This document shows, one piece after another, positions 1-56,570 of a stretch of DNA of 56,570 bases (within the stretch, counting starts at the first letter, position 1; every line of letters begins with the position of its first letter). Position numbers and translations under genes: made by a program. The stretch is from Nitrosovibrio sp. Nv4 (GTDB lineage Bacteria > Bdellovibrionota > UBA1018 > CAIMNF01). The stretch spans positions 1 to 56,570 of the forward strand of contig CALPVV020000003.1 in assembly GCA_943327105.2 (NCBI GenBank). The letters run 5' to 3'. The notes beneath the pieces were generated by a model. That model did no database searches. It was not told where the DNA came from and saw only the letters and a list, made by a program, of their open reading frames with translations.

Positions 1-1196
1 GAACCTTTTGTTACGATATGTCTGTTGGTGCTTGAAGTGTTGAATTCTTCAAGCGGGATTTCCTGATAGGAGTTTAATAGTGCTTCTTTGATTTCCAATT
101 TTCCTTCGAATTCAGTTTCGATTGTCGAGTAAATTTCAATCTGATTTGAATCTTTCAAAAGTGAGCAATCAAATGATACCTCATCAGAACCAGATGAGAG
201 GTATACTCCATTCAGGAAAACACCAAACTCAACCGGAAGTTTTCTTTTGAAGTTAATCATGCATTCTTCCTTGGTTTTGTTTTCCTTTGTTGAGTAAAAC
301 TTGAGGTTTTTAATGCTTTTAAGAGCGATAACGGGTGTTTTTTTACCAATGAATTGACTCATTTTTTTCTTGGCTTTCGGATAAAAAATATTCATATTCC
401 TGGCGATTTCATCTAACTTGTATTTCTTTATGACTTCATCCGTATAACAGCTATAAATGATTAGGTTATCGATGTTTCCCTTTAGTGATTGAAAGTAACC
501 GGATGGAAAAGGATTGAGTTTGTGGTCAAATAATTTCCCATCGGCTGAAGAATGGCTAAGCAACAGCACGGCGGAAGGATTTGTTTTTTTGATCAAATGA
601 TGAATTTCATTCACATTCTTTTCTTTAATGATGACCCAGTTTTTTCGGCTGAGGAATTTTTCTTTTGCCTCGATTTCAATTGTGGTTTTTTCTTCTTCAA
701 ATTTTGTAATCAATGAAAAATTTGATTCAACCAAGTCTTGTAATTCCTGCAGTTTATTTTCAAGTTGAAGGTCACTTGATATATATGTGATGCATGATTC
801 TTTAGAGTTTATTGATCTGATTTTCTTTTGAAAGCCATGCCTTTTCAGGTCGCGCCGGATTTCTGAAAGCTTTTCTCTGTATTGATCGAGTTTTTCATTC
901 TCATCTTTACTAAGATGGGTTGTTTCTGTAGTGATAATTGCAATTTTTACACCATCAGCTTTGATTCTTGTTTGAAGGTTGTTTTCAATTTTATGAATAT
1001 CAACCAATGATGATGGTTTAAACAAAAGTTTCCCTGCAAACAACATCAAGTCGAGTGTCCCTGGACGAGAGTCGTCTTTGTTGTGAAGCGAATCAATGCC
1101 ATCTTCCGGATAAAGTTGGCTGCAAATATTCTCACCGACGCCTGCAAAACAGAGATTTGAAGAGAATAAAAACAGAATGAAAATTCTTGTTTTCAT
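1..1196 (-). CDS. Secreted hypothetical protein, 3' end beyond the window; possible clan CD His-Cys motif
   Basis: Absent from the ORF track because it runs off the edge. ATG at 1196, 2 nt after the upstream stop; MKTRIFILFLFSSNLCFA signal peptide; frame open to position 1; VLLLSHSSADG...LIIYSCY. Confidence 0.8.
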   Translation of the reverse strand, partial: MKTRIFILFLFSSNLCFAGVGENICSQLYPEDGIDSLHNKDDSRPGTLDLMLFAGKLLFKPSSLVDIHKIENNLQTRIKADGVKIAIITTETTHLSKDENEKLDQYREKLSEIRRDLKRHGFQKKIRSINSKESCITYISSDLQLENKLQELQDLVESNFSLITKFEEEKTTIEIEAKEKFLSRKNWVIIKEKNVNEIHHLIKKTNPSAVLLLSHSSADGKLFDHKLNPFPSGYFQSLKGNIDNLIIYSCYTDEVIKKYKLDEIARNMNIFYPKAKKKMSQFIGKKTPVIALKSIKNLKFYSTKENKTKEECMINFKRKLPVEFGVFLNGVYLSSGSDEVSFDCSLLKDSNQIEIYSTIETEFEGKLEIKEALLNSYQEIPLEEFNTSSTNRHIVTKG

Positions 1197-1198
1197 TT

Positions 1199-1693
1199 TT
1201 ATTGATCCAATTCAATTGCTGTTGTCATTACCTTTTTAAAAGACAGCAACTCTTCAGGGCTAACGTCTGGCCCCATTGCTTTTTCGAATTCCTTAAACTC
1301 AGCTTCGCTCATGGCAACTGATTTGAATCCTTTTGAGTTGAATTCTACTTGTTCCGCTTTCTGCTTTAGCAGCATGGTTGCCTCTTTAATGATGTAAGAA
1401 GGAATAGATGGATACTCGGTTCCAAGTTCGGTAGTCATCGTATCAAGATCCTGGTCCAGAAATGCAACTGCACCAAAAAGCATGAAAACTTCTGGAAAAA
1501 AACGATGGTAACGACTGTGAGTAGCACCTCTGTAGTCTGTGATATAAGGCACCATTGATGCTAGAACTCCTGTGGTCCCAAGGATAATCATTGCGGGATT
1601 CCATAGCAGAAGGCCTGCTTCTGCTTTATTCGCGGGACTTCCGATAGTTGCTAGGGATAAGGCGGTGATAGTAAGTGCTTTTTTAAAATTCAT
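1199..1693 (-). CDS. Secreted/membrane hypothetical protein, 164 aa
   Basis: AGGAG RBS, signal peptide ending AEA, two hydrophobic segments. Confidence 0.8.
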   Translation of the reverse strand: MNFKKALTITALSLATIGSPANKAEAGLLLWNPAMIILGTTGVLASMVPYITDYRGATHSRYHRFFPEVFMLFGAVAFLDQDLDTMTTELGTEYPSIPSYIIKEATMLLKQKAEQVEFNSKGFKSVAMSEAEFKEFEKAMGPDVSPEELLSFKKVMTTAIELDQ

Positions 1694-1772
1694 TTGAGTG
1701 CTCCTGTCAGTTACTGACTTTGTGCAATGTAATGAATTCTTCTAAAAAGTGGGGGAGAAAAATATCCCCTGG

Positions 1773-2957
1773 TTATCCGGCCTTCAGTTTTGTGATTTTT
1801 CGTTCTATGAAATAGGCGCCTTTACGGCTTTTAATGTTTAAATCATGAGTTTCGCGGATTTTAGAAATCATGCGGGTAAGCTTGTTTAAATCATCTTTTG
1901 TTTTAGCTTCTGATCCCCAAAGGTATGCGTAAATTTGTTGTTTTGACAGTGCTGTTTCACTATTGGTCAGCAGTTCAATCAGCGTAGCGGTTTTGGTCTC
2001 TTTTTTCTCAAGCTGAATGGTTGAGGGGGGCAATGCTTTGATGTGCTTATTCAGACAGAGAGAAAAAAGATTTGTTCTCGATTGATAGGAAAAATCAGTT
2101 TGATAGGCCTCGGGCTGCATTCGGTTTAATTCCAGCCAGTGAAGTTTTGCTGATTCTTTTTCCCCTGATTCCAAATAATGAATTACTTTCAGCTGATGGT
2201 AAAGCAGGGGAATTTTCTTGAATTCCCTGTCATAAGCATAGATTGCTTTATTCTTGCATAAATGGTCGAGCAGCAATTTGATGAAATTGAAGTTTTCACT
2301 CAGGTGAAATTTTCGGTGTTTTTTCATTTCAGCAAGAGTTGCGTAACAATGTTCGTAGTTATTTCTTTTCACGTGAAAATTGAACTCACCGATCAATTGC
2401 GAAATCTGATCACTTTCAAGCATTTCATTCTTATTCAATTTAACAAGGTGAAGGTACTCTTCCGCCTTTTTGAAATCATTTATGTCTGAATAGTAAAGAA
2501 ACTGACAACGGTAGAGTCTTACTCCTTGAATCTTGTTCCGCGCTTTTGTGTGCTCCAATAATTTGATGTATTCAAACATCGAATCTGTATTTCCTAAGTT
2601 ATAATGGGTCAGGAATAGATTGAAATAAGCGGTGAACAAATAGCTTTGCGCGTTCAGTGTTTTTAAAATGTTCCCAGCCGCACTTAAATTGATTTCAGCT
2701 TCTTTGAATCGAGACAGATTGTTGAGAGCCACACCAAGCAATAAAAGCCTTTGACTTTCTACGAATGGCATTGTTGAGGGTGAGATTTTACCTAGTAACT
2801 CTACTGTTTCCTGGTTTTTATTGTTTCTGACCAGTAAATGTCCATCGATGATTTTTTTTTCGGCATGAGAAAGCCTCTTATCTGCAAGTAGCTTTTTTGC
2901 CTTATGCGGTGAATGCCCTAGCTCAAAAAGAATTCTATAAAATGCTTTTTGGTTCAT
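1773..2957 (-). CDS. TPR-like helical protein with C-terminal OmpR-type winged HTH; putative transcriptional regulator
   Basis: C-terminus LSKQQIYAYLWG...LTRMISKIR...GAYFI fits trans_reg_C-like wHTH; helical repeats upstream. Confidence 0.75.
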   Translation of the reverse strand: MNQKAFYRILFELGHSPHKAKKLLADKRLSHAEKKIIDGHLLVRNNKNQETVELLGKISPSTMPFVESQRLLLLGVALNNLSRFKEAEINLSAAGNILKTLNAQSYLFTAYFNLFLTHYNLGNTDSMFEYIKLLEHTKARNKIQGVRLYRCQFLYYSDINDFKKAEEYLHLVKLNKNEMLESDQISQLIGEFNFHVKRNNYEHCYATLAEMKKHRKFHLSENFNFIKLLLDHLCKNKAIYAYDREFKKIPLLYHQLKVIHYLESGEKESAKLHWLELNRMQPEAYQTDFSYQSRTNLFSLCLNKHIKALPPSTIQLEKKETKTATLIELLTNSETALSKQQIYAYLWGSEAKTKDDLNKLTRMISKIRETHDLNIKSRKGAYFIERKITKLKAG

Positions 2958-2959
2958 TT

Positions 2960-3415
2960 TTATTTCTCTTCTGGCAAGCCCATTTCAGAAAAGAACTCGA
3001 TGATTTCTTCGGCAAGCGCATCGTTGATTTTGTATTTCGACTTCAGATAGTTTTTAAATGATTTTTTGTTGCTGATCTCTTTGAACATTGCCTGTGTTTT
3101 TACATCATTGATGCAGGCGAATATTTTGTCTTTGACAACACACTTGTCGTTCTCTGAGTTCGATAATTCAAACAATGAGAGGCTGAGATAAACTTGCATC
3201 AGGTCATTGCTATTGATGATTTTTTTCCTTGAATTACAAATTTTTTCCCTAGATTTAAGGTGATTCAAATAGGCTTCAACTTTTTTTGCATATAATTTTT
3301 CAAATATCGGTCTAGTGATGACGTAGGGTGGAATGACAATTCCGCCCCCAGTGGTTACTTGGGCAAAAGATGCGGAATTCAATAAAATCAGTAAATAAAC
3401 CAATCTGTGCTTCAC
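2960..3415 (-). CDS. Secreted hypothetical protein
   Basis: Probable GTG start at 3415 gives signal peptide KHRLVYLLILLNSASFA followed by QVTTGGG; stop 2 nt before the next start. Confidence 0.7.
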   Translation of the reverse strand: MKHRLVYLLILLNSASFAQVTTGGGIVIPPYVITRPIFEKLYAKKVEAYLNHLKSREKICNSRKKIINSNDLMQVYLSLSLFELSNSENDKCVVKDKIFACINDVKTQAMFKEISNKKSFKNYLKSKYKINDALAEEIIEFFSEMGLPEEK

Positions 3416-3494
3416 GTTATTCTTGTCGGAAGAAACCGTCAAAAACTTTACGGCTGATCAGAGTGGGTCAATGAAGACACATTTAGGTAATCAA

Positions 3495-4328
3495 TTAAAA
3501 ATCAACGTTAGTGGAGGTGTTTTCCCAATCCATCATTTCTTTTGAGAAGCGTTCCATTTTATCGCGTGCTCTTTTTAGTGCAATTCCACCCAATACGAGT
3601 CGAAGGGGCGGGGTTGGATGATCGACCAGTTCAATCATGATTTTTGCTGCTTTATCCGGGTCACCGGGTTGATTACCGCCAATGGTCTGATAAAGCTTTC
3701 GAGTGTTGTCTAAAATCCCATCATACTCTTTCATGGGAACGGCTGTTTTTAATGACCCATTTGCAAATTGCGTTCTGAATGCCCCTGGTTCAATAAGGGT
3801 GAGTTTGATGTTGAAGGGTGCGATTTCAGCTGCGAGCGCTTCAGATAGCCCCTCAACAGCAAATTTGGTTGCAGCATAGATTCCTGCTCCAGGTATGGCT
3901 GCAATCCCAGCCACGGAAGAAAGATTCAAGATGTAACCCGATTGCTGATTGCGCATGGTTGGTAAAACTGCACGAGTCACTTCAATTAATCCGAATACGT
4001 TGGTGTCGAAGCTTCTTCTGATGTCATTTTCAGTTATTTCTTCCAGTGCGCCGACATGTCCAAAGCCCGCATTGTTGATAAGCACATCAATGCGTCCAAA
4101 TTTTTCAATGGCATGGTTCACTGCCAGTTTGATGTCTTCATTGTTCGTAACATCAAGTTTTAAGGTGAGGAGTTGATCCGGTTTTTGGGATAACTTTTTA
4201 AGTTCATCCAAGAGTTCCGGTTTTCTCGCAGTTGCAACTACGCTTTCGCCACGCTCTAACAATTGCTTGCAGAGAATGCTTCCAAAACCACTGGTACAAC
4301 CTGTGATGAACCAAACTTTCTTAGACAT
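3495..4328 (-). CDS. Short-chain dehydrogenase/reductase
   Basis: TGCTSGFG, NNAG, S...YAATK motifs; AAGGA RBS. Confidence 0.93.
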   Translation of the reverse strand: MSKKVWFITGCTSGFGSILCKQLLERGESVVATARKPELLDELKKLSQKPDQLLTLKLDVTNNEDIKLAVNHAIEKFGRIDVLINNAGFGHVGALEEITENDIRRSFDTNVFGLIEVTRAVLPTMRNQQSGYILNLSSVAGIAAIPGAGIYAATKFAVEGLSEALAAEIAPFNIKLTLIEPGAFRTQFANGSLKTAVPMKEYDGILDNTRKLYQTIGGNQPGDPDKAAKIMIELVDHPTPPLRLVLGGIALKRARDKMERFSKEMMDWENTSTNVDF

Positions 4329-4342
4329 GCATTCCTTCGGTG

Positions 4343-7300
4343 TTAAACCACTTTGAGGCCGATGCCTACCTTGCCTTCTTCAATATCGGTTGCCACTTCA
4401 GTGTGGGTACCAGTGACTGATTCAGGGCTGGCTGCATAGGTCAGCTTTGTGGTCAGCGTTTCGCTAGTGAGGGTTGATTCATGGGCTTTCACCGCTTCAA
4501 GAAGCTTCCCATCAACGAAGAGCGAAAGTTCAATGCGTGCATCGAGTTTCAGGTCTGCGTTTTTACGTGCTTGCTGAATCTTACGCATCACTTCGCGTGA
4601 AAGTCCTTCCAAAATCTGATCTTCATTCAAGGTTGCATCGACTTCGATCGACACCAGCTGGTGAGCTGAAATTGTCGGCTTGTCGCCTTTTGAAGAACGT
4701 TTGATTTCAATGTCAGCAATCGTGATCGCTTCACCATCGATCAAAATCGATGCACCCGTTTCGAGTTTTTCAAGATCAGCAATTGAAAGCTTGTCGATTT
4801 GTGCGGCAATCGCCTTCATTTTCGGGCCTACGCGCTTACCGAGTACCGGGAAGTTCGCTTTCGCTTTTACCTGTACGAAGTCTTCTTCTTTCGTGTGGTA
4901 TTCAAATGCGCGAATGTTGAGCTCGTCTTGGAAGTAGTATTCGAGCTTCTTCAGGCTATCGAGCGCCTGCTGATCTCGATGAATGATCTTCATGCTGAGA
5001 AGCGGAATCTTCGCCTTGATCTTGATCTTCTCGCGAAGATTACGACCTAGCATCACTAGGGCATCCATGCGAGCAACCGCTTGCTCGAGATCAGCATTGA
5101 TGAAATTCGTTTCTGCTTCCGGGAAAAGTTCGAGGTGCACGCTTTCTTTTGCGCTTGCACTTGCTTTCGAAAGATTCTGATAGGTTTCTTCAGCCAGGAA
5201 CGGCGCGAATGGAGCCATGATCTTAGAAAGCGTCATCAGCACGTGATAAAGTGTTTCGTACGCGTAGCGCTTGTCTTCAGGCATGCCGTCTTTCCAGAAG
5301 TGGGGACGGTTGAAGCGAATGTAAGTGTTCGTCAACGCTTCAATGAAGTTCAAAAGCTCTGGCACGACAGTGTAAAGGCGGTAAGCCGCCATTTCCTGAT
5401 TCGTGTGTTGAATGAGGGAATTCAAGCGCGAAAGGATCCACTGATCGAGCAGGTTCGGAGTCTTCGCGTAATCGCCTTTGGGTTTGAAACCATCAATGCT
5501 CGCGTAGTTCGTGAAGAACGAGTACGAGTTCCACCATCTGAGAGAAATGCGGCGAACGATTTCACGCACACCTTTTTCAGAGAAGCGAAGTTCTTCGGCT
5601 CTTACGGCTTGTGAATCGATCATGTACAAGCGAAGTGCATCGGCACCATGCTCGTCGAGAACTTTCATTGGGTCCGGATAGTTCTTCAAGCTTTTCGACA
5701 TCTTCTTGCCGTCTTCAGCCAAGATGAGTCCGTTCACGATCACGTTTTTGAATGGTGCTTTACCGAAGAGTCCGGTTCCGATCACCATGAGTGTGTAGAA
5801 CCATCCGCGAGTTTGGTCCAAACCTTCTGCGATGAAATCAGCCGGGAAGTTCTTTTCGAAATCAGCCTGATGAGTGAATGGGTAACCCCATTGTGCATAA
5901 GGCATCGAGCCCGATTCAAACCAACAGTCCAAAACTTCATCAATGCGTTTCAACGGAGATTTTCCGGTTGGAGAAGGAATTTCAATTTGATCGACGAATT
6001 CTTTGTGAAGGTCAGCCACTTTCTGACCAGAGAGTTTTTCGAGTTCTTCGCGAGAACCGATACACATCATCTCGCCTTCTTTGTTTCGCCAGATTGGAAG
6101 AGGAGTTCCCCAGAAACGGTTACGCGAAATCGCCCAGTCACGTGCGCCTTCGAGCCAGTTTCCGAAACGGCCATCACGAAGGGTTTCAGGAACCCAGTTC
6201 GTCGTTTTGTTTGCGGCAACAATCTCTTCTTTGATTTTTTCAACTGCAACAAACCACGATGAAACCGCACGGTAAATGAGTGGAGTGCCCGAACGGTAAC
6301 AGAACGGGTAGGAGTGGAGAAGTGAATCGATTTTGTAAGTGCGACCTTCCGCTTTCAAACGAGCAATGATGTCTTTGTCGGCATCTTTCACTCGCTTGCC
6401 TTGGTAGTCTGGCACTTGAGCAGTGAACATTCCGTCGTCATCGACGGGGTTCACGACCGGAATACCGGCTTTTTTACAGCCGTTAAAGTCTTCTTCCCCG
6501 AATGCCGGAGCCATGTGAACCACACCGGTTCCGCTTTCGGTAGTGACGTGATCAGAATGAATGATTTTGAATGCGCCTTCTGCGCGCTTGTTTTCAAAGT
6601 AATTGAAGAGTGGAGTGTACTCAAGGCCCACGAGTTCCGCGCCCGTCATCTTACCGATGACTTCGAACACTTCGCCTGGTTTTTTCTCGTAACTCTTTAG
6701 CAACGCTTCAGCGAGAATGAATTGTTTGCCGGTCGCGATCTCTTTCACTTTCACGTATTCGATTTCGTTACCCACGGCGAGAGCCAAGTTGCTCGGAAGC
6801 GTCCACGGAGTGGTCGTCCACGCGAGTACTGCAGTTTCAGGTTCTTTCACGAGCGGGAACGTCACCGTGATCGCCGGGTCTTGCACTTCACGGTAATCGA
6901 GATTCGCTTCGAAGTTTGAAAGTGGTGTCGATACACCTACGGAATACGGCACGACTTTCAAGCCTTCGTAGATGAGGCCCTTGTTGTAAAGTTGTTGAAA
7001 TACCCACCACACGCTTTGCATGAATTCCACCTGCATGGTGAAGTAAGCGTTGTCCATGTCGACCCAGCGGCCGATGCGTTTCACGGTTTTTTTCCATTCA
7101 TTCGAATAGCGATCGACGATGCTGCGGCAAGCGGCATTGTATTTGTCGACGCCGAATTCAAGAATTTCTTTGCGTGAGTGCAGGTTCAGGGTTTTGTTGA
7201 TTTCAAATTCAACGGGTACGCCGTGACAGTCCCAACCGAAGCGGCGCTGTACGCGGTAGCCTTTCATGGTCCAGTAGCGAGGCACGATGTCTTTTAGCGT

Positions 7301-7507
7301 GCCGGCGAGCAAGTGACCGTAGTGCGGAAGCCCGGTCGCAAACGGAGGGCCGTCGTAGAAGCTGTAAGGCTTGGCGTGTTCGGCGTCGCTCATCGATTTT
7401 TCAAAAATTTTGTTTTCGTCCCAAAAGCGAAGTTGTTTTTCTTCAATCTGAGGGAAGTTCACGTCTGATTTTACAGGTTGGAAAGTGCCGGTTTCTTGAG
7501 TTGCCAT
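4343..7507 (-). CDS. ileS: Isoleucine--tRNA ligase, type 2 (eukaryote-like)
   Basis: DGPPFATGLPHYGH, GWDCHG, WTTTPWTLP editing motif, WAISRNRFWGTP, KMSKS; no C-terminal Cys4 zinc finger; start placed at MATQET. Confidence 0.97.
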   Translation of the reverse strand: MATQETGTFQPVKSDVNFPQIEEKQLRFWDENKIFEKSMSDAEHAKPYSFYDGPPFATGLPHYGHLLAGTLKDIVPRYWTMKGYRVQRRFGWDCHGVPVEFEINKTLNLHSRKEILEFGVDKYNAACRSIVDRYSNEWKKTVKRIGRWVDMDNAYFTMQVEFMQSVWWVFQQLYNKGLIYEGLKVVPYSVGVSTPLSNFEANLDYREVQDPAITVTFPLVKEPETAVLAWTTTPWTLPSNLALAVGNEIEYVKVKEIATGKQFILAEALLKSYEKKPGEVFEVIGKMTGAELVGLEYTPLFNYFENKRAEGAFKIIHSDHVTTESGTGVVHMAPAFGEEDFNGCKKAGIPVVNPVDDDGMFTAQVPDYQGKRVKDADKDIIARLKAEGRTYKIDSLLHSYPFCYRSGTPLIYRAVSSWFVAVEKIKEEIVAANKTTNWVPETLRDGRFGNWLEGARDWAISRNRFWGTPLPIWRNKEGEMMCIGSREELEKLSGQKVADLHKEFVDQIEIPSPTGKSPLKRIDEVLDCWFESGSMPYAQWGYPFTHQADFEKNFPADFIAEGLDQTRGWFYTLMVIGTGLFGKAPFKNVIVNGLILAEDGKKMSKSLKNYPDPMKVLDEHGADALRLYMIDSQAVRAEELRFSEKGVREIVRRISLRWWNSYSFFTNYASIDGFKPKGDYAKTPNLLDQWILSRLNSLIQHTNQEMAAYRLYTVVPELLNFIEALTNTYIRFNRPHFWKDGMPEDKRYAYETLYHVLMTLSKIMAPFAPFLAEETYQNLSKASASAKESVHLELFPEAETNFINADLEQAVARMDALVMLGRNLREKIKIKAKIPLLSMKIIHRDQQALDSLKKLEYYFQDELNIRAFEYHTKEEDFVQVKAKANFPVLGKRVGPKMKAIAAQIDKLSIADLEKLETGASILIDGEAITIADIEIKRSSKGDKPTISAHQLVSIEVDATLNEDQILEGLSREVMRKIQQARKNADLKLDARIELSLFVDGKLLEAVKAHESTLTSETLTTKLTYAASPESVTGTHTEVATDIEEGKVGIGLKVV

Positions 7508-7561
7508 GATTTCGAAAGTGTATCGGAAATGTTGGGGAATTTGTAGGGGAAAGGTGGGTGG

Positions 7562-7579
7562 ATTTTGAGCGCTCGAAGT
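7562..7579. repeat. Degenerate 18-bp palindrome ATTTTGAGCGCTCGAAGT (ACTTCG-N6-CGAAGT family)
   Basis: Two C>T changes from a perfect palindrome; similar to 7627 and 9871. Confidence 0.5.
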
Positions 7580-7626
7580 AGATGGTGAAATGAAGTTGGT
7601 TGACTGGTGAAGCGATGACTCACCGC

Positions 7627-7647
7627 ACTTCGCGCGCCTGAAGTGGC
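7627..7647. repeat. Palindromic element ACTTCGCGCGCCTGAAGTGGC
   Basis: 19/21 identical to 9871-9891 inside the HNH gene. Confidence 0.7.
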
Positions 7648-7677
7648 TCATTTTAAGTGCTAGCGATCGTGTTCAAG

Positions 7678-8220
7678 TTATTTACTGAACGGAACCGTTT
7701 CTGCCGGAAAAATCGGATCCCAAGGGCAGGGTTTGCCATCACCGTCGTATGCAGTGACGCAAGTGCCGTCTTCGCCTTTCAGAACATACCATTGCATTGG
7801 TCTTCCGTTTCCAAAATAGGTGCCTAGATTGGGAAATACATATTTTCGGTCTTGTTCGATTGATCTGGGTTTGTTCAGGTTCGTAACACCTGCAATGTAG
7901 ACCGTTTTTGATTCCTTCAGGATCTTTTGAATGATTCCTACTTTTGAAAAACATTCTTTTTTAGTGGTTTGGATCGATTGAATGCCGTTTAGGACTGTGT
8001 TTGCTTCATCGAGAATGTGAATGTAAAATCCAAAACTGCCTGGCCGGTCACCTCCACTAGCAAAAAGGTCTTCGCATTCCACTAAGACTCGATCCGAGCT
8101 CACTAAGTATCCTATTTTTCCATTTTCAATTTGATGTATTTTGATTTTGGATGAAGCACAGCTTTGAACAAGCAGTAAGCAGGTAATCATCAATTTATTT
8201 TTTAGACAAAAGTTTTTCAT
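7678..8220 (-). CDS. Hypothetical lipoprotein
   Basis: Lipobox-like LLLVQSC; several Cys; overlaps the 3' end of the upstream ORF; start uncertain. Confidence 0.7.
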   Translation of the reverse strand: MKNFCLKNKLMITCLLLVQSCASSKIKIHQIENGKIGYLVSSDRVLVECEDLFASGGDRPGSFGFYIHILDEANTVLNGIQSIQTTKKECFSKVGIIQKILKESKTVYIAGVTNLNKPRSIEQDRKYVFPNLGTYFGNGRPMQWYVLKGEDGTCVTAYDGDGKPCPWDPIFPAETVPFSK

Positions 8221-8569
8221 ATGCATCCTTGAAGTTGATGAGGGCTGATTTTTTATAGCTTGTGCTACTTTTCGTAAGCCCCTTATATTCTAAAATCAAT
8301 TCTTCAGTGCCGGGCGCGTGACCCAGTCGATTGGTAGCGGTTGTTTTTTTTCTGAATAACCATCGGGTGGCGAGTGGAATCGCAATTTCAGGATCATACA
8401 AATCTTTTTGACGAATATCCTTGAATAGAAAATCTTTGGCCTCACCATCCGGATCTTGCAAGATTTTCAGAGTTGAAGTGGTGATGCCCGTTGAGTTATT
8501 TCTGCTGATAGGCACGTGCATCGGGTGTTCATGCACCGTGGTTGTTTTTTTGAGTTTTTTATCAGCCAT
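8195..8569 (-). pseudogene. Probable internally deleted SLT/lytic transglycosylase-like gene (intact 124-aa frame)
   Basis: Retains KDLYDPEIAIPLATRWL resembling the SLT L.DP..NI..G..YL motif but lacks the catalytic ES and GLMQ motifs. Confidence 0.4.
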
Positions 8570-8677
8570 GGCATCGATATCCCTGATGGAATTTTAGCAT
8601 TTTACAGGAAGAAATTGAATTTTAAACTTTTGTTTTTTTGAGTTTCAAACTGATGTTCTGGGGTAGTGCCACCGTCT

Positions 8678-8718
8678 AAAACAAAACCGCCCGAGAAGCT
8701 GCGTTCTCAGGCGGTTTA
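8678..8718 (-). terminator. Rho-independent terminator
   Basis: Minus strand AAACCGCCTGAGAA-CGCAGC-TTCTCGGGCGGTTTTGTTTT; G-U pair and U tract favour the minus strand. Confidence 0.8.
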
Positions 8719-8785
8719 AATCGGAAAGCATTTGCTTTAATGAGCAAGCCCGGATTTCGGCGGATTTGCTCATGTTGTGAATGGT

Positions 8786-8917
8786 TTACTCACCATCTGT
8801 GTAAAGTGAGCGTACAAAAGTTGCTTTTGCACTATTGCCAAATGCTTCACTGATGACTGGTGCTACGAATTTCTGAGTCGATTGAACTTTTCTAAGATCC
8901 ACTTGGTACTTGTATGA
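8786..8917 (-). pseudogene. Possible 3' gene remnant (43 codons, SYKYQVDL...LYTDGE*)
   Basis: Open protein-like frame with no good start or RBS, followed by two hairpins. Confidence 0.3.
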
Positions 8918-8929
8918 TTAGCTTACTGA

Positions 8930-9394
8930 TCACCAGTCACAAACTGCATGGCAATTGTAGGATCCATTGGCGATCAGGCTTGGATTGCCGAATGATTGAA
9001 TTCTTACTGTTACCGGTGATGAGCAAGGATCATTACTGCTGCTTGGAAACAAATTACCGTTAGTAGAAATTCGATAACCATCGACTTTATTATCGGTAAT
9101 GAACTCGGTAACGTCGCCATTTTTTGAGGTAACTGTAACCAGATCTTGGAATTTGATCGGATCGTTGGGAATAGGGTGGGTTCGATAAGAAGGTGAGTTT
9201 GCTGGTTTGGTGGTAATGCTCAGCTTGTATCGTGAAGGATGATTCGGGTAATCGTTGTGCATGAATAACGTCACGTCTTTTTGAACGCCATTGATGACCA
9301 TGATCTGTTTTGAGCATCTCAGATCAAGGGTATTGGCTTGTACTGTACCGATAGTTAAAATTGAGGCGATCATCAGGCTTTTTTTCATTTTCAT
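8930..9394 (-). CDS. Secreted hypothetical protein
   Basis: AAGGAG RBS, signal peptide ending VQA, four Cys. Confidence 0.8.
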   Translation of the reverse strand: MKMKKSLMIASILTIGTVQANTLDLRCSKQIMVINGVQKDVTLFMHNDYPNHPSRYKLSITTKPANSPSYRTHPIPNDPIKFQDLVTVTSKNGDVTEFITDNKVDGYRISTNGNLFPSSSNDPCSSPVTVRIQSFGNPSLIANGSYNCHAVCDW

Positions 9395-9575
9395 ACTCCT
9401 TGTGTGACTTTTTAAATTTCTGAGAGCAACTTAACTGATCGCGTTATAATGTAAATCAATTTTGTGTAAAGCAGTGTTCAAACTGTAGCAAGTGCTTGCA
9501 ACAGGTTTTGCCGGTGAGTGATGGGTGTCGAGTTTTGGTTTTAATTGATTTAAATAATGAAGCTAAATTGACCGG

Positions 9576-10559
9576 TCAGTTTTTCAAAAACGCCCGCATG
9601 TGGTCCATTCCAAAAAATTGAATTGCCGCCAATTGGTTATGTGTTCGGCAAAAGTGGCGCAAGTTTTCGAGGCTGTGGTCACCGCCCAGAGCGAAGGGAA
9701 TGATGTGATCGAATTCAAGTTGGGTACGGCAATCGCAACGTCGAGCGGTAGCTGGGTCGATGTATTCGCACTGATCGCCTGATCGAATGCGAATTGCATA
9801 GCGAATGCCAGCAGGGATGTGGCGGGTTTTCGCTAAAGTGCTTTGCGATTCTTTTGTAGATCCGGTTGTTACTTCGCGCGCGCGAAGTGGCGCAGGGGCA
9901 TTCTTCACGTTAGTGGGTTTGACTCCAACTTTTTTCACTTCTGAGCGATTGACTGTTTCCTTCATTGCCGCTTGAATGAGCTCTCGGGTACTGGACCCAG
10001 GGTGCCCCTTCAGTTCGCGCATGCGTTGAAGAAGTTCCAGGAATTCTTGATCGACGTCGATCAGGATGCGCGTTGTTTCGGCGCTGAGTGGTTTGATCAT
10101 TTCCTTGCGGATGGGTTCACTCGATTCAGTTGCCAAAATTCGGTCCACCTCGCGAGAGGGTTTCGCCTTGATGGAGGAGAGTAAATTTAGCGCTTGTCCG
10201 ACACTGATGCGTTCTCTGCGGACGTGTGTTGCAAGTTTCGCTGCCGTGGTCAAGGTGACTGTGTTGTTTTCAAACTCATCACGCACTTCGGGTAATTGAA
10301 CCATGAGTCGCATGGCGCTCACTCGTTCGGATGTTTGGGATTCGGAATAACTCAACTCGTGATGCACATATTTCCACAAAGAGGAGTAGCCCATGATGGC
10401 GTACAGTCTGCGTCGATCGATTTCGGCGAGATGTTCAAGCAAGGCTAGAGTTGCGTTTTTTTCCTGAGTGGTTGCAGTGATGGTTTGCTCGTGAAGTTTC
10501 TGATTGTCCAAAAGGGAAAGTCGGATGGGTTTTGGATGTTTTGGAGAGGGAAACTGCAT
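9576..10559 (-). CDS. HNH endonuclease with long helical (DUF222-like) N-terminal region
   Basis: CEY...C...LEFDHIIPFALGG...NLRHFCRTHN; start placed at MQFPSP, behind a promoter-like sequence. Confidence 0.9.
   Translation of the reverse strand: MQFPSPKHPKPIRLSLLDNQKLHEQTITATTQEKNATLALLEHLAEIDRRRLYAIMGYSSLWKYVHHELSYSESQTSERVSAMRLMVQLPEVRDEFENNTVTLTTAAKLATHVRRERISVGQALNLLSSIKAKPSREVDRILATESSEPIRKEMIKPLSAETTRILIDVDQEFLELLQRMRELKGHPGSSTRELIQAAMKETVNRSEVKKVGVKPTNVKNAPAPLRAREVTTGSTKESQSTLAKTRHIPAGIRYAIRIRSGDQCEYIDPATARRCDCRTQLEFDHIIPFALGGDHSLENLRHFCRTHNQLAAIQFFGMDHMRAFLKN
9871..9888. repeat. Perfect 18-bp palindrome ACTTCGCGCGCGCGAAGT in the HNH linker
   Basis: Exact reverse-complement symmetry; related copies upstream of ileS. 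Confidence 0.8.
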
Positions 10560-10715
10560 GTGGTTTTTGTAGCGAAAAAAGTGAAAAAAGTCGATAAAAT
10601 ACTGTAATTTCGTGATTTTTTGCTTTTTGAGAGTGTTTGAAAAATGCCATTTTAAAACCGAAAGATTGGTCTTTCGACGCACCAAGCATCAAAAAAGCCC
10701 CAGGGGTCTTTTGAG

Positions 10716-12206
10716 CTACTTCTTCTTTGGATGATTAAACGACCGCTTGTAAGTCACTACAAACCAATCGGCCATGATTTCGCGAGTGATGTCTTCTTGC
10801 CGAATGGTTCGACCATCGAGTTCCAAAGGCTTTTGATCCATCAGATCGGTTTTTCTGCTTTTATTGTTGGAAAGCGGATAATACAACCGAATCGGTACGA
10901 TACTGACCGTAGTGTTTTTATCGCGGGCAATGTTCCAACGAAGACCTGCATCAGCCATTCCGAAGGTGCCCATATCGCGTTTTTCGGGCGTCTGGTTCCA
11001 CGGGTCAATGGTGATACCACCCAGTAATTCATATCGTTTTAAAAGAGGGTTATATTTTGCTTTGCCCATGCTAACCATCACTTCACCTTGAACGTATGGT
11101 TGAAGCGGGTTGAGCTTGAATGCATTTTTTGAAATCGGCACATTTGCAACAAAACCCGCATTAGCCCTTAAGGTGACTTCGCACTTTTTAAAATGACGAT
11201 TCAGTTCAGGACTGCTGACTTTTGCACCAAGAGTGAGATAGCGATGCATTCCATCAACGATTAGATTTTCAAAGGCATCGTTATCAAACGTATAGATGCC
11301 GATCGTATTGTGCCAATTGTTTTGAATCTTTGTTGCGGTCCCGTTTTGAGTGTCGTTCAGTGTTTTGGTTCCGATCATCAAGCCGTAATCAAGTTTGTTT
11401 GATGGAATCACTATTTCCATTTTCAGTTCGGTAACTGATAGTGATCGTTGTGCTGTTTCTACTTTTAGATCCGATAATTTTCCGTTGAAATCGATCGGCT
11501 CGCCGGTTTGATCGTCGATCAGTTTCAACTTTCCAGCTGGCGTAGTGAAGCCGTCTGCCGAACGCGAGTAGAGTCTGGTACCAACGCTGCTGTTGAGTTT
11601 GATTCCGTTTACGAAAACAATTTTCGAGCTCCCGTCGATCGAGTAGGTGTTGCCACTGTCATCGCCAAGCCCCATGACGGGGGTGCCATCGTAAGATTGA
11701 TCTGAATTGGTGATTGTTCGGTAAGTTTCAAGATAAAACCGCGGTGAAATCAAGAACCCTTGATGGTTGTCGTTGGTGGTGCCAGCACTGACTTCGATTG
11801 ATTCAATCTGTTTTTTGATCTTCAAGCTGACCTGTTGAATGCCGTATTTTTTTCGAAGTGGGTGATCGGGTGCAAGGGGAATGGTTTTTGGTTCTTGTTG
11901 TTTTTTTCTGTTGTGATTTTTTCCGGAATTCCCGCCGCCGTCGGTAGTGTCTGGTTCGCACTTGCAATCGGAAACGATTACTTCAACAGTTTGTGGTGCG
12001 GTGATTTTGAGCGGTGAAGGGTAGAGATCGCATTGATCCGTCTTACCCATTTTCTTAAGTTGCTCGATGGTGCTTTCAATTTCAGTTTTCTTTTCTTTAG
12101 TAAAGTTGTCCTCGTCAAAAGTCGTACCCTGCGAGCCCAATGGTTTTTGAGCCCAAGTTTCAGAGTAGATCAACATCGCCATGATGAGAATAAAGACAAA
12201 ATTCAC
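10716..12206 (-). CDS. Secreted/outer-membrane beta-rich protein, LpxR (DUF2219) lipid A deacylase-like
   Basis: Signal peptide; NDN...DDSGNT and IQNNWHNTIG resemble LpxR ND/D..YT/Q...H motifs; amphipathic beta strands. Confidence 0.55.
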   Translation of the reverse strand: MNFVFILIMAMLIYSETWAQKPLGSQGTTFDEDNFTKEKKTEIESTIEQLKKMGKTDQCDLYPSPLKITAPQTVEVIVSDCKCEPDTTDGGGNSGKNHNRKKQQEPKTIPLAPDHPLRKKYGIQQVSLKIKKQIESIEVSAGTTNDNHQGFLISPRFYLETYRTITNSDQSYDGTPVMGLGDDSGNTYSIDGSSKIVFVNGIKLNSSVGTRLYSRSADGFTTPAGKLKLIDDQTGEPIDFNGKLSDLKVETAQRSLSVTELKMEIVIPSNKLDYGLMIGTKTLNDTQNGTATKIQNNWHNTIGIYTFDNDAFENLIVDGMHRYLTLGAKVSSPELNRHFKKCEVTLRANAGFVANVPISKNAFKLNPLQPYVQGEVMVSMGKAKYNPLLKRYELLGGITIDPWNQTPEKRDMGTFGMADAGLRWNIARDKNTTVSIVPIRLYYPLSNNKSRKTDLMDQKPLELDGRTIRQEDITREIMADWFVVTYKRSFNHPKKK

Positions 12207-12270
12207 GCATTTACTTCTCGGGTTTTTTTACTTCTCACTGTAAAAATCCTCTCCGGCTGCTGTCATAACC

Positions 12271-12299
12271 TTGACGGCGCACCCGCGAGTCCTCATAAT
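12271..12299 (+). promoter_or_regulatory. Sigma70 promoter, leaderless
   Basis: TTGACG-17-CATAAT, 6 nt, then ATG 12306; no SD. Confidence 0.7.
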
Positions 12300-12305
12300 G
12301 AATGA

Positions 12306-13469
12306 ATGAACAAAGTGATCCTGATTGGTTGCGGAATGCAGGCCTATGGCGCTGCTTATGATCTCATTAAATTCGGTAATCCGAAGGAGTTGATCCTGGC
12401 CGATGCGTTTCCCGAATCGATCGCCAAGCTCAAAACCTTTTTAGAAAAACATGTGAATCCCCAAAAACTGACCTCTCTTACGCTCGATGCGGGCGACATC
12501 GATGCTACTGCCAAGGCGGCGATGGGTTGTGTTTTGATGTTGAATACGGCTCCATATAAATACGCACTTGATATCACCAAGGCTGCGATCAAGGCGAAAG
12601 TGCCGATGGTCGATCTCGGTGGCGATACTGATATGGTACTGGCTCAACTCAAACTTTCTGATGAAGCAAAAGCAGCCGGAATCACGATCATTCCTGATTG
12701 TGGAATGGGGCCCGGAATGACGAACATCACCGTCGGGCACGCGATGGAACTGCTCGACACTGCCGATGAAATCATCACCCGTGATGGCGGAATACCGACC
12801 AACGGCAAACCGCCGATGAATTATCACTTGGTGTTTTCGATCGAGACCCTGGTGAATGAGTACACTGGAATGACGACCCAGATGCGTGATGGTAAATTCA
12901 TCAACATCGCACCGATGGATGAAATCGAACAATGCGATTTGCCGGTAGTGGGGAAGGTTGAAGCAACGCACGGAATGGGAATGCTTTCGACGCTGCCTTG
13001 GACGTATCAGGGCCGTGTGAAGAATCTCGAGAACAAATTCGTACGCTACCCAGGCAATCTCACTCTTTGGAAATCGCTCAGGGACATGGGCTTTTTCTCG
13101 CGCGAAGAAATCAAAACTGAAAACGGTGTATTTCAGCCCCGTGCGATGACAAAAGCACTTTTGGGAAATTTCCTGATGCCGAAAGGCGGCGAAAAAGATC
13201 TTTCGTTCATTCAAACGATCAGCAAAGGTCACAAGGATGGAAAGCCCGTGACGATTGAACACTGGATTTGTGATTACTCAGACCCGGTCACTGGTCTGAC
13301 CTCGATGCAACGAACCACTGGGTTCACCGCATCGATGGTGGGGCAGATGATTGTAGCGGGTTCTATTCAAGAAAAAGGCGTACTTCCACCCGAGTTGGCA
13401 GTACCGAAAATGCCGTTTTTTGACATGATTCAAACGCGCGGCTTTGAGTTCAAGTTCACTCAGCGCTGA
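12306..13469 (+). CDS. Saccharopine dehydrogenase / lysine 6-dehydrogenase family
   Basis: GCGMQA Rossmann motif, VDLGG, DCGMGPG, GGIP, NEY, MQRTTG. Confidence 0.9.
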   Translation: MNKVILIGCGMQAYGAAYDLIKFGNPKELILADAFPESIAKLKTFLEKHVNPQKLTSLTLDAGDIDATAKAAMGCVLMLNTAPYKYALDITKAAIKAKVPMVDLGGDTDMVLAQLKLSDEAKAAGITIIPDCGMGPGMTNITVGHAMELLDTADEIITRDGGIPTNGKPPMNYHLVFSIETLVNEYTGMTTQMRDGKFINIAPMDEIEQCDLPVVGKVEATHGMGMLSTLPWTYQGRVKNLENKFVRYPGNLTLWKSLRDMGFFSREEIKTENGVFQPRAMTKALLGNFLMPKGGEKDLSFIQTISKGHKDGKPVTIEHWICDYSDPVTGLTSMQRTTGFTASMVGQMIVAGSIQEKGVLPPELAVPKMPFFDMIQTRGFEFKFTQR

Positions 13470-13748
13470 TTACTGATTATCAATACAGCCGGCCATGTGG
13501 CTGTCGCATGGGCCATTTCTGTGGACTGGTTTTTGGTAACGTTCGTGCGCCTTACTTATGTCTTTTACTGGCTTTCCGCTGACCTTGGCTGCACCTGCTG
13601 ATTTTATCGGAGGGCAGGATTCCGGGTGGAGCCTGCAATCCCGTTGACTGTTTATTCTAAACGCATTGCTTTCCCTGGAAAACGCCTGATTACTCCCACT
13701 AACCCCCATCAGTGCCACAACAATGAATACATGAATGAATTTGAACAT
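13470..13748 (-). CDS. Small secreted Cys-containing protein
   Basis: Signal peptide, 4 Cys, GGGGG RBS-like sequence and TATAAT upstream. Confidence 0.65.
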   Translation of the reverse strand: MFKFIHVFIVVALMGVSGSNQAFSRESNAFRINSQRDCRLHPESCPPIKSAGAAKVSGKPVKDISKAHERYQKPVHRNGPCDSHMAGCIDNQ

Positions 13749-13868
13749 GAAAAGATCCCCCCTTGGGACACTTTAATTATACAATCACAATTTAAAAAAA
13801 CATACTAAAATAGTCAATTTTTTAAATTATTGTTATTTAATCAAAAACCCCCATGTTATTCTAAAAGG

Positions 13869-14837
13869 GTGAGGCTTGTTACCCGTTATTCCCGTATGCT
13901 TTTGGCGTTGATTCTGGTTGCCCCGCTCGGGCTTCAAGGCAATGCTTTTGCTGACAAAGACGACTGTGGAGATGTGTTGTCGAGTTTGTTTCATGCCGAC
14001 GGTAAGGCCTGGCACGAAACCAAAGATGGTCATCAGTTGTTCACCCATTTTATTCCCCCGAAGAAGGGCAAGAAATCGGTCTATGTGATGGTCAACGGTT
14101 TGGTTTATTCGAGTGATCGTTGGGATGGCTTGGTGAAAGAACTCACGAAAAAAGGCCACGGTGTTCTTCGTTACGATTTCCTCAATCAGGCAAAAACGCT
14201 AGGGAAGCAGGAAAAAGTTGTTTACCGCTCGCTCGCTGATCATAGTGATGACTTGAAAGGTGTCATTTCTCGTCACATCAAAGATGATTCTGAAGTTCAT
14301 CTTGTGGGGCTATCTTATGGCGCTTCGATCGCAACTGAGTTTGCAAAAACGCATCCGAAAGACCTGAAATCGCTAACCCTGATGTCACCACTGGTAGTGA
14401 GTATTGAAAAATACACACCATCAGGACAAATGGCTCGAAGTTCACTTGAAATGTATAAGTTTTGGGGCTCGCATGCTTATGAAGTCGCATATGAAAACAT
14501 GTATCGAGGCTTTATTCGAAACGCTTACCAGGTTTCCCGTTACCCAGACGTTTCTGTGAGCCGCTATCAAGATGCGCTTTTCGAGCTGGGCAAAGCCGCT
14601 AGAGATTTTGATTTGAAACAGGAAATCAAAGCGGTAAAAGACGTGCCGGTGAAACTGATTTTGGCTGGTGCCGAAGATGCTCCTGCAAAAGCCGATATAT
14701 TGAAAGTACGGGAAATTCTAGGTTCAAGGGGCGGGGAGGGGTTTACTGAGATTGATGGTGCTGCCCACGCAATTCCCGACGACTCACCTGTTGAAGGTGC
14801 CAAGGCGCTTGTGTCAGATGGCTATTTCGGGAAATGA
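13869..14837 (+). CDS. Secreted alpha/beta hydrolase
   Basis: GLSYG nucleophile elbow, GAED, GAAH; signal peptide; GTG 13869 lies 6 nt after TGTTATTCT. Confidence 0.85.
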   Translation: MRLVTRYSRMLLALILVAPLGLQGNAFADKDDCGDVLSSLFHADGKAWHETKDGHQLFTHFIPPKKGKKSVYVMVNGLVYSSDRWDGLVKELTKKGHGVLRYDFLNQAKTLGKQEKVVYRSLADHSDDLKGVISRHIKDDSEVHLVGLSYGASIATEFAKTHPKDLKSLTLMSPLVVSIEKYTPSGQMARSSLEMYKFWGSHAYEVAYENMYRGFIRNAYQVSRYPDVSVSRYQDALFELGKAARDFDLKQEIKAVKDVPVKLILAGAEDAPAKADILKVREILGSRGGEGFTEIDGAAHAIPDDSPVEGAKALVSDGYFGK

Positions 14838-14846
14838 ACCGGTAAA

Positions 14847-15527
14847 CTAACGTTTCCACCACGGCAGCAGCGTTTCATAAGATGCAATGACCTGGTAATC
14901 GATCCAATCCGAAATGAGTTTGTTTTCGTTATCGCGGGCTTCTATGTGATTGGGTTCGTAGTAAAACATCGGCATTTTACGAAAAACACATTCTTCGTTG
15001 CTTTGGTTCTTTTCATAGTCCTGATACGAAGTCGCGGTCATGCACTTCGGATGGCTAGGCATGAAGTAATTACTCCAGGTTTGGACATCAACCGGTTTAT
15101 CGAAGAAGTACGGGTCGAGAACCATTTCTTTTCCTTCAACGAGTACGAACGGAGCGACGTGAAACCACCAATCAAAACCGGTGGCGCGGCGGTATTTGTC
15201 GGTAAAAAATAAGAAGATTTTTTGTGAATTGATTTTTGCCATCTGCTTCATTTCAAGAGCCCAGAGGTGAGCGCGTTGATAACATTCGGCATGCGCTTTT
15301 CGATTGTACTTTAGCAGGGTCAAAAGCTTTTGCGCATCATCCAGTGATTTCAGATTGGTAGGCACATAGGCTGGATCAGAATAGCGAGCATCTGTAGGAA
15401 GTGTTTTGAACGTGAAAGAAGGCAGTGTCTTGTCGAAATACTGGTCCAAGATCGGGTTTTCAGCGTTTGCATAAGAAACCAAAGCTTGAAGGCACAATAA
15501 GAAAAGAGACGTTAGAGCGATCTTCAT
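14847..15527 (-). CDS. Protein-glutamine glutaminase family protein
   Basis: Signal peptide; CYQRAH, WWFHVAP, VLDP supply a Cys-His-Asp triad. Confidence 0.85.
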   Translation of the reverse strand: MKIALTSLFLLCLQALVSYANAENPILDQYFDKTLPSFTFKTLPTDARYSDPAYVPTNLKSLDDAQKLLTLLKYNRKAHAECYQRAHLWALEMKQMAKINSQKIFLFFTDKYRRATGFDWWFHVAPFVLVEGKEMVLDPYFFDKPVDVQTWSNYFMPSHPKCMTATSYQDYEKNQSNEECVFRKMPMFYYEPNHIEARDNENKLISDWIDYQVIASYETLLPWWKR

Positions 15528-15588
15528 AGCGCGTTTTATACAATGAAGCCATGAGACGTAACAGTAAAAAATTCAATTAATTTACTTA

Positions 15589-16818
15589 CTAAAACCCTTT
15601 GTCTTCAAGTATTTCCCTGATCCGCATGCGATCACGGCGCGGGTCTCGGCAGAACCTCCAGCAAGACTCCATGATTGAACCAATAAGGTCATGGCGGATG
15701 TCCGAGGTTTCAGTCTTTAGACGTGTTCGAGCATCGTAAATGAGAGCATCGGCTTGCTCAGGGAATTCCTTTTTGATCAGCCAAAGAACCGAAAGTACGA
15801 AGTCTGAATTCGCAAAAAGATTGGATTCAAAAATCTGATTGTATGGGGACTTGTTTTTCGCGTCCTTTGGTTGGGATAGTGAGTATTTTCTGATTTTGCT
15901 GGCAATGTGCGGACTGCCACTGATTGAAGTTGCAAAGTAATCGGCCATTCCTTCCAGCATGGGAGTTGAAAGCGAAAGAGCCAAGTGGTCGCTGAGCGCC
16001 ACATGAGAAAACTCGTGATAGATGATCTCTGGAATCATTGCGGTATCAAGATAGTAATACTTTTCAAGGAATAATCGATTCGCGTGTTTGCTTCCTTCCA
16101 GAAGCAACTGTATTCCAAGGATGGTCGCAAACTGACGCATTACCAGTTCTTGATAAGGTGTTTGTAGGGATTGCGGATAGAACCAGTTCTGAAAGGTGAC
16201 TTGAATGAAGCGGTTTACATAGGTGCTTTGAATCGGCTTGGAAAGCATCGACAGGTATTTGGTCAGTGGGTTTCCTTCCGCATCGAGACCGCTGGCAGGA
16301 AGGTCTTTGCTTAGGATTTTCTTTACCGGCCTGAACCAGATTTCATTACCCCAGGCTGGAATCTCAACGCCTTCCATCGGTTCGCCCGCAGGAATCGAAA
16401 GTGCATTGTTGTGCTGAGGTTCGATTGATTCGTGCTGGAAGTGCCCCAATTCACTGAAGCGATTGGTGATTTCGAGTCTGACCGTGACTTTTGGCATTGC
16501 TTTCACGTATTCAGACTTCATTTCTTCAGCCCAGAATTTTCTAGCCAAATTCAAGTGATAGTAGGTTGTAGCCGCTTTTAGCTTCAGGGCTTCATCTTTT
16601 TCAGAGAGTGAAATGGCTTCATCGCTTTTGCCATTCACGATCTTGAAATATAGACCATCAAAAGAAGAGCTAGAAAGTAAGTTTTCAAGAACTTCCTGTT
16701 TGAACACCGGTTTAAAGTGCTTGTTGCGAACAAGAACTGTTTCAGTGATTTGCGCATTTGCAGTGTTAACGGCAAGAAAAAGAACGATCGATGTAAATAT
16801 GCTTTTAGAAGAAATCAT
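15589..16818 (-). CDS. Secreted gluzincin-type zinc metallopeptidase
   Basis: IIYHEFSH plus EGMADYFA, NNA motif, AATTYYHL; signal peptide from MISSKS. Confidence 0.8.
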   Translation of the reverse strand: MISSKSIFTSIVLFLAVNTANAQITETVLVRNKHFKPVFKQEVLENLLSSSSFDGLYFKIVNGKSDEAISLSEKDEALKLKAATTYYHLNLARKFWAEEMKSEYVKAMPKVTVRLEITNRFSELGHFQHESIEPQHNNALSIPAGEPMEGVEIPAWGNEIWFRPVKKILSKDLPASGLDAEGNPLTKYLSMLSKPIQSTYVNRFIQVTFQNWFYPQSLQTPYQELVMRQFATILGIQLLLEGSKHANRLFLEKYYYLDTAMIPEIIYHEFSHVALSDHLALSLSTPMLEGMADYFATSISGSPHIASKIRKYSLSQPKDAKNKSPYNQIFESNLFANSDFVLSVLWLIKKEFPEQADALIYDARTRLKTETSDIRHDLIGSIMESCWRFCRDPRRDRMRIREILEDKGF

Positions 16819-18202
16819 ATGCTTGATCCGCCTGAGAAGGTTTTTGTGATTTTCTGTAAATGATTCCTTCAACAAACACTAAGCCCATTGAAGAAATGAT
16901 GTTGTAAGGAGGGGGAAGGAAGATCGTCGCAGTTCCCGCAATTCTGGATGTGTAATTGACGATTTTTTTCCATTTAGGAACTTCAGGGTTCCAGAGATTG
17001 TCGATTTTGAGTACCGAATCGATGATCTTAGCGTTGATCAGGCCTGTTTCGAGCGATACTGCTACTAAATCTTCGTAGGTGATCGGATTACCTTGAAAGA
17101 ACGTCGATCGATTAAGATCGTCGATGTCTTTACGCAAAAGTTTTCTAGCCAGAAAATATTGTCCCATGGGTGATACTGGAACCACTTCTGGTCCAAATTT
17201 GGTGGTAAAAACAACTTCAGTTTTTTGGGCATCCATTCGGTTGAAGGTTTTTTTCATCAACTCTTCAATCATCAAAACCTGGGTCTTGTTGAAACGGAAG
17301 TAGATGCCCTGGCGATAGGTCATTTTTTTCGGTTTCTTCAATCGAATTCCCAATCCCTTTGGGGATGCTTTATACTTGGAGCTAAGTTCATTAGGAAGAA
17401 GATCATCTTCGCTTGGTGTTTTGCCTCGGGATTTGTTTTTAATGTCACTCAATAAATCAAGGTAAGTTCTCAAGTCGATCTTGAAATTTTGGACGCCTGC
17501 CGTGCGATAGAATTCAAGAAGTTCGAATTCTTGTTGAGTGATGATTTTCTTATCGAGAGCTGCAATATTCAAGAGTCTGATTTGATCTTTATCACCTGCA
17601 ATCGCATCCAGCTGTTGGGCTGTTTGTTGCCAGTAAGACAGGGTGCAGTTCGGTGAATTCAAAGTTGAATCTTTCATGGGCCCATAAACTATCGAGAGAT
17701 CAAAATCAGTGATCCCTTTTTCAGTCAGCAGTTCTTGCATTGCATTCAACTCTTTTTTGCTTGGAGTGGTAGGCTTGAATGCGTCCATCGATTCTGAAAG
17801 AGTTGCAGACTGATTGAGTATTTCAAACAAGATGTCGTCGATTTGATTTTCAGATCTCCAAACTACAATGAGGTCTGAAACGGTTTCGGAGTTTACTTCA
17901 ACGTTGGTGTTTAGTTTATCGAGATTTTTCTTGAGTGATTGAATGAGGTTGAGTTCGCAATGTTTTCCTGTTTTTTCAAGGTCAACAATGGCATCAGTCA
18001 GAAGCCGATAGGTTAGTGTTGAATATTCGCCCACTCTTCGTGTAGCAGTCCGTTTTTTCAGTCTGGAGTATGCATGGGTGACCAGTTCTTTATCGTTCTT
18101 GATTAACGAAACATCATAGTCTGCTTGAGCTGCAGTAAGGTTGCTTGTCAGTAACAGGATGACAACAGCAAGAGAACGTTTGGATTTCGATTTAAAAAAC
18201 AT
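16805..18202 (-). CDS. Secreted helical hypothetical protein with C-terminal hydrophobic segment
   Basis: 465-aa ORF, signal peptide, overlaps the metallopeptidase start. Confidence 0.8.
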   Translation of the reverse strand: MFFKSKSKRSLAVVILLLTSNLTAAQADYDVSLIKNDKELVTHAYSRLKKRTATRRVGEYSTLTYRLLTDAIVDLEKTGKHCELNLIQSLKKNLDKLNTNVEVNSETVSDLIVVWRSENQIDDILFEILNQSATLSESMDAFKPTTPSKKELNAMQELLTEKGITDFDLSIVYGPMKDSTLNSPNCTLSYWQQTAQQLDAIAGDKDQIRLLNIAALDKKIITQQEFELLEFYRTAGVQNFKIDLRTYLDLLSDIKNKSRGKTPSEDDLLPNELSSKYKASPKGLGIRLKKPKKMTYRQGIYFRFNKTQVLMIEELMKKTFNRMDAQKTEVVFTTKFGPEVVPVSPMGQYFLARKLLRKDIDDLNRSTFFQGNPITYEDLVAVSLETGLINAKIIDSVLKIDNLWNPEVPKWKKIVNYTSRIAGTATIFLPPPYNIISSMGLVFVEGIIYRKSQKPSQADQAYDFF

Positions 18203-18294
18203 TTTACACCCAACTGGTAATAACCAATTAATTTAAACAGTTGGGTATGTTTTACGCTATGCGTTATTAAAAGTAAACAATTTGTGTCTAATAT

Positions 18295-20091
18295 TTATTC
18301 CTTGAACTTAATGCCTTCAATAATCTTTGACATCTCTTTATTCAGCTCAGGCAATGCTACTGATGCTGCTTTTGGTTTTTCGGGTTGAACTGGATAAAAC
18401 GGTCTAACCACTTTTGAGATTCTGATGAAATCAGATGCGGTGATCTGAAGCTCTTTAACTGGCTCAAGAACGAATTTAGGGTCAAGTGCTTGATCTGGAA
18501 GTGGTTTACCTGTCTCGTAAGAGAATTTTTGGAATACGTAAATGCTATTATATAAGCCACGATTCAAATCAGAAATGATTCCGTCTTTGTTGGCATTAGC
18601 AAAGCCAAAGCCCACGGCTCCCGTATTGGCCACAGTGTATTGGCCTGGACGATCAACAATGATGAGAATCTTCTGGTCATTCACCTGATCAAGGAACGCG
18701 TACAGATCTTCGGTTTCACGAATGATGGTCAGCGCATTGGTAAAGCGACCTTGAGTGGCCACGGGGTGGTAAAGTGAAAAGCTTACCACCGCAATGGTGA
18801 AGAGCTTACGTTCTGTCAACAAAGTCGGAAAAAAGTATCGGAAAGCAACTGGCATCAAAGCAAGGAATGACAAGAACACCAAGAACAAGCGTGCTTGGGT
18901 TGGGTGCGGAAACAAACCAAAATGGTGAGAAAGAACGATTGCAAGGCTGATCGCAACGAGAGCAAGAATGAGACCTGCAAAGGTTTTTTGAGTTTGGTCG
19001 AGGTGTTGTTTCAGTTTAGGTGTAGCAACAACCAAGATAAACACCAACATCGCGATGGCGAGGAAGTTCAAGTAACTCGGGTAAGGGTAATCAGCCTGAA
19101 AGTGAACCATGCCATTAAAAAGATCGCCCGCATGTTTCACTAAGTGATCAAAAGAAAACGGAGGAACGCCTGGAGGGTTTTCAAAAGTGTTCGGAGTCAG
19201 TTTGCGTTGAAGCAACATCGGAATGATGAAGAAAGGCGCAGCTGCGATCAAAAACGCATTCTTAGTGATCATTTCAAATTTGATCTTTTTCATGACCAAA
19301 AGGGTACCCATGATGATTGCAACGTAAGCAATCGACTCATAACGGATCTGAGAAAGCATGATCAAGTTGATGAGAAGAATGCCGAAATTCTCATTGGTTT
19401 GAGCTTTTAAGAACCGGTAAAGGCAGACCAACGACAAACCTAAGAAGAATAGTGAGCAAAGGTCAAATCCGCCCGATGAAGCTGATAGGGTCAAGGTCGG
19501 TATTGAAAGCAACAGCATGCTGGCCGCAATTGCCGACAGTGTTCCTAATGATGCTTCTACAGTAAGGAACGTCATCGAAAGCAGTGCAAAAAGAATAATG
19601 AAGTTCAAGGCAAACACGTTCTGATAGCGATAACCAGAAACGGTGTGGACAATACTGGTGAGAAAAGGAAAGAGCAGTGGGCGAGTGGGGAGGTCGCCTT
19701 GAATTATATTCAAGTTGCCATAGTAAAACTTGGCCTGAGTGACGTTTGAAATATCGCGTCGGAAAGTCATCGATTGAGAAACAGAAAGCAGGTTGGTTTC
19801 ATCGCTCAAAACACGGTATTTAGGAGGGATAGAAACAAAAACTACGATGGTCATCAAAAGGGAAATGGTCAGTGCTTTCCATTTGCCTTTGAGGGATTGC
19901 TTGAAAAATGGAAGGGTCGCGAACACCCAAAAACCGGTCATGATCAAAATGATGTAATATGAAAACCCAGATACCAGAGTTTTACCCAAGGTGAGGTCGT
20001 TTAAGCCAACCAAAAGAGTTGCAAGCGCGATCATAAAAGATACTGCGATGAATGGTATAGGGCGAATGGTTTTTTCAATTAGCTTTTTCAT
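18295..20091 (-). CDS. GT-C fold (ArnT/PMT-like) membrane glycosyltransferase
   Basis: About 12-13 hydrophobic segments, SDE acidic pair in the first large loop, RPLLFP, soluble C-terminal domain. Confidence 0.75.
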   Translation of the reverse strand: MKKLIEKTIRPIPFIAVSFMIALATLLVGLNDLTLGKTLVSGFSYYIILIMTGFWVFATLPFFKQSLKGKWKALTISLLMTIVVFVSIPPKYRVLSDETNLLSVSQSMTFRRDISNVTQAKFYYGNLNIIQGDLPTRPLLFPFLTSIVHTVSGYRYQNVFALNFIILFALLSMTFLTVEASLGTLSAIAASMLLLSIPTLTLSASSGGFDLCSLFFLGLSLVCLYRFLKAQTNENFGILLINLIMLSQIRYESIAYVAIIMGTLLVMKKIKFEMITKNAFLIAAAPFFIIPMLLQRKLTPNTFENPPGVPPFSFDHLVKHAGDLFNGMVHFQADYPYPSYLNFLAIAMLVFILVVATPKLKQHLDQTQKTFAGLILALVAISLAIVLSHHFGLFPHPTQARLFLVFLSFLALMPVAFRYFFPTLLTERKLFTIAVVSFSLYHPVATQGRFTNALTIIRETEDLYAFLDQVNDQKILIIVDRPGQYTVANTGAVGFGFANANKDGIISDLNRGLYNSIYVFQKFSYETGKPLPDQALDPKFVLEPVKELQITASDFIRISKVVRPFYPVQPEKPKAASVALPELNKEMSKIIEGIKFKE

Positions 20092-20107
20092 TTTGGTGCA
20101 CCTTATC

Positions 20108-20153
20108 AAAAAAATAAAGCGCCGACTACAACAGTGTGATAATCGGCGCTTTT
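20108..20153 (-). terminator. Rho-independent terminator after the Thr-repeat gene
   Basis: AAAGCGCCGA...TCGGCGCTTT followed by ATTTTTTT on the minus strand. Confidence 0.8.
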
Positions 20154-20174
20154 AAATTAATTTAGTTTATAAAA

Positions 20175-21140
20175 TTAGTCATCCCAACCGCTAGATGGGC
20201 CTTTTTTCTCGCACTGAGATTCATTGTAAACCCAGTAAAGAGCATCACCGTTCAAGCAGCCATTGTAGCTTGCATTCACCAGTTTGCCAGTGACTCCGTT
20301 ACAGCAGTAACCGCCGGTGTCGGTACCAGTGTTGGTGTTCGTTACTGTGTTCGTTACAGTGTTCGTTACAGTGTTCGTTACAGTATCAGTCACTGTATAA
20401 GTGTAAGTATAGGTGTTGTAGTTAGTAACAGTGTTGTAGTTGGTAACAGTGCTCGTAGTTACAATCGTATCGTAGTTTGTTACTGTTTCAGTATTGTTGA
20501 TGGTTTCAACAGAAGTCACTGTTTCAGTATTGGTCAAAACGTTCGTTACGGTTTGTGTTTCAACGCTAGTTTGAATTTCAGTAACAGTGCTTACGTTGTT
20601 GTTAGTTACTGTTTCAGTTTTAGTTACGGTTTTAGCCTTATTGTCTTTTATGTGTTTGATCACGAGATAAGTGACCACACCTACGATTACAACACCGATG
20701 ATGATAGCAGCAACTTTAAGAGAAGCTCTGCCACCGCCGCTGTAGTTTGCACCTTGTTGGTACTTGCTAGCCATGAATTTCATCGCAATGTTGCCGGCCT
20801 CCTCACTTGACATTTTTTCAGTGTCGATTGATGCCATCAAGCGATCGAAATCAGCGCGAGTCGCGTTGTCGAGCATAGTGTTGCGAGTGAAGTTCATGAT
20901 CTCTTGAGCAGAGATGCCTTGGGCTTCAAGGTTTGCAACGCTTTCTTTGAATGATGCAATTGCTTTTGCTTGGTAGTTCGGGTCTTTAGGATTTACTTCC
21001 ACAGTCATTTTGTAACGGAAACCGTCAAATGCTTTTGCTATTTTATCGTTGTTGATTTGTGCTTGGTTTGAAGTTGATGTAGCGAATGCTGAATTCGACA
21101 GCATGGTTACTACCATCACAAGGCTAAGAATTTTTTTCAT
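20175..21140 (-). CDS. Secreted/membrane protein with Thr-Val-Asn repeat stalk and Cys-rich tip
   Basis: AAGGAAG RBS, signal peptide, helical domain, TM-like segment, ~105-aa TxT repeat, C-terminal 4 Cys. Confidence 0.9.
   Translation of the reverse strand: MKKILSLVMVVTMLSNSAFATSTSNQAQINNDKIAKAFDGFRYKMTVEVNPKDPNYQAKAIASFKESVANLEAQGISAQEIMNFTRNTMLDNATRADFDRLMASIDTEKMSSEEAGNIAMKFMASKYQQGANYSGGGRASLKVAAIIIGVVIVGVVTYLVIKHIKDNKAKTVTKTETVTNNNVSTVTEIQTSVETQTVTNVLTNTETVTSVETINNTETVTNYDTIVTTSTVTNYNTVTNYNTYTYTYTVTDTVTNTVTNTVTNTVTNTNTGTDTGGYCCNGVTGKLVNASYNGCLNGDALYWVYNESQCEKKGPSSGWDD
20335..20382. repeat. Tandem 12-bp repeat GTGTTCGTTAC(A/T) x4 encoding (TVTN)n
   Basis: Four consecutive copies read directly. 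Confidence 0.9.
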
Positions 21141-21429
21141 TGGTACTTCCTTTGTTGTTCATTGGTTTTGGAACTTTTAGTGCAAAGTTGTTTTTGGGTC
21201 AATTGTTTTAGTGTATTTGCATTAAGTTTTTGTAATTAAAGGATTTTTAAAGATTTTCGGTATTTTTGTTTTTAAATTGAATCACTGTAAGTAACGCGAA
21301 ATTGAGAGGTGAATTTAAAGGTCCCTAAGGGGTTGTTTTTTTTTGGCTAACCATGACTTTTCTACGGTGAAAATTTAATGAAAACAAATACAATGGTTAC
21401 ATCACATCGATTTTACCAGGAGGGTATTC

Positions 21430-23970
21430 GTGGCAAAAAAAGGATTAAGCGTCGAGCTCAGCACCATTATCATGACCGCGGTCGGTATTTTTCTATGGAT
21501 CGCGATATTCACCTATAATTCGCAGGATTCTTCACCATTCACCCAATCTACACAGCCTGTGTTGAATTCATGCGGAATGGTGGGGTCGTACCTCTCATCG
21601 ATCTTGCTTCAGTTCTTCGGGCTCGGGGCATTCTTGATTCCTGTTGGGTTTTTATTCGTTGCGGCGCACTTGCACTCGAAAGAGGGCCTCTCGAGAGCAC
21701 TTTCCTCACTTGCTGGGCTTAGTGTTAGCGTCATCTCATTGACGGTTTTTTTGTCGCTTCACTGGAAAAATTGGAGTTGGTCACAAACCGAGTTTCTAAC
21801 CGGAGGTTTCTTCGGAACCTGGTTATCAGTGCCACTGGAAAAGGCATTGAACAGAACCGGCGCTTCGATCGCAACCTTGGCGATCTTCTTGTCGATGTTG
21901 GTGATCTCGACTCCGATCGGTGTTTCGCAAATCATTTCAGCAATGCTTCGAGCAGCGGCGATTGTCGCTTATCGTTTCGGTCGTCTCGCGCTGACATACA
22001 TTGCGTACTATTCAGCAATCGCGTTGAACAAACTGGCTCAGTTCATCGGCATTCAAGCCAAGAAAAGTTTTGTCAATATCAGAACCCGTGCCGAAGCGTA
22101 TCGTCAGGCTCGCCTCGAAGCCAAGCCTCAAGGTTTGACCGAGGCTTCCATGCTTGCTGCAAATGAAGCTGCGGCTGGTGCGACAGTAGAAGACGTTCCG
22201 CAGAAAAAGAAAAAAGAAAAAATTGAAGAAGTTTCAGATCATGCCGTGATCATCGCGGCAGGGGCAACCGCCGAAGATGTTTTTGATGAAAATTCAGGTG
22301 AAGTCGAGAAGTCAGTGATTTCAATCGGCGAGTTGAAGAAACTCAGCAAGAAAGATTCACAACGTGAATTCGACGGTCTTGGTCCGGTCATCGTGAAAGC
22401 GGTTGCTGAACCCGAGAACCCGAAACCAAAATTCAAGTTCGATAAAAAACGCGGAAAGTGGAAATTGCCGGTGATCGATTTCCTTCGCAAAGTAACGAAG
22501 CTTGAAACGGCGATTGACCGCGATCGACTTCATGAACGCGCTGATCTGGTGAAGAACAAGCTTGAAGAGTTTTCCATTCACGGTGATATCACCGCGATGC
22601 GAGTAGGGCCGGTCATTACTCTTTATGAATTCAAACCGGGCCCAGGCATTAAAGTTTCGAGAATTTCAGGCCTGGTAGAAGATCTTTCAATGGCACTGTC
22701 TTCAAAGTCGGTTCGTATTCTTGCGCCACTTCCAGGTAAGGCCGTAGTCGGTATCGAGATTCCTTCTGAAAATCGTGAACAGGTATTGCTTCGTGAGTTC
22801 CTTCAGACCGGTGAGTTTCAAAATCCGAAATACCAATTGCCAGTGGTGATGGGTAAGGACATTTCCGGTCAGTCGATCTTCGCCGATCTTGCCAAGATGC
22901 CACACTTGCTTGTTTCCGGTTCAACCGGTTCAGGTAAGTCGGTGTTCATGAACGGTCTCATTTCATCTTTGCTTTACCGTTTCACCCCTGATGAAATGCG
23001 CTTGATTCTTGTTGACCCGAAATTCATCGAGTTCAGTTTTTATCACGATATTCCTCACTTGCTTTTGCCAGTGGTAGATGACCCGAAAAATGCTTCCAGC
23101 GCGCTCAAATGGGCGGTTCGTGAAATGGAACGCCGCTATCGCATTCTCGAAGCTGCCGGAGTCAGAAATCTTCAAAGCTATAACGAAAGAGTGGATTCAA
23201 TCGGTGCCGAAAAAATGGCCTCTGACCTTCAAGCGGAAGCACAAAGTCAGGAAGCAGAAGGCATCTCAATGACCGGTGGAGACTGGATCGAGGCATTCGA
23301 CAAAGATGAGACCGGAGCACCGGTGATCGGCAAGCTTCCGTACATTGTGATCATCATCGACGAGTTGGCTGACCTCATGATGACCGTGAAAAAAGATGTT
23401 GAAGGTTCGATTGCCCGTATTGCTCAAAAAGCGCGTGCATCAGGAATTCACCTCGTGATTGCAACCCAGCGTCCATCAACCGATGTCATCACCGGTTTGA
23501 TCAAGGCAAACATGCCGACACGCGTTTCATTCTCACTCTCTTCTCAAATTGACTCTCGTACCATTCTTGACCGTCAAGGTGCGGAACGATTGCTCGGGAT
23601 GGGGGATATGCTCTTCATTCCTCCGGGACAGAACGAGCCAATTCGTTTGCAAGGTGCGTTCATGGATGACGCCGAACTCACCAGCATCACTGACTTTTTG
23701 CGTGAGCAAGGCAAGCCGGTTTACCGCAACGAGATCTTGATTGATCCGGAAGAGGCGATGGCTGCTGACGGTGATGATGAAGATAAGGATCCGCTTTATG
23801 AAGAAGCGCTTTTGATCATCCGTTCCAGCAAAACAGCATCTGCAAGTTACTTGCAACGTCGCCTGCAAATCGGGTACAACCGAGCTGCCCGCCTCATTGA
23901 AAACATGGAGGCGAAAGGCATCGTAGGGCCAGCCGATGGTGCGCGCCCAAGGGAGATCTTGATTCCGTGA
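21430..23970 (+). CDS. ftsK: DNA translocase FtsK
   Basis: N-terminal TMs, GSTGSGKS, IIIDELADLM, ATQRPS, gamma domain LQRRLQIGYNRAAR; GGAGG RBS. Confidence 0.97.
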   Translation: MAKKGLSVELSTIIMTAVGIFLWIAIFTYNSQDSSPFTQSTQPVLNSCGMVGSYLSSILLQFFGLGAFLIPVGFLFVAAHLHSKEGLSRALSSLAGLSVSVISLTVFLSLHWKNWSWSQTEFLTGGFFGTWLSVPLEKALNRTGASIATLAIFLSMLVISTPIGVSQIISAMLRAAAIVAYRFGRLALTYIAYYSAIALNKLAQFIGIQAKKSFVNIRTRAEAYRQARLEAKPQGLTEASMLAANEAAAGATVEDVPQKKKKEKIEEVSDHAVIIAAGATAEDVFDENSGEVEKSVISIGELKKLSKKDSQREFDGLGPVIVKAVAEPENPKPKFKFDKKRGKWKLPVIDFLRKVTKLETAIDRDRLHERADLVKNKLEEFSIHGDITAMRVGPVITLYEFKPGPGIKVSRISGLVEDLSMALSSKSVRILAPLPGKAVVGIEIPSENREQVLLREFLQTGEFQNPKYQLPVVMGKDISGQSIFADLAKMPHLLVSGSTGSGKSVFMNGLISSLLYRFTPDEMRLILVDPKFIEFSFYHDIPHLLLPVVDDPKNASSALKWAVREMERRYRILEAAGVRNLQSYNERVDSIGAEKMASDLQAEAQSQEAEGISMTGGDWIEAFDKDETGAPVIGKLPYIVIIIDELADLMMTVKKDVEGSIARIAQKARASGIHLVIATQRPSTDVITGLIKANMPTRVSFSLSSQIDSRTILDRQGAERLLGMGDMLFIPPGQNEPIRLQGAFMDDAELTSITDFLREQGKPVYRNEILIDPEEAMAADGDDEDKDPLYEEALLIIRSSKTASASYLQRRLQIGYNRAARLIENMEAKGIVGPADGARPREILIP

Positions 23971-24281
23971 AGTTTTTGCTTTTGTTGATGCTTTCATTCA
24001 GTGCCCAAGCCCAAAGTCCAACACCACCACCAGCGGAAGTCGAAGCTCAGTCTTCGGATTACGAAGTGGATTATGAAGAGGAACCGGGTACTGAAGAGGT
24101 GGAAGAACCGGTAGTGGAAGAAAAGCCCACTAAAAAAGCCAAAACGAAGGGCGAAAAGGGTTCTAAAGATACAACAGCACAGGGTTCAAGGGCGGAGAAG
24201 AAGATTGCTCCGCTGATGAAGTCAGAAACCAAAAGCATCTATAAAAAGAATGGAAAAGCCCTCGATGTGGATACGGATTAA
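23967..24281 (+). CDS. Small secreted low-complexity protein
   Basis: GTGA overlap with ftsK, signal peptide, acidic then basic tracts. Confidence 0.75.
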   Translation: MKFLLLLMLSFSAQAQSPTPPPAEVEAQSSDYEVDYEEEPGTEEVEEPVVEEKPTKKAKTKGEKGSKDTTAQGSRAEKKIAPLMKSETKSIYKKNGKALDVDTD

Positions 24282-25545
24282 CCAGCCGTTCGCAGTTCCC
24301 GCCGAGGTCAGAAATGTTCTGACCACTCTTTATGATGCCGGTTTTGAGGCTTACCTGGTGGGCGGTTGTGTGCGTGATTGGATTCGCGCCGATCAGATCA
24401 AGGACTACGATGTCGCTACCAGTGCAAAGCCTGAAGATATAGAAAAGATTTTTCCAAAAGTGGTCGAGGTGGGGCGTGCATTCGGAGTCATGAAAGTGAT
24501 TGCCGAAAATGGCAGGCAGATTGAAGTCGCCACTTTTCGTAAAGAATCAGATTATCAAGACCACCGTCACCCGTCGAAAGTAGAATTCAGTAGTGTGATC
24601 GAAGATGCCTCACGTCGTGATTTCACTGTGAATGCTTTCTATTACGATCTCAAAACGGGGCAGGTTCTTGATTTTTATGATGGCCTTTCAGATGTGAAAA
24701 GCAAAGTGATCCGCGCTATCGGCAATCCGGAAGAACGATTTACCGAAGATGCGCTTCGTTTGTTGCGTGCGGTTCGATTTGCTTCGCGATTTGGTTATAC
24801 GATTGAACCGGAAACAGAAGCCGCGATTCAAAAGCTTTCACAGTTGATTCAAAAAGTCAGTATCGAGCGGGTGCGTGACGAGATTGAAAGCATCATTTCC
24901 GGGCCAAGGGCAAAAGATGCGATCATGATGTTGCAACAACTTAAACTTTTTGAATCGGTTTTTCCCGAAATCGCCGTCGCGATTCGAGAAAAGAAAAAAA
25001 TCTGGGATTACACCCTGGCAACACTTGTGCATATCGACCATGATGCTGAGTCTGAAGACCCGGCTTTTTATTTGGCTTTGATTCACTTGCCAGCACTTCG
25101 AAAGTACCCGATTGATCAGCGAGGCGTGCATGCTCAGGGTATTGCCGCACGCTTAAAGCTTTCCAATCATCAGCAGAATCTGTTTTGTTATCTGGTGCAA
25201 GAGACTGCAAAGTTCAGAGAAGTCTTTTCAATGCGTGACGCGACTCTTTTTCGTTGGATGAAGCACGAGTCGTTTCCTATATTGATGCGGTTTCATTCAC
25301 TCGATGCAATGAGTTTTGATGGGAATCATGCCGGGCTTGAATTTGTCAAAAAAGCCTATATTGAGTCTAAAAAACGGTTCGACATGAAGCCCTTGATCAC
25401 CGGTGATGATCTGGTCAGATTGGGCATGCAACCGGGGCGTCAGTTTACCGAAATTCTTGAAACGATCGAAGACCTATCTATCGAAGGTCAAATCAAAACC
25501 AAAGATGAAGCTCTGGAATATGTGCTTCACCATTTTGTTGGTTAG
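24265..25545 (+). CDS. cca: Class II CCA tRNA nucleotidyltransferase
   Basis: GGCVRD...DYDV, EVATFR, RRDFTVN, EDALRLLRAVRF; lacks the poly(A) polymerase G[RK][RK]F signature. Confidence 0.85.
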   Translation: MWIRINQPFAVPAEVRNVLTTLYDAGFEAYLVGGCVRDWIRADQIKDYDVATSAKPEDIEKIFPKVVEVGRAFGVMKVIAENGRQIEVATFRKESDYQDHRHPSKVEFSSVIEDASRRDFTVNAFYYDLKTGQVLDFYDGLSDVKSKVIRAIGNPEERFTEDALRLLRAVRFASRFGYTIEPETEAAIQKLSQLIQKVSIERVRDEIESIISGPRAKDAIMMLQQLKLFESVFPEIAVAIREKKKIWDYTLATLVHIDHDAESEDPAFYLALIHLPALRKYPIDQRGVHAQGIAARLKLSNHQQNLFCYLVQETAKFREVFSMRDATLFRWMKHESFPILMRFHSLDAMSFDGNHAGLEFVKKAYIESKKRFDMKPLITGDDLVRLGMQPGRQFTEILETIEDLSIEGQIKTKDEALEYVLHHFVG

Positions 25546-25554
25546 GGCAGTCGA

Positions 25555-26310
25555 TTAAACGCCCATTCCCCAGCCACCCGACTGATTGAAGGCTTCGCCG
25601 GTAACGGTTGAAGCCTCATCACTGAGAAGGAACTTCACAAAGCCAGCAACTTGGTCGGTGGTCGTAAATTCTTTAATGCATGCTGGTTTCAGCATGATTT
25701 CGGTCGCTACATCTTTTTCGCTCATGCTGTTGAGTTCGGCTTGTTTCTTCATTTGAGCACGCATGAGTGGGGTGTCGACGAAACCTGGGCAAATTGAATT
25801 CACAGTGATTCCGTGTTCTGCGGTTTCAAGTGCAACAACTTTTGCAAAGCCAAGTACACCATGTTTAGCGGCAACATAAGCAGCTTTGAAAGGGCTCGCC
25901 ACTTTTCCGTGAATGCTGGAAATGTTCACGATACGGCCCCATTTTTTAGACTTCATGCCGGGAATCACATGCTTGGTGCACAGGAAAGTTCCTGTGAGCA
26001 TGATGCCGACGAGTTGGTTCCATTTTTCAATCGGGAATTCATCAACAGGTGACATGAATTGCAAACCGCAGTTGTTGATCAGAATATCAACCACGCCGAA
26101 CTTTTTCTCGGTTTCAAGCAGCGCTGCTTTGACTTTCTCTTCACTGGTGACATCACAGTTCACATAAGGAATCGAGTTGTCTTGTGGAGCCTGAATGTCC
26201 CAGCTGATGGCTTTGATGCCAGTCGCTTCAAGGTTTTTGAGAATAGAAAGACCGATACCGCTAGAGCCACCAGTAATTACCGCGATTTTACCATTTGTCA
26301 TGGCCGGCAT
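25555..26310 (-). CDS. bdhA: 3-hydroxybutyrate dehydrogenase
   Basis: TGGSSGIG, GLQF, SIHGKVASPFKAAYVAAKHG, PGFVDTPL. Confidence 0.85.
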   Translation of the reverse strand: MPAMTNGKIAVITGGSSGIGLSILKNLEATGIKAISWDIQAPQDNSIPYVNCDVTSEEKVKAALLETEKKFGVVDILINNCGLQFMSPVDEFPIEKWNQLVGIMLTGTFLCTKHVIPGMKSKKWGRIVNISSIHGKVASPFKAAYVAAKHGVLGFAKVVALETAEHGITVNSICPGFVDTPLMRAQMKKQAELNSMSEKDVATEIMLKPACIKEFTTTDQVAGFVKFLLSDEASTVTGEAFNQSGGWGMGV

Positions 26311-26311
26311 C

Positions 26312-28195
26312 TTATTTCGCAAAAACGATCGTTTCAAGCAGAATCAGGATGATACCGATAATCGATCCTCCGGCGATGATTCCTGCACAAAGGGTTTCTG
26401 AGTTTTCGACAAAAATCTTGTGCTGTTTTGAGCCTTCTTTTGCACCTTTTCTGAAATACCAGACTAGAATTGCACCGGTTGCCATCGCAATCGAGTCAGG
26501 AAATTTCAAAACGAATGCGAGCCCCAGGCCCATTGCGGAGAGTGGAAACTTGCCCTTTGAGCGAATGTTCAGCCATTCAAATACGATCCCTAAAACCAAA
26601 CCAACGAGTGCGGCAATGCGTGCGGTTGGGTGCAATACGCCAAGACCTTTTGTCAGCGCTTCAGCGACTGCTTTGTAAACAGTTGCACTGGGCATCGGTA
26701 ACGTTTCTGAAGTGAAGAGTGAAATGTCGCCGTGAAAGATGGCGTAAAATACAGGAATCGCAATGAGGGAGCCTGCAAAAATTCCCAATACGTGACCAAT
26801 TGCCTGTTGACGGGGCTTAGCACCCAGCATGTAGCCCGGCTTGATATCCATCAGTAGGTTTGAAGCGTTACCTGAAACTTCCGAGTTGATTCCAGCTGCC
26901 ATCAGATTGGTAGTCACACTGCCTGAAGAAATGACCGAGTAGGTAAGCTGGGTGAGTTTTCCCAAAGCACCACCCGGAGTAATCGAGGTCAGACCAGTAG
27001 AGGTCACCGCGATCAGGGTGAAAATGAAAATGAGTGGAATAGCAATCAAACCCTCGAAAATGCCGAAGTTGAACCACGCATGTCCGAAATAAACAATGAG
27101 TGCGCCGACAATCGGGATGCCGACTGCGGAAATCCAGATGGGAAGTTCAATGTGAGCAAGGATGTCTTTCTTCTTTTCCGCTTTTTTACCAAAGAATTTA
27201 CGAAATGCTTCAGCCAATATGGTTGGTTTTGCAAAAAAAGAATAGAGCGAAGACGAAGTCATCATTGCGGCCCCGAACCAAAGTGACCACATGGTGATGG
27301 ATTTGAAATTCGCGTGTTCAATGATTCCTACTTTGATCAGGTACGGAGCAATGATGCAATAATTCAAGATCGCACCAATCAAGAGAGAGATTCCGCTTTT
27401 CATGCTCATGATACCACCGGCTCCGATCATGACGAGTGAAGTATCGAACCGTACGGTGAGGTCTTTTAATGGCGTACCCATGATGGCTGGAGTCGCGAAT
27501 TTGTAGATGAAATCATCAAGATAAGCTGGGATCGCCAGAAATTGTAGTTTCAAATGGGCAAGAACTGATTCGCTGCGAAGGAATTCAATCAATGAGGAAG
27601 CTGCGGCTCCAAAGCCAAGGATTTTTGCCTTGATGACTCCTTCTTTGCCGTCTTTTTCATCATAAAGGTTTTGAAGAACGACTCCGGCGGCATAGCCATC
27701 AGGGAATGGCATCTGTTCATCATTGATGAATCGTTTTTTTAGTGGAAACGCATACAGTACCCCCAGCATGGAAAGTAGAATCAGCCAGGTGATAGTCTGC
27801 CAAAGTGGGATCACCGTTCCGGTGGCCATCATGTAAGCGGGAATGGAAGAGCAAAGGGGAGCGATCACATAACCGGCACTGGTAGCGATCGATTGCATGG
27901 CATTGTTTTCAAGAATGCTCATTTCAGTGCCAAGTTTCATCTTAGAAAGAAATTTGAACATTGTGAATGAAAGAATCACCGAGGTGATACCCACGCCGAG
28001 AGTCCAGCCAGTACGAATGCCGACATAAAGATTGGTGAGGGAGAGAATTCCACCCAAGATCATTCCGGTCATGGCGGAACGCAAATTCAATTGAGGCATG
28101 TCACCACGATAGACGTTCTCAAGCCACCAACGGTCTTTTTGTTCCAAAGTCATGGAATGAATCTGTTCGGGCGTAAGCTCGTTTTTCTTCTTCAT
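26312..28195 (-). CDS. OPT family oligopeptide transporter
   Basis: NLYVGIRTG, ENNAMQSIA, PFPDG, DIKPGYMLGAKPR; many TMs. Confidence 0.92.
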   Translation of the reverse strand: MKKKNELTPEQIHSMTLEQKDRWWLENVYRGDMPQLNLRSAMTGMILGGILSLTNLYVGIRTGWTLGVGITSVILSFTMFKFLSKMKLGTEMSILENNAMQSIATSAGYVIAPLCSSIPAYMMATGTVIPLWQTITWLILLSMLGVLYAFPLKKRFINDEQMPFPDGYAAGVVLQNLYDEKDGKEGVIKAKILGFGAAASSLIEFLRSESVLAHLKLQFLAIPAYLDDFIYKFATPAIMGTPLKDLTVRFDTSLVMIGAGGIMSMKSGISLLIGAILNYCIIAPYLIKVGIIEHANFKSITMWSLWFGAAMMTSSSLYSFFAKPTILAEAFRKFFGKKAEKKKDILAHIELPIWISAVGIPIVGALIVYFGHAWFNFGIFEGLIAIPLIFIFTLIAVTSTGLTSITPGGALGKLTQLTYSVISSGSVTTNLMAAGINSEVSGNASNLLMDIKPGYMLGAKPRQQAIGHVLGIFAGSLIAIPVFYAIFHGDISLFTSETLPMPSATVYKAVAEALTKGLGVLHPTARIAALVGLVLGIVFEWLNIRSKGKFPLSAMGLGLAFVLKFPDSIAMATGAILVWYFRKGAKEGSKQHKIFVENSETLCAGIIAGGSIIGIILILLETIVFAK

Positions 28196-29643
28196 TTCTC
28201 GTTTTCCCCATAGAGTCTTTTCAAACGCTGTTCTTCAATAGTTATCATCAATGTCTTGTTTGCGGAATATGTAACTTCACTTTGGCCTTTGATCTTCTTC
28301 ACGTATTTTCGTTGAGTGTAATCAATTTCTGTTTTGCCCCATTCTTTTCCGCCACTGTGTAAAAGACAGAGATTGGCGGCATCAAGAAGTGTTTCAAGCG
28401 AAGCTGTCTTACCTGGAGGAAGTAGAATAACCGTGTGTGACCCGGGTCTGCCCTTGACGTGCAGCCAGAGGTCATTGCCGCGGGCAATTTTGAAAGTGAG
28501 TTCTAGATTTTCATCTTTTGAACGGCCGGAAAGAATGGTGAGACCTTCTTGGGAACGATAGATCTTTCCTGAAAAACCGGCGATTTTTTTCGATGTATCC
28601 CGATCGCTTTGAGCCGGTGTGAAGCCTGTTTCAAGTTCAATTTTCTTCAGTTCTTCAAACGAAACCGACGATTCCTTGAGTCTCTCTTCTTGTTTGGTGA
28701 TGGCGGCGAGTTTTTCTTTTAGAGCGGCGGAACGTTGCTGGGATTCATCGATTCGCTTTCGACTTCTTTTTGCCAGGTGAAAGAATTTTTCGAGTTGCTG
28801 TTTGGTGTTGAGTTTATCATCGCCCGGTACCAGTACTTCGGCATTTTTCTCATAGTCGAAAAGGGAGTAATGCTTGTTTTTCAAAATGGGCTTGCTGTAA
28901 AAATGGGTTTGAAGAAGGGTTCCGTAATAATTCCAGTCGGGTTCGTTTCTGCTGAGTTCTTCTTGTTGAAAAAGAGATTTTAATTTTCGTTCAACTGAAC
29001 CTTTTTGTTGAGTGAGTAGATTCAGCAGTTTTTGTTTTCTTAGTGCAGTGGCATCTTCCAGCCGCGCCTGCATCCAGAGGTTTGAATAAGACTCGATCGA
29101 AGAAATGAGATCAGTTCTGTTTGGAATCTTGGCGATGACTTCGTCAGACAAATCGCGCGGCATTGGAGCACTAAAATCGGTACGATTACGTGACGAGCAG
29201 ATCAATGAATGGGATTGATCATCGAAAACGGTAACCAGGCTACCATCAGGAAGTGCGGGTAGGAGATTCAAAAAAAGCTTCAATTCAGGTTGGCTTGAGA
29301 ACGAGATCACCAAAAACCGCTCTCCAGGAATTGTCGACACGGATTCGATTCGAACTCCGTCGAGAGTTTTGGATAGGGAAAGGTCAAAGCCAGAGCGGGT
29401 TCCCACTTTTGCCGGTCGGAGTGTCTTTGGAGGTAAATAGGCGATTCCGCATGCTTGAGCACGTAAACTGATTAAAATCTGGCCATAGCGAGTCTCGAAA
29501 ACGACCTCGTTCTTGAAGAACCCCAGCGGATGCTCAAGGCACTCAGGTACGAATACACGGTCGATTCGGGCCCCATTCAGTGCAGGTTCGAGTAACAAGC
29601 GAAAACGTTGCAGTTCCAGAAAGCTCAGGCAGGGGTAACGCAT
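28192..29643 (-). CDS. rqcH: NFACT/RqcH (FbpA) family ribosome quality-control protein
   Basis: Coiled coil and NFACT-R domain GRSKDENLELT...DLWLH...PGSH...DYTQRKYVKK; AAGGAG RBS. Confidence 0.85.
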   Translation of the reverse strand: MRYPCLSFLELQRFRLLLEPALNGARIDRVFVPECLEHPLGFFKNEVVFETRYGQILISLRAQACGIAYLPPKTLRPAKVGTRSGFDLSLSKTLDGVRIESVSTIPGERFLVISFSSQPELKLFLNLLPALPDGSLVTVFDDQSHSLICSSRNRTDFSAPMPRDLSDEVIAKIPNRTDLISSIESYSNLWMQARLEDATALRKQKLLNLLTQQKGSVERKLKSLFQQEELSRNEPDWNYYGTLLQTHFYSKPILKNKHYSLFDYEKNAEVLVPGDDKLNTKQQLEKFFHLAKRSRKRIDESQQRSAALKEKLAAITKQEERLKESSVSFEELKKIELETGFTPAQSDRDTSKKIAGFSGKIYRSQEGLTILSGRSKDENLELTFKIARGNDLWLHVKGRPGSHTVILLPPGKTASLETLLDAANLCLLHSGGKEWGKTEIDYTQRKYVKKIKGQSEVTYSANKTLMITIEEQRLKRLYGENEK

Positions 29644-29688
29644 GGTATTCTCCTTGTTGTTATCCTTAAAAAAAGGTATCTCAGATGC

Positions 29689-31533
29689 ATGATTCTTAAA
29701 TACGATTTTGCATCTGGCCAGAACAAAATGGCGCCGTTAAAGGGCCGTTTGTCTGAAGTGTTAAACCAACTCGATTCTGCTTTCGCCGATCTCGGCCTGG
29801 ATGCGATTGTTTTGACTTCAAAAGACCCATTTCTTTCCGAGTACGTTCCGCTTGAAAATAATCCTCGCTTCGGTGCGACGGGATTTACCGGTTCTGTAGG
29901 GGATGCGGTTTTTTGGACCAAGAATTCAAAGGCAACCGCAATTCAAAAAAGAGTCACTGTTTTTGTCGATGGACGATACCATCTTCAAGCCGATCAGGAA
30001 TGCCCGGTTGACCTGGTTGAAGTGGTGAAGCTTGAGGTTGAACCGACCATCGAAGGTTCACTTCGTGATCGTTTAGCTCAATCAAAATCTCTTCGAATCG
30101 GTATTGATTATGAGCGCACTTCAATCGCGGCTCTTGAGCGTTATCAAGACATGGCGAAAGAAGCAGGTCATACCTTGGTGCATCTCGATGGTGAATCGAT
30201 CTTGAAGGCCCTTGGTCTTTCTGGTTGGAAAGTGGAACGACCGATTTTTTCATTGCCTGAAACTTCCACTGGTCGCACGATCGCAAAAAATCTGGATGCA
30301 ATGAAAGCCGATCTTTCTAAAACGAATCCCGAGTTCATGCATGTCACCGCTGCTACTGATGACGCCGCGTTTTTATTGAATGCTCGTGGTTATCATCTTC
30401 CTCATGCGGCCTCGTTTCTGGGGTACACATTTGCGGCTGGGAATGAAATGGTATTGTTCCTGCCAGCTTGTTCGGCAAATTCACCGGTTGAAATCGATGA
30501 GACTCAAAAGGGTTCTTATTCAGTAACGGTGATTCGCAATGACCTTTCTGAATTAAAGAAAACACTGGCGAAACATTCGGTAAAAGAAATTTTCTTCAAC
30601 GGTTCCATGATGAATGGCTTGTTGCCATCCTTGTTGAAGGAAGTATTTCCTGAAGCAAAACACAATGCCGATTGTAAATGGGTGATTCAACGTCGAGTAC
30701 GGAAGACGAAAGAAGAAATGCTTGCAATTCGCAGTGCATTTCAAAAGAGCTCCAAGGCGATTTCCAAAACCCTTCGTTGGGGTAAGAAAGAAAGTCAGCT
30801 TCGCAATATTTCCGAAGTTGAGCTCGCCAACCATCTTTATCAGTCTTATGCAAATGAGGGTGCGGTAGCGCTTTCGTTCAAAACCATTTCTGGCGCAGGC
30901 CCGAACAGCGCAATCATTCACTACAGCACACCATCGAATACCACTTATTTTGAAAAAGGCCAAATGGCCCTTCTAGATAGCGGTGCATACTATGATGATG
31001 GTTTTTGTACCGACTGCACACGCGGTTTCTTCGTGGGTTCAAGCCATAACGGCGCTACTCCTGAAGAATGGCAAAAAGACATTTACACGGCGACTTTGAA
31101 AAGCGCGATTCAGGTATTCATGGCTCCAGTTAATGCGGCTCTTTCAGGTAAAGAAGTCGATGCAATGATTCGTGGTCAGGTGAAGGCGGCAGGTTATGAT
31201 TACCTTCACGGAACCGGTCATGGTGTAGGCATTCACGTACATGAAGAAGGGATTCGCCTTTCGACTCTATCCATCTATCCACAATCACCGTTTGCGTGTG
31301 TGAGTGTTGAGCCGGGTATTTACTTGAAAGACCAAGGCGGAGTGCGCATTGAGAATATCGCGTTCCTTCACCCACAAGGCGGCAACTTCAAATATGAAAA
31401 CGTCGTGTTTGTCGGTTACGATTGGGACCTGATTGATCTGACCAAGCTCACTAGTGCAGAAAAGAATTATTTGAAGGCCTATGAAGCCGAATGTCGAAAA
31501 CTCGGGACTCATTTGATGGAGTGCCCGCTGTAG
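29689..31533 (+). CDS. Aminopeptidase P (M24B, long three-domain type)
   Basis: DPFLSEY, TGFTGSVG, DGRY, LLDSG...TDCTR, HGTGHGVG, VHE, EPG, RIEN. Confidence 0.92.
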   Translation: MILKYDFASGQNKMAPLKGRLSEVLNQLDSAFADLGLDAIVLTSKDPFLSEYVPLENNPRFGATGFTGSVGDAVFWTKNSKATAIQKRVTVFVDGRYHLQADQECPVDLVEVVKLEVEPTIEGSLRDRLAQSKSLRIGIDYERTSIAALERYQDMAKEAGHTLVHLDGESILKALGLSGWKVERPIFSLPETSTGRTIAKNLDAMKADLSKTNPEFMHVTAATDDAAFLLNARGYHLPHAASFLGYTFAAGNEMVLFLPACSANSPVEIDETQKGSYSVTVIRNDLSELKKTLAKHSVKEIFFNGSMMNGLLPSLLKEVFPEAKHNADCKWVIQRRVRKTKEEMLAIRSAFQKSSKAISKTLRWGKKESQLRNISEVELANHLYQSYANEGAVALSFKTISGAGPNSAIIHYSTPSNTTYFEKGQMALLDSGAYYDDGFCTDCTRGFFVGSSHNGATPEEWQKDIYTATLKSAIQVFMAPVNAALSGKEVDAMIRGQVKAAGYDYLHGTGHGVGIHVHEEGIRLSTLSIYPQSPFACVSVEPGIYLKDQGGVRIENIAFLHPQGGNFKYENVVFVGYDWDLIDLTKLTSAEKNYLKAYEAECRKLGTHLMECPL

Positions 31534-31545
31534 GAGTCAGTTGCC

Positions 31546-31836
31546 ATGAACGATGTATTTGAAACCAAAGCAAAGAAAATCGCCCCCGATCAGGTTGAAG
31601 TGCTTGATGCGAATGGCGCCCATGTTGCAGGCAAAGAGCAGGCTTCACCGTTTGGTTTTCAAAATGGCGGCTTTAAAGTGGTGAAAATGGGCCCGCTGGG
31701 CGCGCTCACCGGCTTGGTGATGTTGCCCATCATTATTCCAGTCGCCATCATCGGTTTCTTTCTTCTGATGTTGTTTGCAATGGTTTTCGGAAAAACGTTT
31801 TTTAAAGCCGGAATGGCAAAGGTGATCAAGCGATGA
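31546..31836 (+). CDS. Small membrane protein
   Basis: AGGAG RBS, long hydrophobic segment, ATGA overlap with the next gene. Confidence 0.75.
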   Translation: MNDVFETKAKKIAPDQVEVLDANGAHVAGKEQASPFGFQNGGFKVVKMGPLGALTGLVMLPIIIPVAIIGFFLLMLFAMVFGKTFFKAGMAKVIKR

Positions 31837-33161
31837 AACATTGGAGATTGAAATCGAAAGAAGAGCGTCGTTTCAAGCAAGGGCATCCTTGGGTTTATTC
31901 CAATGAATTGCAAGATTCTCCCAAAGGGATTCAGACGGGCGAACTACTTGAGCTTGATGATGCGGGCGGAAATTTTCTGGCCTATGGTTTCGGAAATCCA
32001 GCCTCGTTGATTGCGTTTCGTGCGCTCACGCGTGAAAAGCATGAGGCTGCAGATGCCAATGAACTTTTGAAGACCATCATTCAAAAGAACATCAAAAGTG
32101 CATTCGAGTTCCGACTGCAGTGGTTCTCTCTAGGGCAGAGCTTTCGATTGGTTTACGGTGAAAACGATGACCTTCCGGGTCTGGTGATTGACCGCTATGT
32201 TGGTAAAGAAACGATTTATGTCGTTCAACCGCATTCGGCTGGAATGGATCTGCAACTTGCTTTGATCACCGAAACTCTTGCAGAGCTTTCAAAAGCACTC
32301 AATGAATCTTCCGATTCCAAGGTGATTTATCGACGTGATGCCGGCTCGCGCGAACGCGAAGGGCTTTCAAAAGAGCCGACTGAAATTCGTTTTCTTCACT
32401 CGGGAAAAAATGTTGAGTCTCACGATGCTTACCGTGAATTCACGTTCCAGTTGCAAAGTGTGATGAACCGGGAAGTGAGCATGACTGTTGATCTCGTGAC
32501 CGGTCAAAAAACAGGTTTTTTCTTTGACCAAGCCCACAACGCAAAACTCGTTCAGATCTTGTTGTTGCGCAAATTGCGCTATCATCAGTCGCCGGCAATG
32601 AAGACCGGAAAGATGAAGATGCTCGACCTGTGCTCTTATGTGGGGCAGTGGAGCGTTCAACTTGCTCAAGTGTTTATGGAAAAGGGGCTACCCCTTCAGA
32701 TTACCGCTGTTGATGCCTCTGATACGGCGCTCAAGTTTGCCGAGCTCAATGTTCGCAAGAATACGATTGAGAAAGGTGCTGGGGAAATTCAGTTTAATCG
32801 ATTGAAAGCGGATGTTCTCGAGCCAATGCCTTCATTGAAAGACAAAGATTTTGAAGTGGTGATTGCTGATCCTCCGGCGTTCATCAAGAACCGCAAAAGC
32901 ATTCCTCAGGGCAAGCATGCTTATGTGCAGCTCTTCACCACGGCGATTCAAAAAACCGCTAAAGATGGGTTAGTGGTGTGTTGTTCTTGTTCCCAGCTTC
33001 TCTCAAAAGAAGACATGAAAGAGTGCTTGCAAAAGGCGGCACGTCGCTCTGGTCGTAAAGTAAGATGGATAGCCGAAGGTTCTCCATCACTCGATCACTT
33101 TGTTCGTTCAGAGTTCGAAGAAGGCCATTATCTCAAGTGCTGGATCGGCTCAGTTGAGTGA
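31833..33161 (+). CDS. rlmI: RlmI-family SAM-dependent rRNA methyltransferase
   Basis: GHPWVYSNE PUA domain, GLVIDRY, GQKTGFFFDQ, DPPAF, CSCS. Confidence 0.88.
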   Translation: MKHWRLKSKEERRFKQGHPWVYSNELQDSPKGIQTGELLELDDAGGNFLAYGFGNPASLIAFRALTREKHEAADANELLKTIIQKNIKSAFEFRLQWFSLGQSFRLVYGENDDLPGLVIDRYVGKETIYVVQPHSAGMDLQLALITETLAELSKALNESSDSKVIYRRDAGSREREGLSKEPTEIRFLHSGKNVESHDAYREFTFQLQSVMNREVSMTVDLVTGQKTGFFFDQAHNAKLVQILLLRKLRYHQSPAMKTGKMKMLDLCSYVGQWSVQLAQVFMEKGLPLQITAVDASDTALKFAELNVRKNTIEKGAGEIQFNRLKADVLEPMPSLKDKDFEVVIADPPAFIKNRKSIPQGKHAYVQLFTTAIQKTAKDGLVVCCSCSQLLSKEDMKECLQKAARRSGRKVRWIAEGSPSLDHFVRSEFEEGHYLKCWIGSVE

Positions 33162-34763
33162 TGCTGGTGACGGGCTAGGACTAGGACTAGGGCTAGGAGA
33201 CGGACTTGCGCTCGGTGTAGGGCTTGGCGCAGGAATAGCCGCAGGAACTGGATTATCAGCAGGTGGCTCGAGGCTTTCTGGAGCTGGACTGGCTGATGGA
33301 GTTGCCTCTGCAGTCGGTGCAGGATCTGCAGTTTTTGCAGGTGTTGCAGGTGTTGCAGGTGCAGGGTCAGCAGGTGGTAAAAGTTGATCTGCTGGCAATT
33401 CCGGTGCATCCAAGTCCTGATCTACTTCCGGTGTAACCGGAGGTTCTGAAACGTGATCTTGCTCGGTTTTTGTTGGTTCATCCAATTCAAGATCTTTTGT
33501 TTCATTCACAGGCATTTCAGTTTGGTCATTTGGTGAAGCCTCATTACCAAGCGTGGAAGGTGAGTCAGTAGTATTCGGATCAACTTTTTCAAGCTGACGT
33601 AGTTCTTGATCTTCTTTTTCTCCCAGTCCTTGTGAATCATCCATTTGATCGAGTTCATCCAGCGGTGCGCCCTGACCATCATTCTGAATGAAAATCTGCA
33701 TCCCTGAATTTTTATAAAGGTCACGAAGATCCATCAATGAAAGAACTTCATCGCTAGCGTGGATTGCACCGCGACTTTGTAATACATAAGCGATTGAGAA
33801 GTGGTCTTTGACTTCGAGCACCTGCATGTCAGCTTCAATCAAATAGTCTTTGGTAGTGATGACGGTATTGTTGTTCGGATCAACCTTCATGTATTTCCTG
33901 AAGATCATTCCTGCTTTGACACCATCATTTTCGCCGGCATCGAGAATGACCAGGTTGTGTTCACCGATCATTGATGTGTTTAAAATGTTCATGGGTACGA
34001 TTGAAGCGGGGATCACGGTTGCCGATGCGACCGGACTCAAAAAATCAACCGGAGCCACTTCCGGAATCAGAAGATTTTTTCTCATGATCGGACGCTGAGT
34101 GGTTGTCACGGTACCAATGAAAACCCCGTCACGGACACCGATGATTTTAACGGTGCCTGCAAGCTCGTAAGCGAACCCAACACGTTGATCGCGGTTGGAG
34201 ACGATTTTTTCAGGTCCTGAGGTCACCGAATAGGTCTTTCCGACCTGAAGTTGTTCCTCGCCTCTGATGAAGACTTGTTCACCGAGAAAGATTTGATCGT
34301 GTTCTGATCTGGCGTTGATGATTTCGCCTTCAATCGGTATGCGGTCTGATGCAACCGTCATGGGTGCGAATGTGCGGTCAGATTTGCGGGTGATCACCTT
34401 ACTTCTCTTGTCAAATCCGTTCGGGTCAATTTGTGGTGAAGTAGGGAATTTGAAGCTTTCCCAGTCTTGTTTTGGAAGGTAGCGCCATTCCTGAGAGCGG
34501 TCTTTTGTTTTGTTCAGCCTGAAGTCTGAGTTGTTGGCAGCAACAAGGGTTCCTTTTGAATCCATACTCAAATTTTGACCGGGATAAATCAGATTTGGGT
34601 TTTGAATCAGTGATTTGTTCGACTCATAAAGTTCGTGCCATTTGTCGTGCTTCCCGTAGTGTTCTTTTGCGATGGCAGAAAGACTGTCACCTTTTTTCAC
34701 GGAATATGCTTCGGCGCTGACGACGACAAAAATACCGGTAATAAAGATTGGATTGATTTTCAT
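33150..34763 (-). CDS. LysM peptidoglycan-binding protein, TsaP/FlgT-like, with acidic Pro-rich tail
   Basis: Signal peptide, LysM YSVKKGDSLS...NPNLIYPGQ, LDAGENDGVKAG FlgT_C-like motif. Confidence 0.85.
   Translation of the reverse strand: MKINPIFITGIFVVVSAEAYSVKKGDSLSAIAKEHYGKHDKWHELYESNKSLIQNPNLIYPGQNLSMDSKGTLVAANNSDFRLNKTKDRSQEWRYLPKQDWESFKFPTSPQIDPNGFDKRSKVITRKSDRTFAPMTVASDRIPIEGEIINARSEHDQIFLGEQVFIRGEEQLQVGKTYSVTSGPEKIVSNRDQRVGFAYELAGTVKIIGVRDGVFIGTVTTTQRPIMRKNLLIPEVAPVDFLSPVASATVIPASIVPMNILNTSMIGEHNLVILDAGENDGVKAGMIFRKYMKVDPNNNTVITTKDYLIEADMQVLEVKDHFSIAYVLQSRGAIHASDEVLSLMDLRDLYKNSGMQIFIQNDGQGAPLDELDQMDDSQGLGEKEDQELRQLEKVDPNTTDSPSTLGNEASPNDQTEMPVNETKDLELDEPTKTEQDHVSEPPVTPEVDQDLDAPELPADQLLPPADPAPATPATPAKTADPAPTAEATPSASPAPESLEPPADNPVPAAIPAPSPTPSASPSPSPSPSPSPSPASLN
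33160..33370 (-). repeat. Low-complexity Pro-Ser/Pro-Ala-Thr coding repeats
   Basis: (CTAGG(A/G))n and (GCAGGTGTT)n on the plus strand encode SPSPSP and PATPAT. Confidence 0.8.
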
Positions 34764-35587
34764 TGTTTCACCACGCTTGGTTCTTCACCATGGGTTTCAG
34801 AGCTTTTGAGTTCAGGAACAGGAGCGGTTGGTGGTTGAGGTACTTCTACCTGTGGTTTTTCATGCTCTTCCGGTTTTGCATGTTCTTCAGGCAATGCTTT
34901 CGCTTGAGGTGAGTTGGCAAAGTGTGAATTCATTTTTTCGCGAAAATAAGAAACTTTTGCAGTTTTCCCAAGTGCGGTAGAAACGGTTGCAAGTGCAACC
35001 AGTGTGTCTGGAACCACATTCGAGTGAGGATGGTTCACCAAGACACGCGTGAGTTCTTCTTCTGCTATCTTGAATTCCTTTTGATTAAGGTAGCTGAGTC
35101 CGATGTGGTATTGGGCATTGCAAGCCAAAACATGGCGTGGGTTGTTTTTGATGAAATCTGAAAACTCGAGAATCGCATCCGGATACTTGTGGGTATCGAA
35201 TAAGATCTTTGCCTCGCGATAGCGATCGGTTGCTTCGTCATGGTGAAAAGAATCAGCGAATTTACCATGACCTTTTACGGGTTGTGCAATGAGCGCATTC
35301 TTTACCGCCACAGGTGCATGTACCTTTACCTCTTCAACCTTGGTTTCTGTTTTTACTTCAACCGGTTTTTCAGAATTCAAAAGGTTGAATTTTTCATTCA
35401 AGGCACCGAATCGGGTTTCAAGATCAATCAATTTTTCTTCGATCTTGCTCAATTGTTCCTTAGTTGCTGCGGCCAACTCGGAATCTTTTTTGGTAGTTGA
35501 GGTTTGGCTTGCGCAACCGGTAATCATCGTGCAAATCAATAGGGAGAAAGAAGCCAGTTTCGGGTACTGCTGAATTCGTTTGCTCAT
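34760..35587 (-). CDS. CpoB/YbgF-like TPR lipoprotein
   Basis: Lipobox ITGC, coiled coil, TPRs (NAQYHIGLSY; VPDTLVAL). Confidence 0.8.
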   Translation of the reverse strand: MSKRIQQYPKLASFSLLICTMITGCASQTSTTKKDSELAAATKEQLSKIEEKLIDLETRFGALNEKFNLLNSEKPVEVKTETKVEEVKVHAPVAVKNALIAQPVKGHGKFADSFHHDEATDRYREAKILFDTHKYPDAILEFSDFIKNNPRHVLACNAQYHIGLSYLNQKEFKIAEEELTRVLVNHPHSNVVPDTLVALATVSTALGKTAKVSYFREKMNSHFANSPQAKALPEEHAKPEEHEKPQVEVPQPPTAPVPELKSSETHGEEPSVVKQ

Positions 35588-35613
35588 ATTAAAATGATAA
35601 CAAAAAAAGCCAT

Positions 35614-35841
35614 ATGAAAGCCCAAAAAATCAGAATTAGAACAAAAAAATCAGATTCTGCCTACATTTACCATACGCTTGAGGCCAACGAAGGTTTGACG
35701 GCCTATCGAACCATTCCTCATCAAGAGGGTGACCCGAATCGGGATATGGAATTGGTATTTTCGGCTGATGCTCTTGATGACGTCAAAAGTCTGATTGCCG
35801 AACTTCAAGGCATGATGGAATTACACGTGATCGAAGATTAA
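35614..35841 (+). CDS. DUF4911-like small protein
   Basis: DSAYIYHTLEANEGL..Y.T pattern. Confidence 0.65.
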   Translation: MKAQKIRIRTKKSDSAYIYHTLEANEGLTAYRTIPHQEGDPNRDMELVFSADALDDVKSLIAELQGMMELHVIED

Positions 35842-35845
35842 TTCG

Positions 35846-35860
35846 GGGTATGGCGTTTGC
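35846..35860 (+). promoter_or_regulatory. Sigma54 -24/-12 promoter for the tadB-like gene
   Basis: GGGTATGGCGTTTGC = GG-N10-GC ending TTGC; predicted +1 coincides with ATG 35873. Confidence 0.55.
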
Positions 35861-35872
35861 ATGGTCAAACGC

Positions 35873-36877
35873 ATGACTCTTTGGATACTGGTCTTCATCG
35901 TCTTTTTTTTGGCACTTCCGAACTTCTCACCGATCGTTGAAAAAATGAAAGCACATTTTTTCCAGCAAAAAGTTCTCGATGATTTGAAATCCATCATCGC
36001 TCATTTGCGAATTCTAAAAGAAAGCCTGGAAAGCGGACTGGTGCCCAATCGTGAAGATTGGGAAGGCACTGCAAAATTGCCGACTCCCTGGGGTCCGATT
36101 TTTTCCACTTCGCTAGAAGCCCTGCGGTCGCAAGGGGCGCCGATCCTGCCATCGCTTGAACGCATGATTCTGAGTATGGATGAAGAGCGAGAGATGCTGC
36201 TTGAGGCCCGGCTCAAATCTTCACAGGCTTTCGGGCAGGTAATGATTTCTGTAATATTAGTGCCGTTTTTTGGGTTTATTTTATACGTGATGCTGCCTGA
36301 ACTTTCCGAGCACAGGGGGCTTTATCTCAGTTTGCTTTCAGTGTGTATGATGTTCGGTATGCTGGCCTTCTATTGGATGCTTGCCATGATGGAAGATGCC
36401 CGTTTTGGTGGTATTCATCGGCAAAAGAGAACTTGGGTACTTTCAAGCAAGCTTTTTTTTGAAAGGATGATTGCCGAGATCGCAAGTGGTATGCCACCTG
36501 ATCTTGCGTGGAGTTCTGCAATGCGGTTTCTTTGCGAGAGGGAACCGAACCTGACACAAGGCTGGGGTGTTCAGATTTGGGACCCATTTCAAAAGAAGGG
36601 ATTGAAAACAGTGAATCCGGTTGAAGATTCTGTGGTCGTGTTTGGTATGGAAATCAGACGAACCATCCAGCAGTCGCTCACTGAGGGAATTGCCAGTATG
36701 GTTCGATTGGAGTCGACTTATCGAAATTTCTTAATGGATGTTCGAATGAAGATCTCCCGTGAGTTGCAAGTTTTGCCCAATCATTGTTTGAAGCCATTGT
36801 TTATTCTGGTGCTGCCTTCGGTAATGCTTTTGTTGTTCGGTGCAATGGCAATTTCATTCATGAGGATGCTCGGATGA
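35873..36877 (+). CDS. TadB/TadC-like type II secretion F family platform protein (two T2SSF-like halves)
   Basis: LESGL...GAPILPSL...QAFGQ and IASGMPP...LKPLFILVLP, each followed by TMs; start could be 35861. Confidence 0.75.
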   Translation: MTLWILVFIVFFLALPNFSPIVEKMKAHFFQQKVLDDLKSIIAHLRILKESLESGLVPNREDWEGTAKLPTPWGPIFSTSLEALRSQGAPILPSLERMILSMDEEREMLLEARLKSSQAFGQVMISVILVPFFGFILYVMLPELSEHRGLYLSLLSVCMMFGMLAFYWMLAMMEDARFGGIHRQKRTWVLSSKLFFERMIAEIASGMPPDLAWSSAMRFLCEREPNLTQGWGVQIWDPFQKKGLKTVNPVEDSVVVFGMEIRRTIQQSLTEGIASMVRLESTYRNFLMDVRMKISRELQVLPNHCLKPLFILVLPSVMLLLFGAMAISFMRMLG

Positions 36878-37041
36878 AGTTCGATAAATGGTTTCAAATC
36901 TGGGTTCGTTTAAGCTTGTTTTGGTTGTTTTTCTCGATCGTCGGAGGCGGAACCGTTTGGAAATTCCCAATGGGAATTGAAGCTGCCTGGAAAAATCAGA
37001 AATCACTGATCAAACAAAGCTGGCAATCAACGGACGAGTGA
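36874..37041 (+). CDS. Small single-TM protein, 55 aa
   Basis: ATGA overlap with the tadB-like stop; MKFDKWFQIWVRLSLFWLFFSIVGGG. Confidence 0.55.
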   Translation: MKFDKWFQIWVRLSLFWLFFSIVGGGTVWKFPMGIEAAWKNQKSLIKQSWQSTDE

Positions 37042-37972
37042 AAATTACATCGCGTTCAAATCCCTGTATTTGAAGCATTCCGGTTATTTTTCTGTTTTCA
37101 AGAAAAACGATTTTCTGAACGCCGTTTGCGATCAATTCCCGAATCAGATTGACAGGAATGGTTCCCTTGGCGGCAATCAATGCCAATAATTCGAGTCGTT
37201 TGATTGCATCACGCGCTGAATTCGCATGAAGGGTTGAGAGTGTGCCTCGGTGACCGGTGTTCAGTGCTTGCAGCAAATCGATGACCTCATCGCCACGGCA
37301 TTCGCCGACCAGAATGCGGTCAGGTTTCATGCGAAGTGTTTGTCTGACAAGGTCACGCAAAGTCACCGTGCCAAAGCCATCTGCGTTTGCAGTTCTCGAA
37401 AGCAGGCTCAACCAGTGCTCGTGTTGGGGGCAGAGTTCCGCGGTGTCTTCAAGGGTGATGATGCGTTCGTGTTTGGGAATGTAAGAAACCAGATCATTCA
37501 AGAGTGTGGTTTTTCCAGAACCGGTTGCGCCGGTGAAGAGAATGGTTTCATGGTTTTTGATCGCATCGACTAGAACCGAAAAAGCCTCATGAGAAGACTC
37601 CCATCTTGAAACAGCTTGTTTTTGGGCTTCTTCAGGTGTGTTTTTATTTCGAGAGGGAAGTTTTCGAAGTGAGAGCGCAATGCCATTTTGTGAAAGTGGC
37701 GGAAAGGCAATGTGAGCGCGATGACTTCCGAAAAAGACGGTATCAAGAAAGGGTAGCTTTGCGTCCCAGGTCTTGCCGCTACGGGAGATCTCATCCAGCA
37801 CGAAAGTCTTGTATTCGTTTTCAGTTCGAAAGATCAGTTGGCTGAGCGGGAGTCGCTCAAAACCGTTTCCCTGATTGAAATAGACTTCATCATGACGGTT
37901 GAAACAAAGGTCTGAAATTTTTGGTGAACTGAGAAGTTCTGAAAGAATGGGGTTTATTAAAGGACGTTCCAT
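37010..37972 (-). CDS. tadA: CpaF/TadA family pilus assembly ATPase
   Basis: GATGSGKT, LEDTAEL, LRMKPDRILVGECRG, NTGHRG.LSTLHANS. Confidence 0.92.
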   Translation of the reverse strand: MERPLINPILSELLSSPKISDLCFNRHDEVYFNQGNGFERLPLSQLIFRTENEYKTFVLDEISRSGKTWDAKLPFLDTVFFGSHRAHIAFPPLSQNGIALSLRKLPSRNKNTPEEAQKQAVSRWESSHEAFSVLVDAIKNHETILFTGATGSGKTTLLNDLVSYIPKHERIITLEDTAELCPQHEHWLSLLSRTANADGFGTVTLRDLVRQTLRMKPDRILVGECRGDEVIDLLQALNTGHRGTLSTLHANSARDAIKRLELLALIAAKGTIPVNLIRELIANGVQKIVFLENRKITGMLQIQGFERDVIFTRPLIASFV

Positions 37973-39363
37973 GGATACTCCCTGTTCGATTGCAATTGTT
38001 CAACAGCATGGGCTGAGATGTGGTTTCTGGGTAAGGGAAGAAAGCCCTTCGGGATGTCGCTTGATATGCGTTGCATCGGCTCTTTGGGTGGCTCACGCTG
38101 GGGTAGAAGAACAGCGACGAGTTCAGATCGGTTTTTCTGAAAATCTTCGCTTCCGAAAAGTTTTCCGATGATTGGAATTTCAGAAATGCCGTAAATGCCC
38201 CTGATTTTATCGCGGGTATCTTCTTGTAATAAACCGGAGAGTAAAAGTGGACGCCCCATTTTTCCTTCAACCGTAGTCTTGATTCGATTGGTTTTGATGC
38301 TGGGGATTTCATCGATGCTCATCGCCTTGTTCTGATGGTTCATTTCAGTTTCGATGGTGAGCCGAACATTTTCACCGTTGTATTCCTTCACGTCGAGCTT
38401 CAGGGCGAGTCCGATGTTTTTCCAGATGACATTGTCTGAGATTCTGCTGCGTAGTCTTATCGGCATTTCTCCGCCGGCAAAGAGTTCGGCCTGGCCCGGA
38501 GATTTCACCACCAGTTCGGGTGCAGAGAGAACCCGAACCATTCCTCGTTCACTCAGAGCATGAATCGATGCGCTCAGTGATTGAGAGAAGATTGATTGAA
38601 GAGGGAAGGGTTGGGTGATTTCAGTGCCGAGATGCGAAGTGAATTCCTTTTGAACTTCCAGTAGAAAAACCTTGAAGTAAAGGGTCGGTGAAAATCCTTG
38701 GAATGTTTGTATTTCAAACTCTGCTAACGGTTGAATAGCTCTGATTTTTTTCTGGATGGCTTGGGCTGTGGTTTGATTCGGAACCGCACCTTGAATCAAG
38801 ATCATGTTTTCACGAGAGTCCAGGCTGAGTTGTGGATAGCTTTTCAGCGCTTCGGTGATCTGTGATTTGTTCTGCTCAAACCAGATCGGTGAGATGTGGG
38901 TTTCATCGATGATGAAAGTGAAAAAGTTCCGTTTGAGGTGAGCGATGGCCAAGGCTTCTTTTGGGTTTTTGACTTCACCCCGAAGAATCATGTGTGAACC
39001 ACCGTCGATCGTTTCGGTCGATTCAAGCATGTTCAATGCCTGTAAAAATGCTTTTGGGTAGATGGTGTCTGGAATGCTTTCTACACGGATGTTCTGGGTG
39101 GTGGTTTCGCCGTTGTGGGTGATTAAAAAGGTCGAGAATCCCTTGGCGACCGCTTTGATCAGAAGCTGGTTTTGCAGGGGTAGGCGGGTATATCGAATTG
39201 CGGTTCCGCTGACCGAGTATCGGTCTAGAGGGGGGAGGCTAAGCAGGCGCTGTTCGCCGAGTTTTAAAAACAAGGGTGGCTTTTCTGCAGCCAATCCAGC
39301 GGTATTTCCAAAGGCTAAAATCAGCGCTGAGGATAAAAACAGATTCAATTTTTTTACTTTCAT
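37957..39363 (-). CDS. RcpA/CpaC-type secretin
   Basis: Signal peptide, BON-like segments, VLSAPELV, GGEMPI, LLSGLL, IPIIGKLFGS..F....SELV. Confidence 0.88.
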   Translation of the reverse strand: MKVKKLNLFLSSALILAFGNTAGLAAEKPPLFLKLGEQRLLSLPPLDRYSVSGTAIRYTRLPLQNQLLIKAVAKGFSTFLITHNGETTTQNIRVESIPDTIYPKAFLQALNMLESTETIDGGSHMILRGEVKNPKEALAIAHLKRNFFTFIIDETHISPIWFEQNKSQITEALKSYPQLSLDSRENMILIQGAVPNQTTAQAIQKKIRAIQPLAEFEIQTFQGFSPTLYFKVFLLEVQKEFTSHLGTEITQPFPLQSIFSQSLSASIHALSERGMVRVLSAPELVVKSPGQAELFAGGEMPIRLRSRISDNVIWKNIGLALKLDVKEYNGENVRLTIETEMNHQNKAMSIDEIPSIKTNRIKTTVEGKMGRPLLLSGLLQEDTRDKIRGIYGISEIPIIGKLFGSEDFQKNRSELVAVLLPQREPPKEPMQRISSDIPKGFLPLPRNHISAHAVEQLQSNREYPWNVL

Positions 39364-39388
39364 AAAGGCTCCCTTGGGGGTGCTTTGA

Positions 39389-39403
39389 GCAACTTATAGG
39401 CCA
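39389..39403 (-). promoter_or_regulatory. Sigma54 -24/-12 promoter for secretin-tadA
   Basis: TGGCCTATAAGTTGC on the minus strand, 25 nt before the ATG, with GGGAG RBS. Confidence 0.75.
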
Positions 39404-39485
39404 TTTTGGGTTGACTTTTTTGGGGAGGAAGGTTAGCAAAGTAACTTAGTCAAATTTATAAGTTTTTTTTACTAAGGAGAATGCA

Positions 39486-39611
39486 ATGTCATCACGTACA
39501 GGTAAAACCAGAATGGCTCGTAAAGTTAAAGTTGCTCGCACAGGAAAAGTGCGCAAACGCAAAGAGCAAAACAAAGGAACAACTCCAAAGTTCCCAATCC
39601 ACAAGAAATAG
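39486..39611 (+). CDS. Small highly basic protein, 41 aa (ribosomal-protein-like)
   Basis: AAGGAG RBS; MSSRTGKTRMARKVKVARTGKVRKRKEQNKGTTPKFPIHKK; codons CGT/GGT/GTT/GCT/AAA as in metK. Confidence 0.85.
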   Translation: MSSRTGKTRMARKVKVARTGKVRKRKEQNKGTTPKFPIHKK

Positions 39612-39664
39612 TTTTAAGAAGTAGTTTTTCGCATTTTAACCACCGTTAACGAGAAATAAGCAGC

Positions 39665-40831
39665 ATGGCTATCGAAACACTTTTTACATCAGAATCCGTA
39701 ACTGAAGGACATCCGGATAAAATAGCAGACCAGGTTTCTGATTCTGTATTGGATGCAATCTTGTCACAAGACCCTAAGGCTCGTGTAGCATGTGAAACAC
39801 TGGTGACGACCGGTTTGGTAGTGGTTGCTGGTGAAGTGACAACGAATGCTCGTGTTGATTATGCTCATGTTGCTCGTGATGCAATTCGTAGAATTGGTTA
39901 CGATGACTCTGCAAAAGGCTTTGATGCCAATACTTGCGGTGTGATGGTCACTCTTGATCGTCAAAGCCCAGATATCGCGCAAGGTGTGACGGTTGGTCTT
40001 GGTTTGCACAATCAAACTGAGCAAGGCGCTGGTGACCAAGGAATCATGTTTGGTTACGCGGTGAATGAAACGCCTGAATTGATGCCACTGACTATCGCTA
40101 TGTCTCAACAATTGGCGATGAAGCTTTCTCAAGTGCGCAAAAATGGTACCTTGCCTTGGCTCCGTCCTGATGGAAAAACCCAGGTAACTGCACGTTACGT
40201 TGATGGTAAGCCAGTAGCGATCGATGCTGTTGTAGTTAGTACTCAGCATGCTGAGAGCATTTCACATGCCCAAATCGTTGAAGCTGTGATGGAAGAAGTG
40301 ATTAAGAAAACCATTCCAGCAAATCTTCTTGATTCAAAAACCAAATATTTCATCAATCCAACTGGTCGTTTTGTGATCGGTGGCCCAATGGGTGATTGCG
40401 GTTTGACTGGTCGTAAAATCATCGTTGATACCTACGGCGGACACGGCGCGCACGGTGGTGGGGCATTCTCAGGAAAAGATCCTTCTAAAGTAGACCGTTC
40501 TGCATGTTACATGGCTCGCTACGTTGCGAAGAACATTGTTGCAGCAGGCCTTGCTGATCGTTGTTTGGTTCAATTGGCTTATGCGATTGGTGTTGCTGAA
40601 CCGGTCAGTGTTCACGTGAATGCTTACGGAACTGAAAAAGCATCTTTGAATAAAATTGAAGCTGCTGTGAAAAAAGTATTCCGCCTTACTCCTCGTGGAA
40701 TCATTGAGACGCTTGATCTTCTTCGTCCGATCTACACCAAGACAGCTGCATATGGACACTTTGGTCGTATGGAGCCTGAGTTTACTTGGGAAAAGACCGA
40801 TAAGATTGAAGCACTCAAGGCTGCTCTTTAA
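39665..40831 (+). CDS. metK: S-adenosylmethionine synthetase
   Basis: [37 protein letters not shown]. Confidence 0.99.
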
Positions 40832-40861
40832 TCAATAGCTCAAACTAAAGGTGGCCTCTTC

Positions 40862-41074
40862 GTGTTGGTACTCATTTGGCTTTATCCTGCAATCGCATTT
40901 TGTGTGTCCGTGATCATGTTTGATCTGGCAAGAACCACAAAAAAGCACGGACAAAAGGTCTGGATGCTTTTTGCTCTTATTTCATTGGTATTTGTGACTG
41001 GCATTGTATTGTGGTTCGCCTATCGGGGCGATTTGAATGCGCAGAAGTGGGCCAAAGAATGGGCGCATCGCTAG
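40862..41074 (+). CDS. Small two-TM membrane protein
   Basis: AGGTGG RBS, GTG start, two hydrophobic helices, terminator follows. Confidence 0.7.
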   Translation: MLVLIWLYPAIAFCVSVIMFDLARTTKKHGQKVWMLFALISLVFVTGIVLWFAYRGDLNAQKWAKEWAHR

Positions 41075-41102
41075 TTTTTTATTTATATTTTATTTGAATA
41101 CG

Positions 41103-41136
41103 AACCCTGTATCTTTTTGAAGTTACAGGGTTTTTT
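41103..41136 (+). terminator. Rho-independent terminator
   Basis: AACCCTGTA...TACAGGGTT then TTTT. Confidence 0.85.
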
Positions 41137-41150
41137 GTTATTATTGTTGA

Positions 41151-41219
41151 TGGCGGATTTCGTCAAAATAAAATTTTCAAGAAAAGTTTTTGACAGTGCG
41201 ACAATTTCTGCCTTACCCT
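41151..41219 (+). promoter_or_regulatory. Sigma70 promoter with two ftr-like palindromes
   Basis: TTGACA(41190)-18-TACCCT(41214); TGGCGGATTTCGTCA (41151-65) and CGACAATTTCTGCCT (41199-213). Confidence 0.6.
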
Positions 41220-41308
41220 AAATATGGCTGACACGCTCAGGATTCAAAAAGGATGAATGACTCCTGAAATCAGATAAAAAAACAAAAAACTCACGGAAGG
41301 AGTTTACC

Positions 41309-42274
41309 ATGTTAGAGACGACAAACCCTATTCAGACCGCTTTCTCCGCAGGAATGACCGCGGAAGACACCAACTTGATTGAAAAAGCCGCTACTACAGA
41401 ACAAGGCGTTCTGATCACTGGCGAAATGGGCACAGGTAAAGAAATCGTTGCCCGTATCATTCATAACCGTTCTTCTCGCGCAGCTAAAAATTTTGCAGTA
41501 ATCAATTGTGCGTTGAGTGGCGAGGTTCTTGAAACTGAGTTTGTTTCTAAGATTGAAAACTCTGCTGGCGGAACAATTTACTTTGAAGAGATCAATGAAC
41601 TTCCACTTCACCTTCAAGCAAAACTGGTTCAAAACAACTATCCAGTACGCATCATCGCTTCTTCAAGCATTTCTCTTCAATCGTTGGTAACTGAGAAGCT
41701 TTTCCGTTCTGACCTTTTCGCTAAAGTTAACTTTGTGGCTTTGAATGTGCCTTCACTTCGTGATCGCGTATCTCAAATTCCAGTTCTCGTTCGCACTTAC
41801 ATCGAGAAATACAACAAATTGACCGGTTCAAATGTTGCTACTACTCCAGCACCTGAAGCGCTTGATGCATTCACTAGCTACACTTGGCCAGGAAATGCTC
41901 GCGAGCTTGAGCATGTGATCGAGCGTATCGTGATCATGAAAGGTCAAGGCATCATCGATGCTAACGATATCCCTGCTAAAATCTATCAATCTACCCAATC
42001 TGCTCAATCAGGTTTCGGCGCGATTGCTGATCTTGATTTCCCTCGCATGTTCTTGCCAGAAAAAGGTCTTGATCTGAAAGCAGTTGTGGCTGCATTCGAA
42101 AATCACCTTGTTGACCAAGCGTTGACTCGCACTAACGGCAACAAAAACCGCGCTTCAATGCTTCTTGGCTTGAACCGTACCACTCTTGTTGAAAAACTCC
42201 GTAAGCGTGGAATGATCACTCCGTTGAAATCTTCAATGGACATGAGAAATTCTGGAAACGGTAGCCAAGAGTAA
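41309..42274 (+). CDS. NtrC-family AAA+/Fis-HTH regulator, FleQ/FlrA-like HTH, lacking GAFTGA and receiver domain
   Basis: GEMGTGKE, WPGNARELE, HTH LNRTTLVEKL; LETEF-VSKIE junction where GAFTGA normally sits; Walker B YFEE. Confidence 0.88.
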   Translation: MLETTNPIQTAFSAGMTAEDTNLIEKAATTEQGVLITGEMGTGKEIVARIIHNRSSRAAKNFAVINCALSGEVLETEFVSKIENSAGGTIYFEEINELPLHLQAKLVQNNYPVRIIASSSISLQSLVTEKLFRSDLFAKVNFVALNVPSLRDRVSQIPVLVRTYIEKYNKLTGSNVATTPAPEALDAFTSYTWPGNARELEHVIERIVIMKGQGIIDANDIPAKIYQSTQSAQSGFGAIADLDFPRMFLPEKGLDLKAVVAAFENHLVDQALTRTNGNKNRASMLLGLNRTTLVEKLRKRGMITPLKSSMDMRNSGNGSQE

Positions 42275-42311
42275 TTCTTGGTAGTCTGATTTGATTTAAA
42301 GCGTGTTTGTC

Positions 42312-42348
42312 AGAAAGCCCCATTGTTATACAATGGGGCTTTTCTTTT
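42312..42348. terminator. Bidirectional Rho-independent terminator
   Basis: AAAGCCCCATTGT-TAT-ACAATGGGGCTTT between convergent genes. Confidence 0.9.
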
Positions 42349-42388
42349 GGGAGAGAGCCGGGGATTGGCTCAATTAAATTTTAAAAAA

Positions 42389-42823
42389 TTAGAAAGATAG
42401 TTCTGTTTCTTCAATAGGGCTGCCGACAAATACCGAATAGCCATTGCGGTCTTGAATGCGAACCAGAGTTGAATTGTTTGCGGTTTGATCGATGGTGACC
42501 ACGGTCTTGGTGGGGTTCAAAGTATTCTCATTTTGAATGGGAAGAATGCCTTCTGCCACGATTTGGGAGCCCATCTTTTTAAGTGTCAGTGTGTATTGTC
42601 TCAGCATTTCGGTGCAAGGAAAGGCGATGCTGCAGTCCGAATTCAAAGTGATTTTCAAGGTGCGTGTTGATGAGTTGATGAGGATTTTATTTTGAATCAT
42701 GGCCTGAAGAACTTGATGTTCTTGGCGGAGGTTTGCCGCTTGGTTTACTCGTACCATGTATTGTTTCGCTTCAGCGAATGTGGTTTGAAACAAAACAGCA
42801 GCAATGATTAAAATCGTTTTCAT
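42389..42823 (-). CDS. Secreted hypothetical protein
   Basis: Signal peptide ending AEA; CSIAFPC. Confidence 0.75.
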   Translation of the reverse strand: MKTILIIAAVLFQTTFAEAKQYMVRVNQAANLRQEHQVLQAMIQNKILINSSTRTLKITLNSDCSIAFPCTEMLRQYTLTLKKMGSQIVAEGILPIQNENTLNPTKTVVTIDQTANNSTLVRIQDRNGYSVFVGSPIEETELSF

Positions 42824-42945
42824 GCCGCTCTTTTAATCACATGAGGCAGGAGAAGGATAAATTATTCATTTTTAAGATCACCAATCAGTTAAACTGAAAT
42901 GGTTGAGTTTGTCTGTAAGTGCTTAAAACTAAAGGCCTTATTCTT

Positions 42946-43749
42946 TTACTCTTTGGCTTCTTTATTGTCTTTGATGGTTTGGCGAATCAGGTTTCTCATG
43001 ATTCGATTACGGTTTGCTTGGCCGACGAGTGCTTTGGCGTCGTCATATAGCGCGGGGTCGTTGATGAATGCACCCAGGGTGCCTTGCCCGTGATCTACTT
43101 TTTCTAAAATGGCGTCAAGGTGGTTAACCGCGCTCTTGAGTTTCATTTGGCTCAATTCCTGGTTCAGTTTCGAGCTGATCTCACTCATGTTTTTCGAAGT
43201 GGTCGAGAGCCCTTTGAAAAACTCCTCTGCACGATTACCTTTATTGAAAGAGGTGAGAATGCGTTCGAAGCTTTCTGCCGTTGCGGTCACTTTTTCCATC
43301 AGTCGTTCACTTGAGGTCATCAACATGGAAAAGTCTTTGCTGCTTCCTTGAGGAATTTCAGCGTTGTTCTCGATTTCAGGCTGATTCGGATCTCCGGCAA
43401 CCATTGAAAGGTATTTGTCTCCAAGCACACCTTGGGTGACGAGCTCAACACTTGATTCTTTACGAATCCACTGCGCATATTCACGTTCAATCGTATAGGT
43501 GACCTTGATGTCGCGGGTTAGCGGATCAAGCTCAACCGAAGATACGGTTCCGATCTTGAAACCACCCAGAGTGATTTTTGCGCCACTCACGAGTCCGTCG
43601 ACCTTGCTGAAGTGGGTGTGGTAATGGTTTACCTTTGTGAAAAAGCTCTGTTTTCCGCCTAAAACGAGTAGTGCAGTGAGTGCGAGAAAAAGCCCTCCGA
43701 GCACGAAGACCCCGACTTTCTTTTCGATTTTTTTCTCATCAGCTTTCAT
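42946..43749 (-). CDS. mlaD: MCE/MlaD family protein
   Basis: N-terminal TM, GLVSGAKITLGGFKIG, TQGVLGDKY, GQGTLGAFINDPALY. Confidence 0.9.
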   Translation of the reverse strand: MKADEKKIEKKVGVFVLGGLFLALTALLVLGGKQSFFTKVNHYHTHFSKVDGLVSGAKITLGGFKIGTVSSVELDPLTRDIKVTYTIEREYAQWIRKESSVELVTQGVLGDKYLSMVAGDPNQPEIENNAEIPQGSSKDFSMLMTSSERLMEKVTATAESFERILTSFNKGNRAEEFFKGLSTTSKNMSEISSKLNQELSQMKLKSAVNHLDAILEKVDHGQGTLGAFINDPALYDDAKALVGQANRNRIMRNLIRQTIKDNKEAKE

Positions 43750-44507
43750 CGGATATGGGCTCCTGTGGTGAATGATCTCACGAGTGGATTTTCAGAGTTT
43801 TTCATCTCTTCCGGGGTGAGAATCAAGTTGATCTTGCCTTCATGAAGAATCGCGATGCGGTCGCAGATCTTGAAGGCTGCTGGAATGTCATGGGTGACGA
43901 AAATGCCCGTCATGCCCCTGCGTTTGAATGAAAGGATGTTGTTCAAAAGGCGTTCGGTATTGACCGGATCAAGGCCTGCAGTAGGTTCGTCGAACAAGAC
44001 GATTTTCGGTTCTAGAATGATTGCGCGTGCAAGTCCGGCACGCTTTTGCATTCCGCCTGAAAGTTCGTTTGGTAGTAGTTTGTTTGAGCCTTTCATGTCG
44101 ATCAGTTCGAGCATGTGATTCACTTTTTCGCTGATTTCGACCTTGGTCAGGTGGGCATGGGCCTTTAAAGGGTAAGCAAGATTTTCTTCAACGGTAAGAG
44201 AATCGAATAAGGCGCCATTTTGGAATACGTAGCTGATTTTGGTGCGTACCTCGAAGAGTTCTTTTTCAGTAAGCTCGGCAAGGTTCATGTTATCGAAAAT
44301 GATTTCGCCTTCATCGGGTGATTCAAGGCCGATAATTGAACGAAGAACCACGCTCTTACCTGTTCCAGAGCCGCCAAATAATCCGAGAATTTCGCCTTGT
44401 TTTAAATCAAAGCTGACGCCTCTATGCACGTGTTTGTTGCCGAAGCTTTTATGGAGGTTGTGAATCCGCAGTGCCGGCTCCTGAGGAGCGGTTTTGGTAT
44501 CGAGCAT
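43746..44507 (-). CDS. mlaF: MlaF-type ABC ATPase
   Basis: GGSGTGKS, FQNGALFDSL, LSGGMQKRAGLARA, DEPTAGLDP. Confidence 0.93.
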   Translation of the reverse strand: MLDTKTAPQEPALRIHNLHKSFGNKHVHRGVSFDLKQGEILGLFGGSGTGKSVVLRSIIGLESPDEGEIIFDNMNLAELTEKELFEVRTKISYVFQNGALFDSLTVEENLAYPLKAHAHLTKVEISEKVNHMLELIDMKGSNKLLPNELSGGMQKRAGLARAIILEPKIVLFDEPTAGLDPVNTERLLNNILSFKRRGMTGIFVTHDIPAAFKICDRIAILHEGKINLILTPEEMKNSENPLVRSFTTGAHIR

Positions 44508-44509
44508 AT

Positions 44510-45313
44510 TCAGTATTTGGGATACACCGTCAGGAAGAAAAGTTTGGTCAAGAAGAAGTCAGCAATCATGATGAAGATCGAACTAGTGACCACGACCCAA
44601 GTGGTGGTGCGACCGACCCCTTCGGTTCCGCCCTCGGTGTTCAGACCTTTCCAGCAAGATGCGATTGCGATAAAAAACGCAAATACGGCGGTTTTTGCTA
44701 GTCCTGTGACCAGATCGGTGAGGGTTAATGTTTCAAATGTTTTAGTCACGAAAAACTCAATATCGATATTGAGTTCGAATTTTGCGATCAACATTGCGCC
44801 GATGAGTCCGACGTAATCGCCCATCAGAGTGAGTAAGGGAAGTGCGATCAGGCATGCAATCAGGCGTGGAATCACGATTTTTTGAATGGGTGAGGTACCG
44901 AGTGCTCGGATTGCATCGATTTGTTGGGTGACTTTCATGGAGGCGATTTCAGAAGCCATGCCCGACCCGATTCGGCCTGCAACCAAAAGACTGACAAAAA
45001 CTGGGCCCATTTCACGTAAAATGGCAAGGGAAGTGAGTTTGGGGACGTATAAGGTGCCGCCGAAGCGGGCCAAACCCTGACCGAATTGAAGTGCCATGAC
45101 AGAGCCGGTGGCAAGGCCGGTGATGAGCACCAGCACAAAAGATTGAACACCAATCGAGTAAAGTTGCTCGAAAACTAGTCTGGTTGGAAAGGGGAGTGTG
45201 AAAAGTTCTTCTATCGATTTCCAGGTCAGGCGGGTAAAGCCGCCGGCAAAATGAATGGCTCGACCAAGTGTTTCTTCTATTCCTAAATCGTGTGAGATTT
45301 TTTGCAGGTTCAC
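44510..45313 (-). CDS. mlaE: MlaE permease
   Basis: REMGPV, AGRIGS, MKVTQQIDA, GGTEGVG. Confidence 0.93.
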   Translation of the reverse strand: MNLQKISHDLGIEETLGRAIHFAGGFTRLTWKSIEELFTLPFPTRLVFEQLYSIGVQSFVLVLITGLATGSVMALQFGQGLARFGGTLYVPKLTSLAILREMGPVFVSLLVAGRIGSGMASEIASMKVTQQIDAIRALGTSPIQKIVIPRLIACLIALPLLTLMGDYVGLIGAMLIAKFELNIDIEFFVTKTFETLTLTDLVTGLAKTAVFAFFIAIASCWKGLNTEGGTEGVGRTTTWVVVTSSIFIMIADFFLTKLFFLTVYPKY

Positions 45314-45852
45314 TTGATGTTCAGTTTATCACGGAAACTCTTAAATACTGCAAGATCTTGCAAAAAGGTTTTGGTGGGGCTGAGAAAGATCAGGTCATAA
45401 ACGCAAGTCGGTGTTTTGACGACAACGGTCTGAAATTTGCGTTTTCGATTGAAATAGAAACCTTCAGCGGTGGTTTCGAGAGCCTTGAGGCCTGAAATGG
45501 TGATTTCTTTCTGGGTTATGTTTTCAAGATCCCGCCATTGAGTCAAAAGGTCATTTGAAATATCGCTCAATTCACGTTCGGTAGCGCCATTGCATGCAGA
45601 ATTCAAGGATATAACCGATGCGGTTTTGACGGACTGCCAGGCACGATCGGGAGCGTCGTTTTGAGGGACGCCCGCGACCAGGTCGACCCTTCGCCAAGCG
45701 GGGTCAAGAGTTTCAAGTGCAACTGCTTGGATGTTTTGTGATTTTTGGTCAACGGGATCAACCGTACCGACAAGAAGATGGCTCAGGCTGCAGCCAGTTG
45801 GTAAAGAAAGAGTCAAAAATACAACAATTGATGTGTAAAAATGTGATTTCAT
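45310..45852 (-). CDS. Lipoprotein, possibly PsbP/DcrB-like
   Basis: Lipobox LPTGC; SLNSAC...CVYDL; GTGA overlap with mlaE. Confidence 0.7.
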   Translation of the reverse strand: MKSHFYTSIVVFLTLSLPTGCSLSHLLVGTVDPVDQKSQNIQAVALETLDPAWRRVDLVAGVPQNDAPDRAWQSVKTASVISLNSACNGATERELSDISNDLLTQWRDLENITQKEITISGLKALETTAEGFYFNRKRKFQTVVVKTPTCVYDLIFLSPTKTFLQDLAVFKSFRDKLNIK

Positions 45853-45913
45853 CTACTTATTCAAAATTTAGCAGAATTAAATCGGAAATGCGAAATCTTT
45901 CATTGATCGTACA

Positions 45914-45928
45914 CGGCAGATTCTGCCA
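45914..45928. promoter_or_regulatory. ftr-like palindrome upstream of the flagellar operon
   Basis: CGGCAGATTCTGCCA, perfect GGCAGA-T-TCTGCC dyad. Confidence 0.65.
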
Positions 45929-45983
45929 CAATAGGAAATAGGTACCGGGTATAAGATGCCTAACAACACTGCTATGGAAGGGA

Positions 45984-48740
45984 GTGAGTACCTTGAAGAT
46001 CATCGGATTGATCGCCGCAAGTTGCGGTTCATTCATTGGAAATGCTGCATTTGCGACTTCGGTCGACAAATACAGTTCATTGGACATTCAACATCACTCT
46101 TCTTTCTCAAGACTCAATATCGCTTTGGACGAGTCGTTCAAGCCAATCATTCGTAATCATTCGAAAGGTTTTGAAGTCAGAATTCCTTCAGCAAATTTAC
46201 TAGATCTTGGAATTCCGATGGGCGGAGAAAAAGAGTTCAATCAGCAAATGAAGGACTTACGCGATTCCCGTCTTGCTGAGTTGACTGTATCGGAGAAAGA
46301 TTCTGAGCTCGTCATTCGCGGTAAATATGCGTTCCCATCAGGTAAGGAAGCATTTGCAAAACCGGAAATGGAATTATTCGATTTTTACCGGAAAGAAGAT
46401 GGAAAATTCGTAATCGATTTTTGGTATAAAAAAGGCCTGACTGCAATTGAGGCTTTAAAGCAAAAAAGAAAGTTCGATCTTAAAAAGATTGAAGACAAGA
46501 AAAGCGAAATCTTGAAAAAAGAAGATGAGCGTAAAGCCCAAAAAGAAAAGAGAGTTGAAGAAAGCAAGACTGCGCTTCGATTCTGCGAAACCCCACTCAG
46601 TAGGGATAATAGTCTCTGGGTCAGGTACCGCGCTGAACACCCTGTTTTGAATTTCAATTCTTATTTTCCTGAATTCATCCCTGATCATGGATTTAAATAC
46701 AAGGAACCGGCCGGCAAAAGTGAAGAAGACCAGATGGTCAGATTGGCGGTCAAACTTTCGCGTGAAAACAAGCATGCTCTTGTGGTGAAGACGGTCGAGT
46801 TTTTGAAAAAGGGATATCCGACATCAGCTTTCATGCGCGAGATGGAATTTCTTAAAGCAAGTTCATACTACCGGCTTGAAATGCATGAGCAGGGTAAAAT
46901 CCTGATTCAGGAACTTGCGAAAATTGAGAATAAAAGTGATGTAGGTGTCCAAGCCAATGCGTTTCTTGCAGCACAGTCTTTCCGAAACCAGGAGTGGCTT
47001 GCTGCTAACGATATATTCTTGAAGATTCGAAAAAATCATCCGGATCATCCACTGACCTGGTTGTTCAGATACGGAATCGCCGAGAGTCTTTATCAAATCA
47101 GACAATATGATCAGGCAAGACCTGAATTCGAATGGCTTGCCAAGAATGCACCAAACTTGAAAATCAAGAATGAAGCAGGTTACAAGTTTGGCGATTTGTA
47201 CTTCAATCGTAATCAGTTTGCTCAAGCGATCAATGCGTATGAGTCAGTTCTTCAAAGAGGACAGGATGGTTTGGCAGGGTATCCGCACGTTTACATGAAT
47301 CTTGGTGAATCATATTTTCAGCTCGAAGAATTCGTAAAAGCCGAAGGTAGTTTCAAAAAGTACCTTGAAATTGCAAGAGCTCAACCTACCGCATGGAAGG
47401 CAAGTCTTCGCGTTGCCGAGATTCGTTCGATGAAAAGCCCCAAAGAATCTGAAAAGAATTATACCGAAACGGTGAATCAATACCCGATGACTCCCGGTGC
47501 GGCGATTGCCCGATTGCGTATGCTTCCCTGTGGTAGTCATGGCGGATTTGATCTGTTAAGTGCGATCAGATATGTGAATTCGGATGAAGTGAAAAAAATC
47601 GAAGACCCTGCCGCTTTCTATTCCACAAGCTTATCGGAATTAGTCGGTCTTACCGAAGTCAGAACGCTTCTTTCCTTCAATGAAGATGAAAAAGCGATTG
47701 AGAAGGGATTGGCTCACTTGCGTGAGAATCCGTCAATGGAAGCTAGAAAACTGATTGAGCGAGGAATAGTCGGCGGAGTGAAGCGTCTGTTGGGCAAGAA
47801 GCTTGACGATCAGGACTATTATGGTGCGATCGCTTTTTACGAGAAGCATGGGGAGTATCTTCCTGCTCCGACATTTGATCCGAATTGTGATGAAATGAGA
47901 CTTAAAATTGCACGGTTTGCCGCAGATAAAAAACTGGCAACCCTTGCACTGAGAATCATCGAGCCATTTCGTTCAAGTGACGAGGTGGGATTGAAGATTG
48001 CAGCCAACGAAATTCAAAAAAACCTTCAACTTGAAAGCACCGATGAAATGGAAAGTCGTGCGATTGTTGAGGCAAAATCAATGTGGAATGGCGAAAAATT
48101 CAACGCCAAAGATGAGAAAGAGTCTGAAGAGTTTCTTTCCAAGCTTGACTCGATTCGTGATCAATCACGATTCGCACCGGAACGGGATTTGTTAAAATCA
48201 CTTTTTTATCGCCTGAAGGGCAATGATGATCGGGCGTTTTTGGTCGGCAGAAAACTGGCATCAGGAATGAATGGATTCAGCCAGTATACAAAGGCACAAA
48301 GCTGGTCTTATATTGCGGAATTGGGTGCAAAAGCCAAGGATCACGCCTTTTCAGCCAGTGCATTTCATCAGGCTCGTCTTTTGGTTGGAAAACTGACGGA
48401 GAAAGATCAGCCATCGTTTGAATACCGTCATTTTCCGAACGCGCCAACAAAGGCAAGACTCTATGCTTCCGAAGGTGAACAGCTTGAATACCAGGAAAAA
48501 TGGAAGGAAGCGGTTGCGCTTTACAATGAAGCGATAGAAAATAAATTAGGGGGAAATCACGTTCTTTATGCGCATGCACGTGCGATTTTGAAGGATGGTG
48601 GTCGCGACTCCAGGCTGATCGCAAGCCGGTCGCTAGAAAAAATTAAACAGAGTCAGGATGATGATGTTTGGAAAACACTGGCGCAGAAGGCGCTAGATTC
48701 GATTGCCAAGGAGGGCAAGAATGATGAAAAGCGAAAATAA
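45984..48740 (+). CDS. Large exported TPR protein heading the flagellar basal-body operon
   Basis: Signal peptide, multiple TPRs; overlaps the regulator start. Confidence 0.85.
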   Translation: MSTLKIIGLIAASCGSFIGNAAFATSVDKYSSLDIQHHSSFSRLNIALDESFKPIIRNHSKGFEVRIPSANLLDLGIPMGGEKEFNQQMKDLRDSRLAELTVSEKDSELVIRGKYAFPSGKEAFAKPEMELFDFYRKEDGKFVIDFWYKKGLTAIEALKQKRKFDLKKIEDKKSEILKKEDERKAQKEKRVEESKTALRFCETPLSRDNSLWVRYRAEHPVLNFNSYFPEFIPDHGFKYKEPAGKSEEDQMVRLAVKLSRENKHALVVKTVEFLKKGYPTSAFMREMEFLKASSYYRLEMHEQGKILIQELAKIENKSDVGVQANAFLAAQSFRNQEWLAANDIFLKIRKNHPDHPLTWLFRYGIAESLYQIRQYDQARPEFEWLAKNAPNLKIKNEAGYKFGDLYFNRNQFAQAINAYESVLQRGQDGLAGYPHVYMNLGESYFQLEEFVKAEGSFKKYLEIARAQPTAWKASLRVAEIRSMKSPKESEKNYTETVNQYPMTPGAAIARLRMLPCGSHGGFDLLSAIRYVNSDEVKKIEDPAAFYSTSLSELVGLTEVRTLLSFNEDEKAIEKGLAHLRENPSMEARKLIERGIVGGVKRLLGKKLDDQDYYGAIAFYEKHGEYLPAPTFDPNCDEMRLKIARFAADKKLATLALRIIEPFRSSDEVGLKIAANEIQKNLQLESTDEMESRAIVEAKSMWNGEKFNAKDEKESEEFLSKLDSIRDQSRFAPERDLLKSLFYRLKGNDDRAFLVGRKLASGMNGFSQYTKAQSWSYIAELGAKAKDHAFSASAFHQARLLVGKLTEKDQPSFEYRHFPNAPTKARLYASEGEQLEYQEKWKEAVALYNEAIENKLGGNHVLYAHARAILKDGGRDSRLIASRSLEKIKQSQDDDVWKTLAQKALDSIAKEGKNDEKRK

Positions 48741-49626
48741 GATTGAGACCAAGGAGTTGGGAACGGTTGATCACGAGTTCTCCGGGTTGCTCCAGTTGTC
48801 CAGATCGATCGCGAAAAGTCGCGCAACTGTTCTGATTCAAGGTGCGACCGGTACCGGCAAGAAAACAATTGCAAAGTACATTCATGAAAACAGTGTCCGT
48901 GCGGAAAAGAATTTTGAAGTTCTGAACGCGCGTGAAGTAAGCAATGATCAATGGGATCACGATTTCAAGAAGAAGCTCGAGCTCTCTTTGGGCGGAACTT
49001 TTCTCATCGTTGAAATCTCAAAACTGACATTGCAACAACAGCAAAAAGTTTATGAAGCGGTTCAATCGGGAACCGATATCCGTTGGATTGCAACCACCAG
49101 TGAAGATCTTGCCCGTTTATCGGCAGAAGGTAAGTTCCGTGAAGATCTTTATTACCGTTTCAATATCGTGAATTTGAAAGTTCCTGCGCTGGTTGCGCGA
49201 TTGAGCGATATCGAGCTTTTAGCGAATTCATTCGCTCGAAAATATTCAAAAATCCACGCACGCAAGACTCCGATTTTCAGTGAAGATGCGATCCAGTATC
49301 TGAAAGCTCAGAAATGGACCGGAAATTTGCGTGAGTTGGAAAGCTCTGTTGAACGCGCCGTTCTTCTTTCGCAAGATCTGGAGATTCGCCCTCGTGACAT
49401 TCAAGTAACCGTTGCTAAAGAACCGATCGCAGTTCTCAGTCTTGATGATAAAAATCTTGATTGGAAGCCGGGTAAGACCCTCGATGAAATCGAGCGTTCA
49501 GTGATTCTTGAGGCGCTGAAATACCACGAAGGCAATCGTACCCATACCGCGAAATCGTTGGGAATTTCAATTCGCACACTTCGTAACAAACTTGCCGAAT
49601 ACCGCGTATTGGGGATTCACGCATGA
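48721..49626 (+). CDS. NtrC-family AAA+/Fis-HTH regulator, FlbD/FlgR-like HTH, lacking GAFTGA and receiver domain
   Basis: AGGAGG RBS; GATGTGK, FREDLYYR, GNLRELE, HTH GNRTHTA..LGISIRTLRNKL; Walker B LIVE. Confidence 0.88.
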   Translation: MMKSENKIETKELGTVDHEFSGLLQLSRSIAKSRATVLIQGATGTGKKTIAKYIHENSVRAEKNFEVLNAREVSNDQWDHDFKKKLELSLGGTFLIVEISKLTLQQQQKVYEAVQSGTDIRWIATTSEDLARLSAEGKFREDLYYRFNIVNLKVPALVARLSDIELLANSFARKYSKIHARKTPIFSEDAIQYLKAQKWTGNLRELESSVERAVLLSQDLEIRPRDIQVTVAKEPIAVLSLDDKNLDWKPGKTLDEIERSVILEALKYHEGNRTHTAKSLGISIRTLRNKLAEYRVLGIHA

Positions 49627-50039
49627 TGAAGAATTTCTTTGATCCGACGATCCGCGCGTTGAATCAGAACTTGAATCTCCGTCAAGAGAATCAAAACATC
49701 ATTTCGGGCAATATTGCGAACGCGGATACCCCTGGCTACAAGGCGAAGACTTCTAATTTCGAACAAGCCATGCGTGATGCCCTAGATCTGAGTGAGAATG
49801 TGAAGCTTGAGACAGCTGACGCCGAGCACTTCGGCTCAAAAGGTCCCGAAGCCGTTCAAGCCGATGTCTATGATGATCCTAACGGAGTCGAATCTCTCGA
49901 TGGCAATACCGTCGATCGTTCCGCCGAGATGGCGAAAATGAAAGAGAACCAGATTCTATATAATGCGTCGATTGAAGCGTTAAGAAAAAAAATTGGAATG
50001 CTGGAATACGGTGTTTCTGAAGGCGGAGGTAATCGCTAA
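49623..50039 (+). CDS. flgB: Flagellar basal-body rod protein FlgB
   Basis: NIANADTPGYKA, DGNTVD. Confidence 0.96.
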   Translation: MMKNFFDPTIRALNQNLNLRQENQNIISGNIANADTPGYKAKTSNFEQAMRDALDLSENVKLETADAEHFGSKGPEAVQADVYDDPNGVESLDGNTVDRSAEMAKMKENQILYNASIEALRKKIGMLEYGVSEGGGNR

Positions 50040-50461
50040 TGGCTGATTTCTTTTCATCGATGAGAGTGAGCGCAACCGGGCTTGATGCCCAAATGAAGCG
50101 CATGAATACGATTTCTTCGAATATCGCGAATGCCGAATCGCAAGGGTATAAACGCAAGGACGTTGAACTTACTGCGACTGCTGATCGCGAGAGTTTTGGT
50201 GAAATTCTTCAGAATAAAGTGGATGAGTCGACCCAAGGAGTGCTGGTGACGGATGTTCGTGAAGACACAAAGCCTCAACGGTTGGTTTATAAACCGGATG
50301 ATCCGAATGCAAATGCTGAAGGTTACATCGAGATGCCAAATGTGAACCCGGTACAGGAAATGGCAAACATGATCAGTGCTCAGCGTTCGTATGAAGCGAA
50401 CGTGACCGCGATCGGTGCCGCAACCCAGATGGCCAATAAGGCCCTCGAGCTTGGACGATAA
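50039..50461 (+). CDS. flgC: Flagellar basal-body rod protein FlgC
   Basis: ISSNIANA, MPNVNPVQEMANMISAQRSYEAN. Confidence 0.96.
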   Translation: MADFFSSMRVSATGLDAQMKRMNTISSNIANAESQGYKRKDVELTATADRESFGEILQNKVDESTQGVLVTDVREDTKPQRLVYKPDDPNANAEGYIEMPNVNPVQEMANMISAQRSYEANVTAIGAATQMANKALELGR

Positions 50462-50474
50462 GGAGTAGGAAGAG

Positions 50475-50813
50475 ATGAATACAATCAATAATTCCTTCAG
50501 ACAAATCGACCCTGACTTGGGAATGATCCAGTCTACTGGAAGTAAAGAGATGACGGGTGCGCCCGCTGTTGGCGGCGCAAGCGAATCTAAGGGTGGTACG
50601 TTTTTCGATGCCCTTCAGAGCACGATGGAAGAAGTGAATAAGAACCAGTTGGAAGCGGATCAGTCGATCAAGGACCTCGTGGCAGGACGAACCAAAAACA
50701 TTCATGAGACCATGCTTCAGCTTCAAAAAGCCGACCTTTCTCTCAAGACAATGATGCAAGTGAGAAACAAGGTTCTTGAAGCGTATAAAGAAATCATGAA
50801 AATGCAGGTATAG
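50475..50813 (+). CDS. fliE: Flagellar hook-basal body protein FliE
   Basis: VRNKVLEAYKEIMKMQV. Confidence 0.96.
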   Translation: MNTINNSFRQIDPDLGMIQSTGSKEMTGAPAVGGASESKGGTFFDALQSTMEEVNKNQLEADQSIKDLVAGRTKNIHETMLQLQKADLSLKTMMQVRNKVLEAYKEIMKMQV

Positions 50814-50830
50814 GTGGAGGCGAATAATCG

Positions 50831-52546
50831 ATGAATTTTTTCACGAAAGTTTCAGGACAAATCAAGGACTTCCTTACTGGTCTCTCAGCAGGTAGGAAGA
50901 TGGCTCTTGCGGTTACCGCAGTTGCCATCCTGCTTTTCATTGTTGGGATGATTTTCTGGGCCAGCCAGCAAAATTATCAGCCGATTACCCATGGAAACAT
51001 GTCGGCCGAAGATTCCGCCAATGTCATGAGACTCTTGCGTGAGAAGAAAATCCCGTTCCAGGTTGATGTTACCGGTAAACAGGTGATGGTGCCTTCAGAA
51101 TATCTGAATGACCTTCGCCTTGAATTGGCGATGCAGGGAATGCCTCAGTCCAACGGTACGGGGTATGAATTATTCGACAAACAGTCTTTCGGAACCACCA
51201 GTTTTGTAAACAAGTTGAATCAGAAGCGCGCGATGGAAGGCGAGCTGATGAGATCAATCAATACGATCAAAGGAGTAAAGCGTTCCCGTGTTCACCTGGC
51301 GATGCCTGAGAAGAGTGCGTTTGTTCAAGATCAGAAAAAAGTAACCGCATCGGTGGTTCTTGATCTTGAATCGGGTGTTCAGCTGAATGAAAAACAGATT
51401 TTTGGTATCAGTCATCTGATTTCAAGTGCGGTTGAAGGGCTTGACTCCGCAAATGTTGCGATTCTTGATTCATTCGGAAAGGAACTTTCCAAAAATTCAC
51501 GCGATTCCCTGATTTCATTAACCAGCGAACAGAGCGAATACAAACGCAAGCTTGAAGAAGGTTATCAGCAGAAAATCGAAGATGTGCTCTCAAAAGTGGT
51601 CGGAGAAGGTCGAGTAAAGGCTTCAATCACTGCTGATCTGGACTTTTCGAATGTTCAGGAATCCCAGACCATCCTTGATCAGGATGGTGCAACCGTCCGA
51701 TCTTCCCAGAAGATTGCCGAGAACATGGAAGGTTCCAGACCGGTTGCTTCAGGTCCAGCTGGTGCGACTTCAAACACCCCGGGTGAACAGCCGGGTGTTG
51801 TGAATCCGAATGCGGTAAAAAACAATACCAACAAGAGCAACGAAATCGTTAACTACGATATTCCAAAAACGATTCGTACCACTTCACGTCCGGTGGGAAG
51901 TCTCAAGAAGCTTTCGGTCGCAGTGTTGATCGATGGAAAAACGGTTAAAACAACCGCCGCAGACGGAAAAGTCGAGTCGAAAAACGAGCAGTGGAGTGCT
52001 GAAAAAATCAAGGAATTTGAAGCCTTGGTTACGGGCTCACTGGCGATCGACAAAAAACGCGGTGATACGCTTGAAATCAAGAACATGGAGTTCGCTCGTG
52101 AAGACTTTATTGAAGCGGAAAAATTATTGGACGCTTCTGTCTTCAGGTCATACATCCAGCAAATTGTTCTGTATTCGGTGATTGCTTTGGTGATCGTATT
52201 GTTCTTCTTCTTCGTCGTTCGTCCATACATTCGATGGATTACCGAGAACACTACCGAGAGTGTCGATACTTTCCTGCCTCAGACCATCGAAGAGCTTGAA
52301 AAGATCCAGAAGAGCAGTGTTCTCTCCCAGTTGGATGATGTGATTCCGGATCTTCCGGATCGTCTTGATCCGGACAAGATCGAGGGAGAGATGATTCGTG
52401 AAAAAATTTCGACCCTGATTGATAATAATCCTCATAAGGCATCGTTGATCTTGAGGGATTGGCTCGCACAGGGAACTCCGAGTGAGATTAACAAGACTAC
52501 TGCTGCGCCAGCCGCAGACAAAGGCAAAGCAGCTAACCCTGCTTGA
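50831..52546 (+). CDS. fliF: Flagellar MS-ring protein FliF
   Basis: GYELFD, RAMEGEL, RVHLAMP, ASV, two TMs. Confidence 0.97.
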   Translation: MNFFTKVSGQIKDFLTGLSAGRKMALAVTAVAILLFIVGMIFWASQQNYQPITHGNMSAEDSANVMRLLREKKIPFQVDVTGKQVMVPSEYLNDLRLELAMQGMPQSNGTGYELFDKQSFGTTSFVNKLNQKRAMEGELMRSINTIKGVKRSRVHLAMPEKSAFVQDQKKVTASVVLDLESGVQLNEKQIFGISHLISSAVEGLDSANVAILDSFGKELSKNSRDSLISLTSEQSEYKRKLEEGYQQKIEDVLSKVVGEGRVKASITADLDFSNVQESQTILDQDGATVRSSQKIAENMEGSRPVASGPAGATSNTPGEQPGVVNPNAVKNNTNKSNEIVNYDIPKTIRTTSRPVGSLKKLSVAVLIDGKTVKTTAADGKVESKNEQWSAEKIKEFEALVTGSLAIDKKRGDTLEIKNMEFAREDFIEAEKLLDASVFRSYIQQIVLYSVIALVIVLFFFFVVRPYIRWITENTTESVDTFLPQTIEELEKIQKSSVLSQLDDVIPDLPDRLDPDKIEGEMIREKISTLIDNNPHKASLILRDWLAQGTPSEINKTTAAPAADKGKAANPA

Positions 52547-52571
52547 TAGGTAAAGATAAGGAGAACTAAAC

Positions 52572-53594
52572 ATGGGTGCATTGGTTGCGACAAGTTATGA
52601 AGATCTGACGGGTATTGAAAGATCCGCAATTCTCCTCAACGTACTTGGAAACCGGGTTACTGCCGAAATCTTCAAGCGATTGCGTGATAATGACGTGAAG
52701 CGCTTGGTTACGGTGATGGGCCAGGTAAACAAGGTGCCGATCCATGTGGTGAAGTTGGTTCTTGATGACTTTTATGCCGAGATTTCAGAAGAAGAGCAGC
52801 TGATCTTTGGCCATGCAACAGGTAAGGAATTCATTCTTGAAACTTTGGGTGAAGAACGCGCTAAAACGGTACTTGGTCAGTTGGCGGTGGTTGAAGGTGG
52901 TAGATCACTCGAGGCCCTTGAGCTTGTTGACCCTCGTACTCTTGCAAACTTCCTCGTGAATGAACATCCTCAAACAACCGCGGTTGTTCTTGCACATTTG
53001 ACCTCTGACAAAAAATGCGAAGTACTCAAAAAACTTCCAGAGCCGGTACAAACCGAAGTGGTTCTCAGAATTGCAAATCTCGATTTCATTTCTCCTTCAT
53101 TGCTTGCGCAGGTGGATGAAATTCTTAAACAGGAATTGGCAACACTGGGCTCGATCGATACCCAGCAGTTGGGTGGTGTTTCTCCGATCGCAGAAATGTT
53201 GAACGTGATGGACAAAAATACCGAACAAAGCATCATGGCTCGTGTCGAAGAACGCGATCCACAGTTGGCGGAAGAAATTCGTCGCTTGATGTTCGTATTC
53301 GAAGACATTGTCTTCATCGACGATCGCGGTATGCAAACACTTCTCAAGGAAGTTCCGAACGACAAACTCACGATTGCGCTCAAAACAGCGCCGGAAGACA
53401 TCAAGGCCAAGATCTTCAAGAATATATCGAAGCGTGCGGCCGATCTTCTTCGAGAAGACCTGGCGGCAATGCCTCCGGTCCGATTGTCGGATGTCGAAGT
53501 TGCTCAACAGGAAATCGTCAACGTTGCAAAACGACTCGAAGGCGAAGGAAAACTCATCATCAGTCGTGGTGGTGGAGATGATGCTCTCGTTTGA
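52572..53594 (+). CDS. fliG: Flagellar motor switch protein FliG
   Basis: EHPQ, GG, MFVFED, VEVAQQEI. Confidence 0.97.
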   Translation: MGALVATSYEDLTGIERSAILLNVLGNRVTAEIFKRLRDNDVKRLVTVMGQVNKVPIHVVKLVLDDFYAEISEEEQLIFGHATGKEFILETLGEERAKTVLGQLAVVEGGRSLEALELVDPRTLANFLVNEHPQTTAVVLAHLTSDKKCEVLKKLPEPVQTEVVLRIANLDFISPSLLAQVDEILKQELATLGSIDTQQLGGVSPIAEMLNVMDKNTEQSIMARVEERDPQLAEEIRRLMFVFEDIVFIDDRGMQTLLKEVPNDKLTIALKTAPEDIKAKIFKNISKRAADLLREDLAAMPPVRLSDVEVAQQEIVNVAKRLEGEGKLIISRGGGDDALV

Positions 53595-53607
53595 TAAAGG
53601 GGTCTGA

Positions 53608-54381
53608 ATGGAAAAATTCAAACAAGAGAAGAAGTTGCAGGTGAGTGAAGGGCCGATGGAAGTTCGGTCTTTCCAGCCACGCTCATTGACGGGCACCGTG
53701 GTCAATGATTACGAATCGACGAAATCGAAATTCGGAACGTTGGCTGCTACTGATTCTGAAGCGGATACGCGTTTCAATATGCATCCGGCATCAAGAAAGT
53801 ATCTTGGTATTGAAAATGAAGAGCATCGCCATCTTGAGGGACGCATCAATGAAGAGGTGGAAAAACGTCTTCAAGAATTGCGTGAACAGGCAAGGGTGGA
53901 AGGTTTTGCGAAAGGCCGAGAAGAGGGTATTGCAGCTGCAAAAGAAGAGTTTAGCCAGCAAAGTCAGCCAGTTTTTGACCATTTTCAAAAAGTATTGGTT
54001 GAATTCGAGGGCGCTAAAGATGAGATTTTCCATGCCAATGAAGAATTTCTGATTCAGCTAGTATTTCAAATCGCCCAGCAGGTGACATTGAAGGAGTTGA
54101 AGACTGATCGTGAATATGTGAAAAATCTTTGTTCTCAGCTGGTTGAGAAAATCGGAGCAAAAGATCACGTGAAGATCAAAATCGGTAAGGATGACTTCGA
54201 GCAGATCGATGCCATTCGCGAACATTTGAAACAGCAGTTTATTGATTTGAAAAACATACAGATTGATGTCTCGGAAGAATTCAACAGCGGTGGTTGCAAG
54301 GTTGAAACCGACCTTGCTCGTATCAATGCAAGTGTGGAAACCCAATTGCAATTGATCAGTCAGGCCTTGGGAGCACAATGA
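53608..54381 (+). CDS. fliH: Flagellar assembly protein FliH
   Basis: AxxxGxxxGxxxG repeat, GGCKVET. Confidence 0.92.
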   Translation: MEKFKQEKKLQVSEGPMEVRSFQPRSLTGTVVNDYESTKSKFGTLAATDSEADTRFNMHPASRKYLGIENEEHRHLEGRINEEVEKRLQELREQARVEGFAKGREEGIAAAKEEFSQQSQPVFDHFQKVLVEFEGAKDEIFHANEEFLIQLVFQIAQQVTLKELKTDREYVKNLCSQLVEKIGAKDHVKIKIGKDDFEQIDAIREHLKQQFIDLKNIQIDVSEEFNSGGCKVETDLARINASVETQLQLISQALGAQ

Positions 54382-55754
54382 CCTATCAGATTTCAAAGCA
54401 AAAATACGAAGAGCGTCTTGCGCAGAATATGCTTTATGATGAAGCGGGCAAGATTACGAAAACTCTTGGTTTGCTTTATGAAGCCTATCTTCCAGGTGGA
54501 AGTGTCGGCAGTATCTGTGAAATCGTTCTGAATGAACATGACCCCTTTGCTCAGCCGGTAGAGGCTGAGGTGGTGGGATTCAAGGACAAACGAGTCTATC
54601 TCATGCCATATGATGAGGTTACCGGCATCAATCACAATAGCGTGGTTAAACTGAAATCACGCGCTTCAAATTTTCTTGTTTCTGAGAGCCTTCTCGGTCG
54701 CGTGATCGATGGGCGAGGGCATCCGATCGATGGAAAAGGTCCTCTCTATAACAATGAATTTGAAACACAATATCGTTCACTTTACAGCAAACCAACCGCT
54801 CCTTTGGGGCGTGCGATGATCGAATCCCCCCTTGATCTTGGTGTTCGCGCCATCAATGGGTTGCTCACTTGCGGTAAGGGTCAGCGAATGGGAATCATGG
54901 CCGGATCAGGCGTGGGAAAATCAGTTCTACTCGGTATGATGGCAAGAAATACCGAAGCGGACATCAACGTCATTGCATTAATTGGTGAGCGTGGTCGGGA
55001 AGTGCGTGAGTTCATCGAGCGGGATCTTGGTGAAGAGGGTTTGAAGCGTTCAGTGGTCATTGTGGCAACTTCCGATAGTTCAGCATTGTTGAGAACTCGG
55101 GCCTCTTTCTTGGCTGCCACGATTGCCGAATTTTTCCGTGATCAGAATAAAGATGTCTTATTGATGATGGATTCGGTTACTCGTTTTTGCATGGCTCAAC
55201 GTGAAATCGGACTTTCATTGGGCGAGCCTCCTGCTTCAAAGGGTTATACACCGAGTGTTTTTGCCGCATTACCTCGTTTACTTGAGCGGGCGGGAATGGG
55301 TGAGAATGGCAAGAGTATTACCGGGTTGTATACGGTTTTGGTCGACGGAGATGACATGGATGAACCGATTGCCGATGCGGCAAGATCGATTCTCGATGGT
55401 CACATCGTTCTTTCCAGAAAACTTGCACAACAGAATCATTTTCCGGCAATCGATATCCTGTCGAGTGCTTCACGTGTGATGAACGCAGTGACCTCGAAAA
55501 ATCACCAACAATGGGCAGGGCAGGTCAAAGAATGGCTTGCTGTTTATAAACAAGCCGAAGATTTGATCAATATCGGAGCATACGTCAAAGGTTCAAACCC
55601 ACGCATTGACCAGTCGATCGGGGTTTATGACCGGATCATTTCTTATTTGCGTCAAAAAACAGACGAATCTTCGAATTATTCAGAGTGTGAAGGGTTACTT
55701 CACGGTATCGTGCGTTCCGGTGAAGCCCTTGCACAGGCGAATGCACGCAAGTAG
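54378..55754 (+). CDS. fliI: Flagellar export ATPase FliI
   Basis: GSGVGKS, IGERGRE, MDSVTRF, DGHIVLSR. Confidence 0.97.
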   Translation: MTYQISKQKYEERLAQNMLYDEAGKITKTLGLLYEAYLPGGSVGSICEIVLNEHDPFAQPVEAEVVGFKDKRVYLMPYDEVTGINHNSVVKLKSRASNFLVSESLLGRVIDGRGHPIDGKGPLYNNEFETQYRSLYSKPTAPLGRAMIESPLDLGVRAINGLLTCGKGQRMGIMAGSGVGKSVLLGMMARNTEADINVIALIGERGREVREFIERDLGEEGLKRSVVIVATSDSSALLRTRASFLAATIAEFFRDQNKDVLLMMDSVTRFCMAQREIGLSLGEPPASKGYTPSVFAALPRLLERAGMGENGKSITGLYTVLVDGDDMDEPIADAARSILDGHIVLSRKLAQQNHFPAIDILSSASRVMNAVTSKNHQQWAGQVKEWLAVYKQAEDLINIGAYVKGSNPRIDQSIGVYDRIISYLRQKTDESSNYSECEGLLHGIVRSGEALAQANARK

Positions 55755-55808
55755 GCAAACTTTACAGTCTAGATATTTAACAGCCTTTGTTTAATAATTA
55801 TATTAAGT

Positions 55809-56282
55809 ATGGCTAAATTCCAATTCAAGCTTAAGGCAGTAGAAGAGTTCAGAAACAAAAAAGAGCAGAAAATGCTCGAGGAACTTTCTGTTTCTCAGCG
55901 GAATTATCAGCAAAAAATCAATGATAAGAAAATACTTCTTGCGAAGAAACAAGAGAGTTTCTTGCGTAAGAACGACTTGCTCAGCAGGGATGCGAGCATC
56001 AATGATATTCGCATTCAGGAAGAATACATTGTCGGTCTGAAGCACCAGATTGTACGCGCCGATCAGGCAATCATTCGCGCCCGTCGTTTTCTCGAGCAAG
56101 ATATGAAAAAATACATTCAAGCCCGTCGTGAACGCATGATGGTTGATCGTCTCAAGGAAAAAGCGCTTGAAGAATTCAAGATTGAACAGGCTCGCCTTGA
56201 GCAAAAGCAACTTGATGATCTGATCACCATGCGTGCGCGCTTGAATCATGGTCCGATCGAAGGCGAGGAGGAAATCGCATGA
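55809..56282 (+). CDS. fliJ: Flagellar export protein FliJ
   Basis: FQFKL N-terminus, coiled coil, EQKQLDD; position after fliI. Confidence 0.9.
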   Translation: MAKFQFKLKAVEEFRNKKEQKMLEELSVSQRNYQQKINDKKILLAKKQESFLRKNDLLSRDASINDIRIQEEYIVGLKHQIVRADQAIIRARRFLEQDMKKYIQARRERMMVDRLKEKALEEFKIEQARLEQKQLDDLITMRARLNHGPIEGEEEIA

Positions 56283-56570
56283 CGAATCGTTTGTTGATCC
56301 TTTTTGCTCTCTTGGCGTTTGCTTCCGTTCCGGTGGCGATCGGTATTGCCGAAACAAAAGAGACGCCGAAAGAAGAAGTGAAAAAAGAAGAGGCCGGGAA
56401 ACCGGAAGAGCATGCCAAGAGTGAAGGGCATGCAGTAAAGAAAAAACCGGCATCATACGGTTGTTTGGCTTCTGAAGAAGTCATTCAGGACATTGAAGAA
56501 CGCGAAAAAAAGATCAAGGAGAAGGAAGAGGCTCTAGTTGAAAAACAAAAAGATCTTGATGCTCAGCTTA
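56279..56570 (+). CDS. MotE/YlxF-like flagellar protein (partial)
   Basis: ATGA overlap with fliJ, GAGGAGG RBS, signal/TM then coiled coil; open to the window end; name rests on position. Confidence 0.65.
   Translation, partial: MTNRLLILFALLAFASVPVAIGIAETKETPKEEVKKEEAGKPEEHAKSEGHAVKKKPASYGCLASEEVIQDIEEREKKIKEKEEALVEKQKDLDAQL

What the first reader, a model, noticed from the sequence alone, without database searches (positions are those of the whole stretch)
41309..49626. Two flagellar enhancer-binding proteins have both lost the sigma54-contacting loops: candidate sigma54-independent flagellar circuit
Seen: 41309 reads INCALSGEVLETEF-VSKIENSAGGTIYFEEI and LQAKLVQNNYPVRII. 48721 reads LNAREVSNDQWDHDFKKKLELSLGGTFLIVEI and QQKVYEAVQSGTDIRWI. 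Against the canonical bEBP core (ESELFGHEKGAFTGA...GGTLFLDEI...KLLRVLQE..FERVG......DVRII), both lack loop 1 (GAFTGA) and loop 2 in frame and have an altered Walker B. Both keep Walker A, sensor II and the HTH, and neither has a receiver domain. Established: GAFTGA is required to remodel sigma54; RTTLVEK is FleQ/FlrA-like and ISIRTLRNKL is FlbD-like; single GAFTGA-less bEBPs are known (TyrR, Rhodobacter NtrC, FleT). Inference: parallel loss in both tiers points to flagellar control rewired to sigma70 or to repression by pseudo-ATPases. The link of 41309 to flagella rests on its HTH and proximity.
Basis: partly seen in the sequence, partly recalled or inferred. Interest (0 to 1): 0.85.

Follow-up and report, generated by a model that had tools for sequence, protein, structure and literature searches.

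The report
Flagellar regulators that abandoned sigma-54
In one uncultured family of predatory-type bacteria, two flagellar gene regulators have lost the parts that drive sigma-54 transcription, and their flagellar operons lack the sigma-54 promoters that relatives have and carry ordinary-looking promoters instead.

Summary
EBP1 (41309-42274) and EBP2 (48721-49626, abutting flgB) are receiver-less bEBP homologues. Both have clean in-frame deletions of the GAFTGA loop (L1) and the pre-sensor-I loop (L2), and both lack the Walker B Asp.

The proteins are functional and derived. Positional orthologues in sister families of the same order are intact. The loop-less forms define one family-level clade (f1) and are under strong purifying selection (dN/dS 0.01-0.06 for unsaturated pairs).

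The genome keeps rpoN, 11 intact EBPs and 21 intergenic sigma54-type sites. However, the sigma54 promoter of the TPR-EBP2-flgBC-fliE... operon is present in 36 of 38 other Bdellovibrionota loci and 0 of 9 f1 loci. The flgF sigma54 site is present in 19 of 23 loci outside f1 and 0 of 18 f1 loci. In f1 genus g1 a sigma70-like TTGCnn-N16-18-YAnAAT replaces it (16 of 16), apparently reusing the old -12 element as a -35.

A second lineage (f18) lost only the EBP2 loops and keeps both sigma54 promoters.

Best reading: these are atypical EBPs working at sigma70-type promoters, a new variant of a known kind. Promoter function and the sign of regulation are untested.

The parts
41162..41194 (+). Inverted repeat GTCAAAA-N19-TTTTGAC upstream of EBP1; candidate EBP1-type (FleQ-box-like) site, possible autoregulation
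   Evidence: Read from the sequence printed (positions counted by hand; my note 6 says N22, a recount gives N19). The same half-site type occurs in UAS elements upstream of the sigma54 promoters of sister families. Function is inferred.
41309..42274 (+). EBP1: receiver-less FleQ/FlrA-like bEBP homologue lacking L1 (GAFTGA) and L2. Walker B D->E, sensor I N->S, Arg finger R->K. HTH ...LNRTTLVEKLRKRGM
45903..45932 (+). Putative sigma70-type core promoter of the TPR-EBP2-flg operon (TTGATC-N18-CACAAT), with the palindrome GGCAGATTCTGCC (45915-45927) in the spacer. It sits where relatives have TGGCAY-N6-TGCW
   Evidence: Prediction only. The G000 -35 is a near variant (TTGATC) of the TTGCnn seen in 5 of 9 f1 loci.
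45984..48740 (+). TPR protein (918 aa), first gene of the operon; its end overlaps the EBP2 start
   Evidence: conserved upstream neighbour of EBP2 in 29 of 30 loci
48721..49626 (+). EBP2: receiver-less FlbD/FlrC-like bEBP homologue lacking L1 and L2. Walker B D->V, sensor I N->S, Arg finger and sensor II kept. HTH ...LGISIRTLRNKLAEYR. Alternative TTG start at 48703
49623..50461 (+). flgB (49623-50039, start overlaps the EBP2 stop) and flgC (50039-50461)
   Evidence: flgC matches PF06429. flgB is named from gene order and recall, not scanned. Conserved downstream of EBP2 in 30 of 30 loci.
50475..55754 (+). fliE, fliF, fliG, fliH, fliI
   Evidence: fliG, fliH and fliI by Pfam. fliE and fliF are named from gene order and recall; orthologues are conserved in all 47 loci.

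Best explanation
EBP1 and EBP2 are functional 'atypical' enhancer-binding-protein derivatives. They no longer contact or remodel sigma54, and they work as DNA-binding transcription factors at sigma70-type promoters of flagellar operons.

Shown by comparison:
- The ancestral circuit of the phylum had an intact EBP1-type activator and an intact flgB-linked EBP2.
- In that circuit, sigma54 promoters sat in front of the TPR-EBP2-flgBC-fliE... operon and in front of flgF.
- On the branch to family f1 both proteins lost L1 and L2 and changed catalytic residues.
- Both sigma54 promoters and their GTCA/TGAC-type upstream elements are not found in f1.

Inferred:
- In genus g1 new sigma70-type promoters (TTGCnn-N16-18-YAnAAT) arose at the same places, with the flgF -35 probably made from the old -12 TTGCA element.
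- The proteins still bind nucleotide (P-loop Lys and sensor II Arg are kept) but hydrolyse poorly or not at all.
- They bind retained sites: a GGCA-N5-TGCC palindrome and TTTTGAC half-sites.
- At flgF these sites lie about 20-45 nt upstream of the -35, an activator-like position.
- At the TPR-EBP2 promoter the palindrome lies inside the spacer, a repressor-like position that would suggest negative autoregulation.
For: Loops and catalytic residues:
- The gaps fall exactly at L1 and L2.
- Of the 74 L1-deleted EBP1 relatives: Walker B Asp is E in 63, sensor I Asn is never kept (S in 60), the Arg finger is K in 72, the Walker A Lys is kept in 72, and sensor II Arg is kept in 72.
- Of the 94 L1-deleted EBP2 relatives: Walker B Asp is 0 of 94 (A, V or T), sensor I is S in 86, the Lys is kept in 94, the Arg finger in 88 and sensor II in 91.
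- The 45 and 26 L1-bearing relatives are canonical at these positions, apart from sensor I His in 2 of the 45.

Orthology and polarity:
- EBP2-flgB-flgC order holds in 30 of 30 loci.
- EBP2 is loop-less in 8 of 8 g1 loci and canonical in 19 of 20 loci of other families of the order.
- EBP1 is loop-less in 16 of 16 g1 loci and intact in 12 of 13 others. G033 (genus g2) has partial deletions.
- A quick ML tree needs three separate transitions, each clade nested among intact forms, with SH-aLRT 99, 100 and 99.

Selection: dN/dS is 0.013-0.064 in the six EBP1 pairs with dS < 0.7, and 0.032 in the one such EBP2 pair.

Fold: compact AAA+ core, lid and HTH, with helix 3 continuous and helix 4 running into strand 4 (pLDDT 73 and 85). 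The best fold match for both is NtrX.

Promoters:
- TGGCAY-N6-TGCW occurs 38 times in 895,742 nt. Of these, 36 are the one site upstream of TPR, in 36 of 38 non-f1 loci and 0 of 9 f1 loci.
- The flgF sigma54 site is in 10 of 10 loci of other classes, 9 of 13 sister-family genomes and 0 of 18 f1 loci.
- The sigma70-like pattern at flgF is in 16 of 16 g1 loci (15 of 18 f1 loci under the narrower window) and 0 of 11 sister loci. The shuffle rate is 0.006 per region.
- At TPR it is in 5 of 9 f1 loci against 0 of 19 others.
- TTGCAACC is shared between the G057 sigma54 -12 and the G000 -35.

Sigma54 is still in use elsewhere:
- rpoN is present and 11 EBPs are intact.
- The genome has 39 strict sites against 14 in a reversed-sequence control. 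Of these, 21 are intergenic.
- None of the 16 downstream genes scanned is recognisably flagellar.

Precedent: GAFTGA-less EBPs with altered Walker B act with sigma70 or as repressors (passages read in PMC6158489, and PMC10274813).
Against: - No transcription start, expression level, ATPase, oligomer or DNA-binding data exist. Every promoter here is a sequence prediction.
- I defined the sigma70-like pattern after seeing the f1 sequences, so its count in f1 is partly circular. The shuffle control does not remove that bias.
- It is not found in the two other f1 genera (G033 and G222, 0 of 2), which also lack the sigma54 sites.
- The link between loop loss and promoter loss rests on one evolutionary event in f1, seen at two operons. 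Related genomes are not independent.
- In f18 a loop-less EBP2 coexists with sigma54 promoters at both operons, so loop loss in EBP2 does not by itself imply sigma54 independence.
- The flgF sigma54 site is also not found in 4 of 13 sister-family genomes whose EBPs are intact.
- Only two flagellar operon starts were compared. Flagellin, flgK, flhA/B and motor operons were not.
- Of the 16 genes downstream of G000's sigma54 sites, 8 have no Pfam family and could include unrecognised flagellar genes.
- Which protein binds which site is not known.
Confidence: 0.72

Rival explanations
1. Pure repressors or anti-activators. The loop-less proteins kept only an ancestral negative function of flagellar EBPs (promoter occlusion, feedback on the early flagellar operon) and activate nothing. 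The sigma70-type promoters would then be constitutive or driven by other factors.
For: At the TPR-EBP2 promoter the GGCA-N5-TGCC palindrome lies inside the predicted -35/-10 spacer. NtrX, the best fold match, is described as a repressor in the passage read in PMC6158489. bEBPs that repress overlapping sigma70-type promoters are described in PMC12754779; its reference list includes a Caulobacter paper whose title calls a sigma54 activator a pole-specific repressor.
Against: At flgF the conserved palindrome and TTTTGAC lie upstream of the -35 rather than over the core promoter, which is more typical of activation (recalled rule of thumb). The P-loop and sensor II are strictly conserved, which suggests nucleotide-dependent control beyond simple occlusion.
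Confidence: 0.18
2. The proteins still serve sigma54 indirectly. They would join mixed oligomers with an intact EBP, or recruit one to DNA, supplying DNA binding while the partner supplies the loops and ATPase.
For: The genome keeps rpoN and 11 intact EBPs. In f18 a loop-less EBP2 coexists with an intact REC-EBP1-type protein and with sigma54 promoters at both operons, so this reading is plausible for that lineage.
Against: In f1 no sigma54-type site is found at either flagellar operon start (0 of 9 and 0 of 18). The same pattern readily finds 21 intergenic sites elsewhere in G000. In EBP1 the Arg finger, which acts between subunits, is replaced in 72 of 74 relatives.
Confidence: 0.07
3. Decaying genes or assembly artefacts with no function.
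For: Catalytic residues are lost, and the stem branches of the loop-less clades are long (0.5-1.1 substitutions per site).
Against: The frames are open in every locus examined. dN/dS is 0.01-0.06 for unsaturated pairs. The HTH is invariant and 100 or more positions are invariant or nearly so. The models are confident. Short contigs identical to the EBP2 coding region occur in an RNA library (weak, because DNA carry-over is not excluded).
Confidence: 0.02

Closest known systems
Atypical (GAFTGA-less) EBPs acting with sigma70: Rhodobacter capsulatus NtrC, Caulobacter NtrC, Vibrio cholerae VpsR, TyrR, PhhR, HupR, HsfA
   Same: They share the bEBP-type AAA+ domain plus Fis-type HTH, a deleted or altered L1/GAFTGA, often a non-consensus Walker B, and action at sigma70-dependent promoters. 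ATP binding rather than hydrolysis suffices in R. capsulatus NtrC (passages in PMC10274813, and PMC6158489).
   Different: In the passages read, those proteins control nitrogen, aromatic amino-acid, hydrogenase, heat-shock or biofilm genes, and all that are described there carry N-terminal sensory or receiver domains. Here there are two receiver-less paralogues of the flagellar hierarchy in one circuit. Both also lack L2. Intact positional orthologues, an intermediate form, and the lost sigma54 promoters are all still visible in relatives.
Brucella abortus NtrX
   Same: It is the best Foldseek match for both models (E 4e-21 and 9e-18). It is an atypical EBP described as a repressor (PMC6158489 passage).
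   Different: NtrX has a receiver domain and belongs to the NtrY/X system. Sequence identity is only 25-28%. The full-length TM-scores are modest (0.54-0.70).
Pseudomonas aeruginosa FleQ / Vibrio FlrA
   Same: They are the best solved sequence relatives of EBP1 (E 8e-39 and 5e-35). The HTH region aligns (RRTTLVEKMRKYGM against NRTTLVEKLRKRGM). FleQ also acts at sigma70 promoters as both repressor and activator (abstract of PMC3424551 in the listing).
   Different: FleQ has an N-terminal FleQ domain, an intact GAFTGA and ATPase, and drives sigma54 flagellar promoters. EBP1 has none of these. c-di-GMP binding was not examined.
Caulobacter FlbD / Vibrio FlrC
   Same: FlbD is the best NCBIfam model for EBP2 (215 bits). 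FlrC is among the best fold matches (TM 0.82 on the AAA+ domain). EBP2 is encoded in an early flagellar operon.
   Different: The score is far below the FlbD cut-off (750). EBP2 has no receiver domain, no L1 or L2 and no Walker B Asp. FlbD keeps GAFTGA (PMC10274813 passage).

Membership tests
sigma54-dependent bEBP (functional class) | AAA+ domain of the PF00158 type | tested here: met
   PF00158 E 3e-24 and 2e-21, but in two stretches each
sigma54-dependent bEBP (functional class) | GAFTGA loop (L1) that contacts sigma54 | tested here: not met
   About 15 aa are deleted in both proteins. All six GAFTGA columns are gaps in 74 and 94 relatives.
sigma54-dependent bEBP (functional class) | Pre-sensor-I insertion (L2) | tested here: not met
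   12-15 aa are deleted. In the models helix 4 runs directly into strand 4.
sigma54-dependent bEBP (functional class) | Catalytic Walker B Asp-Glu, sensor I Asn and Arg finger | tested here: not met
   EBP1 has EE, S and K. EBP2 has VE and S, with the Arg finger kept.
sigma54-dependent bEBP (functional class) | -24/-12 promoters at target operons | tested here: not met
   0 of 9 f1 loci at the TPR-EBP2-flg operon and 0 of 18 at flgF, against 36 of 38 and 19 of 23 elsewhere. Only two operons were tested, and by sequence only.
Atypical EBPs (sigma70-dependent or repressor) | bEBP homology with GAFTGA absent and a non-consensus Walker B | tested here: met
   The definition is taken from the passage in PMC6158489.
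Atypical EBPs (sigma70-dependent or repressor) | Targets transcribed by sigma70-RNAP | tested here: inconclusive
   Conserved TTGCnn-N16-18-YAnAAT in 16 of 16 g1 flgF regions and 5 of 9 f1 TPR regions. The pattern was chosen post hoc and no start sites are mapped.
Atypical EBPs (sigma70-dependent or repressor) | rpoN-independent regulation in vivo; nucleotide binding without a need for hydrolysis | not testable with these tools
   Needs genetics and biochemistry
FleQ/FlrA master regulators | N-terminal FleQ/REC-like domain plus an intact sigma54-activating AAA+ domain | tested here: not met
   EBP1 starts about 20 aa before the AAA+ core. The closest proteins in other classes do carry REC and GAFTGA.
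FlbD (NCBIfam NF050807) | Score over the curated cut-off; receiver domain | tested here: not met
   215 bits against a cut-off of 750; no receiver domain

The most novel reading that the evidence does not exclude
A whole tier-structured flagellar circuit was moved from sigma54 to sigma70 in place, without replacing its transcription factors. Both enhancer-binding activators were converted, by matching L1 and L2 excisions and catalytic-site changes, into nucleotide-binding but non-remodelling sigma70 factors. At the same time the -12 TTGCA elements of their sigma54 promoters were reused as -35 hexamers of new sigma70 promoters. Intact, intermediate (G033-type) and converted states all survive in living relatives. 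In addition, an independent half-converted lineage (f18) has a loop-less EBP2 working beside sigma54. Together these form a natural series for reconstructing how enhancer-dependent transcription is lost.
Probability: 0.4. Interest if true: 0.85.

Novelty: new variant of a known kind. Interest (0 to 1): 0.72.

Why it matters
GAFTGA-less EBPs are known as isolated oddities, and one paper suggests they may link the sigma54 and sigma70 modes of activation (PMC6158489 passage). Here the transition can be followed in one orthologous circuit. The same genes, in the same gene order, exist with intact activators and sigma54 promoters, with partial deletions, and with fully loop-less proteins and sigma70-like promoters. 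That makes three questions directly testable. Which comes first, the change in the activator or the change in the promoter? Can a -12 element seed a -35? What is a hydrolysis-dead AAA+ module still good for? It also warns annotators: both proteins are labelled 'sigma-54-dependent regulator' or 'FlrC' in public sources, and surveys that define EBPs by the presence of GAFTGA (PMC12316311 passage) will miss them.

Tried and rejected
- **First promoter scan.** It required -12 GC and found nothing in the EBP2-flgB gaps. Reading the gaps showed a CGGCAYG-N4-CTTGAA variant in 7 sister loci. I have not shown that this variant works.
- **Loose genome-wide pattern.** 77 hits against 42 in the control, mostly inside ORFs. 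Abandoned as noise.
- **PWM from the 36 sites.** Circular by construction and not used.
- **Variant site upstream of flgE in G033.** It overlaps the ribosome-binding site and has no counterpart in other genomes. Treated as chance.
- **Expectation that f18 would lack the flgF sigma54 site.** This was wrong: 5 of 5 f18 loci have it. That changed my reading of what loop loss in EBP2 alone means.
- **Careful ML tree.** The careful search did not finish within 300 s; the quick tree is reported.
- **RNA evidence.** One metatranscriptome run held a tenth of the sampled words. When laid it gave seven short contigs. Three were identical to the window: one in the lipoprotein gene upstream of the TPR gene and two inside EBP2. 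A fourth contig, with 5 differences, bridges EBP2 and flgB. Contigs cannot show start sites, and DNA carry-over is not excluded, so this is only a weak hint. The parts without cover mean nothing.
- **Rfam.** No family was found in the window or in the flgE and flgF leader loci.
- **Complex prediction and the search of protein representatives.** Not used. I make no binding claim, and the clade was already well sampled.
- **Supplements.** None were opened. Figure S1 of PMC10274813, an alignment of L1 deletions, could bear on how similar the deletions are.
- **Not-in-print claim.** It rests on searches only. None returned a paper describing loop-less flagellar EBPs or Bdellovibrionota EBPs of this kind. 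Subscription journals are not covered.
- **Papers and how much I saw.** Passages only for PMC10274813, PMC6158489, PMC12754779, PMC12316311 and PMC3930126. Listings or abstract starts only for all others.
- **Recalled from no call.** The roles of Walker B Asp/Glu, sensor I and the Arg finger; the L1/L2 naming; the FleQ-box idea; the CsrA loop motif; the activator-position rules; and the names flgB, fliE, fliF, csrA and fliW where not scanned.
Full report
**What is there.** The window is contig C3 of a 2.3-Mb genome in 137 contigs, 92% complete. Gene order around the finding is Tad-type ATPase and secretin, metK, a small ORF, EBP1 (41309-42274), a hypothetical gene, an mlaDFE-like operon and a lipoprotein gene on the other strand. 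Then come a 918-aa TPR protein (45984-48740), EBP2 (48721-49626; an alternative TTG start is at 48703), flgB (its start overlaps the EBP2 stop), flgC, fliE, fliF, fliG, fliH and fliI. fliG, fliH and fliI were scanned in Pfam, and flgC matches PF06429. flgB, fliE and fliF are named from gene order and recall.

Both proteins match PF00158 in two separate stretches, plus the AAA+ lid and the Fis-type HTH, and neither has a receiver domain. Alignments to solved FleQ, FlrA, NtrC1 and ZraR show gaps exactly over the GAFTGA loop and over the insertion before sensor I. The genome's 15 paralogues sort as follows:
- 11 keep G[AS]F[TS]GA.
- The two window proteins lack both loops.
- One further protein on contig C69 lacks L1.
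- One on contig C22 has a degenerate L1.

FleQ and FlrA are the best solved relatives of EBP1. The Caulobacter FlbD model is the best NCBIfam hit of EBP2, at 215 bits against a cut-off of 750.

**The loop-less state is derived, conserved and selected.** Of the 120 best database relatives of EBP1, 74 lack all GAFTGA columns, 45 have them and 1 is partial. For EBP2 the split is 94 and 26. Four of the 94 still have L2 (P0168, P0175, P0207, P0211), so in EBP2 the L1 loss probably came first.

In genomes of the same phylum, EBP2-flgB-flgC order holds in 30 of 30 loci, and the TPR gene precedes EBP2 in 29 of 30. By lineage:

| Protein | Genus g1 | Other families of the order | Exceptions |
|---|---|---|---|
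| EBP2 | loop-less in 8 of 8 | canonical in 19 of 20 | G094 reads GAFAGT; the one locus of another class is intact |
| EBP1 | loop-less in 16 of 16 | intact in 12 of 13 | G202 has its own 8-aa L1 deletion; G033 (genus g2) has partial deletions |

The two orthologues lie 7-10 kb apart on one contig in many genomes of the order (coordinates; full gene order confirmed in two). A quick ML tree (the careful search did not finish) needs three transitions to the loop-less state: EBP1 in f1, EBP2 in f1, and EBP2 in f18. Each clade is nested among intact forms, with SH-aLRT 99, 100 and 99 and long stem branches.

Selection is strongly purifying. dN/dS is 0.013-0.064 for the six EBP1 pairs with dS below 0.7, and 0.032 for the one such EBP2 pair. 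All other listed pairs are at or below 0.20 but near saturation.

**What changed in the ATPase.**

| Residue | Loop-less EBP1 clade (n = 74) | Loop-less EBP2 clade (n = 94) |
|---|---|---|
| Walker A Lys | kept in 72 | kept in 94 |
| Sensor II Arg | kept in 72 | kept in 91 |
| Walker B Asp | E in 63 | D in 0 (A, V or T) |
| Sensor I Asn | never kept (S in 60) | S in 86 |
| Arg finger | K in 72 | R kept in 88 |

The L1-bearing relatives are canonical at all these positions, apart from sensor I His in 2 of the 45 EBP1 relatives. By established AAA+ knowledge (recalled), this pattern fits nucleotide binding with little or no hydrolysis.

AlphaFold models give a compact core, lid and HTH. Helix 3 is continuous where L1 is normally inserted, and helix 4 runs straight into strand 4 (EBP1 pLDDT 73.3; EBP2 84.8). 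Foldseek ranks Brucella NtrX first for both, followed by ZraR, FlrC, NtrC1, FleQ and VpsR.

**Sigma54 is still used by this genome, but not at the flagellar operons examined.** rpoN is present, and so is fliA. The strict pattern TGGCAY-N6-TGCW occurs 39 times in G000, against 14 in a reversed-sequence control. Of these, 21 are intergenic and mostly 11-120 nt upstream of a gene. None of the 16 downstream genes scanned is recognisably flagellar. They include LpxC, BON, CBS, PRTase and DUF proteins, and 8 have no family.

I then compared orthologous intergenic regions. Across 47 loci (895,742 nt counting both strands) the pattern occurs 38 times. Of these, 36 are a single site between the divergent lipoprotein gene and the TPR gene:

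| Group | Loci with the site upstream of TPR |
|---|---|
| Sister families of the order | 20 of 22 |
| Other classes (f22, f24, f27) | 8 of 8 |
| f18 | 8 of 8 |
| f1 | 0 of 9 |

The two remaining hits lie inside the TPR coding sequence of two f1 loci.

At flgF a sigma54-type site sits directly upstream in 10 of 10 loci of other classes, in 9 of 13 sister-family genomes and in 0 of 18 f1 loci. Sister families also share GTCA/TGAC-type upstream elements at the TPR promoter. These are not seen in the f1 regions printed.

**What replaced the promoters.**
- In genus g1 the flgF region carries TTGCnn-N16-18-YAnAAT in 16 of 16 loci (15 of 18 f1 loci under the narrower window). It is in 0 of 11 sister loci, and the shuffle rate is 0.006 per region.
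- The G000 -35 (TTTGCAACC) matches the -12 region of the G057 sigma54 site (ATTGCAACC), while the -24 GG is displaced. This suggests the -12 element was reused.
- Upstream lie a GGCA-N5-TGCC palindrome (7 of 18 f1 loci by the strict pattern) and a TTGAC element.
- Downstream lies a leader hairpin with a CAGGAUG-type loop.
- At the TPR promoter, TTGCnn-N18-CACAAT occurs in 5 of 9 f1 loci, with near variants in three more including G000. It occurs in 0 of 19 others, and the palindrome lies in the spacer.
- I chose these patterns after seeing the sequences, so they are hypotheses supported by positional conservation, not tests.

**The second lineage.** In f18 (single-contig genomes of 3.0-4.0 Mb in another class) the flgB-abutting EBP has 274-280 aa. 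It lacks L1 and L2 with different deletion boundaries, and its Walker B reads IED. Yet both sigma54 promoters are kept, and the EBP1-type protein there is a full REC-AAA+-HTH regulator with GAFTGA. So losing the EBP2 loops is compatible with a sigma54 circuit. The promoters are missing only where the EBP1-type activator is also loop-less. The order containing G000 had already lost the receiver domain of EBP1.

**Comparison with what is known.** GAFTGA-less 'atypical EBPs' are an established small class: TyrR, PhhR, HupR, HsfA, NtrX, VpsR, and the NtrC proteins of R. capsulatus and Caulobacter. They act with sigma70-RNAP or as repressors, and some have altered Walker B motifs (passages read in PMC6158489, and PMC10274813). 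bEBPs that repress overlapping sigma70-type promoters are also described (PMC12754779 passages).

I found no paper describing loop-less flagellar-tier EBPs, or this family, in six searches. A 2025 sigma54-regulon survey keeps only GAFTGA-bearing EBPs and does not mention Bdellovibrio. All 14 named records that carry the loop-less EBP1 at 68% identity or more are uncultured MAGs.

**Verdict.** It is a new variant of a known kind. Its main value is the preserved series of intact, intermediate and converted states, together with the matching promoter turnover. What remains inferred is that the predicted sigma70-type promoters are real, which protein binds which site, and whether each acts as an activator or a repressor.

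Noticed in passing
G000 contig C69:3498-4334 (-) and C22:18858-20039 (-): There are two more atypical EBP paralogues in the same genome: a 278-aa receiver-less protein without L1 (L2 mostly present), and a 393-aa protein with a degenerate L1 (GAMPMS).
   Followed up: no
L083-L085, L124-L128 (f18 genomes), EBP abutting flgB: A second lineage in another class has a 274-280 aa flgB-linked EBP lacking L1 and L2 with different deletion boundaries. It keeps sigma54 promoters at the operon and at flgF, and it has an intact REC-EBP1-type regulator.
   Followed up: partly
G000 C48 ~13463-13690 (upstream of flgE), and L188-L191: A conserved leader, GGCTGGACCC..GGGAAGCC..GATTGAC, lies upstream of flgE in all five genomes compared. 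It matches no Rfam family.
   Followed up: partly
G000 C23:25802-25816, and the leaders of the TPR operon in L086-L128: Hairpins with CAGGAUG or CAGGAAG loops (CsrA-site-like, recalled) occur in the 5' leaders of flgF in f1/g1, and of the TPR-EBP2 operon in sister families and f18. Genes that look like csrA and fliW lie next to flgK-flgL on contig C27.
   Followed up: no
L031, L034, L035, L037, L042, L043, L050 (EBP2-flgB gaps of sister families): A recurrent CGGCAYG-N4-CTTGAA (sigma54 spacing, but -12 TTGA rather than TTGC), with upstream GGCA..TGCC repeats, sits in the 70-340 nt gap between EBP2 and flgB. In f1, f18 and f22 the gap is absent (-4 to 12 nt in most loci).
   Followed up: partly
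L074 (G202, f30) and L051 (G094, f6): There are further independent departures. G202's EBP1 has an 8-aa L1 deletion with L2 intact. G094's EBP2 reads GAFAGT with Walker B LDN.
   Followed up: no
window 41162-41194: The inverted repeat GTCAAAA-N19-TTTTGAC upstream of EBP1 is the same half-site type as the upstream elements of the sigma54 promoters in relatives.
   Followed up: no
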